Shown in pieces: positions 1 to 64,000 of a DNA stretch of 64,000 nucleotides. The notes beneath the pieces were generated by a model. The model saw only the letters and a program-made list of their open reading frames with translations, was not told where the DNA came from and searched no databases. The first letter of the stretch is position 1. Each line of letters begins with the position of its first letter. The translations under genes were made by a program, and so were the position numbers. Source of the DNA: Patescibacteria group bacterium. Lineage in GTDB: Bacteria > Patescibacteriota > Patescibacteriia > JAXHNJ01. Where the stretch lies: positions 210,741 to 274,740 of the forward strand of contig JBAZMP010000001.1 in the NCBI GenBank assembly GCA_041649715.1, given 5' to 3'.

Positions 1-9
1 CCGGAAGGC

Positions 10-1068
10 TTGGATGCCGTTTTGGTCAAAGATAAGACCGGCCGCCTGAAAATGTGGCAGAACGGCCAGTTGAAAGAAATGAATGTTTCTCCGGCCTTTT
101 CCCCTTTACCAGCCGTGCCGCCCGCCCCCCCTCGCCTCCCTCCCTCTTTTGAACCGGAAGATGAGGCCGAGATAAAAAATCACACGGATAATCTTTCGCA
201 GTACGGGCCGTCCCAAAACTACAACGTGGAGGAAATTATCTCAAAAATAGCCGCTCGATACAAATTGACTTTTAGCGAAGAAATTTTTTCCAAGCGTTTT
301 ATTTCCATTATCACGGCCCGTCTTAAGGAATTTCGAAACCGCGCGGATACGCTCGATCTTCTGACGCGCTCGGTAAAAATCGGCGGCTTGGAGTATCCGC
401 CGGAATTGGCGGAACAGATTCTAGAAGATTTAGACAAAGAGATACCAAGATTGCAGCAGGTCAAACCGCCGCAAAAATCAAAACCGGAAAATATTCCGGT
501 CACTCCCCAGGAAGCCCTGAAGAAGTCCTTGATCCAGGCCAATGTCTTCCGCTCCCCGACTCCGGAGGTCGTGCCTCCCAAAAAGGTTCCTGTCAATCCC
601 GTTCCCTTAGAATCTGTCCCCCCAAAACCACCGATACCGGAATTAGAGCCGGAAAGGAAAGAAGTCGTTTCCCGTCCGATGATGCACCGGCCGCCCGCCT
701 CTTCCGCCAAACCGAGGATGGATGATATTAAAAGCCGGGCCAAGATTTTCGGCCCCATCGAAGAATTAAAAGCTATGACAGTCAATGATTTCCGGCGTTT
801 AGGCACGGCAAAAGCCACGGCGGCGCAAAGGGTCGCTGACAAGATCAATCTTTTAAGGGAGGATTCTTTTCATAAGTTTGCCGAAGGCCTGAAGGCTTGG
901 CGGGCGGGCGAAGTATATCAGCTTTATCTAAATATGGGCATGGAGAGCATGGAAAAAGGCAAGTCGATCCGGGAAACGATTGAAAGAATGACCAATGCCG
1001 GTTTGCCCACTCTTTCCGAGCAGGAATTCAATTCCATCGTTGACCTGAACCGCAAATTAAGATATTAA
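10..1068 (+). CDS. Hypothetical Pro-rich protein; possibly 5'-partial, since the frame is open to the window edge and the start is TTG
   Basis: 352-aa ORF. Pro-rich N-terminal half. No recognisable catalytic motif. Same strand as, and immediately upstream of, the T4SS-like genes. Confidence 0.45.
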   Translation: MDAVLVKDKTGRLKMWQNGQLKEMNVSPAFSPLPAVPPAPPRLPPSFEPEDEAEIKNHTDNLSQYGPSQNYNVEEIISKIAARYKLTFSEEIFSKRFISIITARLKEFRNRADTLDLLTRSVKIGGLEYPPELAEQILEDLDKEIPRLQQVKPPQKSKPENIPVTPQEALKKSLIQANVFRSPTPEVVPPKKVPVNPVPLESVPPKPPIPELEPERKEVVSRPMMHRPPASSAKPRMDDIKSRAKIFGPIEELKAMTVNDFRRLGTAKATAAQRVADKINLLREDSFHKFAEGLKAWRAGEVYQLYLNMGMESMEKGKSIRETIERMTNAGLPTLSEQEFNSIVDLNRKLRY

Positions 1069-1077
1069 CCTTAATAT

Positions 1078-1581
1078 ATGCAGTTTATTGTGCCCCAATT
1101 CATTGATGTCGAAAATAAGATAATTGGTCCGATTTCCGTCCGCCAATTTATCACTTTGCTCGTCGGCGGCCTTTTTATTTATGTCGATTATGAAATCTTT
1201 TTTCCTATCAGTTTTTGGCTATTCGCCATCATCGGCGTCGTGCTCCTGGGCGTGTCGGGCACTTTCGCTTTCCTCCGGATCAGCGGCCGGCCCTTCCATT
1301 ATTTCATCCTTAATCTTTTTAACACTTTCAAGGAGCCGCGCCTAAGAGTCTGGAACAAACAAACAAGTCAGAATGACCTTAAATACAAGGAGGAAAAAAT
1401 TATTCCGCCCGTCGTCATCCCGCAAAAAAAGCCGCTTTCGGCCACGCGGTTGGCTGAACTTTCCTTGCTCGTGGATACGGGCGGCGTCTACCATGACGAG
1501 GAGGCTTTGGAAGAATTAGAAGATAGGCCGGAAAAGATGGCCGTTAATACTCTAATTAAACAAAAAAACCATGCCCGCTAA
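1078..1581 (+). CDS. Small membrane protein, PrgI/VirB3-like (T4SS-associated)
   Basis: 167 aa. Two adjacent hydrophobic helices near the N-terminus (LLVGGLFIYV...FWLFAIIGVVLLGVSGTFAFL). Overlaps the next gene by 11 nt. Directly upstream of the VirB4 ATPase. Confidence 0.45.
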   Translation: MQFIVPQFIDVENKIIGPISVRQFITLLVGGLFIYVDYEIFFPISFWLFAIIGVVLLGVSGTFAFLRISGRPFHYFILNLFNTFKEPRLRVWNKQTSQNDLKYKEEKIIPPVVIPQKKPLSATRLAELSLLVDTGGVYHDEEALEELEDRPEKMAVNTLIKQKNHAR

Positions 1582-2251
1582 AATTACCGGAAAAAATCGA
1601 GCGGTCTCCACTCAGCGGTATCTCGATATCACGGAGATAAAAGACAACTGCGTTGTTTTGAAGGACGGCACTCTTCGGGCGGTTTTGATGGTCTCTTCGG
1701 TCAATTTTTCGCTGAAAGGCGAAGAAGAGCAATCGGCCATTATCCAGGGGTACGTCCAGTTTTTAAACGCTCTGGATTTTAATCTTCAGATCGTCATTCA
1801 GTCCCGGAAGCTAAACATCGATAATTATCTGGAGAGAATAAAAAAAGTGGAAAAAGAGCAGACCAATGAACTGCTGCGGCTGCAGACGGTCGAATACCGC
1901 CAGTACATTTCGGAGCTGGTGCAAATGGCCGATATCATGAGCAAAAGGTTTTACGTGGCGGTCCCTTATTCCGGAAAAAAGGACAAGCAAAAAAATTTCA
2001 TCGCCCACTTTCTCGAGTCTATTTCGCCGACCACCGCTATTCATCTTAAAAAGCAGAAGTTTGAAAAATATCAGCTGGAACTGTTTAAGCGCGTGGATTA
2101 CGTGCGCGACGGCCTTTCTTCCTTGGGTTTGAGGGCGGAACCCCTGGATACCCAGAGCCTGATCGAGCTTTTTTATAATACCTATAATCCCGTGACCTAC
2201 AGTCAGGAAAAATTAGCCGACATCAAAAAAATAAACGTGGAGACCCAATAG
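1571..2251 (+). CDS. Hypothetical protein in the T4SS-like operon (possibly a separately encoded VirB4 N-terminal-like domain)
   Basis: 226 aa, soluble. Start codon overlaps the stop of the upstream gene and it ends 8 nt before virB4. No Walker motifs. Confidence 0.35.
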   Translation: MPAKITGKNRAVSTQRYLDITEIKDNCVVLKDGTLRAVLMVSSVNFSLKGEEEQSAIIQGYVQFLNALDFNLQIVIQSRKLNIDNYLERIKKVEKEQTNELLRLQTVEYRQYISELVQMADIMSKRFYVAVPYSGKKDKQKNFIAHFLESISPTTAIHLKKQKFEKYQLELFKRVDYVRDGLSSLGLRAEPLDTQSLIELFYNTYNPVTYSQEKLADIKKINVETQ

Positions 2252-2259
2252 GGTATTTT

Positions 2260-4200
2260 ATGACTGAAATAAATCTATCAAAAGTAAAATTTTCCTCTCA
2301 GAAGATGGCCGCCGGCAGCCAGCCCGCCAAAAAGGTCACTTTACCCCAGGAAGCAAGAGAGATGATCGAGGCGGAAAGGATCTACCGGCGGGGCGTGATT
2401 TCCGTGCGTGATCTGGTGGCCCCAGCGGCCATGAAAGTAGAGAAGGATTATCTCCATCTGGGCGGCAAGTATGTCCGGACGGTTTTTGTCGTCACTTATC
2501 CCCGCTATATCTCGGTCGGCTGGTTTGCGCCGGTCATCAATCTGAATTTGACCCTTGATATCGCCATGTTTTATTATCCCGTTGAGTCAAAAATAATCTT
2601 AAAGCAGCTGAAAAATAAAGTCGGAAATCTTGAGGCGCAGATTCTTTCTGACGCGGAAAAGGGGGCTCCCCGTGACCCGATGAGGGAAACAGCCTTGCGC
2701 GACATTGAAAAGTTAAGAGATGATCTGACCCAGGGGACGGAAAAATTCTTCCAGTTCGCCCTGTACATCACTCTTTACGCCGATAAGGTGGAAGAGCTTA
2801 ATAATATCACCGAAAAGATCGAATCGATGTTCGGCGCCGTTCTGGTCTACAGCAAAAGGGCCCTTTTCCAGGCGGAGCAGGGATTTAATTCCACCTTGCC
2901 CTTGGGTCTGGATGAGCTGATGGTCACCTTTAACATGAATTCCTCCCCCTGCGCTTCGTCTTTCCCGTTTATTTCCGCGGACCTGACCTCGGATAACGGG
3001 ATTCTTTACGGCATTAACCGGCACAATAACAGCTTGATCCTGTTTGACCGTTTTTCCCTGGAAAACGCGAATTTAAATGTTTTTGCCGTTTCCGGCTCGG
3101 GAAAAAGTTACGCCGTCAAGCTGGAGGTCCTGCGCAGCCTGATGATGGGCACGGATATCATTATTGTTGATCCGGAAATGGAGTACAAATATCTTTCTGA
3201 CGCGGTCGGCGGCACCTATGTCAATATTTCTTTGAATTCCGAGAGCAAGATCAATCCTTTTGACCTGCCTAGGGCCATTCACGGCGAAGAGAAAACCGCC
3301 GATATTATCCGTTCCGCCGTCATCACCTTAAAATCCTTGGTGCGGCTGATGCTCGGGGAGCTGACCCACGAAGAGGATTCCATTGTTGACCGGGCGCTTT
3401 TGGAAACTTACGCCAAAAAAGACATCACGGCTGAATCAGATCTTTCAAGCATTGAACCGCCCTTGATGAAGGATTTTCAGGAAGTCCTGGAAGGGATGGT
3501 CGGGGCGGAAGAGCTGGTCCAGCGCCTGAAAAAATACACCGAAGGGACGTTCGCCGGCCTTTTTAACAGCCCGACCAACGTGGAAATAAACAATCAGCTG
3601 GTCGTTTTTTCCGTCCGTGACCTGGAAGATGAGCTCCGGCCGATCGGCATTTCCACGATTGTTTCCTTTATCTGGAACGTCGTCCGTTCCGAGCTTAAAA
3701 AAAGAATTTTGGTCATTGATGAGGCGTGGTGGCTGATGCAGAACGAAGACTCGGCCAAATTCATCTACGCCTTGGTCAAGCGCTGCCGCAAATATTATTT
3801 GGGGGTGACCACCATCACCCAGGATGTCAATGATTTTCTGCACTCACCTTACGGCCAGGCGATCGTCAACAACTCCGCTTTGCAGCTTTTGATGAAACAG
3901 TCGCCGGCGGGGGTGGACATTGTGGCCAAAACCTTTCTTCTTACCCAGGGCGAACGGTATTTGCTGCTGGAATGCGGGGTCGGCGAAGGGATATTTTTTG
4001 CCGGTACCAGACACGCGGCCATTAAAGTGGTCGCTTCCTACACCGAAGACCAGATTATCACTTCCGATCCTCGCCAGTTGCTGGAGATAGAAGCCGCAAA
4101 GAAAGAATTTGAAAAGACGGTGGCGGCGGAAGAAGGCGAAGAAAAAAATTATAAATCTTCCAAGGCCAGGGAGGCCGAAGAGGAGGAGGGGTTAGGCTAG
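2260..4200 (+). CDS. virB4: VirB4/TrbE/TraC-family type IV secretion ATPase
   Basis: 646 aa. Walker A FAVSGSGKSYAV. Walker B ILVIDEAWWLM (the DEAW motif typical of VirB4). Size and motif order fit VirB4. Confidence 0.8.
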   Translation: MTEINLSKVKFSSQKMAAGSQPAKKVTLPQEAREMIEAERIYRRGVISVRDLVAPAAMKVEKDYLHLGGKYVRTVFVVTYPRYISVGWFAPVINLNLTLDIAMFYYPVESKIILKQLKNKVGNLEAQILSDAEKGAPRDPMRETALRDIEKLRDDLTQGTEKFFQFALYITLYADKVEELNNITEKIESMFGAVLVYSKRALFQAEQGFNSTLPLGLDELMVTFNMNSSPCASSFPFISADLTSDNGILYGINRHNNSLILFDRFSLENANLNVFAVSGSGKSYAVKLEVLRSLMMGTDIIIVDPEMEYKYLSDAVGGTYVNISLNSESKINPFDLPRAIHGEEKTADIIRSAVITLKSLVRLMLGELTHEEDSIVDRALLETYAKKDITAESDLSSIEPPLMKDFQEVLEGMVGAEELVQRLKKYTEGTFAGLFNSPTNVEINNQLVVFSVRDLEDELRPIGISTIVSFIWNVVRSELKKRILVIDEAWWLMQNEDSAKFIYALVKRCRKYYLGVTTITQDVNDFLHSPYGQAIVNNSALQLLMKQSPAGVDIVAKTFLLTQGERYLLLECGVGEGIFFAGTRHAAIKVVASYTEDQIITSDPRQLLEIEAAKKEFEKTVAAEEGEEKNYKSSKAREAEEEEGLG

Positions 4201-4226
4201 AACAATCTTAATAATTCTTAAAATAT

Positions 4227-4829
4227 ATGAAAAGAATAATATTGATCGTCGGCGCACTCCTCGTTTTAATTTTAGCGGGCCTGGCGCTTTACTGGTTTTA
4301 TTTTAGACCGTCGCCCGCCAACCAAAATACGGCGCCCGAAAACAATAATGTCAATCAGGCCATAAACAGTCATCAAAACGATAACGGGAACGAGAATACG
4401 AATACGGCGGTCAATGATAACACGAACCAGACCGCCTCGCTTGGCTCAGAAAAGATCAGGCAGGTCAGCCGGATTTTCGCCGAACGTTACGGCAGTTACT
4501 CGAATGAAAATGATTTTGAGAATCTTGTCGCCCTGAAGACCTATATGACCGATAAGTTTCAGAAAGAAACCGACAATTATATCACGAGCGAAAAAAGCAA
4601 GCTGACGGGCAATGAAGCTTACTTCGGGGTGATATCCGAAATGCTCTCGGTCAATGTCATTTCTTTGACGGAAAATAGCGCCCAAGCGGCGGTCACTTTG
4701 AGGCGGACGGAAAGGAATGAGACCAGCCCGACCGGTACTTATTTTCAAAATCTTTCTTTAAAATTTGTTAAATCCGGAAACGATTGGCTGGTGAGCAGTG
4801 CTGCTTGGCAAGAAAAAATTACCCAATAA
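4227..4829 (+). CDS. Membrane-anchored secreted protein, Asn-rich low-complexity N-terminal region
   Basis: 200 aa. N-terminal TM (ILIVGALLVLILAGLALYWF) followed by an N/Q-rich stretch. Confidence 0.5.
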   Translation: MKRIILIVGALLVLILAGLALYWFYFRPSPANQNTAPENNNVNQAINSHQNDNGNENTNTAVNDNTNQTASLGSEKIRQVSRIFAERYGSYSNENDFENLVALKTYMTDKFQKETDNYITSEKSKLTGNEAYFGVISEMLSVNVISLTENSAQAAVTLRRTERNETSPTGTYFQNLSLKFVKSGNDWLVSSAAWQEKITQ

Positions 4830-4846
4830 AATAAGCAAGTATTTTT

Positions 4847-5365
4847 ATGCGGTTGGAAGAAGAAGGTGACAATCAGGAAGAATTGCAGGAGGAAGACGAT
4901 ATTCGGCGTGAGCAGGAGGAAAACGGTATACGGCGCGAAATGGAGAGCCAGCAACTGCAAGAAAGACGGAACGAAGAACAGGCGCGGCCGAATGTCGGAC
5001 AAGAAGAGTCAAACGGCCAAGAGGGGGGCAATAGCCGGGCCGGCGACGAAAAGTCAGATGCGCGGTCATTTTCCGAGACGATAAGGCAGGCCAAACAAGC
5101 GGCGGATAAGGTAAAAAAAGTGGCGGAAACAGCGAAAAAAGTCCACCGATTCGTGCGGGTAATGCAGATAATCTGGGGGGCGATAACTTTTGTCATAGGT
5201 ACCTGGTGGTTTTGGCTGATTGTGATCGCCTTATTGTTTCTTGCCATTATAATAGGTTTTTGTAAACAGGATCCCTGCCAGTGCACGGGAGCCGGCAATA
5301 TTTTCCCCACTTTTGGACAATTCATTTATGATTTATTGAATTTATATTGTAAGACGACTGGTTGA
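4847..5365 (+). CDS. Acidic low-complexity protein with C-terminal transmembrane hairpin
   Basis: 172 aa. E/Q/R-rich N-terminal half, then two hydrophobic helices (WGAITFVIGTWWFWLIVIALLFLAIIIGF). An overlapping minus-strand ORF (4873..5325) is taken as spurious because all neighbours are on +. Confidence 0.4.
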   Translation: MRLEEEGDNQEELQEEDDIRREQEENGIRREMESQQLQERRNEEQARPNVGQEESNGQEGGNSRAGDEKSDARSFSETIRQAKQAADKVKKVAETAKKVHRFVRVMQIIWGAITFVIGTWWFWLIVIALLFLAIIIGFCKQDPCQCTGAGNIFPTFGQFIYDLLNLYCKTTG

Positions 5366-5387
5366 AAGCAATTAAATATTCTTCATA

Positions 5388-6662
5388 ATGCCTAAAACAA
5401 AGATAATAATAATACTGACGGTCTTGGCCGGCTTTCTGCTGGCTCCCGCTTTGTTATGGGCGCAGACGGAAACGGCGAATCCGGAGATACCCCTGCAAAT
5501 AAAAATCCCTATTTTTTCCTCGCCTTGCGTCGATCAGGTAAAATACCCCGGCCGCAACTGCGTCAGTGATTTCGGCGATTACATCGGCCGGTTTTACAAA
5601 TATTTTTCCGGCGTCATCGGCATCCTGGCGGCGGCGATGATCGTTTTCGGCGGTTTCCAGTGGGTGACGGCTTCAGGCAACGCGAGCAGAATCCAAAACG
5701 CCAAAACGACGATCACCGGGGCGTTGGTAGGCGTGGTTTTAACCCTATGCGCTTATGTTTTTTTGAATACCATCAATCCGGACCTGGTCTCCTTGAGGTT
5801 CCCTAATTTATCCAATATAACGCGGCAGGTTTTGGGCACTAATTTCTGCGTGGATTTACCCACGCAGTCAGGCTTGCCGCTCGTGACCGATCCAGAACAT
5901 ATACCCTGTGGCCAATATAGGGGCTTTGATCAGTCTAAATCTACCACCACCTATACTCAAGATTATTGCTGCGGGAATTGGTGCGGCCCGGATGAAGACG
6001 GAAATTCGCAAGTCTGTGCGATAGCGTCAGGCGCAAGCGTTGACAAAAAATGTCCGGAAACTTGCCAAAGTCCCAAAAAAATCTGCGAGGATGCAGACGT
6101 CAGCCAATGTAAACAAGTTGACTCCAGTTTTGCCAGTCAGGGTATAAATAGTGTTTGTCGTCAGCTAGATAGAACATCATTTGTTCGCACGGGGGTAAGT
6201 GATACTTGTCGTTATGGCGAAATAGCAAAGAGTCCTTGCAGCACGGATGGGTCGTTAAAGAAGGTCGCCTGTAACTATTCCGGTATCAATAAAGATTTTG
6301 ATACGCCTTGCTGGAATGCTAGCGGGGCCCGCTATTTGGCAATAGGTGTCGCAAAAACGGTAGGTACTGTCACTTACCGTTATTGGTGCAATTCAACAGA
6401 TAGGATCGGGGTGGATACTGATTCATTTTGTTGTGCGCAAATAAGAAAGCAGGATATTAAATGTTTGAGTGAAAGTGAAGGCGCGGCGCAAAAAGATTAT
6501 GTCGAGGTCAGCTGTACGACCGCGATGGCTGACCTGGGGTATAGTCTCAGTTTTAATAGCATGCCCGGTAATTACGCCGACTCCTCCGTTTCTACTTGTG
6601 ATGGCGGCAGAAGGTGTTATATGCAGCTTAGTTTAAGGTACTCTACTTATACTTATAAATAA
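5388..6662 (+). CDS. Secreted protein with VirB2/TrbC-type T4SS pilin-like module and Cys-rich C-terminal domain
   Basis: 424 aa. Signal peptide. 70-aa module FYKYFSGVIGILAAAMIVFGGFQWVTASGNASRIQNAKTTITGALVGVVLTLCAYVFLNTINP (two hydrophobic helices around GN..AK, as in TrbC/VirB2 pilins). Then about 260 aa with more than 25 Cys. Confidence 0.6.
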   Translation: MPKTKIIIILTVLAGFLLAPALLWAQTETANPEIPLQIKIPIFSSPCVDQVKYPGRNCVSDFGDYIGRFYKYFSGVIGILAAAMIVFGGFQWVTASGNASRIQNAKTTITGALVGVVLTLCAYVFLNTINPDLVSLRFPNLSNITRQVLGTNFCVDLPTQSGLPLVTDPEHIPCGQYRGFDQSKSTTTYTQDYCCGNWCGPDEDGNSQVCAIASGASVDKKCPETCQSPKKICEDADVSQCKQVDSSFASQGINSVCRQLDRTSFVRTGVSDTCRYGEIAKSPCSTDGSLKKVACNYSGINKDFDTPCWNASGARYLAIGVAKTVGTVTYRYWCNSTDRIGVDTDSFCCAQIRKQDIKCLSESEGAAQKDYVEVSCTTAMADLGYSLSFNSMPGNYADSSVSTCDGGRRCYMQLSLRYSTYTYK

Positions 6663-6681
6663 TTCATTTTAATATAATCTT

Positions 6682-7938
6682 ATGTCTCTTTGGAAAAAAA
6701 TACTATTAATGGCGGGTTTTGTCGCGGTCGCGGTCGGTTTCGGCTATTTTATTTTCCGCGTCTTCTTCGGCCCGGCCAACGGCAATATCAACGGTAATAT
6801 CAACGGCAATGTTAACGGTGCTTTGCCGAACGCCAATTTGGTTAACCGGCCGCCGACCAATGAGAATGTTAATGGTGTCTTGCCGAATATAAATGTCGGC
6901 GGCAATGTCAATGCCGGCATTGTTCCCGTTTCGCCGGTCGCCGCCGGCGGCGCGACCGTCGTCAAAGAAATCACCGATAACCAGACGCAGGACGCGGTTA
7001 TGGACAGTAATAGCCGCGATTTTGTCTATTACGACAGGGCCAGCGGCGAATTCCGGAAAGTCTCGGCGGACGGTTCGCAGAAAAGCCTGCTTACCTCCGA
7101 TACCTTTCCCGCGGCCGACCAAGTCTATTGGTCGCCCAGCCGCGACAAAGCGGTCGTCGCTTTTCCCGATGACTCCAAGATCGTCTATGATTTCAACCAG
7201 AAAAAACAATACAGCCTGCCGGAAGAGACGACGGAATTTTCCTTTTCTCAAGATGGCCGCCAGATGGTCTACAAATATGAAGGATATAATGCCGAGGAAC
7301 GCTGGCTGGCGGTTTCAAACCCCGACGGTTCAGGATCAAAAATCGTGGAATCGATCGGAGACAAATCGGATTTTGTCAGTGTCGACTGGGCGCCTAACAA
7401 CCAGATCGTCGCCACCTACGCCCGTTCAATGGGCCTTGACCGCCAGGAAATAGTTTTTTTAGGGCAAAACAACGAGAATTTTCCTTCCGTGGAGGTGAAC
7501 GGCCGTAATTTCCAGTCTGCTTGGTCGCCAGCCGGTGATCGCATCATTTACAGCGTTTCCAGCAATGAGACCGATTATAATCCTACCTTGTGGGTCATGA
7601 ACGGCGCCATTGAGAATTTGGGCCAATACCCGCAGGAATTGGGAGTCGCCACCTGGCCGGACAAATGCGCTTTTGGCCTTAAAAATATCATTTATTGTGC
7701 CGTCCCCAAATACTTGCCTTCGGGCAGTGACATTTATCCGGAGCTGGCGGGCAACATCAGTGATGATTTTTATCGGATCGATCTTACCACGGGTGCCAAA
7801 ACCCTTCTTGCCACGCCCGTCAATTCTTCCGGTTACGGCAGTTACACCGCCGAAAAGGTCTTTCTTTCCGCTAATGAGGAATTTCTTTCCTTTACCGACA
7901 AAAGCACCGGCCGGCTTTATCAGATCCGTTTAAAATAG
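6682..7938 (+). CDS. Membrane-anchored TolB-like (PD40) beta-propeller protein with NGNINGN repeats
   Basis: 418 aa. N-terminal TM. (NGNI/V)x repeats. Repeated motifs with W/D/G spacing typical of PD40 blades: WSPSRDKAVVAF, FSQDGRQMVY, VDWAPNNQIVA, WSPAGDRIIY. Confidence 0.55.
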   Translation: MSLWKKILLMAGFVAVAVGFGYFIFRVFFGPANGNINGNINGNVNGALPNANLVNRPPTNENVNGVLPNINVGGNVNAGIVPVSPVAAGGATVVKEITDNQTQDAVMDSNSRDFVYYDRASGEFRKVSADGSQKSLLTSDTFPAADQVYWSPSRDKAVVAFPDDSKIVYDFNQKKQYSLPEETTEFSFSQDGRQMVYKYEGYNAEERWLAVSNPDGSGSKIVESIGDKSDFVSVDWAPNNQIVATYARSMGLDRQEIVFLGQNNENFPSVEVNGRNFQSAWSPAGDRIIYSVSSNETDYNPTLWVMNGAIENLGQYPQELGVATWPDKCAFGLKNIIYCAVPKYLPSGSDIYPELAGNISDDFYRIDLTTGAKTLLATPVNSSGYGSYTAEKVFLSANEEFLSFTDKSTGRLYQIRLK

Positions 7939-7940
7939 TT

Positions 7941-8576
7941 ATGGCCGCCATGGAAAAAAAGAAATTTTTTCTTAACGCGCTGATATATTTCGCTCTTTTT
8001 ACCCTGATTATATTTGCTGTTTCTGTCTTTAGGGGCTGCCAGAAAAATGATACTGTTATCCGGCCCGAGGTTTCAGGAAAAGACCCCCGGCTGGGAGAAA
8101 AAAACGCTAAGGTCACGATCATTGAATTCGGGGATTTTCAGTGTCCGTACTGCGATGAGCTAGCTCCCATCTTCAAAAAATTAAAGGACGAATATAAGGA
8201 GCAGCTGACCATTGTTTGGAAGGACTTCCCCTTGACGACCGTTCACGAAGAAGCTTTGTCAGCCGCCCAGGCCGCTCGTTGCAGCCAAAAACAGGGCAAA
8301 TTTTGGGAAATGCATGACGAATTATTTGCCAATCAGAGCCTATTATCAGCCGAACTTTATCCTAAATTATCCGCCAAGATAGGACTTAATACCGATCAGT
8401 TCATCGATTGTCTGAACAACGGCGAAACCCTAAGCTTGATTCAGAAGAATGTCAATGAAGGGGTGGCTCTCGGCGTGGACGGCACGCCTTATTTTTATCT
8501 TAATAATTACGTTATTACCGAGCTGATGAGCGAAGAAAGCCTGAAGGCTTTAATAACAACCGAATTAGCCAAATAA
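7941..8576 (+). CDS. dsbA: DsbA-family thiol:disulfide oxidoreductase
   Basis: 211 aa. N-terminal TM anchor. Thioredoxin CxxC active site FQCPYC. DsbA-like length. Confidence 0.7.
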   Translation: MAAMEKKKFFLNALIYFALFTLIIFAVSVFRGCQKNDTVIRPEVSGKDPRLGEKNAKVTIIEFGDFQCPYCDELAPIFKKLKDEYKEQLTIVWKDFPLTTVHEEALSAAQAARCSQKQGKFWEMHDELFANQSLLSAELYPKLSAKIGLNTDQFIDCLNNGETLSLIQKNVNEGVALGVDGTPYFYLNNYVITELMSEESLKALITTELAK

Positions 8577-8582
8577 TTAATA

Positions 8583-9797
8583 ATGAAAAATATCCGCCGA
8601 CTGAAAAAATCATCAATAATTTACGTCTTGTTGCTGTTGGCGCTGATTTTAATTATAAGAGAGGCAAGACCCGTTTATGCCGAAAAAGACCGCTGCGGCC
8701 AATTTTCTTATACCGCGAAAAATGGCCGACATGAAGTTACCTGCCAGAACGATCTTTGCTCGGTCGAGGGCGCTTCACCGAAAAATTGCGAATGCGACAA
8801 TAATTATTGCTGTGTGGAATACGAGACTGGCCGGCTTGTTTCCTTAGAATGTGTGTCTAGCGCCGGCGCCAGTACGGGGACCGAAAACGGGCAGGGCAGC
8901 GAAGTGGTTTTTGAACCGCAGATTCCCTTGCCTGATTTTGCCGGCGGTACGGTTTCCGGCAGCCAATTTGGCGAATACCTAAAAGCTTTTTACCGGTATT
9001 TTTCCGGCGTGGTCGGGATTCTGGCGGCCGCCATGATAGTTTTTGGCGGGTATCAGTGGATTACGGCCGCCGGCAACGCAAGCCGGATCCAAAACGCCAA
9101 GACAACGATCAGCGGAGCGCTGGTCGGCCTGGTTTTGACCCTGACCGCCTATATTTTTCTTAATACGATCAACCCGGAACTGGTGCAGTTCAAATCTATC
9201 GAGCCCGGCGAGATCGCTCGCAACGCGCTAGAAAGCACGCAAACTCAAGAATGCCCCACCGACACGGAACTGGTGGAATTAAAGGCTTATTTTCCCAATA
9301 ATGATTTGCTGCGCGTCGCGGCCAGCGTCTCGGATCCTCGGGTCAGAAACGTGATGATACCCAAACTTGAAAAAGCCGCCAAAGAATTAAAACAAAATGA
9401 TATGAAATTGGTGATCACCGGCGCTCATCGGACTTTTGCCACTCAACAAAGATTATTCGCCTGTTATCAGGAATACAATAATACATATAGTTGCGATCTT
9501 ACCAAGTGTCCGGAAAAATGCAACGAAGCGGCGGCGCCTTCTTGTGACGCCCCGCATCTTACCGGGATGGCCATTGATGCCTGCGTGGAGGTCGGCACCG
9601 ACACCACTTTATGCACCATGATGTCCACCAAGCCCATTAATAATAATCATCCCACTGACACGAATTTAAAAAATTCACAGATCAAGTTCCAGGAGATCAT
9701 GCAGTACAACGGTTTTTACCGCTACTGCGGTGAGTGGTGGCATTTTGAGGCAGCCGAGATGTCTGCCTCTTGTGATCCGGGCGAATATTCATATTAA
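8583..9797 (+). CDS. Fusion protein: VirB2/TrbC pilin-like module plus C-terminal M15 (VanY-like) peptidase
   Basis: 404 aa. Signal/TM. Module FYRYFSGVVGILAAAMIVFGGYQWITAAGNASRIQNAKTTISGALVGLVLTLTAYIFLNTINP is about 80% identical to that of 5388..6662. C-terminal domain carries HLTGMAIDA (the HxxGxAxD zinc site) and EWWHFE (the ExxH site), typical of LAS/M15 peptidases. Confidence 0.6.
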   Translation: MKNIRRLKKSSIIYVLLLLALILIIREARPVYAEKDRCGQFSYTAKNGRHEVTCQNDLCSVEGASPKNCECDNNYCCVEYETGRLVSLECVSSAGASTGTENGQGSEVVFEPQIPLPDFAGGTVSGSQFGEYLKAFYRYFSGVVGILAAAMIVFGGYQWITAAGNASRIQNAKTTISGALVGLVLTLTAYIFLNTINPELVQFKSIEPGEIARNALESTQTQECPTDTELVELKAYFPNNDLLRVAASVSDPRVRNVMIPKLEKAAKELKQNDMKLVITGAHRTFATQQRLFACYQEYNNTYSCDLTKCPEKCNEAAAPSCDAPHLTGMAIDACVEVGTDTTLCTMMSTKPINNNHPTDTNLKNSQIKFQEIMQYNGFYRYCGEWWHFEAAEMSASCDPGEYSY

Positions 9798-9803
9798 CGA
9801 AAA

Positions 9804-11153
9804 ATGTCTTTAAAGGGGAAAAACAAAACCATATACGTCTGTTCGCACTGCGGCTCCCAGTTTCCCAAATGGCTGGGCCGCTGTTCCGAGTGCGGCGCCT
9901 GGGGCACTTTGGCTCCAGAAATTGCGTTGCCGCCTGACCGGAAGCAGCAGATCACCGGTCGCGTCGGGGAGTTGACTGATTTTTCGCGGGTCGTGGGCCG
10001 GGATTTTTCCCGCCTAAGAACAAATTTAACGGAATTAGACCGGGTGATGGGCGGCGGACTGGTGCCTGGTTCTTTGGTGTTGCTGACCGGCGAGCCCGGG
10101 ATCGGCAAATCCACCCTGGTTTTACAGATGATAAATCTATTGAATGAGGAAACGGTCTATGTCTCCGGCGAAGAATCACCCGAGCAAATAAAATTGCGGG
10201 CGGACCGGATCGGCCTGAAATCCGCAAAATTAAAATTCCTTTCCGAAACAAATATCGATAATATTATCGCCACGCTGGCTTCCGCCCGGCCAAAAGTGGC
10301 GGTTGTCGATTCTATTCAGACGATTTTTTGGGAAGATCTGCCTTCTGAATCCGGCAGCCCGGCGCAAATCAAGGTCTGCACGGTAAAATTGATGGAGCTG
10401 GCCAAGAAAAGCGATATTGTCATAATAATTATCGGCCATGTGACAAAAGAAGGAATCCTGGCCGGGCCAAAAACCATGGAGCATTTAGTGGATACGGTTT
10501 TATACCTGGAAGGCGACCGTTACCATGCTTTTCGGCTTTTGCGGGCCACCAAGAATCGTTTCGGCGCCACTTCCGAAGTGGGCGTTTTTGACATGCAAGC
10601 CGGCGGTCTGGTGGAAGTTAATAATCCTTCGGCGGTTTTTTTGGCGGAAAGGCAAAAGTCGCCCGGATCGAGCGTCGTCGCCATCATCGAAGGCTCACGG
10701 GCTTTTTTGGTTGAGATCCAGGCTTTAGTCAATACGACCGTTTTCGGGCTGCCCAGAAGAACGGCCAATGGGGTGGATTTTAACCGTCTGCAGATGATAA
10801 TCGCTGTGCTGGCCAAGCGTTGCGGCTTCCGTTTAGGCAATCAGGATATTTACGTGAATGTGGTCGGCGGTTTTAAAGTGACTGAGCCAGCCGTGGATCT
10901 GGCCATTGCCCTGGCAATCGCCTCGGCCTTTAAGAATAAATTTATCCCGGAAAAAACGGTTGTTTTAGGCGAGATCGGTCTAGGCGGAGAGATCCGCACG
11001 GTTTCGCAAGGGGAAAAGAGATTGAATGAGATCGAAAAAATGGGTTTTAAGGATGTGATCTTGAGCGCCAATGATAAAATCAGCCGGCCAAAACTGAATC
11101 TTCTCCGCGTAAAAAATCTGGCGGAGGTAATAAAGGAAGTGATTGGATATTAA
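9804..11153 (+). CDS. radA: DNA repair protein RadA/Sms
   Basis: 449 aa. N-terminal C4 zinc finger CSHCGSQFPKWLGRCSECGAWG. Walker A GEPGIGKSTL. KNRFG motif. Lon-like C-terminal domain. Confidence 0.9.
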   Translation: MSLKGKNKTIYVCSHCGSQFPKWLGRCSECGAWGTLAPEIALPPDRKQQITGRVGELTDFSRVVGRDFSRLRTNLTELDRVMGGGLVPGSLVLLTGEPGIGKSTLVLQMINLLNEETVYVSGEESPEQIKLRADRIGLKSAKLKFLSETNIDNIIATLASARPKVAVVDSIQTIFWEDLPSESGSPAQIKVCTVKLMELAKKSDIVIIIIGHVTKEGILAGPKTMEHLVDTVLYLEGDRYHAFRLLRATKNRFGATSEVGVFDMQAGGLVEVNNPSAVFLAERQKSPGSSVVAIIEGSRAFLVEIQALVNTTVFGLPRRTANGVDFNRLQMIIAVLAKRCGFRLGNQDIYVNVVGGFKVTEPAVDLAIALAIASAFKNKFIPEKTVVLGEIGLGGEIRTVSQGEKRLNEIEKMGFKDVILSANDKISRPKLNLLRVKNLAEVIKEVIGY

Positions 11154-11169
11154 TTAAATAAAGAAATTA

Positions 11170-11195
11170 AATCAGGTTCGGCCTGATTTTTTTGG
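11170..11195 (+). terminator. Rho-independent terminator after radA
   Basis: AATCAGG-TTCGG-CCTGATT hairpin followed by TTTTTTTGG. Confidence 0.5.
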
Positions 11196-11247
11196 CGAAA
11201 AAAAGAAGCCCCCATTCTAGTGGCTTCAAGATGTTAGTTGGGGGCTT
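11195..11247 (-). terminator. Putative terminator after the TraR/DksA-like gene
   Basis: On the minus strand, a 9-bp stem AAGCCCCCA/TGGGGGCTT with a long loop, followed by CTTTTTTT. Confidence 0.35.
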
Positions 11248-11261
11248 GTAGGAACAAATTA

Positions 11262-11501
11262 TTACCTTCCTCTCTCCTTTGTTTTTTTGCAGCCGGCACA
11301 GCCGCAGCATTTATCGGTATCGGGGAGGGCTTCGAGTCTATCGGGCTCGATCTGTTTTCTGCACACGATGCATGTGCCCGGTTTGATACCGAGTTCTCTG
11401 CGCTTGGCAATAACGGCGATTTTTTCCCGCCGCAATTGTTCATTGCGGGCCTCAAGGGCCAGATCTGCCGGCAACTGTCGGATCGTGTCTATCGTATCCA
11501 T
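11262..11501 (-). CDS. TraR/DksA-family C4 zinc-finger protein
   Basis: 79 aa. C-terminal CIVCRKQIEPDRLEALPDTDKCCGCAGC, as in DksA/TraR. Confidence 0.55.
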   Translation of the reverse strand: MDTIDTIRQLPADLALEARNEQLRREKIAVIAKRRELGIKPGTCIVCRKQIEPDRLEALPDTDKCCGCAGCKKTKERGR

Positions 11502-11930
11502 TGAGAGTTCCTCCTGCCAGGGAACAACGGTAACTGTAAGGGTTTGGGTGACCCTTCCTTAGAACAACAAAACGAAGCGTAAAACCTCACCTCCTTAACG
11601 CGTGAAAAGGTTTCAGGGACATTTCTTTTTTTGCAAAGAAATGATTTAAGATAAATGGAAATGGGGGTCAGGACAGACTTTGAGTGACAATGGTCAAAAC
11701 GCCGGCCGCAGAAAAGTTGTGGCAGAAGGAACTCCCGAAAGCCGAGAGCAACTAATCCGCAACCGCGTGACCTTGTTCCTACTCAAGACCTGGGTCTTGA
11801 GGCAGGGACCTCCCATATTGTCGGAGTCTGGCCGTTTTCCCCCCATTTTGCGAAGGTAATAGGATTGGGAATGAGCAAAAGTACTTTTTATTCTAAAGTA
11901 TATTTTAAACTATGTCAAGTCTTTGGCTTT

Positions 11931-14003
11931 TTATTCCCCGTGTATTTCTTTTTGCCACTCGCCAATTTTTTGTAAAAGGAGGGGAAATTTGGCTAGGGAC
12001 GGGTCATTTTCCATTAAAGATTTGGCCGCGGTTCGGGCTTGGGAAATTAGAGCAACGTCGGCGAGAGTTGCCATCCGGAAATCTGGCAATCCGGATTGCC
12101 TTGCCCCTATAAAATCGCCCGGGCCGCGCATTTTCAGATCGAATTCCGCCAGGCGAAAGCCGTCGCTGGTTTTTTCCAAAGCGGCCAGACGGTCGGCTGT
12201 TTTTAGGCTATCGCTTTCCGTGAAAAGAAAACAATATGATTGATGATGGCTTCTGCCGACCCGGCCCCGGAATTGATGAAGCTGGGCCAGACCGAATCTT
12301 TCCGCCCCTTCGATCATCATGACTGTGGCATTGGCAATATCAATACCCACCTCAATGACGGAAGTAGAAACGAGGATATTGATTTTATTGTTTTTAAAAT
12401 CAGCCATCACTTTTTCTTTCTCCTCCGTTTTTAGCTTGCCGTGAAGCAGGCCTATTTTCAGATCGGGAAAAACCTCATTGTTTAATTTCTCATATTCCTG
12501 TTTTACCGATTTAACCCCCAGTTTATCGGAAGATTCGATCAGGGGACAGATCACAAAGGTTTGCCGGCCGGCTTTGATTTGATTACGGATGAAATCATAG
12601 GCCTTAAAACGTTTGTCCGGGCTGACCACTTTGGTCAGGATTTTTCTTCGGCCGGCCGGCATTTCCGAGATTAAAGATAAATCCAGGTCGCCATAAACAG
12701 TTAGGGCGAGACTTCTGGGGATAGGAGTGGCGGTCATGGAGAGAAGATGGGGCATTAATTTATGGCCGGAAGAGGATTTTTCCCGCAAGGTTTTTCTTTG
12801 GGCCACGCCGAAACGGTGCTGTTCATCAACGACGACCAAAGAAAGATTTTTAAAGGTCACTTCTTCTTGGATCAAGGCGTGGGTGCCGATAACTAACTCG
12901 ATCTCACCGCTTTTTATCTTTTTTATGACGCCGGCGTGGTTTATTTTTCGGCCGCCGCTTTCTGTAAAATTACGGGTCAGCAAGGCGGTTTTTATCCGGA
13001 ACGGTTTTAAGAATTTTTTTATTTTTTCAAAATGCTGGTGGGCGAGTATTTCCGTTGGCGCCATGAAGGCGGTCTGAAAGCCGTTTCTGGCCGTATTCAG
13101 AATCGCCATAACCGCCACGATCGTCTTGCCGGAGCCGACATCCCCTTCCAATAACCTGTTCATAGGAGAGGATTTTTCCAGGTCCTTTAGAATTTCCCAG
13201 GCCGCTTTTTTCTGGCTTAGAGTCAGGGTAAAGGGGAGGGATTTAACAAATTCCCGGGTAACATTTTCCAGGAATTTAATGACCGGGGCCCGGGCTTTTT
13301 TCAGATAAATTTTATTCTGCCAGACTTGTGTTTGGATAAGAAAAAGCTCCTCAAATTTCAGGCGATTTTCCGCTTTTACCAATAAATCTTTGTTTTCCGG
13401 GAAATGGATCTGTTCTAATGCCTGGGCCAGCGGGATTAGCCGATAATTTTTTTGGATTTCGGCGGGCAGGAAATCCGGGATATTTTTTGCCGCATAGAGG
13501 ATCGATTTGATGAAAAACCGCATCTGCCTTTGGGTGATCCCGGCGGTCAGTGAATAGACGGGAACGATCCGGCCGGTATGCGTCTGCTCTTTTTTCACTT
13601 TTTCAAAAGAGGGGGAGATAAACTCGGGGGTGAGGTAATCCATCTCGACTTTGCCGGAAAGAATGATTTCGTCTCCGGGTTTCAATATTTTGGATAAGTA
13701 CGGCTGGTTGAACCAGACGATCTTGATTGAGCCGGTGTCGTCAGCGACCAGGCTTTCCGTGATGAACATTCTTCTCCGCCGGAAACTGCGGCGGCCGGTG
13801 ATCAGTTGCACCTTGCCTTTTATCGTGCAGATTTCGTGGGGTTTGACCTGATTGACTTTGACGATATGCGAAAAATCCTCGTAGCGGTAAGGAAAATAAA
13901 AAAGTAAGTCGTGGACAGTCTCGAGGTCTAAACTTTTAAGCTTGGCCGCAATCGCCGGTCCGACGCGCGGTATTTCCGAAATAGGAGAAAGATGGGTCAG
14001 CAT
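11931..14003 (-). CDS. recG: ATP-dependent DNA helicase RecG
   Basis: 690 aa. Wedge/OB N-terminal region. Helicase motifs GDVGSGKT, VVDEQHRFG, QFRGRVGR. RecG domain order. Confidence 0.9.
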   Translation of the reverse strand: MLTHLSPISEIPRVGPAIAAKLKSLDLETVHDLLFYFPYRYEDFSHIVKVNQVKPHEICTIKGKVQLITGRRSFRRRRMFITESLVADDTGSIKIVWFNQPYLSKILKPGDEIILSGKVEMDYLTPEFISPSFEKVKKEQTHTGRIVPVYSLTAGITQRQMRFFIKSILYAAKNIPDFLPAEIQKNYRLIPLAQALEQIHFPENKDLLVKAENRLKFEELFLIQTQVWQNKIYLKKARAPVIKFLENVTREFVKSLPFTLTLSQKKAAWEILKDLEKSSPMNRLLEGDVGSGKTIVAVMAILNTARNGFQTAFMAPTEILAHQHFEKIKKFLKPFRIKTALLTRNFTESGGRKINHAGVIKKIKSGEIELVIGTHALIQEEVTFKNLSLVVVDEQHRFGVAQRKTLREKSSSGHKLMPHLLSMTATPIPRSLALTVYGDLDLSLISEMPAGRRKILTKVVSPDKRFKAYDFIRNQIKAGRQTFVICPLIESSDKLGVKSVKQEYEKLNNEVFPDLKIGLLHGKLKTEEKEKVMADFKNNKINILVSTSVIEVGIDIANATVMMIEGAERFGLAQLHQFRGRVGRSHHQSYCFLFTESDSLKTADRLAALEKTSDGFRLAEFDLKMRGPGDFIGARQSGLPDFRMATLADVALISQARTAAKSLMENDPSLAKFPLLLQKIGEWQKEIHGE

Positions 14004-14035
14004 GCCTTAATTTTAGCACAAAAAATCAATAAAAT

Positions 14036-14065
14036 AGAGGGTGCTTCCCGAAAGAAGCACCCTCT
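14036..14065 (-). terminator. Rho-independent terminator (perfect 12-bp hairpin)
   Basis: AGAGGGTGCTTC-CCGAAA-GAAGCACCCTCT. On the minus strand it is followed by ATTTTATTGATTTTTT. Confidence 0.5.
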
Positions 14066-14114
14066 TCAACTTGACGCGCTTTTCAGCGTTTTGACCCTAG
14101 ATCATCCGTGATTT

Positions 14115-14237
14115 TCAGGTCGAGCTGTCCTCGGTATCCTTCTTGATGAGGAACGCGCCGTTCATCTCCTGGGTCTGGTTCGCCTTGGGCCTGCTTGCGT
14201 TGCCCTCACTGATCGCCTTGGAATTGAGTACAATCAT
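14115..14237 (-). CDS. Candidate small ORF (40 aa) with strong Shine-Dalgarno; below the ORF-track cut-off
   Basis: Minus strand reads GGGGAGGAttgcccatATG, then MIVLNSKAISEGNASRPKANQTQEMNGAFLIKKDTEDSST, then TGA. Sits in a GC-rich unit bounded by two terminators and preceded by an extended -10. Confidence 0.3.
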   Translation of the reverse strand: MIVLNSKAISEGNASRPKANQTQEMNGAFLIKKDTEDSST

Positions 14238-14411
14238 ATGGGCAATCCTCCCCGGGTTTCTGGTTGATGATTGCGGTCTCCCCACTGGTTCCTAAGATTA
14301 TCCCTAGTTCCAACCCTGGCTGGTATTTCACCCCCTTCCTTAGCGAGATTTCTCCTTTCCGGAATAATCTTAAGAAAAAAGCTGCTCAAGCAAAGGTGCA
14401 TAACTGATATA

Positions 14412-14420
14412 ATTATAACA
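14412..14420 (-). promoter_or_regulatory. Extended -10 promoter element TGTTATAAT
   Basis: Minus strand TGnTATAAT, immediately downstream of the tRNA-Arg terminator and about 165 nt upstream of the small ORF. Confidence 0.3.
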
Positions 14421-14440
14421 AATTTTGAAAATAAAAAAAA

Positions 14441-14461
14441 CTGGGGGCGATGGCCCCCCGG
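14441..14461 (-). terminator. Rho-independent terminator downstream of tRNA-Arg
   Basis: Minus strand GC hairpin GGGGGC/GCCCCC with a 4-nt loop, followed by TTTTTTTTATTTT. Confidence 0.5.
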
Positions 14462-14504
14462 TCTTTAAGAGTTTCCGCTTTAAAGCTTTATCTGCCGTCG
14501 CCTA

Positions 14505-14577
14505 TGCCCTCGAGGGGAATCGAACCCTTATTGCAGGATCCGCAATCCTGCGTCCTATCCATTGAACGACGAGGGCA
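14505..14577 (-). tRNA. tRNA-Arg (anticodon GCG as read)
   Basis: Minus strand GCCCTCG-TC-GTTCAATGGATAGGAC-G-CAGGA-TTGCGGA-TCCTG-CAAT-AAGGG-TTCGATT-CCCCT-CGAGGGC-A. 7-bp acceptor stem, TTCGATT T-loop, one A-C mismatch in the T-stem, no encoded CCA. Confidence 0.7.
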
Positions 14578-14669
14578 AAGGTAACAGCGGATAGATTTTT
14601 TTTAATTTCCCGGGTTATCTTTACGCTTATTTTACTAAAAAAATTTTGGCAATTTCAAAAAGCCTAAAC

Positions 14670-15173
14670 TTATATCTTCAGCACGCGGCTTAAGGCATCG
14701 GAAGTGGGCTCATCTTCTTTTTCCAGATCTTCATCCAGGTACTTTTTCAGGATCTCCCGGATTTTCAGGGGATTTTCTTTCTCTAAAGGGATGGGCAGGG
14801 TCGGCCGGACAGCGCTTTTGAAGTCAAAATAGATGTTTTTTACTAAAGGCGGCTGGTAGATAATGTAGAATTTTTTAAGATCGTGAAAAGGGTAAAAATT
14901 CCGGCTTAGTTCGATCCCGTCTTCCTTGATCCGGCATTCGATTAACGGGGGTGATTGTCGGTTTTGGAGGATAAAAATAATGCCGATAATGACGATAATG
15001 AGGATAAAAAGATAATTTTTCGCGAAGATCGACCAGATCAAGACCGCCGCGGTGAGGATAAGAGCGGTAAGATACCAGGCCTTTCCTCTTTTATGAACGA
15101 TAAATTCCGGGAAGATCCAGGCGGCCAAAGTTTTACCATGGTCGATTTTTTCTTTTTGATTGTTATCCGGCAT
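14670..15173 (-). CDS. Hypothetical membrane protein (two TM helices)
   Basis: 167 aa. RBS GGGAG. Hydrophobic segments LTALILTAAVLIWSIF and LFILIIVIIGIIFIL. Confidence 0.5.
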   Translation of the reverse strand: MPDNNQKEKIDHGKTLAAWIFPEFIVHKRGKAWYLTALILTAAVLIWSIFAKNYLFILIIVIIGIIFILQNRQSPPLIECRIKEDGIELSRNFYPFHDLKKFYIIYQPPLVKNIYFDFKSAVRPTLPIPLEKENPLKIREILKKYLDEDLEKEDEPTSDALSRVLKI

Positions 15174-15290
15174 AGATTTTTTCTCCCATGATTTATTTTA
15201 ATTTTTGAGTTGATGGCGGAGGCGGCAGCCCCGCCATGCGGCGGGGTCTTCGCTTACGCTTCTAAATTCTCACTATGATCGGCGTCAGAA

Positions 15291-15379
15291 CGGAGGGGGT
15301 GAGATTCGAACTCACGGAACCTTTTTACGGGCTCAACGGTTTTCAAGACCGTCCCATTCAACCGCTCTGGCACCCCTCC
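15291..15379 (-). tRNA. tRNA-Ser (anticodon TGA), type II with long variable arm
   Basis: Minus strand GGAGGGG-TG-CCA-GAGCGGTTGAA-TGG-G-ACGGT-CTTGAAA-ACCGT-long arm-GTGAG-TTCGAAT-CTCAC-CCCCTCC-G. Same pattern as E. coli tRNA-Ser(UGA). Confidence 0.85.
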
Positions 15380-15424
15380 GTTCTGACGCGGAAAACTCAA
15401 CGCAATTAATAAATTATTAAAGTT

Positions 15425-15520
15425 TTTCTTCCTTCGGAAGATCACCCGTAGGGTGACAAGACTGTCCGACTTGTCCCGTCGAATGACGGGATTAAACCGC
15501 TCTCGCACGCCTCCATGAAA
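15425..15520 (-). other. tRNA-like fragment / multi-hairpin element between the two tRNA-Ser genes
   Basis: Minus strand begins GGAGGCGTGCGAGAGCGGTTTAAT (cf. tRNA-Ser 5' half GGAGGGGTGCCAGAGCGGTTGAAT) but has no matching 3' acceptor strand. It continues with four perfect hairpins: CCCGTC/GACGGG, GACAAG/CTTGTC, CACCC/GGGTG, TCTTCC/GGAAGA. Confidence 0.3.
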
Positions 15521-15609
15521 CGGAGAGTACAGGATTCGAACCTGTGCGGGACTTTTTAGATCCCCGCGGTTTAGCAAACCGCTGCCTTAAGCCACTCGGC
15601 CAACTCTCC
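15521..15609 (-). tRNA. tRNA-Ser (anticodon GCT), type II
   Basis: Minus strand GGAGAGT-TG-GCC-GAGTGGCTTAA-GGC-A-GCGGT-TTGCTAA-ACCGC-long arm-ACAGG-TTCGAAT-CCTGT-ACTCTCC-G. Confidence 0.85.
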
Positions 15610-15636
15610 AGAAATTATATGAATTGATTGAGTTAT

Positions 15637-16026
15637 TTATCTTTTTAATTCCTTGATTTCAGGATGAAAATCAACTTGATATTCCGGTATGCCTAAAGAA
15701 ATACCATACTGTCTAGCGTCGTCGTACTGCTGTTTTTTTTGCTTATCAATGAAGAAAAATTTGTCCCGGAAAATAATATAATGATGTGTATCGTTTTTAA
15801 AATCGGCGTACCAATTATGCTCCGAATCTAATGCCTTACTAATTTTCTCTGCAAAATTATGTGCCTGATTTTCTGGAATTTCTACAGTATGAAGAGTCCA
15901 TTGTTTTATCCAGGGCGTTTTGTGCTTTTCCGTTACTTTTTCAACTTTCGTTTTTAAAATTTTAATATTATTTAAGATAGCGTTATTTTCTAAACTTTCT
16001 TCAATAATTACCCCCTTATAATTCAT
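15637..16026 (-). CDS. Hypothetical protein (AT-rich gene)
   Basis: 129 aa. No recognisable motif. Markedly lower GC than its neighbours. Confidence 0.45.
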   Translation of the reverse strand: MNYKGVIIEESLENNAILNNIKILKTKVEKVTEKHKTPWIKQWTLHTVEIPENQAHNFAEKISKALDSEHNWYADFKNDTHHYIIFRDKFFFIDKQKKQQYDDARQYGISLGIPEYQVDFHPEIKELKR

Positions 16027-16051
16027 AAGTTAACCCTATTTTTTTGATTTA

Positions 16052-16714
16052 TTATCCACGGGCGATAACGAAGCCGGTTACTTCTTTCGCCCCGGCTTTT
16101 TTAAGAACTTTAGTTGCTTCCTTCATGGTACTGCCGGTGGTATAAACGTCATCTATAAGAATAACAGATTTGCCTGAAATTTCAAGAGGCTTAAGGAGAA
16201 AAAACGCGTCTTTTACGTTATTTTTCCTCGCGGCGGCGGATAATTCCACTTGCGGATGAGTATACCTTACTCTTTGTAGATTATCAACCCGTATGTTTAA
16301 ACAAAAAATTTTCGCCAGTTCTTCGCCGATGATCTGGGCCTGATTGAATCCTCGCCATCGCAAACGCCTTTTATGCAGAGGAACGGGGATCACCAGGGTT
16401 TCGGCGGGAAAACTCACCCTATATATTTTTGTGTAATAAGCCAATAGGCTTGCCAGGGCTGATCTTATGTCTTGGGCAAAATTGTATTTTAAGAGATGGA
16501 TCAGCTGTTTAACAATTTCGTTTTTATAATCGGCCATAACGACCAGACCGTCCAGACCGGGGCCTTTTTCCCGTTTGGCATCCGGTTTTTTAAATTCGAT
16601 TTTTTTAAGGCAGTTTTCGCAAAGCCACTGACCTTCTTTATTGCAACTCAAACAAAAGACCGGGAAAATAAGATCCAGAATGAATTTTTTTATTTGGCGG
16701 TATTTGAAATGCAT
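16052..16714 (-). CDS. comF: ComF-family competence protein (double zinc ribbon plus phosphoribosyltransferase domain)
   Basis: 220 aa. N-terminal CLSCNKEGQWLCENC. C-terminal PRTase motif VILIDDVYTTGSTM. Confidence 0.75.
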   Translation of the reverse strand: MHFKYRQIKKFILDLIFPVFCLSCNKEGQWLCENCLKKIEFKKPDAKREKGPGLDGLVVMADYKNEIVKQLIHLLKYNFAQDIRSALASLLAYYTKIYRVSFPAETLVIPVPLHKRRLRWRGFNQAQIIGEELAKIFCLNIRVDNLQRVRYTHPQVELSAAARKNNVKDAFFLLKPLEISGKSVILIDDVYTTGSTMKEATKVLKKAGAKEVTGFVIARG

Positions 16715-16768
16715 AAAAACGGGTCTTTATAAGGGAAAGACATTCATATATTTTTTACCACCAAAAAT

Positions 16769-19273
16769 CTATTTTGTTTTGACTAGCTTAATATTATCTT
16801 TTTCCGCGGTAATGTCAAGATCGTCGCCATCCTTAACTTCGCCTGACAGCAGTTTTTCAGCCAAAGGGTTTTCAATCAGTTCCTGGATTAATTTGCGGAC
16901 GGCGCGCGCCCCTGAATCCGGGGAGAAAGCCTTTTTCGCCAAGATGGCGCGCGCCCTGTTTTTCAGGGAAAAGGTGATATTCTTATCTTTCAATCTTTCT
17001 TCAAGTTCCTTAATCTGCCGCTCCACGATTTTTTCTACCGCTTTCTCGTCCAGGGGTTTGAAGACGATGATTTTGTCCACCCGGTTTAAAAATTCAGGGC
17101 GAAACTTATCGCGCAGATCCTTTAGTACCTGGTTTTTTATTGCCTCATATTTTTCCGCCCATTGCTTTTTTTTATCCTCATTTTCCGTTTCAAAGCCCAT
17201 GGCGGCCATCTGGTTCAAATTTTTCAGGCCGACATTGGAAGTCATGATGACAATGGTGTTTTTAAAATTTACTTTTTTGCCCACGGCGTCGGTCAGATGC
17301 CCCTCATCCATGATCTGCAGCAAAAGGTTAAAGACGTCGGGATGGGCTTTTTCCATTTCATCAAAAAGAACCACGGCGTAAGGTTTTCTTTTTACCTGGT
17401 CGGATAATTTTGTCCCTTCTTTGTAGCCGACATAGCCGGCGGGGGCGCCGATGAGCTTGGAGATATTGAAGCTTTCCGTAAATTCCGACATATCGAGGCG
17501 GATGAGAGCGTTCTCGTCTTCAAAAACCACCCGGGCCAATACTTTGGCCATTTCTGTTTTGCCCACGCCCGAAGGCCCCAGAAAAATAAATGAGCCCAAA
17601 GGCCGGCTGGGGTTGGCCAGGCCGACGCGCGAGCGGCGGATGAAGTCAGCGATCGCCTTGGTCGCTTCGTTTTGGCCGACGATGTATTCTTCAAGCACTT
17701 TTTCCAGATTTATCAATCTTTCCTTTTCGGATTTAACGAGTTCGGCCAGGGGAACGCCGGTAATCTTGGCGATGATTTCCGCGATGTCTCTTTCTGAAAT
17801 TTCGCCCACAAACCCGGAGGTGGTCTGGGCGTATTTTTCCCGTAATTTGCCCAGGTCAATTTTAAGCTGGCCTTCTTTTTGTTTAAGACCCAAGGCTTCG
17901 TCAAAGCTTTCCTTTAAAACAGCCTCTTCCTTCTCTTTTTGGATTTTTTCCCTCTCTTTTTCTTTCTCCTTTATTTTTTGAAAGAAGGGACTCGGTTTGG
18001 CGTTGACCTTGATTTTGGCCGCCGCTTCATCTATCAAATCAATGGCTTTGTCCGGCAGAAATTTATCCTGAATATAGCGGGAAGAGAGCTTGACCGCGGC
18101 CGCCAAAGCATTTTCGTTTATTTTTACGTGATGGTAAGTCTCAAAATTATCCTTTATTCCGGCTAAGATTTCCAGGGTTTCTTCCGGGCTGGATTCTTTG
18201 ATGATGATGGGCTGAAATCGTCTCTCTAGAGCGGGATCGGACTCGATGTTTTTTTTGAATTCCTCCAAAGTGGTCGCGCCGATGCAGTGGATCTGCCCTT
18301 TTGATAGGGCCGGTTTTAAAATATTGGCCGCGTCCATGGAGCCGGTGGCCGAGCCGGTGCCGATGATATTGTGGATCTCATCTATGAAGAGGATGATGTT
18401 TTCATCGGCCTTTATTTCTTCGATTACCTGCTTGAGCCGGCTTTCAAATTCGCCGCGGTAAATGGTCCCGGCCACCACCATTCCTAAATCAAGGGACAGG
18501 AGTTTTTTCTTGGCCAGGATGTCCGGCACTTCGCCTTTCAGGATCTTTTTTGCCAAGCCTTCGACGATGGCCGTTTTACCGACCCCGGGATCGCCGAGCA
18601 AGATCGGATTATTTTTCGTCCGGCGCGATAAAATATGGATCAATCTTTCTATTTCTTTCTTCCGACCGATTACCGGATCAATGGATTTCTGCAAATTCGG
18701 ATCAGTTAGATCGTTGGAAAAGAAATCCAAAGCCGGGGTTTTGGAAGGGCGGCGGCCCGTGAATTCTTTTTCCATTTCTTTTTCCTCGGCGAAAAATCCC
18801 GACAGATCGGGAAATTTGGAGGTGTTTTTTAATATCATGGTAAGATTTTTTTTGAGGCTTTCAAGGTCGATACGGTGTTCTTTGAAGATCTTTTCCAGAG
18901 TCGCATCGCCGATTTCCAGGAGCGAAAAAAGCAGATGCTCCGTGCCGACGTATTTGTGTTTGTAGCGGCTGGCGGTTAAAACCGCTTTTTCCAGGGCTTT
19001 TTTGGCCGGGAGGGAAAATTTTAATTGGGCGATATCCATCATGTCGCCTGAAACCGGTTCATTAGTTTGGCGGACGCTGATCTTCAAGTCTTCCGTCTTT
19101 AATTTGGTTTTGCCCAGGATGTCGTGCGAAATGCCGCCGCGGGCGCTTAACAGTCCATAGAGAAAATGTTCCGGATTGATATACTTGTTTTTCAATTCCA
19201 AAGCCAGCTTGGCGGCCGCGTCAAGCGCGTTTTTAAGATGCTGGGTGAATTTTTTTAAGACCGGTATATCCAT
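16769..19273 (-). CDS. clpC: Clp/Hsp100 AAA+ chaperone, ClpC-like (two AAA modules, short M-domain, ClpP-loop-like MGF)
   Basis: 834 aa. Clp_N repeats. Walker A GDPGVGKTAIV and GPSGVGKTE. Walker B ILFIDEIH and VVLFDEMEKA. MGF tripeptide after TSNVG, as in ClpC/ClpA. Confidence 0.8.
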   Translation of the reverse strand: MDIPVLKKFTQHLKNALDAAAKLALELKNKYINPEHFLYGLLSARGGISHDILGKTKLKTEDLKISVRQTNEPVSGDMMDIAQLKFSLPAKKALEKAVLTASRYKHKYVGTEHLLFSLLEIGDATLEKIFKEHRIDLESLKKNLTMILKNTSKFPDLSGFFAEEKEMEKEFTGRRPSKTPALDFFSNDLTDPNLQKSIDPVIGRKKEIERLIHILSRRTKNNPILLGDPGVGKTAIVEGLAKKILKGEVPDILAKKKLLSLDLGMVVAGTIYRGEFESRLKQVIEEIKADENIILFIDEIHNIIGTGSATGSMDAANILKPALSKGQIHCIGATTLEEFKKNIESDPALERRFQPIIIKESSPEETLEILAGIKDNFETYHHVKINENALAAAVKLSSRYIQDKFLPDKAIDLIDEAAAKIKVNAKPSPFFQKIKEKEKEREKIQKEKEEAVLKESFDEALGLKQKEGQLKIDLGKLREKYAQTTSGFVGEISERDIAEIIAKITGVPLAELVKSEKERLINLEKVLEEYIVGQNEATKAIADFIRRSRVGLANPSRPLGSFIFLGPSGVGKTEMAKVLARVVFEDENALIRLDMSEFTESFNISKLIGAPAGYVGYKEGTKLSDQVKRKPYAVVLFDEMEKAHPDVFNLLLQIMDEGHLTDAVGKKVNFKNTIVIMTSNVGLKNLNQMAAMGFETENEDKKKQWAEKYEAIKNQVLKDLRDKFRPEFLNRVDKIIVFKPLDEKAVEKIVERQIKELEERLKDKNITFSLKNRARAILAKKAFSPDSGARAVRKLIQELIENPLAEKLLSGEVKDGDDLDITAEKDNIKLVKTK

Positions 19274-19330
19274 ATTCTGTTATAGTATTATAGCTTTTTT
19301 CCCGGCGTAAATCAAGATGATCGTAGGATA

Positions 19331-19420
19331 TTTTCGATATTAAGAAATTGAGATATCGGGTGATTAAGTCGCATATAAAACTTTGCCTTATTAAGCTCTC
19401 AATATCTCAATATCTTGATT
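19331..19420. repeat. AT-rich intergenic repeat element (GATATTAAG / AAATTGAGATAT / GATATTGAGATATTGAG family), copy A
   Basis: Shares the blocks GATATTAAG, AAATTGAGATAT, GATTAAG and (reverse-complemented) GATATTGAGATATTGAG with 38031..38110. Confidence 0.45.
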
Positions 19421-19489
19421 TCTAAAACAAAACAGCTCCGGTTAAATAATAATGAAGCGATAATGCCGCCACCTGAAATAACTATGATA

Positions 19490-20401
19490 TTATTCCTTAA
19501 CGTCTGCCATCCTTCTTAAGGCGGCCACCCGTTCATCAATGGGAGGATGGGTGGAAAATAATCGATTAAAGCCCTTAGCCGCTTTTTCGCCGAAAGGGCT
19601 GGCAATATACAGATGCGCCGTCGCTTGATTGGCGCGTTGAAGAGGCTGTTTATACTGGGAAATCTTTTCTAAGGCGGTCGCCAAGCCTTCTGGATACCGG
19701 GTAAGAAGAGCGCCGGAAGCATCGGCTAAGTATTCTCTTTTTCGGGAAATGGCGAATTGAAGAAGTTTAGCAAAAATCGGAGAAAGTATCAGAAAGACCA
19801 AGCCGATAATTAAAAGGATGAGGCCGATTTGTCCGCCCAAAGAACTGCGGTTGCGCCGGCCGCCGAACAATCTAAAACGGAAAAACCATTGGCCGATTAG
19901 AGTAACTGTTCCGACCAGGACAATGACGATCATCATGAGCCTAATGTCATAATTTTTGATGTGGGATAATTCATGGGCGATCACGCCTTCCAGCTCCTCG
20001 TTTTTCAGCTTTTCGATAATCCCAGAGGTCAGGGCGATAGAAGCGTGTTTGGGGTCGCGGCCGGTGGCAAAGGCATTAGGCGTGGGATCGCTAATGATAT
20101 ATATTTTCGGCAGGTCCAGGCCGGCGGTAATGCAGAGATTCTCCACTAAGCGATAAACATAGGCGTTATCTTGTTTTTCAATTGGTTTAGCGCCGGCGGT
20201 CCAGAGGGCGATCTTATCACCTGAATACCAGCTTATTAAAGTCATCATTCCGGAAATAACCAGGGCGATAACTAATCCGGTATAGCCGGCGTCCGAGAAT
20301 TGACCGATAAAGTAGCCCAAAACTAATAATAAAGCGATAAAAACAAACATAAGTAAAAAGCTGCGGCGTTTATTTGAATTTATGAAGTCGTAGGTTGTCA
20401 T
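19490..20401 (-). CDS. htpX: HtpX-like M48 zinc metalloprotease
   Basis: 303 aa. Four TM segments. HELSHIKNYD (HExxH). Downstream E..AD motif. Confidence 0.85.
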   Translation of the reverse strand: MTTYDFINSNKRRSFLLMFVFIALLLVLGYFIGQFSDAGYTGLVIALVISGMMTLISWYSGDKIALWTAGAKPIEKQDNAYVYRLVENLCITAGLDLPKIYIISDPTPNAFATGRDPKHASIALTSGIIEKLKNEELEGVIAHELSHIKNYDIRLMMIVIVLVGTVTLIGQWFFRFRLFGGRRNRSSLGGQIGLILLIIGLVFLILSPIFAKLLQFAISRKREYLADASGALLTRYPEGLATALEKISQYKQPLQRANQATAHLYIASPFGEKAAKGFNRLFSTHPPIDERVAALRRMADVKE

Positions 20402-20407
20402 GTTTTT

Positions 20408-20440
20408 ACTCGGAACTTTGAACTTTGAACCTGGAACTTA
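20408..20440. repeat. Left flank repeats of the four-helix-bundle cassette: ACTCGGAAC plus tandem GAACTTT GAACTTT GAACCTG GAACTTA
   Basis: ACTCGGAACT is the reverse complement of the AGTTCCGAGT repeats on the right flank. Four tandem 7-mers follow. Confidence 0.5.
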
Positions 20441-20464
20441 TGTTTAAAGTCCAGTGTTCATAAT

Positions 20465-20821
20465 TCAAGCTCTTAGTTTCTTAATAAATCCTGAAAGTTG
20501 TTTGCCTAAATTTTCTGCTTCTCCGAGTAATTTTTCGTATTCATTCTTTGTTACGTATTTTTCACCTAAGGCAATATCAATGCAAGCAATAATTTCCTCT
20601 AAAGACGCCAAAGAAATATTCAAAAATCGGGCAAAATCAGTATCACTATGTTTATTTGATCCTTCCGCGATATTTAACAGGATAGAATTAACCGCTCGGC
20701 GGACTTGTGAAGTCAAAACAAACAGCTCATCTTTAGGGAATTTTCTTGATAATACATAAATTTCTCGCCTAAAAGCTTGCGCGTCTTTATAAACAGGAAA
20801 ATTTCTGAATCTAAATAGCAT
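20465..20821 (-). CDS. Four-helix-bundle protein (the family formerly called 23S rRNA intervening-sequence protein)
   Basis: 118 aa. NFPVYKDAQAFRREIYVLSRKFPKDELFVLTSQVRRAVNSILLNIAEGSNKHSDTDFARFLNISLASLEEIIACIDIAL matches the conserved pattern of this family. Confidence 0.8.
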   Translation of the reverse strand: MLFRFRNFPVYKDAQAFRREIYVLSRKFPKDELFVLTSQVRRAVNSILLNIAEGSNKHSDTDFARFLNISLASLEEIIACIDIALGEKYVTKNEYEKLLGEAENLGKQLSGFIKKLRA

Positions 20822-20884
20822 ATTGTTAATTAAACTTCGGACAATGTACTATGAACATTAAACTTATTTACCTATCACAAAAAT

Positions 20885-20908
20885 GTTCCGAGTTCTTAGT
20901 TCCGAGTT
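20885..20908. repeat. Right flank direct repeats GTTCCGAGTT x2
   Basis: GTTCCGAGTT-CTTA-GTTCCGAGTT, inverted relative to ACTCGGAAC at 20408. Confidence 0.5.
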
Positions 20909-20911
20909 AGA

Positions 20912-21466
20912 CTAAAAGTTGACCTTTGGCGCTTCTTTCGCTTCTTCTTGCTCCAGTTCAAAGAATTCTCTGGCCTTGAAACCTAGGCGTTGGGCGAACA
21001 TGTTATTGGGGAAGGTCTGGATCTTGGTGTTGAAGTCGCGGACATTGCCGTTGTAAAAGCGGCGCGAGGCCTGGATCTTGTTTTCCGTGTCGGAGAGCTC
21101 GTCCTGCAGTTTAGCGAAGTTCTCCGAAGCCCGCAATTGCGGATAATTTTCCGCCACCGCGAACAGGCTTTTCAAGGCGCCGGAAAGCATATTTTCCGCT
21201 TTGCCTTTTTCCTCCGGATTCTGGGCGCCCATCGCTTTGGCCCGGGCGTTGGTCACGTTTTCAAAGACCTGTTTTTCGTGGGTGGCATAACCCTTGACTG
21301 TTTCGATCAAATTCGGGATCAGGTCATATCTCCTTTTTAACTGGACATCAATATCCGACCAGGCTTCGTCGGTCTGATTTTTCAGGCGGATCAAGCCGTT
21401 ATAAATGGCGACCAGCCAGAAGATGAAAACGAGGATCAGGCCGAGTAAGATGTATACAATATACAT
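20912..21466 (-). CDS. lemA: LemA-family membrane protein
   Basis: 184 aa. N-terminal TM. LemA pattern IPNLIETVKGYATHE...ENYPQLRASENF. Confidence 0.85.
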   Translation of the reverse strand: MYIVYILLGLILVFIFWLVAIYNGLIRLKNQTDEAWSDIDVQLKRRYDLIPNLIETVKGYATHEKQVFENVTNARAKAMGAQNPEEKGKAENMLSGALKSLFAVAENYPQLRASENFAKLQDELSDTENKIQASRRFYNGNVRDFNTKIQTFPNNMFAQRLGFKAREFFELEQEEAKEAPKVNF

Positions 21467-21502
21467 TACTTAATTCCTTTCTTTATTGATTAATATTAAT
21501 AT

Positions 21503-22039
21503 TTAAATTTTATCTGAAGAATATCTTTTTTCCACTTTTTTTACGGAAAATTCCGCTTTGTCTTTTATGTTGCTGGCGGAATAAACGGTCACGGTGTCGC
21601 CCTTTCGGATATCTTTAAGATTAATGAGGGTGGTGCCTGTCGTTTCGGTCGCTTTTGGCCCCTGTTTGGACAGTTCATCGATATCCCTTTTAATTATGGC
21701 GGCGTCCGGATTTATTTCGGCTTTAAAAACCGCTTTCATGATTTTATCGCCCTGGGAGTAGACGGATTCTAAGTAAAGAGTTTGGTCTTCCAGGGCAACC
21801 ACTTTTCCGGTGCGGGTAAAGATGGCGGTTCTTTCCGGCCTATTTAGTAAATTATCCGCCACTGTAATCTCGCCGATAACCTGTGGGGTCAAAGAAATAT
21901 TTAGTTCGCTTTTATTTATGTTCAGGCCAAAATAAAGTATAGCGCCGAAAGAAATGACAAAAATCAGTCCGCTAAAGATGATGAGGGGCCAGTAATAAAT
22001 ATTTAATCCACTTTTAGATCGGGGGATTGGTTTTTTCAT
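21503..22039 (-). CDS. Hypothetical membrane-anchored protein
   Basis: 178 aa. One N-terminal TM. No motif recognised. Confidence 0.45.
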   Translation of the reverse strand: MKKPIPRSKSGLNIYYWPLIIFSGLIFVISFGAILYFGLNINKSELNISLTPQVIGEITVADNLLNRPERTAIFTRTGKVVALEDQTLYLESVYSQGDKIMKAVFKAEINPDAAIIKRDIDELSKQGPKATETTGTTLINLKDIRKGDTVTVYSASNIKDKAEFSVKKVEKRYSSDKI

Positions 22040-22186
22040 TTGACAATATCGGTATAATATGTTTTAATAATACAGTGTTATTTATTAGACAAATACCCTT
22101 TTCTTATGTTATTATATGATCAGACAGAAGAACTGTCAAAACAGGATTTTGCCATATTTTTCAAAAATATTAATCTTTGTAAATCT

Positions 22187-23422
22187 ATGCTAAATATCAA
22201 GAGCAAAAACAAAAATCCGATCGGTTTTCTAGCCATCCTTGTTATTCTGGGATGGTTTTTTGTGGCGGGAAGAGAAAGTTTGGCTTGGACCGAACCTATG
22301 GCCGCCCCGCCCGGCGGCAATGTGCAGGCGCCGATAAATGTCTCGGCCACGGCGCAGGCAAAGATCGGCTCTTTGACTTTGGGGGTTGACAACGCTAACC
22401 CCGGTCTTTTAAGGCTTTACCCGGCCGGGCAATTATCTGGCAGTTGCTCGGAAGGGCAGTTGGCTTATTGGAGCGGCTCTGGTCTTTATTATTGCGCCAT
22501 CAGCGGCGCCAGCACCGTCTGGCGAGGTTTAAAAACGGCCAGCGGTTTTGTACTTGAAGATGACACCCAATTGGGCTGGGGTTATTTAAAAAATGATGAT
22601 AATCCGGAAGTAGAATATGCCCTTAAGGCGGTTGGTTATAGCCAAGACGGTGGTTTGCCGTACTATACTGGCATTGAGGGAGCGGCCGGCGATAATAGTG
22701 AAAAAAATTACGGCATTTATGGCACAGATGCTGGGTTCAATAATGCCTATGCCGGTTATTTCCAGGGCAATGTGGGGGTTTCTAAAAGCACGGGCGGAGA
22801 GACAAGATTACAAGTGGGAACGAATAATAGCGATGATCAAGTTAGTCTTTGCTTGAATGATAGCGGTTGTCTCACCAGCTGGCCGTTAGGCGGGGGCAGT
22901 TACTGGACGCAAAATGATTATGACACTTATTTGACCAAAACGGATAAGAATTTGGCGCTAGGCGGCAGTGAAGCAAATGAGTCGGCTTTTTACGTGAATG
23001 TGGCCAATAATATTGATAATAACGTTAAAACAATAATTGGCCAGCCGGAAGATTTGCTCCAGGAGGATCTTTCGGCCGTGACGAGCTATTTTTGCGGAGA
23101 CGGCGCCTGTATGGCGACTGAGAATAATACCAATTGTTCCGCTGATTGCCCGCCTGTTTTTGCCGCTAATAACCCGTTCTACAACAATACCAATAAAATA
23201 ATGATCTGGTCGGCTGATGAAGCTAATTACGGGACAGTTTGTTATGGCGTTAATTCATATGACGAACATTGCGGTGACAATTCTTTAGGACAACCATCAG
23301 CGGGTAATGCGGCGTATATCACCGGCTACACCCTGGGTACTTCTTATCACGCTCAAGTCAAGATTTGGGATCAATATGGTAATGTGACGTATAGCATAGA
23401 TATTCCTTTTACCCCCTCCTAG
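22187..23422 (+). CDS. Secreted surface protein, paralog family 1 (shared N-terminal motif, YAGYF motif, FN3-like C-terminus)
   Basis: The track ORF starts at 22106, but the likely start is the internal Met at 22187 (MLNIKSKNKNPIGFLAILVILGWFFVAG signal/TM). Motif WTEPMAAPPGGNVQAPINVSATAQAKIGSLTLG is shared with 23443..25650. Also AYAGYFQGNVGV. Confidence 0.5.
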   Translation: MLNIKSKNKNPIGFLAILVILGWFFVAGRESLAWTEPMAAPPGGNVQAPINVSATAQAKIGSLTLGVDNANPGLLRLYPAGQLSGSCSEGQLAYWSGSGLYYCAISGASTVWRGLKTASGFVLEDDTQLGWGYLKNDDNPEVEYALKAVGYSQDGGLPYYTGIEGAAGDNSEKNYGIYGTDAGFNNAYAGYFQGNVGVSKSTGGETRLQVGTNNSDDQVSLCLNDSGCLTSWPLGGGSYWTQNDYDTYLTKTDKNLALGGSEANESAFYVNVANNIDNNVKTIIGQPEDLLQEDLSAVTSYFCGDGACMATENNTNCSADCPPVFAANNPFYNNTNKIMIWSADEANYGTVCYGVNSYDEHCGDNSLGQPSAGNAAYITGYTLGTSYHAQVKIWDQYGNVTYSIDIPFTPS

Positions 23423-23442
23423 TTAAAACCGTTTTTTTATTT

Positions 23443-25650
23443 ATGTTTTTGCGAAAAAATCGTTTGAGCCGATTATTTGCCTTGTCAATTTTAATATTCG
23501 CCGGATTTTTTCTGATAAGCGAGGAAAGCCGAGCCTATTGGACCGATCCGACCGTCGCTCCGACCAGCGGCAATCTGGCGGTGCCGCTCAATTTTTCGTC
23601 TGTGGCGCAAACAAAAATCGGCCCCCTGACCTTAGGCGGCAGCGGCAATGCCGGCATCCTTGGTTTATATCCCAGCACCTTTGATCCGATTAATGATACT
23701 TGCACAGTCGGTCAGATCGCTTATAACGGCGGCAAGCAGATGTATTATTATTGCGACGACAGTAACCATTGGCAAAGTTTTGCCAACGCAGGAAAAATTT
23801 TTCAATTATTGGATGATAGCCAGGGAGGGTGGGGTTTTATCAAAGTGGCTGATCCGTACGAAAGTTCCTATGGTTTGAGAGGCGAATATTCGTATATACC
23901 TTATGGAAGAGGCATAGTCGGGGAAGCCGGTTTTAACCCGACCGATGAGACAAAAAGCATCGGGATTTACGGCCAGGACAGCGGTTTTGCCGACGCCTAC
24001 GCCGGCTTTTTTGAAGGAAACATAGAAATTCAAAAAAGTGATAATAGCACGGCAGAAAATCCGACAAAGCTGAGCATCGGCACCAGCGCCGAACAGGTAA
24101 AGTTATGTTTAAATAATAGCGGCTGCTTGTCGGATTGGTGGACAAGTGGAGAAGGCGATCCCTTTTGGCTGGACAACGGCCCGCAAGTTTATCTCGATGA
24201 AGCTTCACCTAACCGGGTGCTTTTAGGCGGCACCACCGCGACCGAGGCGAGATTTATCGTGCGGACCGGCGAACACAAAAGCGTGGTCATCGGCCGGCCG
24301 ACAAGCGTCGTCCCCTATACCTGCGGTGACGGCATTTGCCAGACCTGGGAAGGCAATATCATAGATTTGACAAGAGTACCGCCGGCGGAGGTCGCTTGTC
24401 CCCAAGATTGCGTGCCGGTCATAAAGGATGTGAATGTGACGCCATCCGGAGTGACAGCCAGGGTTTGTTATACGGTGGATGAATTAGTATCTGATACGCA
24501 CGTTGAATACCGTCTGCCGGCCGCGCCCGCCTATTTAACTTATCCCATTCCCCCAAGGACGAATGTCAGCGGTAATATCTGTATTGATCTGATCAATTTA
24601 GCGGCGAACACCGAATATGAATTCCGCGTATACGCCAAGGATAACTATGATAACGAGACTTATACCAATCCTTCAAATTTTCTCACAACGGGTTGCGGGG
24701 ACGGCATCTGCGCCGCGGGAGAAACCTGCATGGGCTGTAATGAAGACTGCTTGGGTAAAAAAGGCGGGGGCGGCTGTCTGGCCAGTCAGTATTGTTGTGA
24801 AGAGGGGTGTACGGAATGTTGTGTTGGCAGTGAAGGCCAGTGCCCGGTCGGCCAGGCGTGCGTCCTTCCGGGTATTTGCCAGCCTACCTGTGCTAATGAT
24901 GGTCAGTGCGGGGCGGGCCAGGTCTGCTGTTCTGGTTTCTGCAAGTTCGGCCAATGTTGCGTCAATCCTGACCCCGCGCACTGCGATATCGTCCCCTTTA
25001 CCAAATGTTACAGCAGCACATGCATGCAATGCATAGTGGCCGCGGATTGTAGCGTCTATGGTCTGAATAAATGTTGCACTTCTCCCAGTGGCATGAAGTT
25101 CTGCGGCAACTGCTGCTCAAACAAGGATTGTACAAACCCTCTTTATCCTGAGTGTTGTGCTTCTGGTTCTTACTTGAAGTGTCAAAAATCAAGCGCTTGC
25201 GTCGGCGGCGGCGGCTGCTTCCTAGCCAAGACTAATATTCTTATGGCTGATAATTCCCAAAAACCGATAGAAGAAGTAAAAATTGGAGATCTGGTCTACG
25301 GGTATCAAGACGGCCGGCTGATGTCAGCCAGAGTCGTCCAGACCTTCAAGCATTCCGACGTCAGTCGGTACTACTTATTAACGCTAGAAAACAGCCAGCG
25401 TCTTAAAGTGACCGGCATCCATCCTATCTTTGACGGCAAGGAATATATTAAGGTGGAAGATTTGGCTATCGGCGACACGGTGTATATCCGCGATAATGAT
25501 GTTTTAGAACCGATAAAGATAACGAACATCAGAATTATCGATCAAAGCATTGAGGTCTATAATCTGGAAGTTGACCAGACGAATAATTATTTTGCCGAAG
25601 GGGTGCTGGTGCATAATAAAACTTGGCCGGGTACCCCGGGCACAAATTAA
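23443..25650 (+). CDS. Large secreted protein: shared N-terminal motif, FN3-like domain, Cys-rich region, C-terminal Hint (intein-like) domain
   Basis: 735 aa. YWTDPTVAPTSGNLAVPLNFSSVAQTKIGPLTLGG. AYAGFFEGNIEI. FN3 signature NTEYEFRVYAKDNYDNETYTNP. About 170 aa with roughly 40 Cys. Hint domain at 25216..25611. Confidence 0.7.
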   Translation: MFLRKNRLSRLFALSILIFAGFFLISEESRAYWTDPTVAPTSGNLAVPLNFSSVAQTKIGPLTLGGSGNAGILGLYPSTFDPINDTCTVGQIAYNGGKQMYYYCDDSNHWQSFANAGKIFQLLDDSQGGWGFIKVADPYESSYGLRGEYSYIPYGRGIVGEAGFNPTDETKSIGIYGQDSGFADAYAGFFEGNIEIQKSDNSTAENPTKLSIGTSAEQVKLCLNNSGCLSDWWTSGEGDPFWLDNGPQVYLDEASPNRVLLGGTTATEARFIVRTGEHKSVVIGRPTSVVPYTCGDGICQTWEGNIIDLTRVPPAEVACPQDCVPVIKDVNVTPSGVTARVCYTVDELVSDTHVEYRLPAAPAYLTYPIPPRTNVSGNICIDLINLAANTEYEFRVYAKDNYDNETYTNPSNFLTTGCGDGICAAGETCMGCNEDCLGKKGGGGCLASQYCCEEGCTECCVGSEGQCPVGQACVLPGICQPTCANDGQCGAGQVCCSGFCKFGQCCVNPDPAHCDIVPFTKCYSSTCMQCIVAADCSVYGLNKCCTSPSGMKFCGNCCSNKDCTNPLYPECCASGSYLKCQKSSACVGGGGCFLAKTNILMADNSQKPIEEVKIGDLVYGYQDGRLMSARVVQTFKHSDVSRYYLLTLENSQRLKVTGIHPIFDGKEYIKVEDLAIGDTVYIRDNDVLEPIKITNIRIIDQSIEVYNLEVDQTNNYFAEGVLVHNKTWPGTPGTN
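25216..25611 (+). other. Hint / bacterial intein-like autoprocessing domain (C-terminal, non-splicing type)
   Basis: Begins CFLAKTNILMADNSQKPIEEVKIGDLVYG (Hint block A with Cys1). KVTGIHPIF (TxxH block B). Ends EVYNLEVDQTNNYFAEGVLVHN, followed by K rather than C/S/T and only 13 more residues. Confidence 0.75.
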
Positions 25651-25710
25651 CGGCTATTAGTTTTGACAATAATTTTCGACCGATATTAATCAAAATTTTA
25701 TAAAATTAAT

Positions 25711-27693
25711 ATGAATAATATGAACTTAAGGAACCGTTTAATTAAATTATCTCTCGTTTTTGTCCTGATGGCGGCCGGATTTATAATTATCGGCCGGGGC
25801 AAAGCCGTCCCGGCGGATCCGGGCCAGACTTTTCTCTCGCCGCAGCTGGCCACCCTGCTTGACCCGGCCGATCTTAATCTGGAAAGTGCAAAAAAAACCA
25901 GCTGGTTTGATAACATTATCCCGACCGCCCAGGCGGCTCCGCCTTTTAGCAATGATGGCTCTAATCCGAGAAAGCTGACCATTTACGGCGGGGTGCTGAC
26001 GATTGTCAACGGTACTTCAAACGTGACGCACGCCCTGGAAATCGGACAGGAACGCCTGGGGGCGCAATCCCTCGAAGGCAAGGGATTGGCTTTGGCGACC
26101 ACTGGTAATCTGTATCTTGTCCCCAATGCCTCACAGGATCTTTACGTCAGTCCGGAAAATCCTCCTCGCGATTTCGCCACCACCACCCTGAATTCCTTGT
26201 ATATCGGCGAAAGGCCCAATGAATCAAATCTAACCGTTGACCGAAGGGACTGGGAGGCGAAAGTCAATGCCAATAATAAAGTCGGCATTTACGCCAACAA
26301 CCCAGGCGCTGATTACGCCCTTTACGTCGAACAGCACTGGGCCAATAACCGCGGCGGCGGTGTGAACATTTACGCCGACAACAGCCCTTTAGCTACTTTA
26401 AGGGCGGTCAACCGCTACGGCAGCGGCTACAGCGGTTATTTTTTAGGGAAAACATATATCAGTAAACCATATAATAAAAGCGGATTGACCCCGCCGGAAC
26501 ATGAAGCCCTGACTGATTTCAACACCAATGCCACTTTGGTAGTGAGGAATAAAGAGGGTGGCAATATCGCCAATGATGATTTAAGTAAAGGCAGTCTCGG
26601 CGACGCTATCTATGCGATCGCTAACAGCGCCAATGCGGCTATCTCCGCCAGTCAGATCGGCACCGGCTACGCCGGGTATTTTTCCGGCCGGGTTTACGCA
26701 ACTCCGAAGCTGGTAGTTAATCGGGATGGGATTTTTGACCTCGGCACGGATAATGACGCGGTATATATTCGGGCGAATAACAACACTAGCGGCGTTACCG
26801 GGGCAGCTTTGCGAGTGGTTCAGGATTTTGCCGGGAGTCGAGCTGCTTGGTTTTCTGGCAACGTGTACATGTATAAAGGTTCAACGCTAGCCGGTCGGAC
26901 GGAATTAGAAGCCCGCAACGTAATGCTAAAAGTAAATACGTCAGAGGGCCGGGCGAATCTAGTTGGTATAACCAGCCTTGAATCAAAAGTTGGTGACGGC
27001 GGCACTGCGATAAAAGGTACTCTTGACACAGTTGCCGATGGCAAAGCCATCTCCGGAGAAGTGACATCCACTGTTCAAGATTCATCCAATCCTGGCATTT
27101 ATGCCGGTTATTTTAAATGTCCTTCAGGATTATTTACTTATACCAAGCGTTGCCAGGCGGGTTATTTTGAGGGCCCCGTTGGAGTATTTATACCCCCTTC
27201 TTACTCATTGGGAGCGACGACAACTGGTCTGAATATTCTTAATGCAGAATACCGCAGGCCCATAGGCCTTAACGTGGAAGTAGGCACTTCTTCCTGGACT
27301 TCTGACGGTCCTTTATATGGCATCCGCGTGGTGACTGGAAATCATGATAACAGCGGCGGCACTAATTTATATAATTACGGCATATGGTCTGAAGTCGGCA
27401 GCGCGGGCACGTCCGGCACTCGCGCCAGCTACGCTCTATACGCGAAAGCAACCGGGCTTTCTCATGTTGCCTATGCCGGTTATTTTGAGGGCGATGTCAA
27501 CGTGACCGGTAATTTAACCCACGCCGGTAATAAGGTATTGGACAGAAGTTGTTTTCTGACGAGTAATGAATATGGCGCAGGTATACAAAATCCCTGCCCA
27601 ATAGATTGCGGTGCTGGCAATACCGCTGTGAGCCGAGTCAATGTGTCTAGTTTTGATAATTATACCTGTGTCGCCATTTGTTGCCCGACTTAA
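25711..27693 (+). CDS. Large secreted protein with repeated YAGYF(E/S/L)G motifs and Cys-containing C-terminus
   Basis: 660 aa. N-terminal TM. At least five copies of G(Y)AGYFxG(x)V-like motifs. Confidence 0.55.
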   Translation: MNNMNLRNRLIKLSLVFVLMAAGFIIIGRGKAVPADPGQTFLSPQLATLLDPADLNLESAKKTSWFDNIIPTAQAAPPFSNDGSNPRKLTIYGGVLTIVNGTSNVTHALEIGQERLGAQSLEGKGLALATTGNLYLVPNASQDLYVSPENPPRDFATTTLNSLYIGERPNESNLTVDRRDWEAKVNANNKVGIYANNPGADYALYVEQHWANNRGGGVNIYADNSPLATLRAVNRYGSGYSGYFLGKTYISKPYNKSGLTPPEHEALTDFNTNATLVVRNKEGGNIANDDLSKGSLGDAIYAIANSANAAISASQIGTGYAGYFSGRVYATPKLVVNRDGIFDLGTDNDAVYIRANNNTSGVTGAALRVVQDFAGSRAAWFSGNVYMYKGSTLAGRTELEARNVMLKVNTSEGRANLVGITSLESKVGDGGTAIKGTLDTVADGKAISGEVTSTVQDSSNPGIYAGYFKCPSGLFTYTKRCQAGYFEGPVGVFIPPSYSLGATTTGLNILNAEYRRPIGLNVEVGTSSWTSDGPLYGIRVVTGNHDNSGGTNLYNYGIWSEVGSAGTSGTRASYALYAKATGLSHVAYAGYFEGDVNVTGNLTHAGNKVLDRSCFLTSNEYGAGIQNPCPIDCGAGNTAVSRVNVSSFDNYTCVAICCPT

Positions 27694-27731
27694 ATTTTGT
27701 CTTTGATTTATAAATAAGAAACAAATAGTAT

Positions 27732-30700
27732 TTGATGCCTAAGCTAATCCGCGAAAATCCCGCTTATTTCATCGTTCCGATTTTTGTCCTGATCATCGGC
27801 GCCGTGTTTTTTTTCGCGGAAAAAGGCGGCCAGGCCAAGGAGTGGGAGCGCCTGGCCTCGCCGGCCGGTTTCACCCAGGGTCGGCTTAGCGGTATTACCG
27901 CCTACTATGACACTTCTAGCAACCGTTTAATGCTTTGGGCGATGGGTGGCGGTTATATCGGGGGGGTATCCCACCCCTCTGGTATGCCGGACGTCGCAGC
28001 CATTCTTTCTTATGATAGCCTAAGTGGGGACTGGAAGGGCCTGCAAGCGAATAATTCCGGTTTGATAAACGCTGTTTCTAATTATGACCCTTTAAGCAAA
28101 TATACCTATGCGGTGGGAGACCAGGGAACAATCCTTATGAAAGTCAGTCTTACGAGTGAGTGGCAGATATATCACGAATATAACAATGGTTCAGGCTGGT
28201 TTCTTGACCCGTTGAATGGAGACATGTCTTACGCGACACCAATTCCCGTTGAGAATGATAACCTGACCGATGTCAGTTTTTATAGCTCTGGTGACAGCAG
28301 TAATTTTAGTGTTAATGCCTGGGCGACTGGCTATAACTATCAAACTAAAAAGGGAAATATCTTTAAAACAACCAGTTCTCTAGGGATAAAATGGGTAAAT
28401 GACCTAAGTAATGTTGGCTTTCCTTTGCTCGGCCTCCAAATGATTAAAGAGGGCACTAGTTGGGCGGTGGGGGCGAACCACACTATTTATAAGTATTCGG
28501 GGGGCGCTTGGACGGAATACACCGCGACTGATCTGTCTTCCTTAAACTTCGACTCTTGCACAGAAAGCGGCAATAATGACTTTTGCTCCGGAAATCCCTC
28601 ATGGTCGTGCGTCGCCGGTTCAGCTTTAGCCACCGAAGACTGCATCATCGATTTTGAGGATGTCTATTTTACCGATAATAGCCACGGCTGGATCCCGATC
28701 TCTAGCAAAAAATACCTTTATTATAATGGAGCCAGCTGGCAAATAAGGTCAACTCTCCGGCCAGGAAGCGAGCCGGAAGTAAAAATGCACGCGGTGGCCG
28801 GCGGTCTGGACAATAATGTCCCTTATATTTGGTTTTCCGGCCAGGCGGGCATGACTATTTTCGCTCCCAACGCCACGGAGGCTGTTGATCACTGGTTGCG
28901 GCAGTCAACGCCGAATCTAGACACCGGCCGTTTGAACAATCTTTTTGTCCTTGATTCAACCCATGCCTGGTCAGCCGGTTATTTTAATACGGCCGGTCAG
29001 CTGCTCAGCGATAATATAGTCCTGAAGCTTTCTTCGGGCAATACGGCCGGCTACGCATATATCGGGGCGGATAACTGCGAAAATACCTGTATTGATAGCG
29101 TTGCCGGCGGCGCCTGCCAAACTGATCCTTCCGCCATAAATTGTCCATCTTCCGGCCTGCCCCGTCAGGCGCCTTTGGGCTGGGTGAGTTTTAACTGCGT
29201 CAATAATGGATCCTGCGAAAGCAATCCCTTTATTTACGGCGTGGATTTGAAGAAAGAGACAGAAACGACGGATCCAAATGATTCCTGCGTTAACAAGGAT
29301 CCCGACCCCAGTTTTCAGGATAAAGACGTTGGCGCTCTTTCCGGTCAGGCCTGGCTCGGGGTGACCGATCCCGACGAACGCAGTGACGACACCTGCGCTT
29401 TAGACGTTTGTTCAAACAATAATCAGAAGTCTTGTGATGATGACGATGACTGCGCTTTGTGCGGGAATAACCCGGCGAGTTGTTTTTCCCCGGGCTGGCT
29501 TTCTTTCGACCGGAATGAAACCAGTAATCCACCCAGTTCGCCATATATAGCAACTATGTCGCCTTTTTATACGCCTTGCGGAAAACCTATCACTGTCTTT
29601 GATTACGAAAAATACGCCATGGCCTTTTTTAGTTATGAGGATTACGCCGTGAGAGGGTGGGGGAAGTTCAAGCTCGGGCAATGTTCTGGTAATTTAAGCA
29701 AGTCTTGTTATAAAGACGGGGATTGCGAGTCGGGCGATACCTGCAGATTTGATTTTAACGGTATTCATTACTGCAGTTTGGATAGCAGCCTAAGATGTTC
29801 GACTAGCGCTGAATGCGCGGCACAGGGCAAGGGCATTTGTGATCAAACCGCCCAAGGCTGGCTTAAATTAAGGGGCGGAAAAAATTACAGCCTCGACAGT
29901 CCCAATGGCGAGCCGCCTCCAATTACGGCGCCGACCAACCGGTATATTTACCATAATTGTAATGCCTGCACCTTAGTTGATCCCAATCTCGTCACGGCTT
30001 ACATGACCTGTAAAATCTGCGATGGCTTGAATATTGATGGCACGGCCGCAAATTACGCCTGTAATAAATGCGGTGAAGGCTCAAACAGGTGCGGCGACGG
30101 CCGTTGCGATAATAATACTTTAAAAGTCTGCGTTCAAAATTCAAATTCCAGCCTAGACTCTTGTAAGCCAGGAGGCACCTGCCAGCCAAGCGGTTATTGT
30201 TCCGCCGGCTCGGGAGCCCTGGCCTATAAACCTTGCGCCGCCAAAAATGGCCATTGCGGCACCGACGGCATTTGCCAGCGGGGTTATTGCTCGGCTGGAT
30301 CAAGCAACAGATATAATCCCTGTTATAATGATGAAGATTGTCCGAGTGGTTCGTCATCCGGCTACTGCGAAATTAAGAATCCGGTCACCTGCAATCAGTG
30401 CGCTTCCTGCGATGCTTACGGCGTTTCCGTGGATATCAATGCCGGTAATTTTTACGGCTACGCTTGGTCGGAGGATTTCGGCTGGGTGGATATGTCGCGC
30501 GTCACTTTGGGCGGGGCGGCCTGGTTGCAGACGCTCTTCGGCGATATTTACGGCCAGCAAGGGGTGGGTTCGACGAAGACGGCGAAAGCGCCGTGCGCGG
30601 CAAACACCTATAACGCCACTTATTTGATTTTAGCCGGTGAGGCCGGCAAGATTGTTAACTTCTGTACCGAGTCTATTTCTTCTTCGGCTGAAGGGGAAAG

Positions 30701-31427
30701 CAACAGATTGGTTCCTTCCGTCGGTCAGCCGCAGTCTACGGCAAACCCTTGGCTGGTGGAGCAATATCGTAAATTTACCCTGCCGAATGCCAGCTTGCCC
30801 AATAGTATCCTTGGCCGGGTGGATTATAATAATATGAAAAAAGATTGCGGCGCGCTCGGCACATATTATGACGGAGATCTGACTTTGATCGGGGGCACGT
30901 ATTTTGATATTGCCAACGGATTAGCCGGCAAGACTTATTGTGTTCGTAAAGCGGAGGGTCACAACGGTGATTTTACTATCTCTATTCCCCTGACCTTTAA
31001 TAATGCCAAAAATACGGTTACCGACGGTTCGGGACTTTTTGTCGTTGACGGCAATTTAAATATCCAAAACAATATAAAATATATGGATAATGAAGCGGCC
31101 ATAACCAATCTGAAAAAATTAGCTTCGGTCGCCTTTTACGTCAAAGGAGATATCTATATCAGCCCGACGGTTGACACCCTTGTCGGCACCTATTATGCGG
31201 AAGGAAAAATAATCACCCAAAGCATGGGTTCCGCCGATAAAAAACTGACGGTTTACGGGACAATGATTGCCCGCGAGTTTGATCTTGGCAGGCGGTATAA
31301 AGGTACGATCTCCAATCCTCAGCCCTCAGAGCTCTTTATTTATGACGGACGCGTGCAACTGAATCCGCCGCCGGGTTTCCGGGATTTAAGTCAGTCTTTG
31401 CCGAAAATAACAGATGTTTCTCTTTAG
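27732..31427 (+). CDS. Giant secreted Cys-rich surface protein
   Basis: 1231 aa. N-terminal TM. More than 70 Cys in CxxC/CxDxxC-like spacings. No enzymatic motif recognised. Confidence 0.55.
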   Translation: MMPKLIRENPAYFIVPIFVLIIGAVFFFAEKGGQAKEWERLASPAGFTQGRLSGITAYYDTSSNRLMLWAMGGGYIGGVSHPSGMPDVAAILSYDSLSGDWKGLQANNSGLINAVSNYDPLSKYTYAVGDQGTILMKVSLTSEWQIYHEYNNGSGWFLDPLNGDMSYATPIPVENDNLTDVSFYSSGDSSNFSVNAWATGYNYQTKKGNIFKTTSSLGIKWVNDLSNVGFPLLGLQMIKEGTSWAVGANHTIYKYSGGAWTEYTATDLSSLNFDSCTESGNNDFCSGNPSWSCVAGSALATEDCIIDFEDVYFTDNSHGWIPISSKKYLYYNGASWQIRSTLRPGSEPEVKMHAVAGGLDNNVPYIWFSGQAGMTIFAPNATEAVDHWLRQSTPNLDTGRLNNLFVLDSTHAWSAGYFNTAGQLLSDNIVLKLSSGNTAGYAYIGADNCENTCIDSVAGGACQTDPSAINCPSSGLPRQAPLGWVSFNCVNNGSCESNPFIYGVDLKKETETTDPNDSCVNKDPDPSFQDKDVGALSGQAWLGVTDPDERSDDTCALDVCSNNNQKSCDDDDDCALCGNNPASCFSPGWLSFDRNETSNPPSSPYIATMSPFYTPCGKPITVFDYEKYAMAFFSYEDYAVRGWGKFKLGQCSGNLSKSCYKDGDCESGDTCRFDFNGIHYCSLDSSLRCSTSAECAAQGKGICDQTAQGWLKLRGGKNYSLDSPNGEPPPITAPTNRYIYHNCNACTLVDPNLVTAYMTCKICDGLNIDGTAANYACNKCGEGSNRCGDGRCDNNTLKVCVQNSNSSLDSCKPGGTCQPSGYCSAGSGALAYKPCAAKNGHCGTDGICQRGYCSAGSSNRYNPCYNDEDCPSGSSSGYCEIKNPVTCNQCASCDAYGVSVDINAGNFYGYAWSEDFGWVDMSRVTLGGAAWLQTLFGDIYGQQGVGSTKTAKAPCAANTYNATYLILAGEAGKIVNFCTESISSSAEGESNRLVPSVGQPQSTANPWLVEQYRKFTLPNASLPNSILGRVDYNNMKKDCGALGTYYDGDLTLIGGTYFDIANGLAGKTYCVRKAEGHNGDFTISIPLTFNNAKNTVTDGSGLFVVDGNLNIQNNIKYMDNEAAITNLKKLASVAFYVKGDIYISPTVDTLVGTYYAEGKIITQSMGSADKKLTVYGTMIAREFDLGRRYKGTISNPQPSELFIYDGRVQLNPPPGFRDLSQSLPKITDVSL

Positions 31428-31432
31428 GCCCC

Positions 31433-31461
31433 TTGTAAAAGTCAAAAAAATCTGTTATAAT
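31433..31461 (+). promoter_or_regulatory. Sigma70-like promoter upstream of pilM
   Basis: TTGTAA, 17-nt spacer, TATAAT. About 45 nt upstream of the pilM start. Confidence 0.4.
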
Positions 31462-31508
31462 ATAGGAGTACCTGTGATAAATAACAAAAATATAAACTAA
31501 ATCACCAT

Positions 31509-32594
31509 ATGGCCCTTTTTGGGGGTAAGAAAAGTTATCTTGGTCTGGATTTAGGCACTTCTTCCATAAAATTAGTGGAATTGGCCGCTTTTGGCACCGA
31601 GCCGCGGCTTTTGACCTATGGATTTATTGAAGAGCCGACGGACATGGTAAAAAGCGACTCGGAGCTGGCTCGGGGTCGTCTGGTCAGTTTTTTGAAACAA
31701 TTGATCAAAAAAACCAAGGTTGGGTCCAATAAAGTGGTGGCCGCTTTGCCCTCCTTTACCGTATTTTCCTCCATTATCTCCCTGCCGGCCATGTCTAAGA
31801 AAGATTTGAACGCGGCCGTGCGCTGGGAAGCGAAAAAATTCGTGCCCATGCCTCTGGAAGAAATGGTTTTGGACTGGCGGCTTCTCAAGGAGACGACAGG
31901 CGAAAAGGGCGGAGCGATGGCGGCCATGTCCATGAGATCAAGGGAAATGATCAAGAATTACCGTATCTTGCTGACCGCCGCCCCGAAAAATCTGGTCAAG
32001 CGCTATATTGAGTTATTCAAAGCCTTAAATCTGACCATCGTTAGTCTGGAAACCGAGGCTTTTGCCCTGGAAAGATCGCTGATCGGTTCCGATCCCTCGC
32101 CGATGATGATCGTGGATATCGGAGCGCTGGCCAGCGATATCAGCGTTATCTACGAAGGCGTGCCGATTTTAAACCGCGGCATTGATATCGGCGGAGAAAC
32201 GATTACCCGGGCGGTGGCGAATGCCCTGAATATTGATCTGGAAAGAGCCGAACAATTCAAGCGCGATTTTGGCTTGTCCGCCGGTTCCGGCGCGCAGGGT
32301 CAAATTCCCAAGACCATTGAATTTGTCCTTTCCTCTCTGATCAACGAGATCAGGCACGTTTTCACCCTCTACCGCAACGTGGAGGAAGCGCCGATTGAAA
32401 AAATCGTCTTGTCCGGCGGCTCGGCCTTTCTGCCCCAATTGCCGGAATATTTATCCCGTCTTTTCAACATTAAAGTGATTATCGGTGATCCCTGGTCAAG
32501 GATCGCTTACCCGGCGGAACTAAAGCCGGCCCTGGAAGAAATAGGGCCCCGATTTTCCGTGGCCGCCGGTCTGGCCATGCGGGAAATAATTTAA
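31509..32594 (+). CDS. pilM: Type IV pilus assembly protein PilM
   Basis: 361 aa. Actin-like ATPase fold signature LGLDLGTSSIKLVEL. PilM length. Confidence 0.85.
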   Translation: MALFGGKKSYLGLDLGTSSIKLVELAAFGTEPRLLTYGFIEEPTDMVKSDSELARGRLVSFLKQLIKKTKVGSNKVVAALPSFTVFSSIISLPAMSKKDLNAAVRWEAKKFVPMPLEEMVLDWRLLKETTGEKGGAMAAMSMRSREMIKNYRILLTAAPKNLVKRYIELFKALNLTIVSLETEAFALERSLIGSDPSPMMIVDIGALASDISVIYEGVPILNRGIDIGGETITRAVANALNIDLERAEQFKRDFGLSAGSGAQGQIPKTIEFVLSSLINEIRHVFTLYRNVEEAPIEKIVLSGGSAFLPQLPEYLSRLFNIKVIIGDPWSRIAYPAELKPALEEIGPRFSVAAGLAMREII

Positions 32595-32609
32595 ACCCAA
32601 CGATTTTTT

Positions 32610-33752
32610 ATGCCAGATATTAATTTACTAAAAGACACTCTCGCTTCGCAAGAAGAAAGAAGGAAAAAGGAGGTTTTCTCTTCCCCGGCTTTTAAAAGAC
32701 CCGAAGCCCCTCCCGAGCCTCCCGAGAACCAGCCAAAAAGTTCTTCGTTTTTTTCTTCTATTAAAAAGATTTTCTCCGGTAAGCGGCGAGATGAGGATGA
32801 AGTGACCGTGGCGCCCCTGATCAAGGCTTCAACCTACCAGCGGGAAGAATTTATGAGGACCAAAGCGACCGGTAAAGCCAAGGAGGGAAACGGCAGCCCC
32901 GAGGATATTTTTGCCGAAAAAATAACAGAGGGGGGAAATAAGCCGTTTGTTCCGCTGGCCGAGATAGTTCCGCCCGAAGAAAATATTCCGCTAAAGGCAG
33001 ATAAGAAAACGAAAAAAGAAGAAATAGAAGAGGGAAGCGGTTCATTCCTCGTCAATCTCCTGCCGGAAGAACTTATTGGCCAGGAAGCGCCGCGACAGAA
33101 ATTGATAGTTATGAGCGTTTCTTTTTTGGCCGCCGTTATGCTGATCGCGCTGGTCTATTATGTTTTATTGTTCTATCAATCAAGCATAGAAACTAAGACC
33201 GCCGAGGTGAAAACGCAAAAAATCGAGGTGACCGGTGAAATCAGTAAATATGAGAATCTCCAGAAAGAATCCATCGCTTTTAAGGGGAAAATTGACGCCG
33301 TAAGCGATCTTTTAGATACTCACATATACTGGACAAAATTTTTCGAAAAATTGGAAAACAATACCCTGCCGGACGTTTATTACAGCGGAGTTTTTAACGC
33401 CTCCAACTCCACGGTTTTATCCCTTAAAGCGGTGGCACCGGATTTTGAAACGGTGGCGAAACAGCTTTTAGTTTTTCAGAACGCGACGGATTTTGCGACG
33501 GCGGCGGAAATTACCTCGGCTCGGCGGGTGGCGGCCACTTCTTCTTCAAGTGTTTTAGCCCCGGGCGTGGTTATCGCCAGTCAGGTGGAATTTGACATTG
33601 ACCTGGTCTTAAATCCGGCAATTTTCTATAGAACCGAAAATGAGCCAGGCGAAAACACCAATACTAACAGTAATCCCCTGAATAACGCTAACGCGAATAT
33701 TAACGTCAATACTAACGTAAATTCAGCCTCTAATACTAATACTGTAAAATAG
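32610..33752 (+). CDS. pilN: PilN-like fimbrial assembly protein with low-complexity extensions
   Basis: 380 aa. N-terminal INLLK motif. Single TM (LIVMSVSFLAAVMLIALVYYVLLFY). Asn-rich C-terminal tail. Confidence 0.55.
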   Translation: MPDINLLKDTLASQEERRKKEVFSSPAFKRPEAPPEPPENQPKSSSFFSSIKKIFSGKRRDEDEVTVAPLIKASTYQREEFMRTKATGKAKEGNGSPEDIFAEKITEGGNKPFVPLAEIVPPEENIPLKADKKTKKEEIEEGSGSFLVNLLPEELIGQEAPRQKLIVMSVSFLAAVMLIALVYYVLLFYQSSIETKTAEVKTQKIEVTGEISKYENLQKESIAFKGKIDAVSDLLDTHIYWTKFFEKLENNTLPDVYYSGVFNASNSTVLSLKAVAPDFETVAKQLLVFQNATDFATAAEITSARRVAATSSSSVLAPGVVIASQVEFDIDLVLNPAIFYRTENEPGENTNTNSNPLNNANANINVNTNVNSASNTNTVK

Positions 33753-33765
33753 TTCTCTTTAGGTT

Positions 33766-34431
33766 ATGACATTTAATTTTTCCGCAATAACTTCAAAATT
33801 GAAAAACCTGGTAAGCAAGTATTTTCGTTTTATACTTGTGATAATTATCGCTATTGTCTTGATTATCGGCTACACTTCAGTGATAAAGCCGAAGTGGTCC
33901 GAGATACAGCAAGCCGGTATTTTCGACTACAATAAGGAGAAAAAAAGTTTGGAGGAAAACAATCAGTACCTTGATCGCCTTAAAGCCTCTTTGGAAAAAT
34001 ATAATGGCATCAATAAAGCGGAAGTGGACAAGATCAGCCGGATTATCCCTTCAAGTGATTCCGTGTCCGATCTGTTCGTCCTTTTTGAAGAATTGGCCAA
34101 GACCAGCGATCTAAATTTGGACAGTATCAACATCTCATCGGCAAAAAGCCTTACCGGGGAGTCAAGCACGCCGACCGGAACTTCGCCGACCACGGAGGTG
34201 AAGGCAGTCACCCCCGCTTCAAAGAATATTTACGTTCAGGATATTGCTCTTCATCTTTCCGGGGCGAAAAATTACGAGAATCTAAAAGAATTCCTGGAGA
34301 TTTTAGAAAAGGAAATGAGACTTATTGACGTTACTTCTTTGAGCTTTGACTCCAAAAATTTTGAAAACAATGAATCTGAAAGCGATATCAGTCTGAATTT
34401 AAAGACCTATAACTATCAGGAAAAAGAATAA
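33766..34431 (+). CDS. pilO: PilO-like pilus assembly protein
   Basis: 221 aa. TM followed by a coiled-coil region. Sits at the PilO position in the locus. Confidence 0.45.
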   Translation: MTFNFSAITSKLKNLVSKYFRFILVIIIAIVLIIGYTSVIKPKWSEIQQAGIFDYNKEKKSLEENNQYLDRLKASLEKYNGINKAEVDKISRIIPSSDSVSDLFVLFEELAKTSDLNLDSINISSAKSLTGESSTPTGTSPTTEVKAVTPASKNIYVQDIALHLSGAKNYENLKEFLEILEKEMRLIDVTSLSFDSKNFENNESESDISLNLKTYNYQEKE

Positions 34432-34437
34432 TTTTAT

Positions 34438-34725
34438 ATGGCTTTAGTCAGGAAAAAAAACTATAAGAAAATGGTCGTCTATGCGGTGATATTGGTTATC
34501 ATGATTATTGTCGGCGTTTATTTTCTTATTAATTCTACGGCTAACCCGGCTAATACGAATACCGGTGTCGGAAGCATTCCTACCGGTTACTTGCCCATCG
34601 TCAGCGATTATGGGCAGGATTTGTTCACGGACCGGGATTATCAAGATTTGGAAGATTTCGCCGGCAGTAAATTACCGCTTGATCCTGACAGTATTCAAAA
34701 AGGAAGAGAAAATCCTTTTAAATAA
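34438..34725 (+). CDS. Small membrane-anchored protein (PilP position)
   Basis: 95 aa. Single N-terminal TM. Confidence 0.35.
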   Translation: MALVRKKNYKKMVVYAVILVIMIIVGVYFLINSTANPANTNTGVGSIPTGYLPIVSDYGQDLFTDRDYQDLEDFAGSKLPLDPDSIQKGRENPFK

Positions 34726-34742
34726 TTTTTTTATAGCTTAAA

Positions 34743-36509
34743 ATGTCGGTTAATTATAAAAATTCGGGCAATTCGGCTCCGGAAGACGAACTTCTGGAGT
34801 TTTTACTGCAGGGAAAGTTGATCAACCGGACGCAGTATGAAGAGATAAAAAACGAGATGGCAAAAAGCAACCGGCCGTCAGATAAGATCATTGAAGAAAA
34901 AAAATTGGTCCGCGAGGATGATCTTTATCAGATCAAGTCAAAGATTTATAATTTGCCCTATCTGGATCTCTTCGGCCGGATCGTACGGGCCGAGGTTCTG
35001 AACATAATTCCTAAAGAACTGGCGGAAAATTATCGAATGGTCGCTTTCAATAAGTCTGACCAGGAATTAAGCGTGGCTATGGTGGAACCGACCAATTTCC
35101 GGGCCCTGGAAGCAATCGAGTTTATCGCCCGCAAAAACCACTTTAAGATCAAATATTACATCACTTCGCCCTCTTCTCTTAAATATATCCTTCGGCAGTA
35201 TGAAACGCTTTCCGCCGAAGTCGAAGAAGCCCTGCAGGGGGCCGAAACGGAAGCCATGGAGGTTAAGGAGATATCTTTGGCGGAAGAGGGTCTGGAGGAA
35301 GTGGTCAAAACCGCGCCGGTTTCCAAGATGGTTTCCGTCATATTAAGGCACGCGGTCGAGGGCAAGGCCTCGGATGTTCACATCGAGCCATTCGGGGCGG
35401 AGACACGGGTGCGCTATCGTATTGACGGTATTCTGCACACTTCGTTGATTTTACCCCGTCACGTTCATTCCGCCATTGTCGCCCGCATAAAAGTATTATC
35501 CAACCTGAAAATTGATGAAACGCGCGTGCCGCAGGACGGCCGCTTTAAGATGACTTACGAGGGCCGAGATGTCGATTACCGTATTTCCACCCTGCCTTTG
35601 ATCAATAACGAAAAAGTGGTGATGCGTATCTTGGATACCACGTCGAGCATGAGCAATCTGGCCGATCTTGGTTTCTGGGGCAAGTCGATGGAGATTATGA
35701 AAGCGAATATCGATAAATCACACGGCATGTTCCTTATCACTGGTCCCACCGGTAGCGGAAAATCCACCACTCTTTACGCCTTGATGAGCATATTAAATCA
35801 GGAAGAGGTCAATATCATCACTCTTGAAGATCCCGTGGAATACTATATGAAAGGCGTTAATCAAAGCCAGGTGAATCCGGAAGTGGGGCTGACTTTTGCC
35901 GCCGGCTTGCGGTCTATCTTGCGCCAGGATCCGGATATCATCATGGTCGGTGAGGTCCGGGACAATGAAACAGCCGAACTCGGCGTGCACGCCGCTTTGA
36001 CCGGGCATATTGTCCTTTCCACCCTGCACACCAATGACGCCATGGGGGCGGTTCCCCGGATGATCGATATGAAAGTGGAGCCCTTTTTGCTCACGTCTTC
36101 CGTGAACCTGATCATGGCCCAGCGTCTGGTGCGCCGCATCTGCCCCCATTGCAAAAAAGAAATTACCCTGGCTTCAACCCTGGAAGATGAGGTTATGGAG
36201 GAATTAAAAGTTATTCCCAAGGAGCATCAACCCACTGATATTAAATTGGTCAGACCATTTAAGATGTTCATGGGGCAAGGCTGCGTCCGGTGCGACAATA
36301 CCGGATATAAAGGCAGAATCGCCATTTGTGAGGTTTTGGAAATCAACGAACGGATGAAGAAGATAATTCTTGAGGGAGGCGACATGGTCCTTAAGATAAG
36401 GGAAGAATTCTTGAAACAGGGCAATTATTTTATGAGACAAGACGGTATTGTTAAGGCTTTCCGGGGATTGACCACCATTGAAGAAGTTTGGGACGCGACC
36501 CGATCTTAG
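34743..36509 (+). CDS. pilB: Type IV pilus assembly ATPase PilB (GspE family)
   Basis: 588 aa. N-terminal GspII-like domain. Walker A ITGPTGSGKSTTLYA. Asp box DIIMVGEVRDNETA. His box GHIVLSTLHTND. Tetracysteine CPHC...CVRC. Confidence 0.9.
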   Translation: MSVNYKNSGNSAPEDELLEFLLQGKLINRTQYEEIKNEMAKSNRPSDKIIEEKKLVREDDLYQIKSKIYNLPYLDLFGRIVRAEVLNIIPKELAENYRMVAFNKSDQELSVAMVEPTNFRALEAIEFIARKNHFKIKYYITSPSSLKYILRQYETLSAEVEEALQGAETEAMEVKEISLAEEGLEEVVKTAPVSKMVSVILRHAVEGKASDVHIEPFGAETRVRYRIDGILHTSLILPRHVHSAIVARIKVLSNLKIDETRVPQDGRFKMTYEGRDVDYRISTLPLINNEKVVMRILDTTSSMSNLADLGFWGKSMEIMKANIDKSHGMFLITGPTGSGKSTTLYALMSILNQEEVNIITLEDPVEYYMKGVNQSQVNPEVGLTFAAGLRSILRQDPDIIMVGEVRDNETAELGVHAALTGHIVLSTLHTNDAMGAVPRMIDMKVEPFLLTSSVNLIMAQRLVRRICPHCKKEITLASTLEDEVMEELKVIPKEHQPTDIKLVRPFKMFMGQGCVRCDNTGYKGRIAICEVLEINERMKKIILEGGDMVLKIREEFLKQGNYFMRQDGIVKAFRGLTTIEEVWDATRS

Positions 36510-36539
36510 TCTCCCCAAAAAGTTAAAAAATTAATTTTT

Positions 36540-36959
36540 ATGCATATGAGCGAAGAAAAAGCGAAAAAACAGGGCAAGCCAAAAGTATTGCTGGTGGAGG
36601 ACGATACCTTCCTTTCCGGCATGTACGTGACAAAATTGGGTCTGGAAAATTTCGCCGTCAGTTTGGCCTCCGACGGGAAACAGGGTCTGAAAATGATAAA
36701 GGACGAACTGCCGGATTTGATCCTTCTAGACCTGGTTTTGCCGAAAATCAGTGGTTTTGACATTCTTAAGGAAATAAAAAAGGATAAAAAAACAAAGGAT
36801 ATTCCGGTTATTCTGCTGACTAATTTAGGCCAAAAAAAGGACGTGGAAAAGGGTTTTGCCTTGGGCGCCAACGATTATCTTATCAAGGCTCATTTCATGC
36901 CTTCCGAGGTGGTGGACAAGGTCAAGAATATGATGAACAAAAAATATGCAGGCGAGTGA
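36540..36959 (+). CDS. Stand-alone CheY-like response regulator receiver (PilH/PilG-like)
   Basis: 139 aa. EDD acidic pocket. Phospho-acceptor D in LILLDLVLP. Conserved T (LLTNLG) and K (YLIKA). Confidence 0.8.
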   Translation: MHMSEEKAKKQGKPKVLLVEDDTFLSGMYVTKLGLENFAVSLASDGKQGLKMIKDELPDLILLDLVLPKISGFDILKEIKKDKKTKDIPVILLTNLGQKKDVEKGFALGANDYLIKAHFMPSEVVDKVKNMMNKKYAGE

Positions 36960-38019
36960 AAAAATATTTATCGACAAGATCCTTGCTATCGGCGCAGAAT
37001 ACCGCGCCTCGGATTTTCATTTGTCAGTCGGCAACCCGCCGATCTTGAGAGTGGACGGCAAGCTTATCCCTTTGGTCAGCGAACCCTTGCTGACGGTTGA
37101 TTTTATGAAGAATTTTGTCAGTTCTATCCTGGACAAAGATCAGCAAGCGATCTTGGAAAAAGAAAAGGAAATCGTCTTTGCCTACACCATGGAAAATAAA
37201 GCGCGTTTTAAGATCGGCATTTTTTACCAAAAAGGAAATCTTGCCGCCTCCTTGCGTCTGATTGCCAACCAGATCAAATCATTGAAAGAACTGGGTCTGC
37301 CCGCCATTGTGGAAAAATTCGCGGAATTAGAAAAAGGCCTGGTCATTCTGTCCGGCCCTTTCGGTTCCGGCCGGACCGCCACTTTAGGGGCGCTGCTTAA
37401 TACAATCAACAGAAACCGGGCCGAGCACATCATTACTATTGAAAAACCGATTGAATATGTTTACCTGAATAATAAAAGCATTATTGAGCAGAGAGAAGTG
37501 GGCAAGGACACGATGTCTTTTGAGCAGGCTTTAGTTACCGCGGCCCATGAAGATTTCGATGTCATTTACGTTTCCGAAGTGGAAAGTCTGCCCGTGGCCG
37601 AGAACGTCCTCAACGCCGCCGAATCTTCCCGCCTGGTGCTGACCACCATGAACACGGATTCCGTCCTGCGCACCCTGGAAAAGATTATTTCTTTTTTTCC
37701 CGACCAGAGACAGGCTGAAGCGAGGGACCAATTAGCCAGCGTGATAGAGGGTGTCGTTTCCCAGCGGTTGTTGCCGCGGGTGGGGGGCGGCCGGATCGCC
37801 GTGGCGGAGGTCCTGATCCCTAATGATGCCGTGCGGTCAGTAATCCGCGAAGGGGCCATTTACCAAATAAATAATATTTTGCAGACTTCCCGCGAGGAAG
37901 GGATGATTTCTCTGGACCGTTCTCTGGCGGAATTATTGCGAACGGGAGAAATACTGGCTGACGATGCGCTGGCCAATGCCGTGGATAAACAGAGTTTGAG
38001 ATTAATGATGCGGCGGTAG
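36946..38019 (+). CDS. pilT: PilT-like retraction ATPase paralog with degenerate catalytic motifs
   Basis: 357 aa. PilT-like N-terminus (ASDFHLSVGNPPILRVDGKL). Walker A is GPFGSGRTATL (Lys to Arg). Asp box is DVIYVSEVES (GEMRD lost). His box is LVLTTMNTDS (His to Asn). Confidence 0.7.
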   Translation: MQASEKIFIDKILAIGAEYRASDFHLSVGNPPILRVDGKLIPLVSEPLLTVDFMKNFVSSILDKDQQAILEKEKEIVFAYTMENKARFKIGIFYQKGNLAASLRLIANQIKSLKELGLPAIVEKFAELEKGLVILSGPFGSGRTATLGALLNTINRNRAEHIITIEKPIEYVYLNNKSIIEQREVGKDTMSFEQALVTAAHEDFDVIYVSEVESLPVAENVLNAAESSRLVLTTMNTDSVLRTLEKIISFFPDQRQAEARDQLASVIEGVVSQRLLPRVGGGRIAVAEVLIPNDAVRSVIREGAIYQINNILQTSREEGMISLDRSLAELLRTGEILADDALANAVDKQSLRLMMRR

Positions 38020-38030
38020 GCGGGAGATTT

Positions 38031-38110
38031 TAAGATATTAAGTTGTTAGGTTGTTGAGAAATTGAGATATTCAGATATTGAGCGATTAAGATATAAAGTT
38101 ATTAAGATTC
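38031..38110. repeat. AT-rich intergenic repeat element, copy B, followed by nested palindromes (GATTCGAATC, TCGCGA) at 38104..38140
   Basis: GATATTAAG...GAGAAATTGAGATATTCAGATATTGAGCGATTAAG, related to 19331..19420. Confidence 0.45.
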
Positions 38111-38177
38111 GTAATTCGTGATTCGAATCGCGAATCCCTAGTTTCGAAATACATTATTAATAATAAATTAAAACATC

Positions 38178-39386
38178 GTGCCACTCTTCGAATATAAGGC
38201 CAAAAATAAATACGGCGGTTCCGTGACCGGTCGGATCGACGCTCCGAGCGAAAATGTCGCTCACGATATTTTGCGGGAAAAAGAGTTGATAATTCTTACT
38301 CTATCGGAAAAGCGGACCGTCACTTTGTTGCAGTCGACCTTTGGCTTCCTGAAAAGAGTGCCGCGCAAACAAGTGGTGCTGTTCTCCCGCCAGTTGGCCG
38401 TTTTGATTTCCGCGACGGTGCCCATCGTCCAGGCCTTGCGGATTTTGGTCAAGCAGCAGAAAAATATCAATTTCAAGATAATCCTTTCTGAGATCGCCGA
38501 CGAAGTGGACGGCGGCGCCCGGCTCTCCCAGACGCTGGGTCGCTACCCGCAGGTTTTCTCCGATTTTTTTGTCCATATGGTCCGTTCCGGAGAAACGACC
38601 GGCAAACTGGACGAGACCCTGAATTACCTGGCCGACCAGCAGGAGAAAGATTATGACCTGATGAGCAAAATAAAAGGGGCCATGATTTACCCCATTTTCA
38701 TTATTGGCGTGATCGGGGTGGTCGGAGTTTTGATGATGGTATTTGTCCTACCCAAGCTGACTGAAGTGCTAAAGGAGGGCGGAGCGCAACTCCCTCTTTC
38801 CACCCGGATCGTCATGGGCGCGAGCACTTTTATGCAGAAACAATGGTGGCTTTTGGTGATTATAGTCATCGGCATCGTTTTCGCCTATAACGCGATTAAT
38901 CGCAGTCAGGCTGGTCACCTGAAGATCGATATGTTAAAAATGCGGCTGCCGATTTTTGGCAGCATTTTCCAGAATATTTATATGGTCAGATTTTCCCGAA
39001 GCTTGGCCACCTTGCTGGTTTCCGGCGTCCCCCTCACCCGGTCTTTAGAGATCACCTCGGATATCATCGGCAACCGGGTTTATAAAAATCTGATCGAGGA
39101 AACGATCAAAGAAGTGGAGGCCGGTAAATCCATCGCCACGGTTTTCTTAAAAAGCAAAGCTATCCCCATTATGTTGCCGCACATGATGGCGATCGGCGAG
39201 CAGACCGGCAAACTGGACCTCATCTTGGATAAGATCTCCGGTTTTTACGCCCGCGAGCTGGAAACGACGGTGGAAAACCTGGTCAGCCTTATCCAGCCTT
39301 TGATCTTGGTCTTAATGGGTATCGCCGTGGCGGTAATAGTAATGGCGGTTTTATTGCCCATGTATAATCTTTCACAGGCTATTTAG
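38178..39386 (+). CDS. pilC: Type IV pilus inner-membrane platform protein PilC (GspF family)
   Basis: 402 aa. Two GspF repeats. Three TM blocks. Confidence 0.85.
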   Translation: MPLFEYKAKNKYGGSVTGRIDAPSENVAHDILREKELIILTLSEKRTVTLLQSTFGFLKRVPRKQVVLFSRQLAVLISATVPIVQALRILVKQQKNINFKIILSEIADEVDGGARLSQTLGRYPQVFSDFFVHMVRSGETTGKLDETLNYLADQQEKDYDLMSKIKGAMIYPIFIIGVIGVVGVLMMVFVLPKLTEVLKEGGAQLPLSTRIVMGASTFMQKQWWLLVIIVIGIVFAYNAINRSQAGHLKIDMLKMRLPIFGSIFQNIYMVRFSRSLATLLVSGVPLTRSLEITSDIIGNRVYKNLIEETIKEVEAGKSIATVFLKSKAIPIMLPHMMAIGEQTGKLDLILDKISGFYARELETTVENLVSLIQPLILVLMGIAVAVIVMAVLLPMYNLSQAI

Positions 39387-39431
39387 TCCTTTTCTTTTCC
39401 TTGATTTTATGCTATAATTATAATAAGAAGT

Positions 39432-39460
39432 TTGACAATAGATCTTTTTAATGTTAAAAT
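39432..39460 (+). promoter_or_regulatory. Sigma70-like promoter upstream of pilA
   Basis: TTGACA, 17-nt spacer, TAAAAT. About 105-nt leader. RBS AAGGAGGTG before pilA. Confidence 0.45.
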
Positions 39461-39567
39461 AATATCAAAATAACATTTAAAATTAGCCATTATTATGGTT
39501 ATCAGCCCAGTCGATTGCTGGTAACTCTCGTAAATGGCGCAAAGAACTTAAGGAAGGAGGTGAAAAA

Positions 39568-40095
39568 ATGAAAAATAAAAAAAGAGGCTTCACTTTGATT
39601 GAACTATTGGTCGTTATCGCCATTATCGGTATTTTGTCAGCCATCGGCTTGGTCGCCTTAAACGGCGCCCGGGAAAAGGCCAGAGACGCCCAGAGGCGGT
39701 CAGATATCGCCCAAACGAGGACCGCTCTGACTTTGTATTTTGACGACAATAGTTCAAAATATCCTGTTACCGTAGCTGGCTCCGGCACTCCCGATGTATC
39801 AGCTTATGGTACTACGGCGGCAACAGCCCTTGGAGTATGGGCATCAGGAGGTGCTTTAGTGACTGGTTATCTGGCTCAAGAGTTAAAAGCCCCCGGCTCT
39901 GAATTAGACCATGCCTATAAGTATGACAGTGCTTCTACTGCTCGGCTTGAATATTATTTATATACCGATTTGGAGGCAGGGGTTGGTACCCATGTTTATG
40001 CCATAAATGAGGACGGAACCGTCACGGATTACGCGGACAACATGACGACTGAACCTAATTGCGCGGTTGGCGCCTGCACCGCACCGGCGGCGTAA
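39568..40095 (+). CDS. pilA: Type IV major pilin PilA
   Basis: 175 aa. Class III signal [23 protein letters not shown]. Strong SD. Confidence 0.8.
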
Positions 40096-40154
40096 ATTTA
40101 ATCGTCAGCAAATTATTATAAAACAAGAGAGTTCTTATTTAACATAGGACTCTT

Positions 40155-40793
40155 TTGTTTGTGTCTAACAAATGCTATAATTATCTTATGTGGCTGAAAA
40201 CTTTCTATTTTTTTGATGCGCGTTTTTTACTGGTCGTTTTTTGCCTGCTCGGTCTTTGGTTTTTTTGGCAGTACGTAAAATATAAGGAAATAAAAAGACA
40301 GGCCGTCATTTTCGCTTTTTTGATTTTTTTGGTTCTTTTTACTCTGTCGATTTTTTTGCCCGCCTGGCAAACCTACAAAAGTTTTGCGGCCAGCGACTTA
40401 AACCGGTATTACCTGCCTCCTTATTCAAATTATTATTATCAGATTCTGCAGCGCCAGCTGACCAATTATTTTTCCCATATCCTGGCCGCCCTGATCGCAG
40501 GCTTAATTTTTTGGCTGGTCAAGCGTTTGACCCATGGCCTGGTCATTGATCAGTCGGATGTCGGCCTGCTGGCCTTCGGCGCGCTAGTCGCCGGCTGGCC
40601 GAATCTGCTCATTTTTTTCGGCTTGGTGTTTCTTTTGGTCATTATCACCGGCCTTGTCCAGCTGGCTGTGATCAAAGAAAGATCTAACGCGCGTTTCATC
40701 ATCACCCCCTATCTGCCCGTCGCTTTGATTCTTACTTTATTTGTCGGCAACCATCTTTCTCTCTTGATCCATCTGGAAAAAATTCGATTTTAA
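40155..40793 (+). CDS. Hypothetical polytopic membrane protein
   Basis: 212 aa. At least five hydrophobic helices. Confidence 0.45.
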   Translation: MFVSNKCYNYLMWLKTFYFFDARFLLVVFCLLGLWFFWQYVKYKEIKRQAVIFAFLIFLVLFTLSIFLPAWQTYKSFAASDLNRYYLPPYSNYYYQILQRQLTNYFSHILAALIAGLIFWLVKRLTHGLVIDQSDVGLLAFGALVAGWPNLLIFFGLVFLLVIITGLVQLAVIKERSNARFIITPYLPVALILTLFVGNHLSLLIHLEKIRF

Positions 40794-40818
40794 GCCGTGT
40801 TTATGCTACAATTAATTT

Positions 40819-41229
40819 ATGGATCAAAAAGGCTTTAGTCTAAAAGAACTGCTTATCGTTATTTCCCTGGTTTTAGTGCTGATCGTTTTTGGGGTGGCCC
40901 TGATAAGCAGTGAAAGAGCCAAGGTGCGAGACGCCCGCCGGATGGCTGACCTGACCCAGGTGCGCTTCGGTTTTGAGGTCCTTTTTCAGGAGAAAAATTC
41001 ATACGCCGAGGCGGCGGCCGGCTGCAGCCAAGTGGGCAACCTGGTTTCTGCCTGTAGTTTAGGTGCCTATCTGGCCGATATCGCCTCCATCAAGGATCCC
41101 GGCCGGAGCCGCTATCAGGTGACCGTGGTGCCTAACGAGGAAAATTACGAAGTGACTTTCTTTCTGGAAAAGGGCTACGATAGCCTTAAGAAGGGCAAGC
41201 ATACCTTATCGGCGGTCGGCATCAGATAA
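40819..41229 (+). CDS. Pilin-like protein (degenerate prepilin signal)
   Basis: 136 aa. KGFSLKELLIVISLVLVLIVFGV. Confidence 0.55.
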   Translation: MDQKGFSLKELLIVISLVLVLIVFGVALISSERAKVRDARRMADLTQVRFGFEVLFQEKNSYAEAAAGCSQVGNLVSACSLGAYLADIASIKDPGRSRYQVTVVPNEENYEVTFFLEKGYDSLKKGKHTLSAVGIR

Positions 41230-41378
41230 ATTGCTTTCTCCTATTGGTTTTTTGTTCTTGTCTTTGCCTGGAATATCATTAAACAAGGCTGTTTTTTGGC
41301 AAAACCGGCTTTAAAAAGCCTATTTTTCGTTAACCAGACCTTAAGCCATAATCCGCTAATTCCTCCCTTTAATTTGGG

Positions 41379-42182
41379 GTGAGAATTTGTTATAATAAAC
41401 TCATCATGGAAACCATTTTTTCTTATATTCTAGTGGCTGTATTTGGCCTTATTATCGCCAGTTTCCTTAATGTCGTGATCTACCGCCTGCATGAGAAGAA
41501 ATCATTTATTAAGGGCCATTCTTATTGCCCCAAATGCCAGCACGCCCTGAAAGCGGCTGATCTGGTTCCCATTTTCAGCTTTATCCGGCTTAAGGGGCGC
41601 TGTCGCTATTGCCGTCAAAAAATCTCCTGGCAGTATCCACTGGGCGAAGCGCTGTTGGCCCTGGCCTTTTGCCTCTTGTTTTTTTACTTTAACTGGTCGT
41701 GGTCGTTCGTATTTTATCTGATCGATACCTGCTTTTTATTCATGATTTTCCTCTATGATCTTAAATACTTTCTTATCTTGGACCAGGTTAGCCTGCCGGC
41801 CATCGTTTGCGCTCTGATTTTCAGCATTATTATGGAAATGCCCCTCTTGGATCTTTTGCTTGGCGGTCTGATCGGCGGCGTTTTTTTCCTCGCCCAATAC
41901 GTGATTTCCCGCGGCCACTGGATCGGCGGGGGCGATATCCGTTTAGGCGTGCTGATGGGTTTTATTTTGGGCTGGGAGAAATTTTTAGTCGCTTTGTTCC
42001 TCGCCTATATCGCCGGTTCCCTTGTTTCACTTATTTTGATTATCGTGAAAAGAAGAAGCCTAAAAAGCCAGCTGGCCTTCGCGCCTTTTTTAGTGGCCAG
42101 TACCTTTATCACCCTTCTTTACGGCCAGCGGATTTTAGACTGGTATCTGGCGGGCAATTTAGTTAATTGGCTTCTTTATTAA
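41379..42182 (+). CDS. pilD: Prepilin peptidase PilD (A24 family)
   Basis: 267 aa. Tetracysteine CPKC...CRYC. Polytopic. Catalytic Asp-containing motifs. Confidence 0.85.
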   Translation: MRICYNKLIMETIFSYILVAVFGLIIASFLNVVIYRLHEKKSFIKGHSYCPKCQHALKAADLVPIFSFIRLKGRCRYCRQKISWQYPLGEALLALAFCLLFFYFNWSWSFVFYLIDTCFLFMIFLYDLKYFLILDQVSLPAIVCALIFSIIMEMPLLDLLLGGLIGGVFFLAQYVISRGHWIGGGDIRLGVLMGFILGWEKFLVALFLAYIAGSLVSLILIIVKRRSLKSQLAFAPFLVASTFITLLYGQRILDWYLAGNLVNWLLY

Positions 42183-42183
42183 T

Positions 42184-42789
42184 ATGAGAAACAAGGGTCT
42201 AAAAAACGGTTTTACGCTCATCGAAATATTGATTTCACTCGGCATATTTGCTTTGCTTTTGGGCATCATCGTGAACGGTTTTATGAGCACGAAAAAAATT
42301 GAGAACATAAAACAAGGGGCCTTGGAGCTCGTCACTAATATCCAGAAAGCTCAGAATTTGGCCCTGACCGGCATTTCCCACAATAATGCCGTGCCGGTCG
42401 GCGGATACGGGGTTCATCTTAATAATCTTGCCAGTCAATATAATATTTTCGCAGATTTTTATTCCTCAGACGCTAACTGTAATGCCTCACAGCTGGATGG
42501 AAAATCGGACGAGAAGTATAATTGCGCTAAGGAAGATTACGCTATTATTAACTTGCCGGCAGGCGTTAGCATCTGCAAAATCGGCTCGGGCGCCTCAAGC
42601 GCCCCCAGCCTCGACCTGGCTTTTAAGGCGCCGGAATACCGGCCGTATATCAACGGACTGCTGGGCGGAACAACGCAGATCATATTGAAAATGAACGACG
42701 CGAATGTTTGCCGGAAGGTGACCGTGCAGGACATTGCCGGCCGCGCCAGCGAGCAAGTTATTAAATGCACTGATGCGGGCTGCCCATAA
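42184..42789 (+). CDS. Minor pilin / pseudopilin
   Basis: 201 aa. KNGFTLIEILISLGIFALLLGII. Confidence 0.6.
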   Translation: MRNKGLKNGFTLIEILISLGIFALLLGIIVNGFMSTKKIENIKQGALELVTNIQKAQNLALTGISHNNAVPVGGYGVHLNNLASQYNIFADFYSSDANCNASQLDGKSDEKYNCAKEDYAIINLPAGVSICKIGSGASSAPSLDLAFKAPEYRPYINGLLGGTTQIILKMNDANVCRKVTVQDIAGRASEQVIKCTDAGCP

Positions 42790-42801
42790 TTTATTATTCT
42801 T

Positions 42802-43464
42802 ATGCTTGATTTTGGAAAAAACAATAAATTATCCGGCCAGTCTCTGATAGAGACTATTATTGCCATTGGCCTGGTGATGACGGTTGTTATCAGTTCGATA
42901 ACCATGGGTGTTTATGTTACCCGGCTAGGCCGCGGCAGCCAGAACAACCTGGTGGCCGTAAATCTGGCCCGCGAGGGGCTGGAAGTGGTCCGCAATATCC
43001 GTGACGGAAACTGGCTGAAAAAAAGCCAAGGGGTGGAATATCAAGCCGGGCCGCCGATAGTATATTATCAATGGGACACGGGTTTAGATGGCTGCAGTGG
43101 CGCTAATTATTGTCTTGTGCGACCGGAGTTTACCACCGTTGGCGGTTTTCTCGTTTTTGATAAATGGGCGTTGCATAAAATAGAAAGCCCCTATTGTTTA
43201 CCTCCAGATATACAAAATAATGCCTGCCGTTTAAAAAGAGCGGTAGGAGTCAACACTTTTACAATCGATGATTTTCACCTATATAATCACAGGGCCACTG
43301 TTGTTAATAGAAATATTGCCACTGATTTTTATCGTAGCATCGGCATTTCCGAGCGGGATTTAAGCGGCGGCCGCACGGTTAAAGCCACGGTTAAATGGAG
43401 GGAAAATAATATTGATAAAAAAATCATCCTGGAAGAATATTTAACTGATTGGCGCTATGAATAA
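42802..43464 (+). CDS. Minor pilin-like protein
   Basis: 220 aa. SGQSLIETIIAIGLVMTVVI prepilin-like N-terminus. Confidence 0.5.
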   Translation: MLDFGKNNKLSGQSLIETIIAIGLVMTVVISSITMGVYVTRLGRGSQNNLVAVNLAREGLEVVRNIRDGNWLKKSQGVEYQAGPPIVYYQWDTGLDGCSGANYCLVRPEFTTVGGFLVFDKWALHKIESPYCLPPDIQNNACRLKRAVGVNTFTIDDFHLYNHRATVVNRNIATDFYRSIGISERDLSGGRTVKATVKWRENNIDKKIILEEYLTDWRYE

Positions 43465-44170
43465 TATTTATCCCCTAAATAAAAAAGGCTTTACTCTGCT
43501 GGAATTGCTTGTTTCCGCCGCGATTTTTTCCATAGTCTTGGTGGTCGGGGTAGACTTGTTTTTTACCATCGTGAAAATCCAGAAAAGGACGAGTTACGTG
43601 CAGACGATCCAGGTAGACGCGAGAAATATCTTGGAAAATATGGCCCGAGTGACCAGGAACGGGGTCATTGACTACACGTATTACGCCGACCCCAAGGGTG
43701 ATGGTACTGATTCTACTCATAATAATGACAAGATAGAATTTAGCCAGCTTTACGATAAGACAAATAACAATAAAAAATTGGTGGTTCGCGACCAGGATAA
43801 TAACCAGTATTTTTTTCAAAGAGTGACGGTGACAGAGTCGGGCAAGGCGCGCGACGTGATCAAGGCTTGCACTTTTATGGTCAATGACGCCACTCAAGCA
43901 GCCGGCCGGTGCACAAACCCCGCTGATCCCAACTTAAACACGGCTTGGGAAATAGTTACGCCGAATAACGTGAAAGTGACTAATTTCCTGATTTTTGTCC
44001 AGCCGGGAGCAAACCCTTTTATTTTGGATAATAACAGCCTTACTTATTTGTCCAATGAACAGCCGCTGGTCACTATTGTCCTGCATACCGCTTCCACGGC
44101 CTCAGAAAAAAGCTATCAATTTAATTCATATCTGCAAACAACGGTTTCTTCACGCCTTTATTTAAGATAA
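43457..44170 (+). CDS. Minor pilin / pseudopilin
   Basis: 237 aa. KKGFTLLELLVSAAIFSIVLVVG. Start overlaps the previous gene by 8 nt. Confidence 0.6.
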   Translation: MNNIYPLNKKGFTLLELLVSAAIFSIVLVVGVDLFFTIVKIQKRTSYVQTIQVDARNILENMARVTRNGVIDYTYYADPKGDGTDSTHNNDKIEFSQLYDKTNNNKKLVVRDQDNNQYFFQRVTVTESGKARDVIKACTFMVNDATQAAGRCTNPADPNLNTAWEIVTPNNVKVTNFLIFVQPGANPFILDNNSLTYLSNEQPLVTIVLHTASTASEKSYQFNSYLQTTVSSRLYLR

Positions 44171-44175
44171 AATCT

Positions 44176-47054
<2,879 letters not shown>

Positions 47055-47057
47055 TAT

Positions 47058-47345
47058 ATGATTATTTCAAAGAAAGAAGTGGCGCATACCGCCGCCTTGT
47101 CTCGCCTGAAGTTAAGCGAAAAGGAAATAGAGAAATTTTCCCGGGAATTAACGGCTATTTTGGGTTATATCGGGAAGCTTAAGGAATTGGATACCGATAA
47201 AGTTGAGGCTGGCCTCAAGGCGTCAGGTTGGGAAAACAAGGTGCGGCCGGACAAAGTTCTGGCTTTTAAAGATGAAAAAAAAATACTCAAAAATGCCCCC
47301 AAGACCTCCACTAATTTTATCGAGGTAAAAGGAGTTTTTAAATAA
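47058..47345 (+). CDS. gatC: Glu/Asp-tRNA amidotransferase subunit C
   Basis: 95 aa. GatC-like sequence. Positioned before gatA. Confidence 0.8.
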   Translation: MIISKKEVAHTAALSRLKLSEKEIEKFSRELTAILGYIGKLKELDTDKVEAGLKASGWENKVRPDKVLAFKDEKKILKNAPKTSTNFIEVKGVFK

Positions 47346-47349
47346 AAAT

Positions 47350-48792
47350 ATGGATTTTGCCAAGCTTACCCTAAAAAAAGCCCACGCGGCCCTTAAAACC
47401 AGGGAGTTCTCCAGCGAGGAGTTAACGCGTTATTTTTTAGATATTATCGGAAAGTCGGACCCGAAAATACACGCCTACATCAGTCTTAATCAGGAAGCGG
47501 CCTTAAAAGAGGCGAAAGAGGCGGATAAAAAGATCAGAAAAAGCGGGAAAATAAATGTCTTAACAGGGTTGCCTTGCGCGATCAAGGATAATATCATGGT
47601 CGAGGGTTTGAAAACGACGGCCGGCTCGAGAATACTGGAAAATTATGTCGCTCCCTATGACGCGACCGTGATAAAAAAACTGAAAGACAAGGAGGCGGTA
47701 ATTTTAGGCAAGACAAATTTAGATGAATTTGCCATGGGTTCGTCTTGTGAAAATTCCGCTTTTTTCCCGACTAGAAATCCTCTGGATAAGACTCTGGTGC
47801 CCGGCGGTTCTTCCGGCGGCTCGGCGGCGGCCGTGGCTTCCGGAATGGCCCTATATGCCCTGGGTTCTGATACCGGCGGTTCTGTCCGTCAGCCAGCCGC
47901 CTTCTGCGGCTTAGTGGGCTTAAAGCCCACTTACGGCCGCGTCAGCCGCTACGGCTTAATCGCCTTGACTTCCTCTACGGATGTCATCGGCACCCTGACT
48001 AGGACCGTAGAAGACGCCGCTCTTGTCTTAGAGACTATCGCCGGAGACGACGCCTGTGATGCCACGACAAAAAAGATAAAGGCAGAAAATTACTCGGCTT
48101 TTATCGGTAAAGATTTAGGCCAGTTAAAAATCGGCCTGCCAAAGGAATGTTTTTCCGCGTCCGCCAGCAAAAATATCAAACAGGCGATAGAAAAAGTGGT
48201 GAAAAAAATGGCGGGCCGAAACATTGAAATAGTGGAGATTTCTTTGCCGCACACGGAATACGCGGTGGCCGACTATTATATCATTACTCCCTGCGAAGCT
48301 TCTTCTAATCTGGCCCGCTACGACGGAATAAAATACGGTTTGGCGGAAAATAAAAGCGATGATCTGCTTGAGACATACCTTAACACAAGGGAGCGGGGAT
48401 TCGGGGCGGAGCCGAAAAGGAGAATTATGCTCGGAAATTTTTCTCTTTCCGCCGGTTATTATGAGGCTTATTACCTTAAAGCGTCGAAGGTCCGCCGCCT
48501 GATTGCCCAGGATTTTAGTGAGGCTTTCAGAAAAGTTGATTATATTTTGACTCCGACCGCCCCCACTTTGCCTTTTAAATTAGGGGAAAAATTAAGCCCG
48601 CTTGCGATGTATCTATCCGATATATATCTTGTTGCCCCAAGCTTGGCCGGTCTGCCCGCCATAAGCCTGCCTTTTTATAACGAGGATAAATTGCCGCATT
48701 CTTTACAGCTGATCGGCAATTATTTCACGGAAAGCGGACTTTTGACGGCTGCCAATTTTCTGGAAAAAGAAATTCTTGCGGTCCGTTTTTAA
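47350..48792 (+). CDS. gatA: Glu/Asp-tRNA amidotransferase subunit A (amidase signature)
   Basis: 480 aa. GGSSGGSAAAVA amidase signature. Confidence 0.9.
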   Translation: MDFAKLTLKKAHAALKTREFSSEELTRYFLDIIGKSDPKIHAYISLNQEAALKEAKEADKKIRKSGKINVLTGLPCAIKDNIMVEGLKTTAGSRILENYVAPYDATVIKKLKDKEAVILGKTNLDEFAMGSSCENSAFFPTRNPLDKTLVPGGSSGGSAAAVASGMALYALGSDTGGSVRQPAAFCGLVGLKPTYGRVSRYGLIALTSSTDVIGTLTRTVEDAALVLETIAGDDACDATTKKIKAENYSAFIGKDLGQLKIGLPKECFSASASKNIKQAIEKVVKKMAGRNIEIVEISLPHTEYAVADYYIITPCEASSNLARYDGIKYGLAENKSDDLLETYLNTRERGFGAEPKRRIMLGNFSLSAGYYEAYYLKASKVRRLIAQDFSEAFRKVDYILTPTAPTLPFKLGEKLSPLAMYLSDIYLVAPSLAGLPAISLPFYNEDKLPHSLQLIGNYFTESGLLTAANFLEKEILAVRF

Positions 48793-48841
48793 TTATGATA
48801 TAATACAGGATGTTGAAATAATAAATATAACGGCATAAATT

Positions 48842-49222
48842 ATGGTTACGAAAAAAACGAAAGTTCTCATCATCGAAGACGAAAAAATGCTTTCCGAGAT
48901 GTACCGGACAAAATTTGAGATGGAGGGTTTTGAGGTGGCCCAGTCTTTTGACGGCAAGCAAGGATTGGATAAAGCCAGACAAATAAGCCCCGATATTATT
49001 TTGCTTGATATTATCTTGCCCAAGCTTGACGGTTTTCTCGTCCTTAAAGAGCTGAAACAGGATGCGCTCATGAAAAAAATACCGGTCTTGCTCTTAACTA
49101 ATCTCGGTCAGGATGATGATATCAAAAAAGGCAAGGCGCTGGGGGCCGACGGCTATTTTATAAAAGCGGATCACAGCCCGGCTGAGATCGTGGAAAAAGT
49201 AAGAGGGGAATTAAAAAAATAA
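48842..49222 (+). CDS. Stand-alone CheY-like response regulator receiver
   Basis: 126 aa. Paralog of 36540..36959. D in DIILLDIILP, T in LLTNLG, K in YFIKA. Confidence 0.8.
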   Translation: MVTKKTKVLIIEDEKMLSEMYRTKFEMEGFEVAQSFDGKQGLDKARQISPDIILLDIILPKLDGFLVLKELKQDALMKKIPVLLLTNLGQDDDIKKGKALGADGYFIKADHSPAEIVEKVRGELKK

Positions 49223-49225
49223 ATC

Positions 49226-49816
49226 ATGAAGAATTTACTGGAAAAGACCGTAGTTTTGGTCAAGCCAGACGGCGTGAAAAGAGGCCTGGTAGGGGAGATT
49301 TTGTCCCGTTTTGAACGCGCCGGCTTGAAAATCATCGCTTTAAAAATGGTCTGGATCAGCCGGAATATGGCCGCCAGGCATTATCCCAATTCACGGACGG
49401 AACTGCTCCGCGGCATGGGGTCCAAGACCCTGGAGACCTATAAAAAATACGGTTTAGATGCCGGAGAATCCTTAGGCACCATGGATCCCCTGAAAATCGG
49501 AAAAATGGTCAATGGCTGGAACATGGATTTTTTGACCTCCGGGCCGGTCGTGGCCATCCTTCTTAAGGGTTTGCACGCCATTGATAATGTCCGGATGATG
49601 GCGGGAAACACCTTGCCGACTTTTGCGCAGCCAGGCACTATCCGCGGCGATTATTCCGTGGACTCGCCGGCTTTGGCCAATAACCGCAAGCGGGCGGTGC
49701 ATAATATCATTCATGCTTCCGGCAACCCCGATGAGGCAAAATACGAAGAGCAGCTCTGGTTCAAAAAGCATGATATCCAGGATTATAAGCGGGCCGAAGA
49801 AGACGTGATGTTCTAA
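49226..49816 (+). CDS. ndk: Nucleoside diphosphate kinase (long form)
   Basis: 196 aa. EKTVVLVKPDGV. Active-site His in NIIHASGN. Confidence 0.8.
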   Translation: MKNLLEKTVVLVKPDGVKRGLVGEILSRFERAGLKIIALKMVWISRNMAARHYPNSRTELLRGMGSKTLETYKKYGLDAGESLGTMDPLKIGKMVNGWNMDFLTSGPVVAILLKGLHAIDNVRMMAGNTLPTFAQPGTIRGDYSVDSPALANNRKRAVHNIIHASGNPDEAKYEEQLWFKKHDIQDYKRAEEDVMF

Positions 49817-49833
49817 TGACACGTATTTAAAAC

Positions 49834-49865
49834 CGCCGGTAAAGGCCGGCGATTTTTTATTTTTG
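49834..49865 (+). terminator. Rho-independent terminator after ndk (bidirectional position)
   Basis: CGCCGG-TAAAGG-CCGGCG followed by ATTTTTTATTTTTG. Confidence 0.55.
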
Positions 49866-50189
49866 AAAACAAGGACAGGGTTTATTTTTCAGCAAGCGCC
49901 TCTGGTTTTTTAGGCTAGTCAGATAATAATTTTGTCTGGCCCGGCCGCGGGCTAATTTTTTGCGCAGCGGCGATTGATGTCGATAGCCGCGTCTATTGAA
50001 TTCCCTGACTTGGTGTGTGTGTCTTGAATACAGCGCTTTTAATTTGCCCTGCCAGCGTAAAGTTTCCGGATGTTTTGAGTAGCCTTTTTTATGTTTCGTT
50101 AAGATACTCCAAATGGCATGAAGCTCCCGGTGTTCGCCCAAGAGGTGCAACCGGCAGAGGCTTTTGGGGTTAAGATCCCAGATGCGCAT
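49857..50189 (-). CDS. Pyrimidine dimer DNA glycosylase family (T4 endonuclease V / DenV-like)
   Basis: 110 aa. MRIWDLNPKSLCRLHLLGEHRELHAIW matches the LxxxHLxxEhREL N-terminal pattern of this family. Confidence 0.5.
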   Translation of the reverse strand: MRIWDLNPKSLCRLHLLGEHRELHAIWSILTKHKKGYSKHPETLRWQGKLKALYSRHTHQVREFNRRGYRHQSPLRKKLARGRARQNYYLTSLKNQRRLLKNKPCPCFQK

Positions 50190-50303
50190 AAATTACCCAT
50201 AGTTTATTCATCAGTCTATGTCATTTAATTTTCTTACCCTATTTTCGCTGGAAAGCCATAATATTATTTCAGTTGAGGGAAAAAATTTAGCGGGTTTTTT
50301 TTA

Positions 50304-51509
50304 TTAATTCCGCCCCCAGATGGCGTCCAAAATCTTCATCCGCGTGATCATGAAAGCCGGAATAAGTCCGGCGGCGATCGCCACCCACATGATAGTTTCC
50401 ATCCGCACGATATAATCAGCCGGATTGACGACCAGGACGGCGTCGCCAATCGGCAAGACAAAAGGAAAACGCTGGAAATAGGGGACTAAAATCGCGAAGA
50501 AGATGAGGGAGCCGAGCAGAACGCCGGACACCGAATAAATTGAGGTTTGGATGATGTAGGTCACGCGGATGATATAGGGTTTTATGCCGATGGCCCGTAA
50601 GATGCCGATCTGGCGTTTTTTATTGGTAATATCGATGTAGATAACGATGAAGATGGTGATGGCGGCGATCAACGTACCGACGAAAGTCAGTAAAACGTTG
50701 ATGCTTAAAAAACTGCCAGTGACCGTATCCATCAGACCAGAGACATCCTCCCAGGTGACGAATGTTTCATCAACACCGGCCGCTTTTATGCTTTCTATGG
50801 CCTGCTCGCCGTCTCTTTTTGCTAGGCGGACGATAATGGCCGTCGCCTTGTCGTCGGCTTGAGGGTTTATTTCTTGCCAGGCTTTATCCGTGATAAAAGC
50901 CCTTTGATCGGTATCGATAAATTTCGTGTAGAAGATACCCTTAATCGTAAATTCTTTAGTTGTCTGGCCCAGGTTAAGTGTTACCCTATCTCCCACTCGG
51001 GCATTTTTAAAAGAAAAAGCGTCCATTTCTACGTCTTGGCCGCCGGCAATCTGGCGGCCGATGATTATTTTATCCGTGTCGTCCGAGTCCAAATATTCTC
51101 CGCTGGTCATTTTTTCTGAAACGTTAGTCACTGTTTTTTCGGCCGTTGGGTCGATGGCTAAAATCGGCCAGCTGCCTTTAATGCCGTTGTATTCTAGGTT
51201 GCCTGAAACATAGGTTTGGGCGCTGACACCGCTCACGTTCTCCAATTTTTTGATTTTTTCCGTCACCGCCGAAGCGTCGGAAATAAAATCGTGCCCGGTC
51301 AGCGGCGTGATCATGATGTGGCCGGTATAGGTATCGATGATCTGGTCTTCGGCGGCTTTTATTATGCCGTTAAAAAGAGAGGTGATAAAGACGAGATTTA
51401 TGAAAGCAATGGCCATTAAAAATATTATAAGAAAGAGGGTCCATTTATTGCCTCTTCTCAAATATTTCCACATCAGGAAAAAGGGTATTCTTGTTTCGTA
51501 AATGGTCAT
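50304..51509 (-). CDS. ABC transporter permease (FtsX/MacB-like)
   Basis: 401 aa. N-terminal TM, large periplasmic domain, C-terminal 3-TM FtsX module. Confidence 0.8.
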   Translation of the reverse strand: MTIYETRIPFFLMWKYLRRGNKWTLFLIIFLMAIAFINLVFITSLFNGIIKAAEDQIIDTYTGHIMITPLTGHDFISDASAVTEKIKKLENVSGVSAQTYVSGNLEYNGIKGSWPILAIDPTAEKTVTNVSEKMTSGEYLDSDDTDKIIIGRQIAGGQDVEMDAFSFKNARVGDRVTLNLGQTTKEFTIKGIFYTKFIDTDQRAFITDKAWQEINPQADDKATAIIVRLAKRDGEQAIESIKAAGVDETFVTWEDVSGLMDTVTGSFLSINVLLTFVGTLIAAITIFIVIYIDITNKKRQIGILRAIGIKPYIIRVTYIIQTSIYSVSGVLLGSLIFFAILVPYFQRFPFVLPIGDAVLVVNPADYIVRMETIMWVAIAAGLIPAFMITRMKILDAIWGRN

Positions 51510-52234
51510 ATTATTTTGCCGTCTGCCAGTTTAATTAGACGATTCGCGTAAACTTCTTCTTCAGTTTCATGCGTGACCATAATAATGGTGTGTTTGTCGT
51601 GTTCATTCAGGTGTTTAAAAATTCCCAAAACTTCTTTTGCCGCCACGGTGTCCAGGTTGGCCGTTGGCTCATCGGCAAAAAGCACCTCCGGGTCGTTTAC
51701 GAGGGCCCGGGCGATCGCCACTTTTTGCTGTTCGCCGCCGGAAAGCTGGGAGGGGAGATTGTCAAATCTGTGCCCTAAGCCGACTTTATCCAGCAGCTCT
51801 TTGGCTCGGCCGCGGCATTCTTTGGAACTTTGAAGCATCATGGCGGGGATCATTACGTTTTCCAGAGCCGTTAATTCCGGGATCAGGGCATATTCCTGAA
51901 AAATATAGCCCAATTTATTTAAGCGCATGGCCCGCCTTTCCTTCGTGGACATCTTAGCAACCTCTTTGCCGCCAATATAAATTTCTCCCTCATTTGGTCG
52001 GTCGACCAAGGCGAGTTGCCGCAACAAAGTGGATTTTCCCGAGCCGTTGCGGCCGGTAATAATCAAAAAATCCCCTTCATTTATTTCCAAAGAGACGCCG
52101 CTTAAAGCCGGCACTCTGACTTCGCCTAATTTGTAGGTCTTGAAGAGATTTTTGACTTTTATAATGGGATCGCTCATAGAATTTATTTTATTATAAGGGA
52201 AATAAAGCTGATTGTCAAAGCTAAAAAAAGCCAT
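51506..52234 (-). CDS. ABC transporter ATP-binding protein (MacB/LolD-like)
   Basis: 242 aa. Walker [10 protein letters not shown]. Signature LSGGEQQ. Walker B LFADEPT. Confidence 0.85.
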
Positions 52235-52380
52235 CCGATTTGACTCAGATGACTTTTGTTGACTGGTTAGGGTGTTTTAGGCACCGCAACCGCCGCACGG
52301 AGGTTTTTGCATATATTTGTCCTTGTTATTAATAAGTACTCTTTGGCTACTACAATATATTCTTATCGGACTAATTTGTC

Positions 52381-52414
52381 AAAATAAAAAAACCGCTCCT
52401 TTTTTAGGGAGCGG
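52381..52414 (-). terminator. Rho-independent terminator after the GC-rich two-gene block
   Basis: Minus strand CCGCTCC-loop-GGAGCGG followed by TTTTTTTATTTT. Confidence 0.5.
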
Positions 52415-52440
52415 TTCAAGGTTCGTGGTTCAAAGAAATT

Positions 52441-53076
52441 TCAGTCCCTCTTGGCGAAGGGACGCATGAATTTACCGCAATCCGGGTGTCCACACTCAAC
52501 GAGCATTTTCGCGCCCTCGTCGGTTTCCGCCCTGCTGATATGATTCGGTTCGAACCCGCAGAAATAGCACCCCTGCTTGTGGGTTACGGCGCGGACGAGC
52601 TTGGAGAAAACTATACCTTTGGATTTCTTCGGCTTGGCGGTTTTCTTTTGCGCCGGCTTCTTTTTTTCCGGCAGGGAAGGAAGGAGCGCTTCATCCGAAA
52701 GGATGCGTTCTGCTATTTCTTCCGCGGGTTCCGGTGTTTGGCTGGGCTGGTGCAGAGTGCCGCACAAGCGGCACTTGGCGACTGACATCATGCCTCTGTC
52801 CGCGGTAAGGATTCGGACGATCGGATTGTTGCCTTCCAAGCAGCGATAACAGGCTTGGGAGCTACTCACGGCTTTGGGAAGTTCCGCATAGACGACGTTC
52901 GGGATCGTCGTTTTCCGAACCACGGGTTTGGCCGGAACGAACAGGGCGCAGGCTTGAGCGCGAGTCAGGCAGTTACTCGTTCCCCAGGGAAAAAAAAGGT
53001 CGCCGACCAGATAGCCATAGCGCTTGCCGCCTTCCGCCGGCGGTTTTCCATTGTGGGTGATAACCCGAATGGACAT
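52441..53076 (-). CDS. GC-rich zinc-ribbon protein (start adjusted to the internal Met with strong RBS)
   Basis: The track ORF 52441..53205 overlaps the upstream gene. CCAAAGGAGGaatacgATG gives MSIRVITHNG... at 53076. Two CxxC...CxxC pairs (CYRC...CRLC; CYFC...CGHPDC). Confidence 0.45.
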   Translation of the reverse strand: MSIRVITHNGKPPAEGGKRYGYLVGDLFFPWGTSNCLTRAQACALFVPAKPVVRKTTIPNVVYAELPKAVSSSQACYRCLEGNNPIVRILTADRGMMSVAKCRLCGTLHQPSQTPEPAEEIAERILSDEALLPSLPEKKKPAQKKTAKPKKSKGIVFSKLVRAVTHKQGCYFCGFEPNHISRAETDEGAKMLVECGHPDCGKFMRPFAKRD

Positions 53077-53092
53077 CGTATTCCTCCTTTGG

Positions 53093-53449
53093 TTAGAGCT
53101 CTTTCTTTGACTCTCTTTTCCAGACAACCGCCAGATCGTCGCTGCCGTTCCTGACCAAAAGGCAGAATGGGCAGCCTTTTTTCCAGAGGCGTTCGATCGG
53201 ACCATCCAGAGCGTTGAAATCCCGTATTGTCTCGCCGGTCAGCCGGACGTCTATTTTATCCGGCTTGGCCACTTTCTCGGCGACAAAGACACTGTTGCCC
53301 GTTTCTCGGGTTACTCGGAGAAGAACACGATCCGTGCTGGCATAGGAGGAGCGGTCAGCCGCTATTTCCGACAGGTCAAAAGCCTTCCAGACGTTTTTGA
53401 GTATGGCCATCAATTCCCCCCCCTCTCTCGTTACAGGTGAAAAGAGCAA
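53093..53449 (-). CDS. GC-rich hypothetical protein, first gene of the two-gene block
   Basis: 118 aa. No motif recognised. Ends 17 nt before the adjusted start of the next gene. Confidence 0.4.
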   Translation of the reverse strand: MLFSPVTREGGELMAILKNVWKAFDLSEIAADRSSYASTDRVLLRVTRETGNSVFVAEKVAKPDKIDVRLTGETIRDFNALDGPIERLWKKGCPFCLLVRNGSDDLAVVWKRESKKEL

Positions 53450-53577
53450 AAAAAATTAACAAACCAACTATTTGTTAACATAACTTAACATATTAAATAA
53501 AAATGTCAAGGCTGAACAAGCGGAGATTGTTCTAAGTTATTGCTTTTTCAATATTAAAATGGTTATCGGATTTTCTT

Positions 53578-54012
53578 TTACGTTTTGATTTTCTTTGCTA
53601 TCTGGAGCAGTTTTTTATCCTGCGGCCAGCGGCATTTTTTTATCGCTTCCGAGGCCGTGAAAAAATGCGGGGAATATTTTCTGTCAAAAGACGTTTTGCT
53701 TTTCATTTTTTTCAAATCTTGGAGTCGGGCCAGAAAAACATGGACGGTTTTATAGGTTTTTACATTATTTCTTAAAAAGTTATATCTATATTGACCGATT
53801 TTCCGGATGATTTCTATATTCTTAAAACCGGTTTCTTCGCGTGCTTCCCGCCAAGCGGTTTGCCGGTAAGATTCGCTTTTGCGCGTGTGTCCATACGACT
53901 GGACGTAATGCTTATAATGGCCGTCATAGAGCAATAAAAACTTGCCGCGGTAGGTGATGACCAGGCCGGCGGTAATGACACGAATTCGATGAACACCGGA
54001 TTTCATATACAA
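53578..54012 (-). CDS. NUDIX hydrolase
   Basis: 144 aa. Nudix box REAREETGF. Confidence 0.7.
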   Translation of the reverse strand: MYMKSGVHRIRVITAGLVITYRGKFLLLYDGHYKHYVQSYGHTRKSESYRQTAWREAREETGFKNIEIIRKIGQYRYNFLRNNVKTYKTVHVFLARLQDLKKMKSKTSFDRKYSPHFFTASEAIKKCRWPQDKKLLQIAKKIKT

Positions 54013-54070
54013 TTATAAGTCGCAATTTATAAATTTTGCGGACAAGCAGGCACCTCTAGTAATATTGATT

Positions 54071-54241
54071 AAATACCCGGGTCGGGGTAGTGGGATTTGA
54101 ACCCACGACCTCATGCACCCCATGCATGCGCGCTAGCCAACTGCGCTATACCCCGCTAGAAATTCTTGGAATTTTTGGAGCCCCGTTATGAAAATGATTT
54201 CTAACGGGGATACCCCTTAAAGCCCCGACCCGGGTATTTAA
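54071..54241. repeat. 19-bp perfect inverted repeat bracketing tRNA-Pro, plus an internal 8-bp hairpin
   Basis: AAATACCCGGGTCGGGG (54071..54087, overlapping the tRNA 3' end) and CCCCGACCCGGGTATTTAA (54223..54241). Hairpin CCCCGTTA/TAACGGGG at 54181..54209. Confidence 0.6.
54082..54155 (-). tRNA. tRNA-Pro (anticodon GGG)
   Basis: Minus strand CGGGGTA-TA-GCGC-AGTTGGCTA-GCGC-G-CATGC-ATGGGGT-GCATG-AGGTC-GTGGG-TTCAAAT-CCCAC-TACCCCG-A. C1:G72 pair typical of tRNA-Pro. Confidence 0.8.
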
Positions 54242-54258
54242 AGTCTCAGACCGACGTT

Positions 54259-54432
54259 TTATTTCTGTTTGGCCGCCGTCTTGATGCAGGAGGTGCAGAC
54301 ACGGAGTTTTTTGCCGTTTTTTATCAAAGTCTGAAAATTTACTTTTTGTAATCTTTTTGAGGCTATGTTAGAATGACTGCGGGAATTGCTTTTTTTTGCG
54401 GTTCTGCCGCAGATTTCACAAGATTTCGCCAT
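54259..54432 (-). CDS. rpmB: 50S ribosomal protein bL28 (below the ORF-track size cut-off)
   Basis: 57 aa. MAKSCEICGRTAKKSNSRSHSNIASKRLQKVNFQTLIKNGKKLRVCTSCIKTAAKQK, the L28 pattern (CEICGK...SHSN...). Confidence 0.8.
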   Translation of the reverse strand: MAKSCEICGRTAKKSNSRSHSNIASKRLQKVNFQTLIKNGKKLRVCTSCIKTAAKQK

Positions 54433-54514
54433 AACGTTTTTTCTTTCCTAATTTTTAAATAAGTAATCTTTTACCAGCATAGCACTTCCCCGGATATTTT
54501 AAAAGGGTCATTCC

Positions 54515-55141
54515 ATGATTATAAACTATCTTTTTACCGAGCCGTTTTTTTTCCTGATCTGGTTGCTGGCCATTTTCGTCGGCATTACCATTCATGAATT
54601 TGCCCACGCCTTGGTCGCTAACTTGTCGGGCGATCCGACCGCCAAAAATATGGGCCGTCTTACCCTGAATCCTTTGGCGCATATCGATTTGATGGGTCTT
54701 TTATTATTGCTTTTGGCCGGTTTCGGCTACGGCAAACCGGTGCCGATTAATCCCTACAATTTCCGGAATCAGAAATGGGGGACGATCTTCGTTTCGGTCG
54801 CCGGCCCCTTGTCCAATCTTTTGCAAATTGCCGTTTTCGGCCTGGCCTTAAAATATTTGTCATTTTTGGGGCCGACCAATTTTTTGGTGAATTTCCTCTT
54901 TTCGCTGGTCTATGTGAATATTATTTTAATGGTTTTTAATATTCTGCCTATTCCTCCCCTGGATGGGTCAAAGATCTTCTTAAAGCTGCTGCCGGGCTCC
55001 TTGGACAGTTTTAAGCTTAAGTTGGAGCAATTTGGCCCCGTAATTCTGCTCTTGCTTATTATTTTTGACCGTTTATTTAACCTTAATATTTTTGCGACCA
55101 TCTTTACCTATATTTCCAGTCTGATTTTTAGCCTTTTTTGA
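54515..55141 (+). CDS. Site-2 protease family (M50) membrane metalloprotease
   Basis: 208 aa. HEFAHAL within a TM helix. NILPIPPLDGSKI (the LDG motif). Confidence 0.75.
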   Translation: MIINYLFTEPFFFLIWLLAIFVGITIHEFAHALVANLSGDPTAKNMGRLTLNPLAHIDLMGLLLLLLAGFGYGKPVPINPYNFRNQKWGTIFVSVAGPLSNLLQIAVFGLALKYLSFLGPTNFLVNFLFSLVYVNIILMVFNILPIPPLDGSKIFLKLLPGSLDSFKLKLEQFGPVILLLLIIFDRLFNLNIFATIFTYISSLIFSLF

Positions 55142-55147
55142 ACGTAT

Positions 55148-55177
55148 TTGACAAGTAAAGCCCACCTCTGCTATATT
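55148..55177 (+). promoter_or_regulatory. Sigma70-like promoter upstream of rpsL
   Basis: TTGACA, 18-nt spacer, TATATT. Confidence 0.4.
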
Positions 55178-55259
55178 TTAGCCAAGGAATCCTCGCTCGC
55201 TTATATGAGGTTTTTTTATTGAAATAATCGATAATTTCTGTTAAAATTAAAGCAATCAT

Positions 55260-55685
<426 letters not shown>

Positions 55686-55686
55686 T

Positions 55687-56157
55687 ATGAGAGGAAAAGG
55701 AGAATATAAAAGAAAAACAAGTCCGGACCCCAAATTTTTTAGCGGGACGCTGGCCAAGTTTATAAACCAGGTTATGCGTTGCGGAAAAAAATCGACCGCC
55801 CAGCGGGTTGTCTACGGTAGTTTTGAAATCATCAAGGAAAAAACCAAGAAAGACCCTCTGGAAATTTTTGACACTGCCTTAAAGAATATCATGCCGGTAG
55901 TGGAGGTAAAATCGCGCCGGATCGGCGGCGCCAATTACCAGATTCCCGTGGAAGTGCGAGGCGACCGGAGACTGGCCTTGGCCAGGCGCTGGCTAATCGG
56001 GGCGGCCAGAGAAAAGAAAGGCAAGCCCATGGCGGTGAAATTGGCCGATGAAGTGATCGCCGCGTCGCAAAAACAGGGAGCGGCCATCGCCAAGCGCGAG
56101 GATATGCACCGGATGGCGGAAGCCAACCGCGCTTTTGCTCATTTCGGTCGCAGTTAA
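55687..56157 (+). CDS. rpsG: 30S ribosomal protein uS7
   Basis: Start taken at the ATG at 55687 (MRGKGEYKRKTSPDPKF...); the track ORF extends upstream out of context. ANYQIPVEVR motif. Confidence 0.9.
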   Translation: MRGKGEYKRKTSPDPKFFSGTLAKFINQVMRCGKKSTAQRVVYGSFEIIKEKTKKDPLEIFDTALKNIMPVVEVKSRRIGGANYQIPVEVRGDRRLALARRWLIGAAREKKGKPMAVKLADEVIAASQKQGAAIAKREDMHRMAEANRAFAHFGRS

Positions 56158-56184
56158 AAACCCGTCTCTTAACATATAAAATAT

Positions 56185-56430
56185 ATGGAAGAAGAAAAGA
56201 AACTAGAAAATCAAGAGTTTGCCCTAAAGGGCCTTTTGGAAGAATCTGAACGGTTAGTGGCCGCCTATAATGAGACACTGCAAGGAGGGAGGGATTTTCC
56301 TGAAGTGCAGGCGACAATCAAAGAAAATTTAGCCATGATTATCGGAGAGATCGAGAAGATCGATCCGGACAAAGTGCCGGTTGCGGCAAGGGACATTCTT
56401 GAGGGTCAGGAAACAAGTGCCAAGCCGTAA
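56185..56430 (+). CDS. Small acidic hypothetical protein inserted between rpsG and fusA
   Basis: 81 aa. No motif recognised. Confidence 0.4.
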
Positions 56431-56495
56431 ATAAGCGGAGAAGAAAGAGCGCCTCGCTTTCACTTATTTTAACCATAAATTATATATTTTTCATT

Positions 56496-58571
56496 ATGCC
56501 CCGAGAGATTAGTTTAGAAAAAACGAGGAACATCGGCATCATCGCCCATATCGACGCCGGAAAAACCACGGTTTCCGAGCGCATTTTGTATTACACCGGG
56601 AAAAAGCACAAAATCGGCGAAGTGCACGACGGCGCGGCGGAGATGGACTGGATGGAGCAGGAAAAAGAACGGGGCATCACTATCACTTCGGCCGCCACCA
56701 CTTGTTCTTGGAAAGATCACCGCATAAATATTATAGATACGCCTGGCCATATTGATTTTACGGCGGAAGTGCAGCGTTCTTTGCGGGTCTTGGACGGCGG
56801 AGTGGTGGTTTTTGACGGCGTGGCCGGGGTGGAGCCGCAGTCGGAAACCGTCTGGCATCAGGCGGAAAAATTCAAGGTGCCCCTGATCTGTTTTGTCAAT
56901 AAGATGGACCGGATGGGCGCTAATTTTTATTTTGACTTGGATTCCATTCACGAAAGGTTGAGCAAAAATGCCGTGCCGATTCAGCTGCCCATCGGCGCCG
57001 AAAGCAATTTTGCCGGCATTGTTGATTTATTCGAAAGAACAGCGAGAATTTATAAAGATGATATGGGCAAGGAATGGGAGGATACGGAGGTGCCGGCCGA
57101 AATGAAAGAAAAGGTGGAAGAATATCGTCATCAAATGGTCGAGCTGATCTGCGAACAAGATGATAAGCTGCTTCACCAATATCTAGAGGGCAAGGAACCG
57201 ACTGTGGCAGAGATGAAAAAAGTATTGCGCCAGGCGACTATCGCCCATAAGCTTTTTCCCGTATTATGCGGCACGGCCTTAAAAAACAAGGGCGTGCAAT
57301 TTATGCTGGATGCAGTCAATGATTATCTGCCATCGCCCCTGGACGTCCCGGCCGTGGAGGGGTTTGAACCCCGGACGGAAAATAAGATTACCCGTCAGGC
57401 GAGCGACACGGCCCCTTTTGCCGCTCTGGCCTTTAAAGTAGCCACTGATCCGTACGTCGGAACGCTGACTTTTTTTCGGGTTTATTCAGGAATTTTAACC
57501 ACCGGCTCCTATGTTTTGAACGCCCGGACCGAGAAAAAGGAAAGAATCGGACGAGTCGTCCGGCTTCACGCCAATCACCGGGAGGAAGTGAAAGAAGTAT
57601 ACGCCGGCGATATCGCCGCCGCCGTCGGCCTGAAGAATACGACGACCGGCGATACGCTTTGCGATGAAAATGAGCCCATTGTTTTGGAATCAATTAATTT
57701 CCCTGAGCCGGTTATTTCCGTGGCCATTGAGCCGAAGACCAAAGCCGATCAGGAAAAAATGGGCTTTGCCTTGGCCAAATTGATGCAAGAAGACCCGACC
57801 TTTAAGGTCAAATCTGACGAAGAGGTCAGCCAGACGATTATTTCCGGGATGGGCGAGCTGCATCTGGACATATTAGTCGACCGCATGAAACGGGAATTCG
57901 GAGTGGCCGCCAATGTCGGCCAGCCGCAAGTGGCGTATAAAGAGACGATCACCCAAACCGCGGAAGCGGAAGGTAAATATATCAAACAATCCGGCGGCCG
58001 CGGCCAGTACGGCCACTGTTTTCTGCGGGTGGAAAAACAGGAAAGCGGCAAGGGTTTTGAATTTGTTGACGAAGTGAAGGGCGGGGTGATACCCAAGGAG
58101 TACATATTGCCGATTCATAAGGGTGTGAAAGAGGCCATGGATAACGGGGTTTTGGCCGGCTACCCCCTGGTGGATATAAAAGTGACGGTCTATGACGGTA
58201 CTTACCACGAGGTTGATTCAAGCGAGGCGGCTTTTAAGATCGCCGGCTCGATGGCGCTGCAGGCGGCGGTAAAAAGAGCGAAGCCTATCTTGCTTGAACC
58301 GATCATGAAGATTGAGGTGGTGACGCCGGAAAAATTCATGGGCGATGTTATCGGCGACTTGAATTCCAAACGGGCCCATATCAAGAATATGCGCGATCGC
58401 GCCGCCTCGAAGATAATAGACGCGGACGTGCCGTTGGCCGCGATGTTCGGCTATACCACCACTCTGCGTTCAATGACTCAAGGAAGGGCTTCGTCATCCA
58501 TGGAATTTTCTCATTACGCCGGCGTACCGCCCCATATCGCGGAAAGTATAAAGGAGGGAAAGAAAAAATAA
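56496..58571 (+). CDS. fusA: Elongation factor G
   Basis: 691 aa. G1 [10 protein letters not shown]3 DTPGH, G4 NKMD. Confidence 0.95.
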
Positions 58572-59914
58572 TGCCGTATCCGGCTGGTAAAAAAAACACA
58601 AATTTTCTGGCGGGAGTGATCGTTCTAGTTTTCGGCCTGGCGGTTATTATCGTCGGGGGTTTTTTATATTTTAAATTTCACGGGGCTAAAACTCGCGCCG
58701 ACAATGCGCTTCAACCAGCCATTTCATTTTTTGAAAGCGCGGGCAGGGAAGTGACCAGCCAGGCTGAGATAACTTCGCCGATTAAATTGATTTATGCCGA
58801 GCGGATCGTGACCGAAGTGGGGCAGACGGGTGACAATAAATACACCACCAATTATTATCTCACCGATCTTAAGGGCGAAAATAAATATCGGTTTTATCAG
58901 GCCGGTGATTTAACCCTGGAAAGCGCTTATCCTTATATTGACAATTCCCTGATAATCTTAAAAGAGTTTGGTCAAGCGGAGAACCGGGCTCTCGGTTTAG
59001 ACGGTTTGCCTAAGGATGTTTTTTTACCGCCGGTTTATTTCGGCACGGACTTTATTTTATCCGATGATCACAAGAATATCGCTTATTTGGAGAGTAAAAA
59101 GGCGGACAAGGAAGATGTTGCCAGCACAGATTTCAAATACTTGATAAAAATAAAAAATTTAACCGATAATACGGTAAAAGAGTTTGATCCCCTGAAGATA
59201 AAAAATAACGACCAGAGTTTTTCCCAGTATTTTCCGCTGGCTTTCTCGGCGGATCAAAAAATATTATATATTTACGGAACGGACGAAATTTCGGACAACA
59301 TGTGGCAAAATACAACCGGTCTTTACGCCCTTAATATATCTTCCATGGAAAGCGAGGAGGTCTATTATTTTTCGCCGGAAGAAAGCGAAGAAAAGGATCG
59401 TTTTATGCTCCTGGCGGTTTATCCGATCCTTGATCTTGCCCTGGTCAGCCGGGCGCCGCAGATGATCAAAAACGACGAACTGGTTTTTCGCACCCAATTA
59501 CAGACTCTTAATCTTCAAACAAAGAAATTTTCCGATCTCTATATTGATGAAACAGCGGACCATGTGGGTATGGGGGGCAAAATATTGTCTCCCGACGGTC
59601 AAAAACTGATTTTGCTGAAAGACGCTTTTTATGATCAAGGTTTAAGTTATTACGATATCAGCGCCAGAAAAACCTATAAACTGACCGATCAGGGCGAGTT
59701 TATCGCCTGGCTTTCAGATAACGAGACTGTAATATATCAAAAATTATTGAGCAATCAAGAAAATGAGACCATTCTTAGCGAAAAAATCGAATTGCATGCC
59801 CTAAATATCCGTACTAAAGAGGATTACAAGATTTATACCCAGAATGTTCTTTATGAGGGCGCCAGCCTGAACCGAGCGGGCGACACTTATTATTCATGGA
59901 TAGGCAGTCTGTAG
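58571..59914 (+). CDS. Hypothetical membrane-anchored protein inserted between fusA and tuf
   Basis: 447 aa. N-terminal TM. Start overlaps the fusA stop. Confidence 0.5.
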   Translation: MPYPAGKKNTNFLAGVIVLVFGLAVIIVGGFLYFKFHGAKTRADNALQPAISFFESAGREVTSQAEITSPIKLIYAERIVTEVGQTGDNKYTTNYYLTDLKGENKYRFYQAGDLTLESAYPYIDNSLIILKEFGQAENRALGLDGLPKDVFLPPVYFGTDFILSDDHKNIAYLESKKADKEDVASTDFKYLIKIKNLTDNTVKEFDPLKIKNNDQSFSQYFPLAFSADQKILYIYGTDEISDNMWQNTTGLYALNISSMESEEVYYFSPEESEEKDRFMLLAVYPILDLALVSRAPQMIKNDELVFRTQLQTLNLQTKKFSDLYIDETADHVGMGGKILSPDGQKLILLKDAFYDQGLSYYDISARKTYKLTDQGEFIAWLSDNETVIYQKLLSNQENETILSEKIELHALNIRTKEDYKIYTQNVLYEGASLNRAGDTYYSWIGSL

Positions 59915-60035
59915 GGGTAAAATTCTCCGCGCCGCCAAGAGATCTTAGCGCAAAAAACTCTTGATTTATGAAAATGATTTTTGGCTAAAAATAGCCATTT
60001 TATTTAGAAAATGATAACCTTGTTGCTCTTTTCCC

Positions 60036-60064
60036 TTGTCAAAAAATATGTTTATTGCTATAAT
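60036..60064 (+). promoter_or_regulatory. Sigma70-like promoter upstream of tuf
   Basis: TTGTCA, 17-nt spacer, TATAAT. Confidence 0.45.
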
Positions 60065-60170
60065 CAGAGTTGCCTATTTAATTATTTTTTATTAATATTG
60101 TAGGATAAGGATAATTAAAATATCGGCATTTTTTAAAAATTAGCTTACTTTTTAGAAAGGAATAAACAAA

Positions 60171-61355
60171 ATGACGGAAAAATTTGAACGGACTAAACCT
60201 CACGTGAATGTGGGCACCATCGGTCACGTCGACCATGGTAAAACCACCTTAACGGCGGCCATCTTAAAAACCCTGAAAGCCAGAGGTTTTAAGGCCCAGG
60301 ATAAGAGCGTGGATGACATCGATAATGCTCCGGAAGAGAAAGAAAGAGGCTTGACTATCGCCACTTCTCACGAAGAGTACGAGAGCGAAAAAAGGCACTA
60401 TGCGCATATTGATTGTCCGGGTCATGCCGATTATGTCAAGAACATGATCACCGGCGCGGCTCAGATGGACGGGGCAATTTTAGTCGTTAGCGCGGCGGAC
60501 GGTCCGATGCCTCAGACGCGCGAACATATTGTGCTCGCCCGTCAGGTCGGCGTACCGGCCATTGTCGTCTTTTTGAATAAAATAGATCAGGTTGAGGATA
60601 AAGAGCTGATCGATCTGGTGGAAGAGGAAGTGAAAGACCTGCTTAATAAATATGAATTTCCCGGCGACAAAACGCCTTTCATCAAAGGCTCGGCCCTAAA
60701 AGCCCTGGAAGGCGACAAGGCCGCCCAGGATACTATTATGGAACTGGTTAAGACTTTGGATGAATATATTCCCGAACCGAAGCGCGAAGTGGATAAGCCG
60801 TTCTTGATGCCGGTGGAAGATATTTTTTCCATTGAAGGCCGCGGCACTGTGGTCACCGGCAGAATAGAAAGAGGCGTGGTTAAATTAAACGACGAAGTGG
60901 AAATTGTCGGCATGGGACAGACGAAGAAGACAGTTGTGACTGGCATTGAAATGTTCAATAAATCATTGGACGAAGGGATGGCGGGTGATAATGCCGGTGT
61001 TTTGCTGCGGGGGATAAAAAAAGAAGAAGTGCAAAGAGGCCAGGTGGTGGTGAAGCCTGGTTCGGTCACGCCCCATACGGAATTTGATGGCGAGATCTAT
61101 GTTTTGACCAAAGAAGAAGGCGGTCGCCACACCCCGTTTTTCAAGGGTTACAAGCCTCAATTTTACATCCGGACGACCGATGTGACGGGTGAAGTAGAAT
61201 TGCCGGAAAAAACCGAAATGGTCATGCCGGGCGATACCATTAAATTAAAAGTTAAACTGGTGCAGCCGGTCGCGCTGGAAGAAAAACAGCGTTTTGCCAT
61301 CCGTGAAGGCGGTCATACCGTCGGTTCGGGTGTTGTCACTAAGATAATTAAGTAA
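60171..61355 (+). CDS. tuf: Elongation factor Tu
   Basis: 394 aa. [18 protein letters not shown]. Confidence 0.95.
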
Positions 61356-61391
61356 TAACTAAAATATTATAAATTAAATTTCGATCTTTCC

Positions 61392-61754
61392 ATGCCCGTT
61401 AAAAACAATGAAGAAAATGCGCCGGACAAGGGTGGCCATGATGAGGAAGTTCATCAGCGTATCCGTCTGAAAATTCGCGCCTATGACCATAAAATCATTG
61501 ATCAGTCGACCCGTAAGATAATTGACACGGTTTTTCGGTCGGGAGCGAAAGTTCGCGGACCGGTGCCTCTGCCGACCGAAAAGAGCCGCTATACGGTTAA
61601 TCGTTCATCTTTTGTCCACAAGGATTCGCGCGACCAGTATGAAATGCGCATTCATAAGCGTTTGATCGATATTATCGATCCGACGCCGAAAACGGTGGAC
61701 AGTCTGATGAATCTGAATTTGCCGGCGGGAGTGGATGTCGAAATAAAAATGTAA
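61392..61754 (+). CDS. rpsJ: 30S ribosomal protein uS10 (about 17-aa N-terminal extension)
   Basis: [17 protein letters not shown]...VRGPVPLPT. Confidence 0.9.
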
Positions 61755-61767
61755 TTTACAAGCAAAT

Positions 61768-61779
61768 ATTTACGTAAAT
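61768..61779. repeat. Palindrome ATTTACGTAAAT (copy 1), just after the rpsJ stop
   Basis: A perfect 12-nt palindrome in the context AATATTTACGTAAATA. Same motif at 63875..63886. Confidence 0.5.
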
Positions 61780-61928
61780 AGGTTCTGGGGATGATAATAA
61801 AGATTTTGGCCGTTAATCCCCGGATAACGATTTGCGAGACAAGATAAAAAACCGAGAAATCTATGCGGAGTTTATTTTGCTGGCAGTCTCGGTTTTTTGA
61901 TTAATTTATTGGCAAGCATCCAAAAAAG

Positions 61929-62627
61929 ATGAAATTCATACTCGGAAAAAAATTAGCCATGCGTAACTTTTTCAGCCCGACCGGCGAAATGACGGGCGTG
62001 ACCAAGATTCAGGCCGGTCCCTGCTTCGTTACGCAAGTTAAAACAGGCGAGGTGGACGGCTATCAAGCTGTTCAGCTGGGCTTTGAAGAAAAAAAGAGGA
62101 AGGAAAAAAATCCGGTCAAAGGCGATGCCAGGGATCGTAAAACTTGGCGGGCCCTAAGGGAGTTTCGGGTGGAAAAAACGGCTGATTATAAAAAAGGTCA
62201 AACCATGGATGTTTCCCTCTTTTTGCCCCAGGAATTAGTGACTGTTGTTTCTTTTTCCAAGGGAAAGGGATTTCAGGGCGTGATGAGAAGACATCATTTT
62301 CACGGCGCGCCGGCGACCCACGGGACAAAAGATCAGCACCGGATGCCGGGTTCAGCCGGCCCCACTTTTCCCCAGCACGTGATTAAGGGCCGGCGCATGC
62401 CTGGACGGATGGGTTTTGACCAAGTGACGGTCAAAAACTTGGAGATTGTAAAGGTAGAGCCGGAAAAAAACGAGATGTGGGTGAAGGGAGCGGTGCCCGG
62501 GCCATATAAGAGCTTGTTGCTTATTTCGGGAACCGGCGAGAAGGCTAAGGTCAAGCACGTAATAGAGGAAGTCGCGGAAGAGAAAGAAAAGAAAGAAAAA
62601 GGCAAGAAACCGGCAGCCAAAAAATAA
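61929..62627 (+). CDS. rplC: 50S ribosomal protein uL3 (Lys/Glu-rich C-terminal tail)
   Basis: 232 aa. uL3 core. C-terminal EEVAEEKEKKEKGKKPAAKK. Confidence 0.9.
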   Translation: MKFILGKKLAMRNFFSPTGEMTGVTKIQAGPCFVTQVKTGEVDGYQAVQLGFEEKKRKEKNPVKGDARDRKTWRALREFRVEKTADYKKGQTMDVSLFLPQELVTVVSFSKGKGFQGVMRRHHFHGAPATHGTKDQHRMPGSAGPTFPQHVIKGRRMPGRMGFDQVTVKNLEIVKVEPEKNEMWVKGAVPGPYKSLLLISGTGEKAKVKHVIEEVAEEKEKKEKGKKPAAKK

Positions 62628-62648
62628 TGATAATATCCTAAATACTAT

Positions 62649-63278
62649 ATGTTAAAAATAGAGGTTCTAAATACAGAGGGAAAAAAGGTAGGCGAAGAGA
62701 ATCTTGAAGCGAGGATCTTCGGCGTTAAACCTGACCCGGCTCTGATCGCCCAGGCGGTGCTGACGCATCAGGCCAATGCCCGAAAGTCGCTTGCCCACAC
62801 CAAGACGCGCAGCGAAGTCCGGGGCGGCGGCAGGAAACCTTGGAAGCAAAAAGGGACCGGCCGGGCCAGACAGGGCTCTATTCGTTCTCCTCTCTGGAAG
62901 GGGGGCGGCGTCACTTTCGGCCCCCGGAGCAACCGGAACTATTCCCTGAAAATGAATAAAAAAGCGAAAAGAAAAGCCCTCTTTATGTGTCTGTCGGATA
63001 AGTATAACCAGAAAAGAATAGTGGTTTTGGAAAAATTAAAACTTGAAAAACCCAAGACTAAAGAATTCATCAATATCATTAAAAATCTTCCGCTAAAAAA
63101 TAAGTTTATCATAATTTTGCCGCAAACAGATTTTAATATAATCAGAGCGACTAATAATATCAAAGTAACGCGATGTCTAAGGGCCGACAGCCTCAATATT
63201 TACGATCTTCTCCGTTTTGACCAGGTTTTAATGCCAAAAGAGAGCCTATCGGTCATTAATAAAACTTACTTAAAATAA
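62649..63278 (+). CDS. rplD: 50S ribosomal protein uL4
   Basis: 209 aa. KPWKQKGTGRARQGS motif. Confidence 0.9.
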   Translation: MLKIEVLNTEGKKVGEENLEARIFGVKPDPALIAQAVLTHQANARKSLAHTKTRSEVRGGGRKPWKQKGTGRARQGSIRSPLWKGGGVTFGPRSNRNYSLKMNKKAKRKALFMCLSDKYNQKRIVVLEKLKLEKPKTKEFINIIKNLPLKNKFIIILPQTDFNIIRATNNIKVTRCLRADSLNIYDLLRFDQVLMPKESLSVINKTYLK

Positions 63279-63281
63279 GCT

Positions 63282-63860
63282 ATGGGACTATTTGATAGGT
63301 TTAAAAAAGAAAAAATAACGAGCGGCGCTAAAGTTACAGATGATAAAAAGGAGAAAAACAAGGAGCGGGTGAAAAAGATAAAAGAGCAGGAAAAAGAACG
63401 GAGGAAGAAAGAGGAGGAAGCCAAAAAAAGACAGTTCCAGGCGGTCGGTTCCGCGGCCACGGGAAAAGTAGAGAAAAAATCCGCCGATAACAAGTCTTTG
63501 CGGCCGGAAAGCGAAAAAGGCGCCGGTAAAAAGACGGAAAAGGGCGAAGGTAAAAAAACGGTCAGCAAACTTGACACCAAGCAGGCGCCGCGCATCCTGA
63601 TCAAACCAATAATTTCTGAAAAAGCCACCTCTTTGGGCGTTTACAATCAGTATGTTTTCGCCGTAAGCGCCGCCGCCAATAAAATTGAAGTGAAAAAAGC
63701 GATCAAGAACTTATACGGAATAACGCCTTTTAAGGTAAACATCATCAATATCGGCGGCAAGGCCGTCCGCTATGGCCGAAGTTCCGGCCGGACAAAAAAT
63801 TGGAAAAAGGCCGTGGTCACATTGACGGCCGGGCAGAAGATTGATGTTTACAGCAGCTAA
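63282..63860 (+). CDS. rplW: 50S ribosomal protein uL23 with an ~95-aa Lys/Glu-rich N-terminal extension
   Basis: 192 aa. The C-terminal ~95 aa ([11 protein letters not shown]...[18 protein letters not shown]...) form the uL23 core. Confidence 0.85.
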
Positions 63861-63874
63861 TTTTTAGACAATAT

Positions 63875-63886
63875 TTTTACGTAAAT
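63875..63886. repeat. Palindrome TTTTACGTAAAT (copy 2), just after the rplW stop
   Basis: AATATTTTTACGTAAATAAAA. Shares the perfect TTTACGTAAA core with copy 1. Confidence 0.5.
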
Positions 63887-63889
63887 AAA

Positions 63890-64000
63890 ATGGGGATAAA
63901 ATTATACAAACCAACAACCGCTGGCCGAAGAAAGGGTTCGGTCGTCGATTACAGCGAATTGACCGCCAAAAGGCCGGAAAAATCTTTAGTGAGGATTTGG
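63890..64000 (+). CDS. rplB: 50S ribosomal protein uL2 (3'-partial, runs off the window)
   Basis: [25 protein letters not shown]... Confidence 0.8.

Follow-up and report, generated by a model that had tools for sequence, protein, structure and literature searches.

A C-terminal intein-like Hint domain on an exported Patescibacteria protein encoded near a type IV pilus operon

We analysed a window of 64,000 nucleotides from a genome of the Patescibacteria group (contig JBAZMP010000001.1), in which a gene on the forward strand (positions 23443..25650, including the stop codon at 25648-25650) encodes an exported protein of 735 residues with a Hint domain at its C-terminus. An earlier note, made from the sequence alone, had described this open reading frame, and it is present as described. 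NCBI holds the identical protein (P0001) with a start codon placed later (728 residues). It is labelled there as Patescibacteria group, in agreement with the view that the organism belongs to the CPR, and named “polymorphic toxin-type HINT domain-containing protein”.

The protein starts with a predicted Sec signal peptide or signal anchor (residues 1-31, 23443..23535), made of a basic stretch (RKNRLSR), a hydrophobic stretch (LFALSILIFAGFFLI) and a putative cleavage site (SRA|YW); cleavage and the extracellular location of the protein were judged by eye from the translation. The following N-terminal domain (23536..24342), whose boundary at residue 300 is approximate, is shared with a paralogue of 438 residues encoded upstream and with the homologues P0002 and P0003. 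It carries the motifs W-T/L-D/E-P..P..GN..P-L/I-N and YAG-F/Y-F.G and is 46% identical to its counterpart in P0002. This domain had no match in Pfam and no sequence match in the PDB, and a sequence search of the PDB with residues 1-591 gave nothing significant. A CGDGIC motif and an FN3-like beta domain come next (approximately residues 301-425, 24343..24717). The latter assignment is weak (E 0.15 for the fn3 profile of Pfam), and the homologue P0003 has the FN3-like PF16656. The cysteine-rich region (approximately residues 426-587, 24718..25203) was read directly from the translation and weakly matches the WAP four-disulfide-core profile (E 0.009, under the cut-off). Of the Cys-rich/FN3 description given earlier for this part, the first term is plain in the sequence and the second is weak. 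A linker of four glycines (Gly588-Gly591, 25204..25215) leads into the Hint domain, and Gly591 would be the -1 residue of the predicted N-terminal scissile or thioester bond (GGGG|C). The Hint domain spans residues 592-725 (134 residues, 25216..25617) and lacks an endonuclease insert. After it there is only a tail (KTWPGTPGTN, 25618..25647), predicted to be disordered (pLDDT <50), which counts 10 residues and not the 13 previously reported. All these features are on the forward strand.

The gene of the paralogue (22106..23422, forward strand), which shares the N-terminal domain and has no Hint, precedes the Hint gene. This order of the paralogue and the gene at the Hint position is the same in loci L001 and L071, the latter encoding P0003. 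On the same strand, a type IV pilus operon follows directly downstream of the Hint gene, with two genes in between (25711..31427) that encode large exported proteins of 660 and 1231 residues, neither of which has Pfam matches. The gene of the 660-residue protein starts 60 nt after the Hint gene and encodes its own hydrophobic leader, a layout also found in L001. The pilus operon (31509..44170, forward strand) encodes PilM, a PilO-like protein, PilB, a PilT-like protein, PilC, pilins and a prepilin peptidase, i.e., it matches the Pfam profiles PilM_2, PilO, T2SSE (twice), T2SSF, N_methyl (three times) and Peptidase_A24.

Alignment to Hint-domain profiles had been set beforehand as the check on the identity of the terminal domain. 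The profiles Intein_splicing (38.1 bits for a cut-off of 35.8, E 1.7e-9), PT-HINT (38.0 bits for a cut-off of 27.7, E 2.4e-9, covering positions 8-136 of 137) and Hint PF01079 (32.5 bits for a cut-off of 29.7, E 8e-8, profile positions 4-116 of 213 only) all scored over their Pfam cut-offs, and the match is well outside what chance would give. The NCBIfam profile intein_Cterm (TIGR01443) scored 26.3 for a cut-off of 15.6, and Hint_2 remained under its cut-off (18.4 bits for 28.4). The AlphaFold2 model made with an alignment of 29 sequences shows a mini-intein fold (pLDDT 91.5, pTM 0.86); the pLDDT was 35 when a segment of 151 residues was modelled from the single sequence. The 50 best PDB matches listed by Foldseek are inteins, BIL or Hedgehog Hint domains throughout (TM ≤0.84). 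The best is the BIL2 structure 6y75 (E 6.5e-12, TM 0.84, 27-28% identity), and the domain also matches the NpuDnaB intein (TM 0.83/0.88), the Clostridium thermocellum BIL 2lwy (TM 0.78/0.85) and the Hedgehog fold 1at0 (TM 0.78-0.79). BIL2 of BUBL was also the best match in the sequence search of the PDB (E 4e-8), where 2lwy was found at E 3.5e-5.

The predicted catalytic residues are all in place. The start of the Hint at 25216 was exact in the earlier note, and the blocks it quoted (CFLAKTNILMADN...IGDLVY, TGIHP and EVYNLEVDQTNNYFAEGVLVHN) were all found. The block A nucleophile Cys1 is residue Cys592 (25216..25218), block B is Thr657-Gly-Ile-His660 (TxxH, 25411..25422; T73 and H76 of the query), and block G is His724-Asn725 (25612..25617), the putative site of Asn cyclisation, which fits TIGR01443. 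The residue after it is Lys726, as had been noted. Cys1, the T..H of block B and the terminal His-Asn are invariant among the 29 aligned relatives (alignment A1). In a larger set of 306 related Hint domains, position 1 is Cys in 300 (98%), His-Asn is present in 291 (95%), the +1 residue is Lys in 230 (75%), and the -1 residue is Gly in 57%, frequently as part of a poly-Gly stretch. The domain has both the horseshoe beta fold and the combination of Cys/Ser1 with block B TxxH that characterise the HINT superfamily. A-type bacterial intein-like domains (BILs) are defined by the lack of a +1 nucleophile and by non-conserved, typically secreted hosts (PMC4031507, PMC7765530). The window protein shows these traits, together with the intein-like N-terminal motifs and the C-terminal His-Asn. 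The terminal domain is, as read from its sequence, an A-type BIL Hint of the PT-HINT clade with a complete predicted catalytic set, and Lys at +1 appears as a hallmark of this Hint family. Bacterial intein-like domains had been rightly proposed as the comparison. Other classes were rejected. A B-type BIL (Hint_2) is ruled out by the presence of His-Asn and by the Hint_2 score. A canonical (class 1) intein is ruled out because the +1 residue, Lys726, is not Cys, Ser or Thr, the C-extein is reduced to 10 disordered residues, and the host protein is not conserved.

Besides the window protein itself, searches of 5.8 billion clusters identified two full-length homologues, P0002 and P0003. P0002, from run SRR22387909, has the same layout, with a single Hint and a short tail at its end. 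P0003, a syntenic orthologue in locus L071, has no Hint. The Hint domains of the window protein and P0002 are 73% identical (pN 0.15), and residues 1-591 are 44% identical (pN 0.40), synonymous sites being almost saturated. In this comparison no other part of the protein is as well conserved as the Hint, which is under strong purifying selection.

A HMMER search with the Hint domain gave 12,049 matches at E≤1e-3 in 1.84 billion representative proteins. Other searches had a different yield: the word-indexed search with the Hint alone as query returned three proteins, and the one with alignment A1 returned mostly small Hint-only proteins, kin of P0153-P0155. After the window protein and P0002, the 19 best single-domain matches each have one Hint, which ends 0-23 residues from the C-terminus, and several of them are fusions with type IV pilins. 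This terminal single-Hint layout was found in 39 of the 150 best relatives among the 12,049 matches, and extends to Planctomycetes, Omnitrophota, DPANN archaea, Bdellovibrionota, Elusimicrobia and Myxococcota (the loci of relatives were taken, using the narrow alignment A2, from GTDB representatives, among which the genome of the window did not appear). The terminal Hint architecture is common in metagenomes; for ten of the terminal-Hint relatives, the clusters carried hardly any names or taxa.

This architecture is recurrent and linked to type IV pili. Prepilin leaders are present in seven of the 39 terminal-Hint relatives and in none of the 111 others (Fisher p=5e-5), and in four of these seven the N_methyl profile scores over the Pfam cut-off. 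P0036, P0079, P0082 and P0127 have the class III signal or N_methyl segment of modular type IV pilins, and in the Omnitrophota locus L021 a pilin-Hint gene lies within a PilB-PilC-pilin operon. The window protein has no such segment: Pfam found no N_methyl match or prepilin leader in it, and its leader is Sec-like. Its link to pili rests on gene order and on its relatives because it has no prepilin leader of its own. As a separate observation, by eye and without Pfam support, P0061, P0068, P0084, P0091, P0126 and P0132 gave the impression of Flp/Tad-like leaders, and P0085 that of a T4-pilin-like leader.

We propose that the protein carries a functional A-type BIL Hint followed by a 10-residue tail, and that the core event is probably the self-removal of the domain by cleavage at GGGG|C. 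The proposal builds on what the analysis shows, namely the identity and fold of the domain, its complete catalytic set, the purifying selection on it, its terminal position with no cargo behind, and the repeated occurrence of this architecture and its link to pili. We infer the chemical steps and their place in the cell as follows. The Hint domain would fold after export, and Cys592, aided by Thr657 and His660, would attack the carbonyl of Gly591 (N-to-S acyl shift), so that the ectodomain of roughly 560 residues would become linked to the Hint by a thioester. Cyclisation of Asn725, aided by His724, would cut off the tail, and resolution of the thioester would leave the mature protein without the Hint. 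The default fate of the thioester would be hydrolysis, giving a free ectodomain that ends in Gly591. Some of it, or the main flux under the right conditions, might pass to an amine, i.e., to the tail led by Lys726 (BIL-type splicing), or to a lysine or another amine in trans. These steps have precedents, since cleavage at both ends and weak splicing are known from A-type BILs (reviewed in PMC4031507). Their splicing without a +1 nucleophile is reported to take place when the amine freed by Asn cyclisation attacks the N-terminal thioester (PMC4031507), and BIL2 was reported to ligate the C-terminal Gly of its N-extein to the epsilon-amine of Lys (PMC8616854). Some points weigh against self-removal. 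Hydrolysis alone leaves unexplained the strong selection on a costly domain of 134 residues and on its His-Asn-Lys. Cys1 must remain reduced outside the cell, beside a cysteine-rich region. Finally, the N-terminal part can function without a Hint, because the syntenic orthologue P0003 has none.

Alternatively, and we suggest this only tentatively, Gly591 might be activated as a thioester in the extracellular space, where ATP is lacking, and the ectodomain transferred in trans to an amine. This amine might belong to a lysine of a different pilus or surface protein, to a peptidoglycan stem peptide or to the surface of the host cell, and the product would be a covalent anchor or cross-link. Such a ligase would resemble BUBL BIL2 in its “ubiquitination by splicing”, Hedgehog cholesteroylation, sortase-mediated pilus assembly and the thioester-domain adhesins. 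A terminal Hint without cargo has no obvious gain from cleavage alone, yet this one is under strong purifying selection. The GGGG|C junction is reminiscent of that in BUBL and Hedgehog (GG|C), BIL2, as the nearest relative with a solved structure, is reported to make Gly-Lys isopeptides, and the +1 Lys is kept in 75% of the clade. Furthermore, Hints of the terminal subfamily are over-represented in fusions to pilins and in pilus loci, i.e., in polymerising or adhesive surface structures, and thioester-based covalent adhesion is established for Gram-positive TED adhesins (PMC4450167). However, the domain has no adduct-recognition region, the acceptors are candidates only, and the argument is inferential throughout. 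Just 15 of the 39 terminal-Hint relatives have Gly at -1, and the +1 Lys does not single out the terminal layout, because Hints followed by long C-terminal domains conserve it just as well. With a low probability, this reading extends to the sub-clade as a whole, whose terminal Hints would be extracellular ligases that need no ATP and form part of their own substrate. They would turn the C-terminal glycine of a pilin, or of a surface protein associated with pili, into a thioester, and its capture by a lysine or other amine would cross-link pilus or surface components, anchor them to the wall, or bond an epibiont covalently to its host.

It seems rather unlikely that the Hint is excised by BIL-type cis-splicing and the ectodomain re-joined to the tail (...VGGGG-KTWPGTPGTN), an event that would hardly alter the mature protein or would serve as a conditional switch of maturation. 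Still, the earlier note went too far in calling protein splicing impossible, because aminolysis reportedly allows A-type BILs that lack a +1 nucleophile to splice, at low yield (PMC4031507), BIL2 is reported to ligate to Lys, and Lys at +1 is a hallmark of the family. The N- and C-terminal catalytic residues are all kept, and the tail is partly conserved in P0002 (KTYPVGGPFDN), with the pattern K-T-W/Y-P...G.P..N and six of ten residues identical. The Hint-less P0003 ends, soon after its last Cys, in a Gly/Pro/Thr-rich tail whose composition is like that of the window protein, but 20% of shuffles reached the score of their alignment. This is not significant, and we therefore do not use the similarity as evidence. 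In the BILs of that review, cleavage products outweigh the spliced product (PMC4031507). Moreover, re-joining has no evident use because the tails of relatives are down to a single Lys or are short and unrelated.

The database name suggests a toxin. Polymorphic toxins of the PT-HINT type have the Hint directly ahead of a C-terminal toxin domain (PMC3482391), where the window protein has 10 residues. It is not such a toxin: there is no Pfam match to a toxin domain, the Hint is its most strongly constrained part, and no immunity-like gene is found, the next gene being that of the 660-residue exported protein. It is very improbable that the domain is the remnant of such a system, i.e., decaying baggage after loss or displacement of the toxin. 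PT-HINT is the Pfam model with the best coverage, and toxin domains (PF15637, PF15649, PF14412) occur on some distant Hint relatives. Nevertheless, the layout and the tail are kept in P0002 despite only 44% identity outside the Hint, the domain shows no decay, and each of the 19 closest Hint domains lies at the end of its protein. Equally far-fetched are a Hint fold without catalysis that serves for binding or as a structural module (such folds can lose activity and the fold by itself proves no catalysis, but the catalytic positions are all invariant) and a true mobile intein (Pfam and NCBIfam intein models match the domain, but it has Lys at +1, no endonuclease, no C-extein domain and a secreted, non-conserved host, and whole-protein NCBIfam intein-host models score far under their cut-offs).

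Hint domains have natural roles in inteins (self-excision), in Hedgehog proteins (lipidation of a signal protein), and in BIL and PT-HINT proteins (release of toxins, protein diversification). The type of domain and its NCBI annotation were already known; the literature searched contains no study of its end-of-protein, pilus-linked version. The claim that such a domain is uncharacterised holds for experiments, as the literature searched has no experimental study of the 735-residue protein or of any terminal-Hint relative. It does not hold for annotation, since NCBI names the HINT domain and the terminal layout is common in metagenomes. Well-conserved terminal Hints, repeatedly found as pilin fusions or in pilus loci of ultrasmall microbes that depend on a host, suggest a further use of this chemistry, in adhesins or filaments of the cell surface. 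Transfer of the thioester, if it occurs, would explain how surface components can be linked covalently outside the cell without sortase or ATP, and would offer compact, naturally Lys-directed modules for C-terminal ligation in protein engineering. It would be a Hint-based counterpart of sortase assembly, TED adhesins and the “ubiquitination by splicing” of BUBL, operating in CPR bacteria, DPANN archaea, Omnitrophota and predatory bacteria. If there is only self-removal, the protein would be a tidy, ordinary addition to the BIL family, and would correct the “polymorphic toxin” flavour of its database name.

Among known systems, the A-type BILs (Amitai et al. 2003; Dassa et al. 2004; PDB 2lwy) share with the window protein a Hint fold of mini-intein size, a non-conserved secreted host, Cys1, block B TxxH and the terminal His-Asn, and the lack of Cys, Ser or Thr at +1. 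The window Hint differs from them by its position at the extreme C-terminus. With only a 10-residue tail after it, it has no C-terminal domain that could be set free or joined again. It also differs by its sub-clade, where the closest members are terminal without exception and often fused to pilins, and where the +1 Lys is strongly conserved. BIL2 of Tetrahymena thermophila BUBL1 (PDB 6y75/6tmm) is the closest in both sequence and structure and has Gly-Gly directly before Cys1; its reported Gly-to-Lys ligation chemistry is compatible with the GGGG|C...HN|K of the window protein. However, BIL2 is eukaryotic and has ubiquitin-like domains on both sides, whereas the N-extein of the window protein is cysteine-rich and exported, with no domain after the Hint and no ubiquitin-like fold matched by Pfam.

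The PT-HINT domains of polymorphic toxins (Zhang et al. 2012; MafB; PDB 8w20) are similar in Pfam coverage and in their Sec-exported hosts. In these toxins the Hint acts as a self-cleaving “peptidase”, and by analogy the window Hint may do so too. Hedgehog and Hog proteins also have a C-terminal Hint on a secreted protein, a G|CF junction (here GGGG|CF, residues 588-593) and a match to PF01079 over the cut-off, and their logic is that of a thioester used to modify the released N-terminal part. The Hedgehog Hint is not known to have an intein-type His-Asn. The window Hint has one and lacks the sterol or adduct-recognition region. The Hedgehog analogy drawn earlier is thus good for the junction and the terminal position and fails for these two features. 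Membership in the Hedgehog/Hog family is excluded by the missing adduct-recognition region and by a PF01079 match limited to positions 4-116 of 213. The modular type IV pilins, including those with a self-cleaving Peptidase S74 module at the C-terminus (Raynaud et al. 2021, PMC8179133), differ from the window protein in having a prepilin leader; the latter is linked to pili by gene order only. Dataset S1 of that study has one entry with the N_methyl-PF07591 architecture, and its main text contains no mention of a Hint module. The architectures that it finds frequently include pilins with a C-terminal module that processes itself (PMC8179133), and relatives of the window Hint are likewise grafted onto pilin modules.

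The exported protein of 735 codons (23443..25650, forward strand) ends in a Hint domain. The C-terminal part of its translation reads ...SSACVGGGG/CFLAKTNILMADN...IGDLVYGY...LKVTGIHPIF...EVYNLEVDQTNNYFAEGVLVHN/KTWPGTPGTN up to the stop codon, slashes marking the two ends of the domain. On the same strand, Cys1 is Cys592 (25216-25218), the block B Thr-Gly-Ile-His occupies residues 657-660 (25411-25422), and His-Asn (residues 724-725, 25612-25617) is followed by Lys726. The description in the earlier note was exact, except that the tail after Asn725 has 10 residues instead of 13. No other Hint domain turned up when all six frames of the 64 kb were searched by profile. The alignment to Hint-domain HMMs that had been proposed bore out the assignment: the domain passed the curated cut-offs of three Pfam models, i.e., Intein_splicing (38.1 bits, cut-off 35.8), PT-HINT (38.0, cut-off 27.7, 8-136 of 137 profile positions aligned) and the Hedgehog-type PF01079 (32.5, cut-off 29.7, only positions 4-116 of 213 aligned), and that of the NCBIfam intein C-terminal model (26.3, cut-off 15.6). 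Hint_2, one of the Pfam profiles suggested for this comparison, scored under its cut-off.

The structure predicted from 29 aligned relatives has a pLDDT of 91.5 and a pTM of 0.86, with disorder confined to the first four and last eight residues. The PDB matches listed by Foldseek were Hint folds throughout. They include BIL2 of the Tetrahymena BUBL1 locus (E 6.5e-12, TM 0.84), the NpuDnaB and SspDnaB mini-inteins (TM ~0.82-0.88), the Clostridium thermocellum bacterial intein-like (BIL) domain 2lwy (TM 0.78/0.85) and Hedgehog 1at0/6tyy (TM 0.78-0.79). When the PDB was searched by sequence, the ranking was the same (BIL2 4e-8, 2lwy 3.5e-5).

The active site is strongly conserved. Cys1, the Thr and His of block B, a Tyr of block F and the terminal His-Asn are invariant in the alignment of 29 relatives. 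A HMMER search of 1.84 billion representative proteins with the Hint returned 12,049 proteins at E<=1e-3; among the 306 full-length Hint domains of the best 150, Cys1 is present in 300, His-Asn in 291, Gly at -1 in 175 and Lys at +1 in 230. Apart from the identical NCBI entry, the sole full-length homologue is P0002 (744 aa). Identity between the two proteins is 73% in the Hint (pN 0.15, pS 0.76) versus 44% in residues 1-591 (pN 0.40, pS 0.72). Constraint within the protein is thus strongest in the Hint, which argues against a decaying relic. The analysis shows an intact Hint active site that closes an exported protein and is under selection. The domain is also an accessory module of this family, gained or lost within it, since a complete syntenic orthologue from another metagenome (P0003, L071 2014-3591) has no Hint: it also lacks most of the Cys-rich region, stopping soon after a shorter version of it, with the C-terminal end ...CRKGSCGPGETPTPQN.

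We called a Hint terminal when the last such domain lies within 30 residues of the C-terminus, as in 39 of the 150 best relatives. Their junctions resemble ...GGG/CFL.GT...LVHN/K; the tail that comes next is short and often rich in Pro, and in three proteins the chain stops right at ...HNK. When relatives were ranked by single-domain instead of summed score (self and P0002 excluded), each of the best 19 had one Hint only, 0-23 residues short of the C-terminus, which places the window Hint in a terminal sub-clade. Among species-representative genomes, the terminal layout occurs in Planctomycetes, Omnitrophota, Aenigmatarchaeota and other DPANN archaea, Patescibacteria, Bdellovibrionota, Elusimicrobia and Myxococcota; the same genomes also hold relatives with long C-terminal regions after the Hint.

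Many other HMMER matches, P0005, P0008, P0009, P0012, P0014, P0020 and P0047 included, form a tandem-Hint family. These proteins have a signal peptide, ...ARGGGG/C, two to five head-to-tail Hints with linkers such as HN-K-GGG-C, and a C-terminal region of ~400-600 aa. This region contained Tim44-like domains in the five proteins scanned (P0005, P0008, P0012, P0020 and P0047). The first Hint has an "N-extein" of only ~5 residues after the leader.

Terminal Hints are associated with type IV pilins. A prepilin leader (G/FTLLE plus a hydrophobic helix) was found in seven of the 39 terminal-Hint relatives (P0036, P0050, P0052, P0079, P0082, P0083 and P0127) versus none of the 111 others (Fisher p = 5e-5). 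The Pfam N_methyl profile passed its cut-off in P0036, P0079, P0082 and P0127 and was sub-threshold in P0050 and P0052. In the fusions, one or two Hints come after the leader and a small pilin module, and the Hint is at the very C-terminus in all seven proteins. Among the fusion loci, L002 (5323-6483) has the Hint at the very C-terminus, and in L008 (4870-6510) and in L021 of Omnitrophota (5485-6750) the chain continues past it for 35 and 124 aa, respectively. The L021 gene lies among pilin genes right behind PilB and PilC, inside a PilB-PilC-pilin operon. By eye only, further terminal-Hint proteins (P0061, P0068, P0084, P0091, P0126, P0132 and P0085, and locus L007) have leaders resembling Flp/Tad or archaeal class III ones (e.g., GQSILEYFILLSVIAG and MKGISVFIATIILIAFVIAV); a Pfam scan of the seven proteins gave no support for this.

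In the window, four genes for large exported proteins (438, 735, 660 and 1231 aa) follow one another on the same strand, the Hint gene being the second, and a complete type IV pilus operon (31509-44170, forward strand, Pfam) lies directly downstream. It encodes PilM (31509), a PilO-like protein (33766), PilB (34743), a second T2SSE ATPase (36946), PilC (38178), three pilins with N_methyl motifs (39568, 42184 and 43457) and an A24 prepilin peptidase (41379). Pfam searches of the four exported proteins were empty except in the Hint protein, where the Hint itself was accompanied by weak WAP and fn3 matches under threshold. The N-terminal third of the Hint protein has a paralogue in the 438-aa protein; the two proteins have an N-terminal domain in common (22106-23422 and 23443-24342; beginning W-T/L-E/D-P..P..GN...P-I/L-N.S...Q.K-I/L-G.LTLG), and both share repeated Y-A/S-G-Y/F-F.G.V motifs with the 660-aa protein (25711-27693). 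These shared elements matched nothing in Pfam or PDB sequences and may be a CPR-specific surface-fibre module. Two CGDGIC...(E/G)...C..DC motifs (24343-24430 and 24718-24780) flank an FN3-like segment of the Hint protein; we take them to resemble the Myxococcus-type cysteine-rich repeat (TIGR02232). The surroundings include four tRNA genes (Arg-GCG, Ser-TGA, Ser-GCT and Pro-GGG; 14504-15610 and 54080-54155, reverse strand) and ordinary housekeeping genes (a ClpB-like AAA+ ATPase at 16769-19273, RecG at 11931-14003, an M48 peptidase and LemA).

We consider it probable that the Hint is a BIL-type domain that is active and removes itself, the core event being cleavage at GGGG/C. Following the established chemistry of the Hint family, Cys592 would attack the carbonyl of Gly591 to form a thioester, Asn725 would cyclise and cut off the tail, and resolution of the thioester would let the Hint leave the mature protein. 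Because nothing lies behind the Hint and it has no membrane anchor, cleavage would release neither cargo nor the protein from the cell. This leaves two readings: the Hint may be a self-removing pro-domain or folding aid, pilins with self-cleaving S74 peptidase modules at the C-terminus offering a precedent (PMC8179133), or its thioester may serve for ligation. The ligation reading is kept plausible by two known reactions: A-type BILs can splice when the newly freed amine attacks the thioester (PMC4031507), and BIL2, the closest solved relative, reportedly transfers a C-terminus ending in Gly-Gly to the epsilon-amine of a Lys (PMC8616854). The GGGG/C junction and the conserved +1 Lys are compatible with either. 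Within or beside the self-removal model, we regard ligation in trans as unlikely and give cis-splicing onto the tail only a slim chance; the earlier verdict that splicing is impossible is an overstatement. That the Hint is a toxin remnant is highly improbable. A polymorphic toxin was rejected: in those systems the Hint directly precedes a C-terminal toxin domain (PMC3482391), whereas this gene stops after the Hint and the next one, 60 nt on, encodes a leader-bearing protein of 660 aa. Gene order is the same on the homologous contig L001. We give hardly any credence to an inactive module or a true intein; a canonical intein was rejected given the +1 Lys, the missing endonuclease, a "C-extein" of ten disordered residues and an exported, poorly conserved host for which 5.8 billion clusters contain three relatives.

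Compared with known systems, the domain fits the published definition of A-type BILs, i.e., intein-like N-terminal motifs, a C-terminal His-Asn, no +1 nucleophile and a non-conserved, typically secreted host (PMC4031507, PMC7765530). The earlier interpretation is partly supported, BIL-like autoprocessing being the right frame. A B-type BIL was rejected on the Hint_2 score and the His-Asn. The analogy with Hedgehog drawn earlier is partial, covering the G/CF junction and the C-terminal position on an exported protein; a Hog domain was rejected because the adduct-recognition region is absent after the Hint and an intein-type His-Asn is present. Automatic annotation already recognises the Hint, though the NCBI name, "polymorphic toxin-type HINT domain-containing protein", suggests the wrong biology. 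Full-text literature searches that combined Hint or intein-like domains with pilins, with CPR or with surface thioester chemistry returned nothing on terminal or pilin-linked Hints. A survey of modular pilins lists N_methyl-PF07591 (IPR012902-PF07591) once in its Dataset S1 and never discusses it (Raynaud et al. 2021, PMC8179133). The kind of domain is known; its terminal, cargo-less, Lys+1 variant, tied to pilins and pilus loci among CPR, DPANN, Omnitrophota and predatory bacteria, appears undescribed beyond that one-line entry. The variant would gain significance if its thioester proved to pass to an amine of a pilus, wall or host component.

What the first reader, a model, noticed from the sequence alone, without database searches (positions are those of the whole stretch)
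36946..38019. PilT paralog with all three catalytic signatures substituted
Compared with the canonical PilB in the same locus (GSGKST, GEVRD, TLHTND), the PilT-like gene has GSGRTAT (Walker A Lys to Arg), SEVES (Asp-box arginine lost) and TMNTDS (His-box His to Asn). The N-terminal PilT fold is otherwise intact. It is predicted ATPase-dead, and may be a regulatory or structural retraction-ATPase homolog.
Basis: partly seen in the sequence, partly recalled or inferred. Interest (0 to 1): 0.6.

Follow-up and report, generated by a model that had tools for sequence, protein, structure and literature searches.

The report
Catalytically degenerate PilT in Patescibacteria pilus operon
The pilus-retraction motor gene (pilT) of this ultra-small bacterium, and of a whole related lineage, has lost nearly every residue needed to burn ATP yet is strongly conserved, so these cells probably control or retract their type IV pili without the usual motor.

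Summary
ORF 36946-38019 (+, 357 aa) is a full-length PilT (E=1e-81 to Aquifex PilT; model pLDDT 91, TM 0.86-0.89 to Geobacter PilT4). It keeps 1 of 8 catalytic-signature residues: Walker A Lys->Arg, Asp-box Asp->Lys, Walker B Gly->Ser, the invariant Arg-Asp after the catalytic Glu ->Glu-Ser, both His-box His ->Arg/Asn. One of two arginine fingers is Lys, and both pore-loop-1 acidic residues are gone.

It is not a one-off. At least 110 non-redundant Patescibacteria sequences form one cluster with the same pattern. The P-loop glycines, Ser/Thr and the Mg-binding Glu are 99-100% kept, but the catalytic Glu only 63%.

The gene is under strong purifying selection (dN/dS about 0.06, like pilB).

It is not shown to be a paralog. 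It sits in the pilB-RR-pilT-pilC slot that holds a canonical PilT in other Patescibacteria.

Best reading (confidence 0.5): a nucleotide-binding, hydrolysis-impaired PilT that still docks on the pilus machine as a switch, brake or passive retraction factor. Activity was not measured. I could not check for a second, canonical pilT elsewhere in the genome.

I found no description of this in the literature searched. I rate it a new variant of a known kind.

The parts
36946..38019 (+). pilT* : full-length PilT-family gene (357 aa) with degenerate catalytic signatures
   Evidence: PF00437; E=1e-81 to AaPilT; TIGR01420 344 bits, cutoff 319; pLDDT 91; TM 0.86-0.89 to GmPilT4.
37354..37383 (+). Walker A / P-loop GPFGSGRTAT (Lys->Arg143; glycines and Thr144/Thr146 kept)
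   Evidence: In the clade position 143 is R 71% / K 26% and position 144 is S/T in 100%.
37435..37458 (+). Asp box TIEKPIEY (Asp->Lys167; Mg-coordinating Glu170 kept)
   Evidence: E170 is 99% conserved in the clade and D167 is kept in 11%. The role of this Glu (GmPilB E357) is taken from PMC5424180.
37552..37593 (+). Atypical Walker B, catalytic Glu and pore loop 1: DFDVIYVSEVESLP (G->S210; E211 kept; R->E213; D->S214; E->P216)
   Evidence: In the clade position 213 is never R, E211 is kept in 63%, position 214 is D in about 24% and position 216 is E in 40%. The mapping to GmPilB E395/R397/D398/E400 uses motif spacing.
37618..37662 (+). His box AESSRLVLTTMNTDS (H->R229, H->N236, T->S227)
   Evidence: In the clade position 229 is H in 4% and position 236 in 0%. 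GmPilB H420 coordinates the gamma-phosphate (PMC5424180).
37204..37257 (+). N2D arginine-finger segment RFKIGIFYQKGNLAASLR (finger 1 R->K89; finger 2 R104 kept)
   Evidence: In the clade position 89 is K 58% / R 40% and position 104 is R 76%; both are R in 100% of canonical PilTs. The 15-residue spacing matches GmPilB R271/R286.
37828..37851 (+). AIRNLIRE-like motif AVRSVIRE (PilT-specific C-terminal motif, partly kept)
   Evidence: I300 is 90% conserved; the other positions are looser than in canonical PilT.
36540..36959 (+). Stand-alone receiver-domain response regulator (CheY/PilG/PilH-like). Its 3' end overlaps the pilT* start by 14 nt. Gene callers start it at 36546.
   Evidence: (PF00072, 1.4e-22). 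The same RR lies between pilB and pilT* in L001, L014, L087-L090 and L093, and upstream of pilT* in L066. The residues at the CheY signature positions (D21, D22, D64, T94, K116) were read from the sequence.
34743..36509 (+). pilB, canonical extension ATPase with MshEN domain and intact Walker A, Asp box, Walker B and His box
38178..39386 (+). pilC platform protein (T2SSF x2)
31509..34725 (+). pilM, a pilN-position gene (no family hit), a pilO-like gene and a small 95-aa gene upstream of pilB
   Evidence: conserved order.
39568..45030 (+). Major pilin, a 212-aa protein with no family hit, a pilin-like gene, prepilin peptidase pilD (41379-42182) and four genes in the minor-pilin slot
   Evidence: the same order in related loci.

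Best explanation
pilT* encodes the type IV pilus operon's own PilT. In this Patescibacteria lineage it has become a pseudo-ATPase.

Shown:
- It keeps the complete PilT two-domain fold.
- It keeps the phosphate-binding P-loop (with Arg in place of Lys), the Mg-coordinating Asp-box Glu and one arginine finger.
- It has lost the Walker A Lys, the invariant Arg next to Walker B, both His-box histidines, the Asp-box Asp, one arginine finger and the acidic pore-loop-1 residues predicted to engage PilC.

Inferred:
- It still forms the hexamer, binds Mg-nucleotide and docks under PilC/PilM in competition with the canonical PilB.
- It hydrolyses ATP very slowly or not at all, so it cannot act as a power-stroke retraction motor.
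- It instead works as a nucleotide-gated switch or brake. It displaces or blocks PilB and lets the pilus stall or depolymerise passively, at low force.
- The CheY-like receiver protein that is co-transcribed and probably translationally coupled just upstream is the likely input deciding which ATPase engages the platform.
For: (1) Fold and family. E=1e-81 over the full length to AaPilT. TIGR01420 is above its cutoff. The AlphaFold model has pLDDT 91.3 and TM 0.86-0.89 to GmPilT4.

(2) The pattern of loss is selective (117 non-redundant degenerate against 174 canonical sequences).
- Binding residues are kept: S/T144 100%, E166 99%, E170 99%, R/K143 97%. G137 is invariant and G140, S141 and G142 are at least 90% conserved among 60 clade members.
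- Hydrolysis and coupling residues are gone: R213 0%, H236 0%, H229 4%, D167 11%, G210 13%, catalytic E211 only 63%, finger 1 R 40%. Pore-loop D214 is kept in about 24% and E216 in 40%.

(3) It is kept by selection. dN/dS is about 0.06 (pN 0.128, pS 0.72) against the 80%-identical ortholog, the same as pilB. The substituted residues are themselves conserved: R143 71%, S210 76%, R229 72%.

(4) Constraint is relaxed relative to a working motor. PilT is more conserved than PilB in 153/153 pairs of canonical Patescibacteria loci, but PilT* is less conserved than PilB in 20/21 pairs of degenerate loci. The divergence ratio is 0.84 against 1.18.

(5) A single cluster. 110/117 degenerate sequences fall in one neighbour-joining split containing no canonical sequence, with the motif columns masked.

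(6) Operon position. pilB-RR-pilT*-pilC or pilB-pilT*-pilC is found in the window and 9 further distinct loci. L066 shows RR-pilT*-pilC on a contig that ends before pilB. The same slot holds a canonical PilT in other Patescibacteria.

(7) Literature.
- All these residues are required for PilT-like ATPase activity and function; H420 and R286 contact the gamma-phosphate and E357 binds Mg (PMC5424180).
- A natural PilT R206S is a loss-of-function allele (PMC6762196).
- Rad51 Walker A K->R still binds ATP, but its ATPase falls to background (PMC1919488).
Against: - No biochemical measurement exists. The 'K->R binds but does not hydrolyse' rule is explicitly called an often untested assumption in PMC1919488.
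- This particular protein keeps the catalytic Glu, the Mg-Glu, the Ser/Thr and one arginine finger. Residual or alternative catalysis is therefore possible. The newly conserved basic residues R143, K167 and R229 could rebuild a phosphate-binding site.
- Hexamer formation and docking on PilC/PilM are inferred from fold and operon position only. Loss of the pore-loop-1 acidic residues could mean that PilC engagement is also changed.
- Whether the genome has a second, canonical PilT/PilU could not be tested. Only 64 kb of a contig of about 608 kb is visible.
- The role of the response regulator is inferred from adjacency alone. That adjacency also occurs with canonical PilT, so it is not specific to the degenerate state.
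Confidence: 0.5

Rival explanations
1. PilT* is still a working, perhaps slow, retraction ATPase with a rewired active site. Arg143 replaces the P-loop Lys, and the newly conserved basic residues Lys167 and Arg229 replace the lost Arg213, His229 and His236 in gamma-phosphate handling.
For: The window protein keeps the catalytic Glu211, the Mg-binding Glu170, Thr144 and arginine finger R104. The replacement residues are conserved rather than random: R143 71%, K/R167 58%, R/K229 80%. A basic residue at 167 goes with an acidic one at 213 (Fisher p=7e-4, not corrected for phylogeny). This suggests a compensated charge swap, so the site is kept intact rather than abandoned. Selection is strong.
Against: The catalytic Glu is lost in 37% of the clade, including members in the same operon slot (P0138 has Gln). 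That is hard to reconcile with a conserved catalytic function. No clade member has the invariant Arg or the gamma-phosphate His. Single substitutions at these positions inactivate characterised PilTs (PMC6762196; PMC5424180). The CTD core is less conserved than in canonical PilT, and PilT* evolves faster than PilB, the reverse of canonical loci.
Confidence: 0.2
2. PilT* is an inert adaptor that recruits a separate active motor to the platform. The motor would be a canonical PilT/PilU-like ATPase encoded elsewhere in the genome, or PilB acting in both directions. This is what ATPase-dead PilT does for PilU in Vibrio cholerae.
For: In V. cholerae, PilT Walker A/B mutants still support near-normal pilus function through PilU, and PilU cannot work without PilT (PMC6762196). 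Tandem PilT-PilT fusion proteins with one degenerate and one canonical module exist in other organisms (P0127, P0187). This shows that dead and live PilT modules do pair up.
Against: No second PilT/PilU gene lies in the 64 kb window or within +-10 kb of the 11 other distinct degenerate loci. PilU normally lies next to pilT. None of the canonical PilTs that carried an organism name came from the named lineages with PilT* (Kerfeldbacteria, Buchananbacteria), though the sample is small. These genomes are small, about 0.6-1.3 Mb.
Confidence: 0.2
3. PilT* is a decaying relic of a retraction motor that these episymbionts no longer need.
For: Catalytic residues are lost, and PilT* evolves faster than PilB.
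Against: The reading frame is intact and full-length in more than 170 sequences. dN/dS is about 0.06, equal to pilB. The clade holds 30 positions at least 90% identical to canonical PilT and 14 clade-specific positions at least 80% conserved. The operon position is conserved.
Confidence: 0.03

Closest known systems
Canonical PilT retraction ATPase (Aquifex aeolicus PilT 2ewv; Geobacter metallireducens PilT4 6ojx; P. aeruginosa PilT 3jvv)
   Same: Same length and two-domain N2D+CTD fold, with no N1D or zinc finger. About 38% identity over the structural alignment to GmPilT4, with TM 0.86-0.89. Above the TIGR01420 cutoff. An AIRNLIRE-like motif is present. Same position between pilB and pilC.
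   Different: Lacks the Walker A Lys, the Asp-box Asp, the Walker B Gly, the invariant Arg-Asp after the catalytic Glu, both His-box His, one arginine finger and the pore-loop-1 acidic residues. Evolves faster than PilB instead of slower.
Engineered or natural ATPase-dead PilT of Vibrio cholerae (K136A, E204A; natural R206S in strain MO10), PMC6762196
   Same: A PilT that cannot power retraction itself but is still needed as a machine component. R206S hits the same residue that is Glu213 here.
   Different: Those are single-site laboratory or strain-level alleles that work only because PilU is encoded next door. Here many sites are changed, the state is fixed across a whole lineage under purifying selection, and no PilU is seen nearby.
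PilU (PilT-dependent accessory retraction ATPase; 9n32)
   Same: A PilT-family paralog of the same fold. It is the next-best group of structural matches after PilT itself.
   Different: PilU has fully canonical catalytic motifs and lacks AIRNLIRE. PilU-like sequences (L059, L060, L071 second genes) score as canonical and do not fall inside the degenerate cluster.
ArlH/FlaH of the archaellum, an ATP-binding, non-hydrolysing RecA/KaiC-like partner of the motor ATPase ArlI/FlaI (from my own knowledge, not checked here)
   Same: In concept, a nucleotide-binding but hydrolysis-deficient ring protein in a type IV filament machine that modulates the real motor.
   Different: An unrelated fold family (KaiC-like, not PilT-like). 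It is an extra component, not a replacement of the retraction ATPase.
Saccharibacteria (TM7x) PilT, PMC11623550 / PMC12206443
   Same: A Patescibacteria T4P locus with pilB, pilT and pilC. It is the closest canonical relative by score (P0132 family, 43% identity).
   Different: The TM7x PilT has conserved Walker A and B boxes and is linked to twitching motility. Its family is far more uniform: 76-82% identity among the top 120 hits, against 51-83% for the PilT* family.

Membership tests
PilT/PilU family type IVa pilus ATPase (NCBIfam TIGR01420; Pfam PF00437 T2SSE) | Sequence score above the curated family cutoff | tested here: met
   TIGR01420 scores 344.4 bits against a cutoff of 319.1, covering profile positions 2-342 of 343. 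PF00437 scores 82 bits against a cutoff of 24.9.
PilT/PilU family type IVa pilus ATPase | Two-domain N2D + CTD fold of about 350 aa, without N1D/MshEN or a zinc finger | tested here: met
   pLDDT 91.3, pTM 0.86. The best PDB matches are all PilT4/PilT/PilU with TM 0.75-0.89.
Functional PilT retraction ATPase | Walker A GxxxxGK[S/T] with the catalytic Lys (PaPilT K136) | tested here: not met
   GPFGSGRTAT, Arg143. Lys is 100% in 174 canonical sequences.
Functional PilT retraction ATPase | Asp box with the Mg-coordinating Glu (PaPilT E163 / GmPilB E357) and the Asp (D160) | tested here: inconclusive
   Glu170 is kept and Asp->Lys167. The Glu is the residue shown to bind Mg (PMC5424180).
Functional PilT retraction ATPase | Atypical Walker B hhhhGE with the catalytic Glu (E204) | tested here: inconclusive
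   Glu211 is kept in this protein and Gly->Ser210. The Glu is kept in only 63% of the clade.
Functional PilT retraction ATPase | Invariant Arg (R206) and Asp directly after the catalytic Glu | tested here: not met
   Glu213 and Ser214. Arg is found in 0% of the clade and 100% of canonical sequences. R206S inactivates V. cholerae PilT.
Functional PilT retraction ATPase | His box with two histidines (H222, H229; GmPilB H413, H420) | tested here: not met
   Arg229 and Asn236.
Functional PilT retraction ATPase | Two N2D arginine fingers (GmPilB R271, R286) | tested here: not met
   Lys89 (finger 1) and Arg104 (finger 2 kept).
Functional PilT retraction ATPase | AIRNLIRE motif near the C-terminus | tested here: inconclusive
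   AVRSVIRE matches 5 of 8 positions. The motif is looser across the clade.
Functional PilT retraction ATPase | Encoded in a T4P locus next to pilB and pilC | tested here: met
   pilB-RR-pilT*-pilC. The order is conserved in related loci.
Functional PilT retraction ATPase | ATP hydrolysis and pilus retraction activity | not testable with these tools
   Needs biochemistry or genetics.
PilU | Canonical catalytic motifs, no AIRNLIRE, encoded beside pilT | tested here: not met
   The motifs are degenerate, an AIRNLIRE-like motif is present and there is no adjacent pilT.
Pseudoenzyme (pseudo-ATPase): a descriptive class, not a homologous family | Homolog of an enzyme that lacks residues required for catalysis, yet is kept under purifying selection | tested here: met
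   7 of 8 signature residues are replaced. dN/dS is about 0.06. The state is conserved across the clade. True loss of activity was not measured.

The most novel reading that the evidence does not exclude
A whole deep lineage of Patescibacteria (Kerfeldbacteria, Buchananbacteria and relatives) runs its only type IV pilus machine with a PilT that binds nucleotide but cannot hydrolyse it. Retraction or arrest of these pili would then be motor-independent, or driven by PilB. PilT* would act as a nucleotide-sensing clutch set by a CheY-like regulator. That would be a natural, evolutionarily fixed experiment separating PilT's docking or switch role from its motor role.
Probability: 0.3. Interest if true: 0.75.

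Novelty: new variant of a known kind. Interest (0 to 1): 0.62.

Why it matters
PilT is among the strongest molecular motors reported (single-pilus retraction forces above 100 pN). In canonical Patescibacteria loci it is more conserved than PilB.

How pili retract without PilT ATPase activity is an open question in the field. So is whether PilT has a structural or switch role separable from its motor role. The V. cholerae work on ATPase-dead PilT and PilU (PMC6762196) bears on both.

This lineage offers a natural version of that separation. Its PilT was stripped of hydrolysis and coupling residues, yet kept by selection in the pilB-pilT-pilC slot.

Patescibacteria are thought to use T4P to attach to host cells, and perhaps for twitching and DNA uptake (PMC11623550). 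A non-motor PilT would therefore change how pilus function in a large part of this radiation is interpreted.

There is also an annotation problem. Automated pipelines name these proteins 'PilT/PilU family type 4a pilus ATPase' or 'twitching motility protein PilT'. That implies an activity they probably lack.

Tried and rejected
(1) Looking for a second, canonical pilT in the same genome.
- A phmmer search of all stop-to-stop ORFs of at least 100 aa in the window found only pilB and pilT*.
It returned mostly canonical PilTs from unrelated phyla and none of the close relatives, so it could not be used for co-occurrence.
- The metagenome-contig scan with the single protein found one distant hit only.
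- I compared 'longest contig' lengths between the degenerate hits and the hits of the closest canonical representative, P0132. There was no overlap, because the P0132 family is Saccharibacteria.
- I ran no further search on this, since a negative result would be uninformative.

(2) Placing the clade in the PilT tree. My NJ tree rooted on PilU-like sequences puts the degenerate clade outside all other PilTs. This is probably long-branch attraction, so I take from it only that the clade is coherent, not where it arose.

(3) RR adjacency as a feature specific to the degenerate state. Rejected: the pilB-RR-pilT order also occurs with canonical PilT (L011, L018, L019, L025, L033, L037, L045).

(4) Walker A K/R state covarying with the Asp-box state or the catalytic Glu. 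No clear link.

(5) Pseudogene or artefact. Rejected on selection and recurrence.

(6) Literature searches for a described degenerate PilT in the candidate phyla radiation, or for a pseudo-ATPase PilT, found nothing relevant.
Full report
**1. What is at the coordinates**

ORF 36946-38019 (+) starts with ATG and encodes 357 aa. It lies inside a complete type IV pilus locus of the kind found in Patescibacteria, with no secretin among the annotated genes:

| Coordinates | Gene or product |
|---|---|
| 27732-31427 | 1231-aa Cys-rich protein, no Pfam hit |
| 31509-32594 | pilM |
| 32610-33752 | gene in the pilN position, no family hit |
| 33766-34431 | pilO-like |
| 34438-34725 | 95-aa ORF |
| 34743-36509 | pilB |
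| 36540-36959 | receiver-only response regulator |
| 36946-38019 | the gene in question |
| 38178-39386 | pilC |
| 39568-40095 | pilin |
| 41379-42182 | prepilin peptidase |
| to 45030 | genes in the minor-pilin slot |
| 45030-47054 | ligA |

The rest of the window is ordinary chromosome: radA, recG, a clp ATPase, gatA, ndk, rpsG, fusA, tuf, rplC and rplD. An identical protein is on record from an NCBI 'Patescibacteria group bacterium' MAG, on a contig of 608,530 bp.

**2.

phmmer against PDB sequences gives Aquifex aeolicus PilT at E=1.2e-81 over residues 7-356, followed by Geobacter PilT4, Thermus PilT2, P. aeruginosa PilT and PilU. The alignment has no gaps through the catalytic core and shows these changes:

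| Motif | Canonical | This protein |
|---|---|---|
| Walker A | GPTGSGKSTT | GPFGSGRTAT |
| Asp box | TIEDPIEY | TIEKPIEY |
| Walker B region | VGEMRDLE | VSEVESLP |
| His box | TGHLVFGTLHTNT | SSRLVLTTMNTDS |

I checked the nucleotide coordinates of each motif by translation.

An AlphaFold model built on 60 family members has mean pLDDT 91.3 and pTM 0.86. It places each motif at the expected strand-loop junction. Foldseek against the PDB returns only PilT4, PilT and PilU at the top, with TM 0.75-0.89. So the fold is intact and the motifs are not mis-assigned.

The PilB next door is fully canonical. Only the label 'Asp-box arginine' is wrong, because that stretch is the Walker B, the catalytic Glu and the invariant Arg. 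The real Asp box is also changed (D->K167).

**3. Mapping to residues of known function**

The window's own PilB served as a ruler. The spacings are:
- catalytic Glu to +3, +5, +16, +18 and +25;
- 38 residues back from the catalytic Glu to the Asp-box Glu;
- 15 residues between the two N2D arginines.

These reproduce exactly the numbering of G. metallireducens PilB in McCallum et al. 2017: E395, D398, E400, T411, H413, H420, E357, R271 and R286 (PMC5424180). In that work:
- E357 coordinates Mg.
- R286 and H420 contact the gamma-phosphate.
- R271 senses the Asp-box Glu.
- T411, H413 and H420 mediate cooperation between chains.

Residues kept in the window protein:
- Mg-Glu (E170)
- catalytic Glu (E211)
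- P-loop Thr (T144)
- gamma-phosphate arginine finger (R104)

Residues replaced:
- P-loop Lys -> R143
- R271-equivalent -> K89
- R397-equivalent (R206 in Vibrio and Pseudomonas PilT) -> E213
- D398-equivalent -> S214
- E400-equivalent -> P216
- T411-equivalent -> S227
- H413-equivalent -> R229
- H420-equivalent -> N236
- Asp-box Asp -> K167

**4. It is a clade-wide state, not a lesion of one genome**

The 120 best database hits (51-100% identity) all show the same pattern: GPFGSG[R>K]TxT, TIE[KQNR]PIE, VSE[ML]xx, AESxRLVxSTMNTDS. Every organism name attached to them is Patescibacteria, including several Kerfeldbacteria. An exhaustive HMMER search of 1.84 billion cluster representatives found 47 clusters (at 50% identity) carrying a degenerate domain among its best 150. 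Some of those are Buchananbacteria or 'Parcubacteria group'.

I scored 8 signature positions over 492 PilT domains. The distribution is bimodal: 178 domains have 4 or fewer canonical residues, 308 have 7 or more, and only 6 lie between.

The table gives the share of sequences with the canonical residue after 80% redundancy reduction, for 117 degenerate and 174 canonical sequences.

| Position | Degenerate | Canonical |
|---|---|---|
| 143 (Walker A) | K 26% (R 71%) | K 100% |
| 144 | S/T 100% | S/T 100% |
| E166 and E170 | 99% each | 100% |
| D167 | 11% | 99% |
| G210 | 13% | 99% |
| Catalytic E211 | 63% | 100% |
| R213 | 0% | 100% |
| H229 | 4% | 98% |
| H236 | 0% | 100% |
| Finger 1, R89 | 40% | 100% |
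| Finger 2, R104 | 76% | 100% |

Residues that bind Mg-nucleotide are therefore held. Residues that hydrolyse ATP, or couple hydrolysis to neighbouring chains and to the pore, are free to vary or are fixed to something else.

With all motif columns masked, a neighbour-joining tree puts 110 of the 117 degenerate sequences in one split that contains no canonical sequence. The seven outside are mostly modules of tandem PilT-PilT fusions. Where the clade attaches to canonical PilTs is not resolved.

**5. It is maintained by selection, but less tightly than a working PilT**

Against the 80%-identical ortholog in L087, NG86 gives pN 0.128 and pS 0.72, so dN/dS is about 0.06. That equals pilB (0.06) and is lower than pilC and pilM (about 0.11). 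dS is near saturation, so the ratio is approximate.

Thirty positions are at least 90% conserved and identical in both groups. Fourteen are at least 80% conserved only in the degenerate clade.

In pairwise comparisons of whole loci:
- PilT is more conserved than PilB in 153 of 153 pairs of canonical Patescibacteria loci.
- PilT* is less conserved than PilB in 20 of 21 pairs of degenerate loci.
- The divergence ratio (1-idT)/(1-idB) is 0.84 against 1.18.

This is what one expects if the catalytic constraint was removed and a different, still strong, constraint remained.

**6. It is the operon's own PilT, not an extra paralog**

The order (large protein)-pilM-N-O-small-pilB-RR-pilT*-pilC-pilins-pilD recurs in L001, L087, L088, L089 and L090. 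The core order pilB-RR-pilT*-pilC recurs in L014 and L093 as well. L066 shows RR-pilT*-pilC on a contig that ends before pilB. L094 has pilB-pilT*-pilC without the RR.

The same pilB-RR-pilT-pilC or pilB-pilT-pilC arrangement carries a canonical PilT in Taylorbacteria, Kaiserbacteria, Wolfebacteria, Liptonbacteria, Parcubacteria and Saccharibacteria loci. The TM7x PilT is reported to have conserved Walker boxes (PMC11623550).

Two K-type members (L003, from the complete Kerfeldbacteria genome CP181398.1, and L006) instead sit next to pilM.

No second PilT-family gene occurs in the 64 kb window. None occurs within +-10 kb of the other degenerate loci. The rest of the genome could not be inspected.

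**7. Mechanism**

*Shown:* the fold, the pattern of retained and lost residues, the selection, the operon slot, and the receiver gene that overlaps the start codon.

*From established knowledge:*
- Substitutions in these motifs abolish ATPase activity and in vivo function of PilT-like ATPases (PMC5424180; PMC6762196).
- A single natural R206S phenocopies inactive PilT.
- Walker A Lys->Arg in Rad51 leaves ATP binding (Kd 52 against 9 uM) but reduces ATPase to background. The same paper warns that this behaviour is often assumed rather than tested (PMC1919488).
- ATPase-dead PilT can still serve as a machine component (PMC6762196).

*Inferred:* PilT* binds Mg-nucleotide, forms the usual ring and competes with PilB for the PilC/PilM platform, but does not deliver a power stroke. 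It would act as a nucleotide-gated brake or clutch that permits arrest or passive depolymerisation of the pilus.

The receiver protein has residues at all the CheY signature positions (D21/D22, D64, T94, K116), read from the sequence. It may set the choice of ATPase, by analogy with PilG and PilH of Pseudomonas (from my own knowledge). I give this reading 0.5.

The rivals are:
- a rewired but active, slow ATPase (0.2);
- an adaptor for a motor encoded elsewhere, or for a bidirectional PilB (0.2);
- decay (0.03).

**8. Comparison with what is known, and novelty**

By sequence and fold this is a member of the PilT/PilU family (TIGR01420 above cutoff). It fails most of the features that define a functional PilT ATPase, as listed in the membership table. 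The closest functional analogues are the laboratory and natural ATPase-dead PilT alleles of V. cholerae. Those are single-site, recent and PilU-dependent.

I found no paper describing a lineage-wide degenerate PilT in Patescibacteria or elsewhere. The library searched is incomplete, so this is absence of evidence only.

I rate it a new variant of a known kind, with interest 0.62. A pilus specialist would be surprised to find the most conserved pilus motor naturally stripped of its catalytic site yet kept. It would also make motor-independent retraction and the non-catalytic role of PilT directly testable. The limits are that everything functional is inferred, the organisms are uncultivated, and a second PilT elsewhere in the genome is not excluded.

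Noticed in passing
window 36540-36959 (+): A stand-alone receiver-domain response regulator lies between pilB and pilT*, and its stop overlaps the pilT* start by 14 nt. The pilB-RR-pilT-pilC order recurs in many Patescibacteria loci with either degenerate or canonical PilT (L001, L011, L014, L018, L019, L025, L033, L037, L045, L087-L090, L093). No histidine kinase is encoded in the 64 kb window.
   Followed up: partly
window 27732-31427 (+): A 1231-aa Cys-rich protein (TTG start) with no Pfam hit lies directly upstream of pilM. A no-Pfam protein of 1100-1570 aa holds the same slot in L001, L087, L088, L089 and L090. It may be a conserved pilus-associated surface protein of unknown function.
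   Followed up: partly
window 37444-37446 and 37582-37584 (codons K167 and E213): In the degenerate clade a basic residue at position 167 (canonical Asp) goes with an acidic residue at position 213 (canonical Arg): 42/68 against 14/49, Fisher p=7e-4, not corrected for phylogeny. This could be a charge-swapped salt bridge. Contact between the two residues was not checked on coordinates.
   Followed up: partly
proteins P0121-P0129, P0133, P0137, P0169, P0187, P0264 (representatives search): Tandem PilT-PilT fusion proteins of about 540-1020 aa. In several, one module is degenerate and the other canonical (for example P0127 and P0187). These are independent cases of a dead PilT module paired with a live one. 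Their organisms are unknown.
   Followed up: no
window 1078-9797 (+): A Gram-positive-type conjugation or T4SS-like gene set: a PrgI-like protein (1078-1581, below the Pfam cutoff), a VirB4/TraG P-loop ATPase (2260-4200), and two proteins with a T4SS_pilin domain (5388-6662 and 8583-9797, the latter with a VanY/M15 peptidase domain). A DsbA-like thioredoxin lies at 7941-8576.
   Followed up: no
window 23443-25650 (+): A 735-aa protein with a C-terminal Hint/PT-HINT (intein-like or pretoxin) domain and a weak WAP-like Cys-rich stretch. It is followed by a 660-aa protein with no Pfam hit (25711-27693). Both lie just upstream of the pilus locus.
   Followed up: no
window 58571-59914 (+): A 447-aa ORF with no Pfam hit lies between fusA (56496-58571) and tuf (60171-61355). 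This is an unusual insertion in the usually compact str operon region.
   Followed up: no
window 40155-40793 (+): A 212-aa ORF (TTG start) with no Pfam hit lies between the major pilin and a pilin-like gene. An ORF with no Pfam hit sits in the same place in L001 and L088. Its sequence looks hydrophobic by eye.
   Followed up: no
L003 (CP181398.1, 812778-833827) and L006: A sub-group of the degenerate clade keeps the Walker A Lys (GSFGSGKT) but has lost the Arg, both His and the Asp-box Asp. It is encoded next to pilM rather than between pilB and pilC. The degeneration did not therefore start with the Walker A change in all lines.
   Followed up: partly
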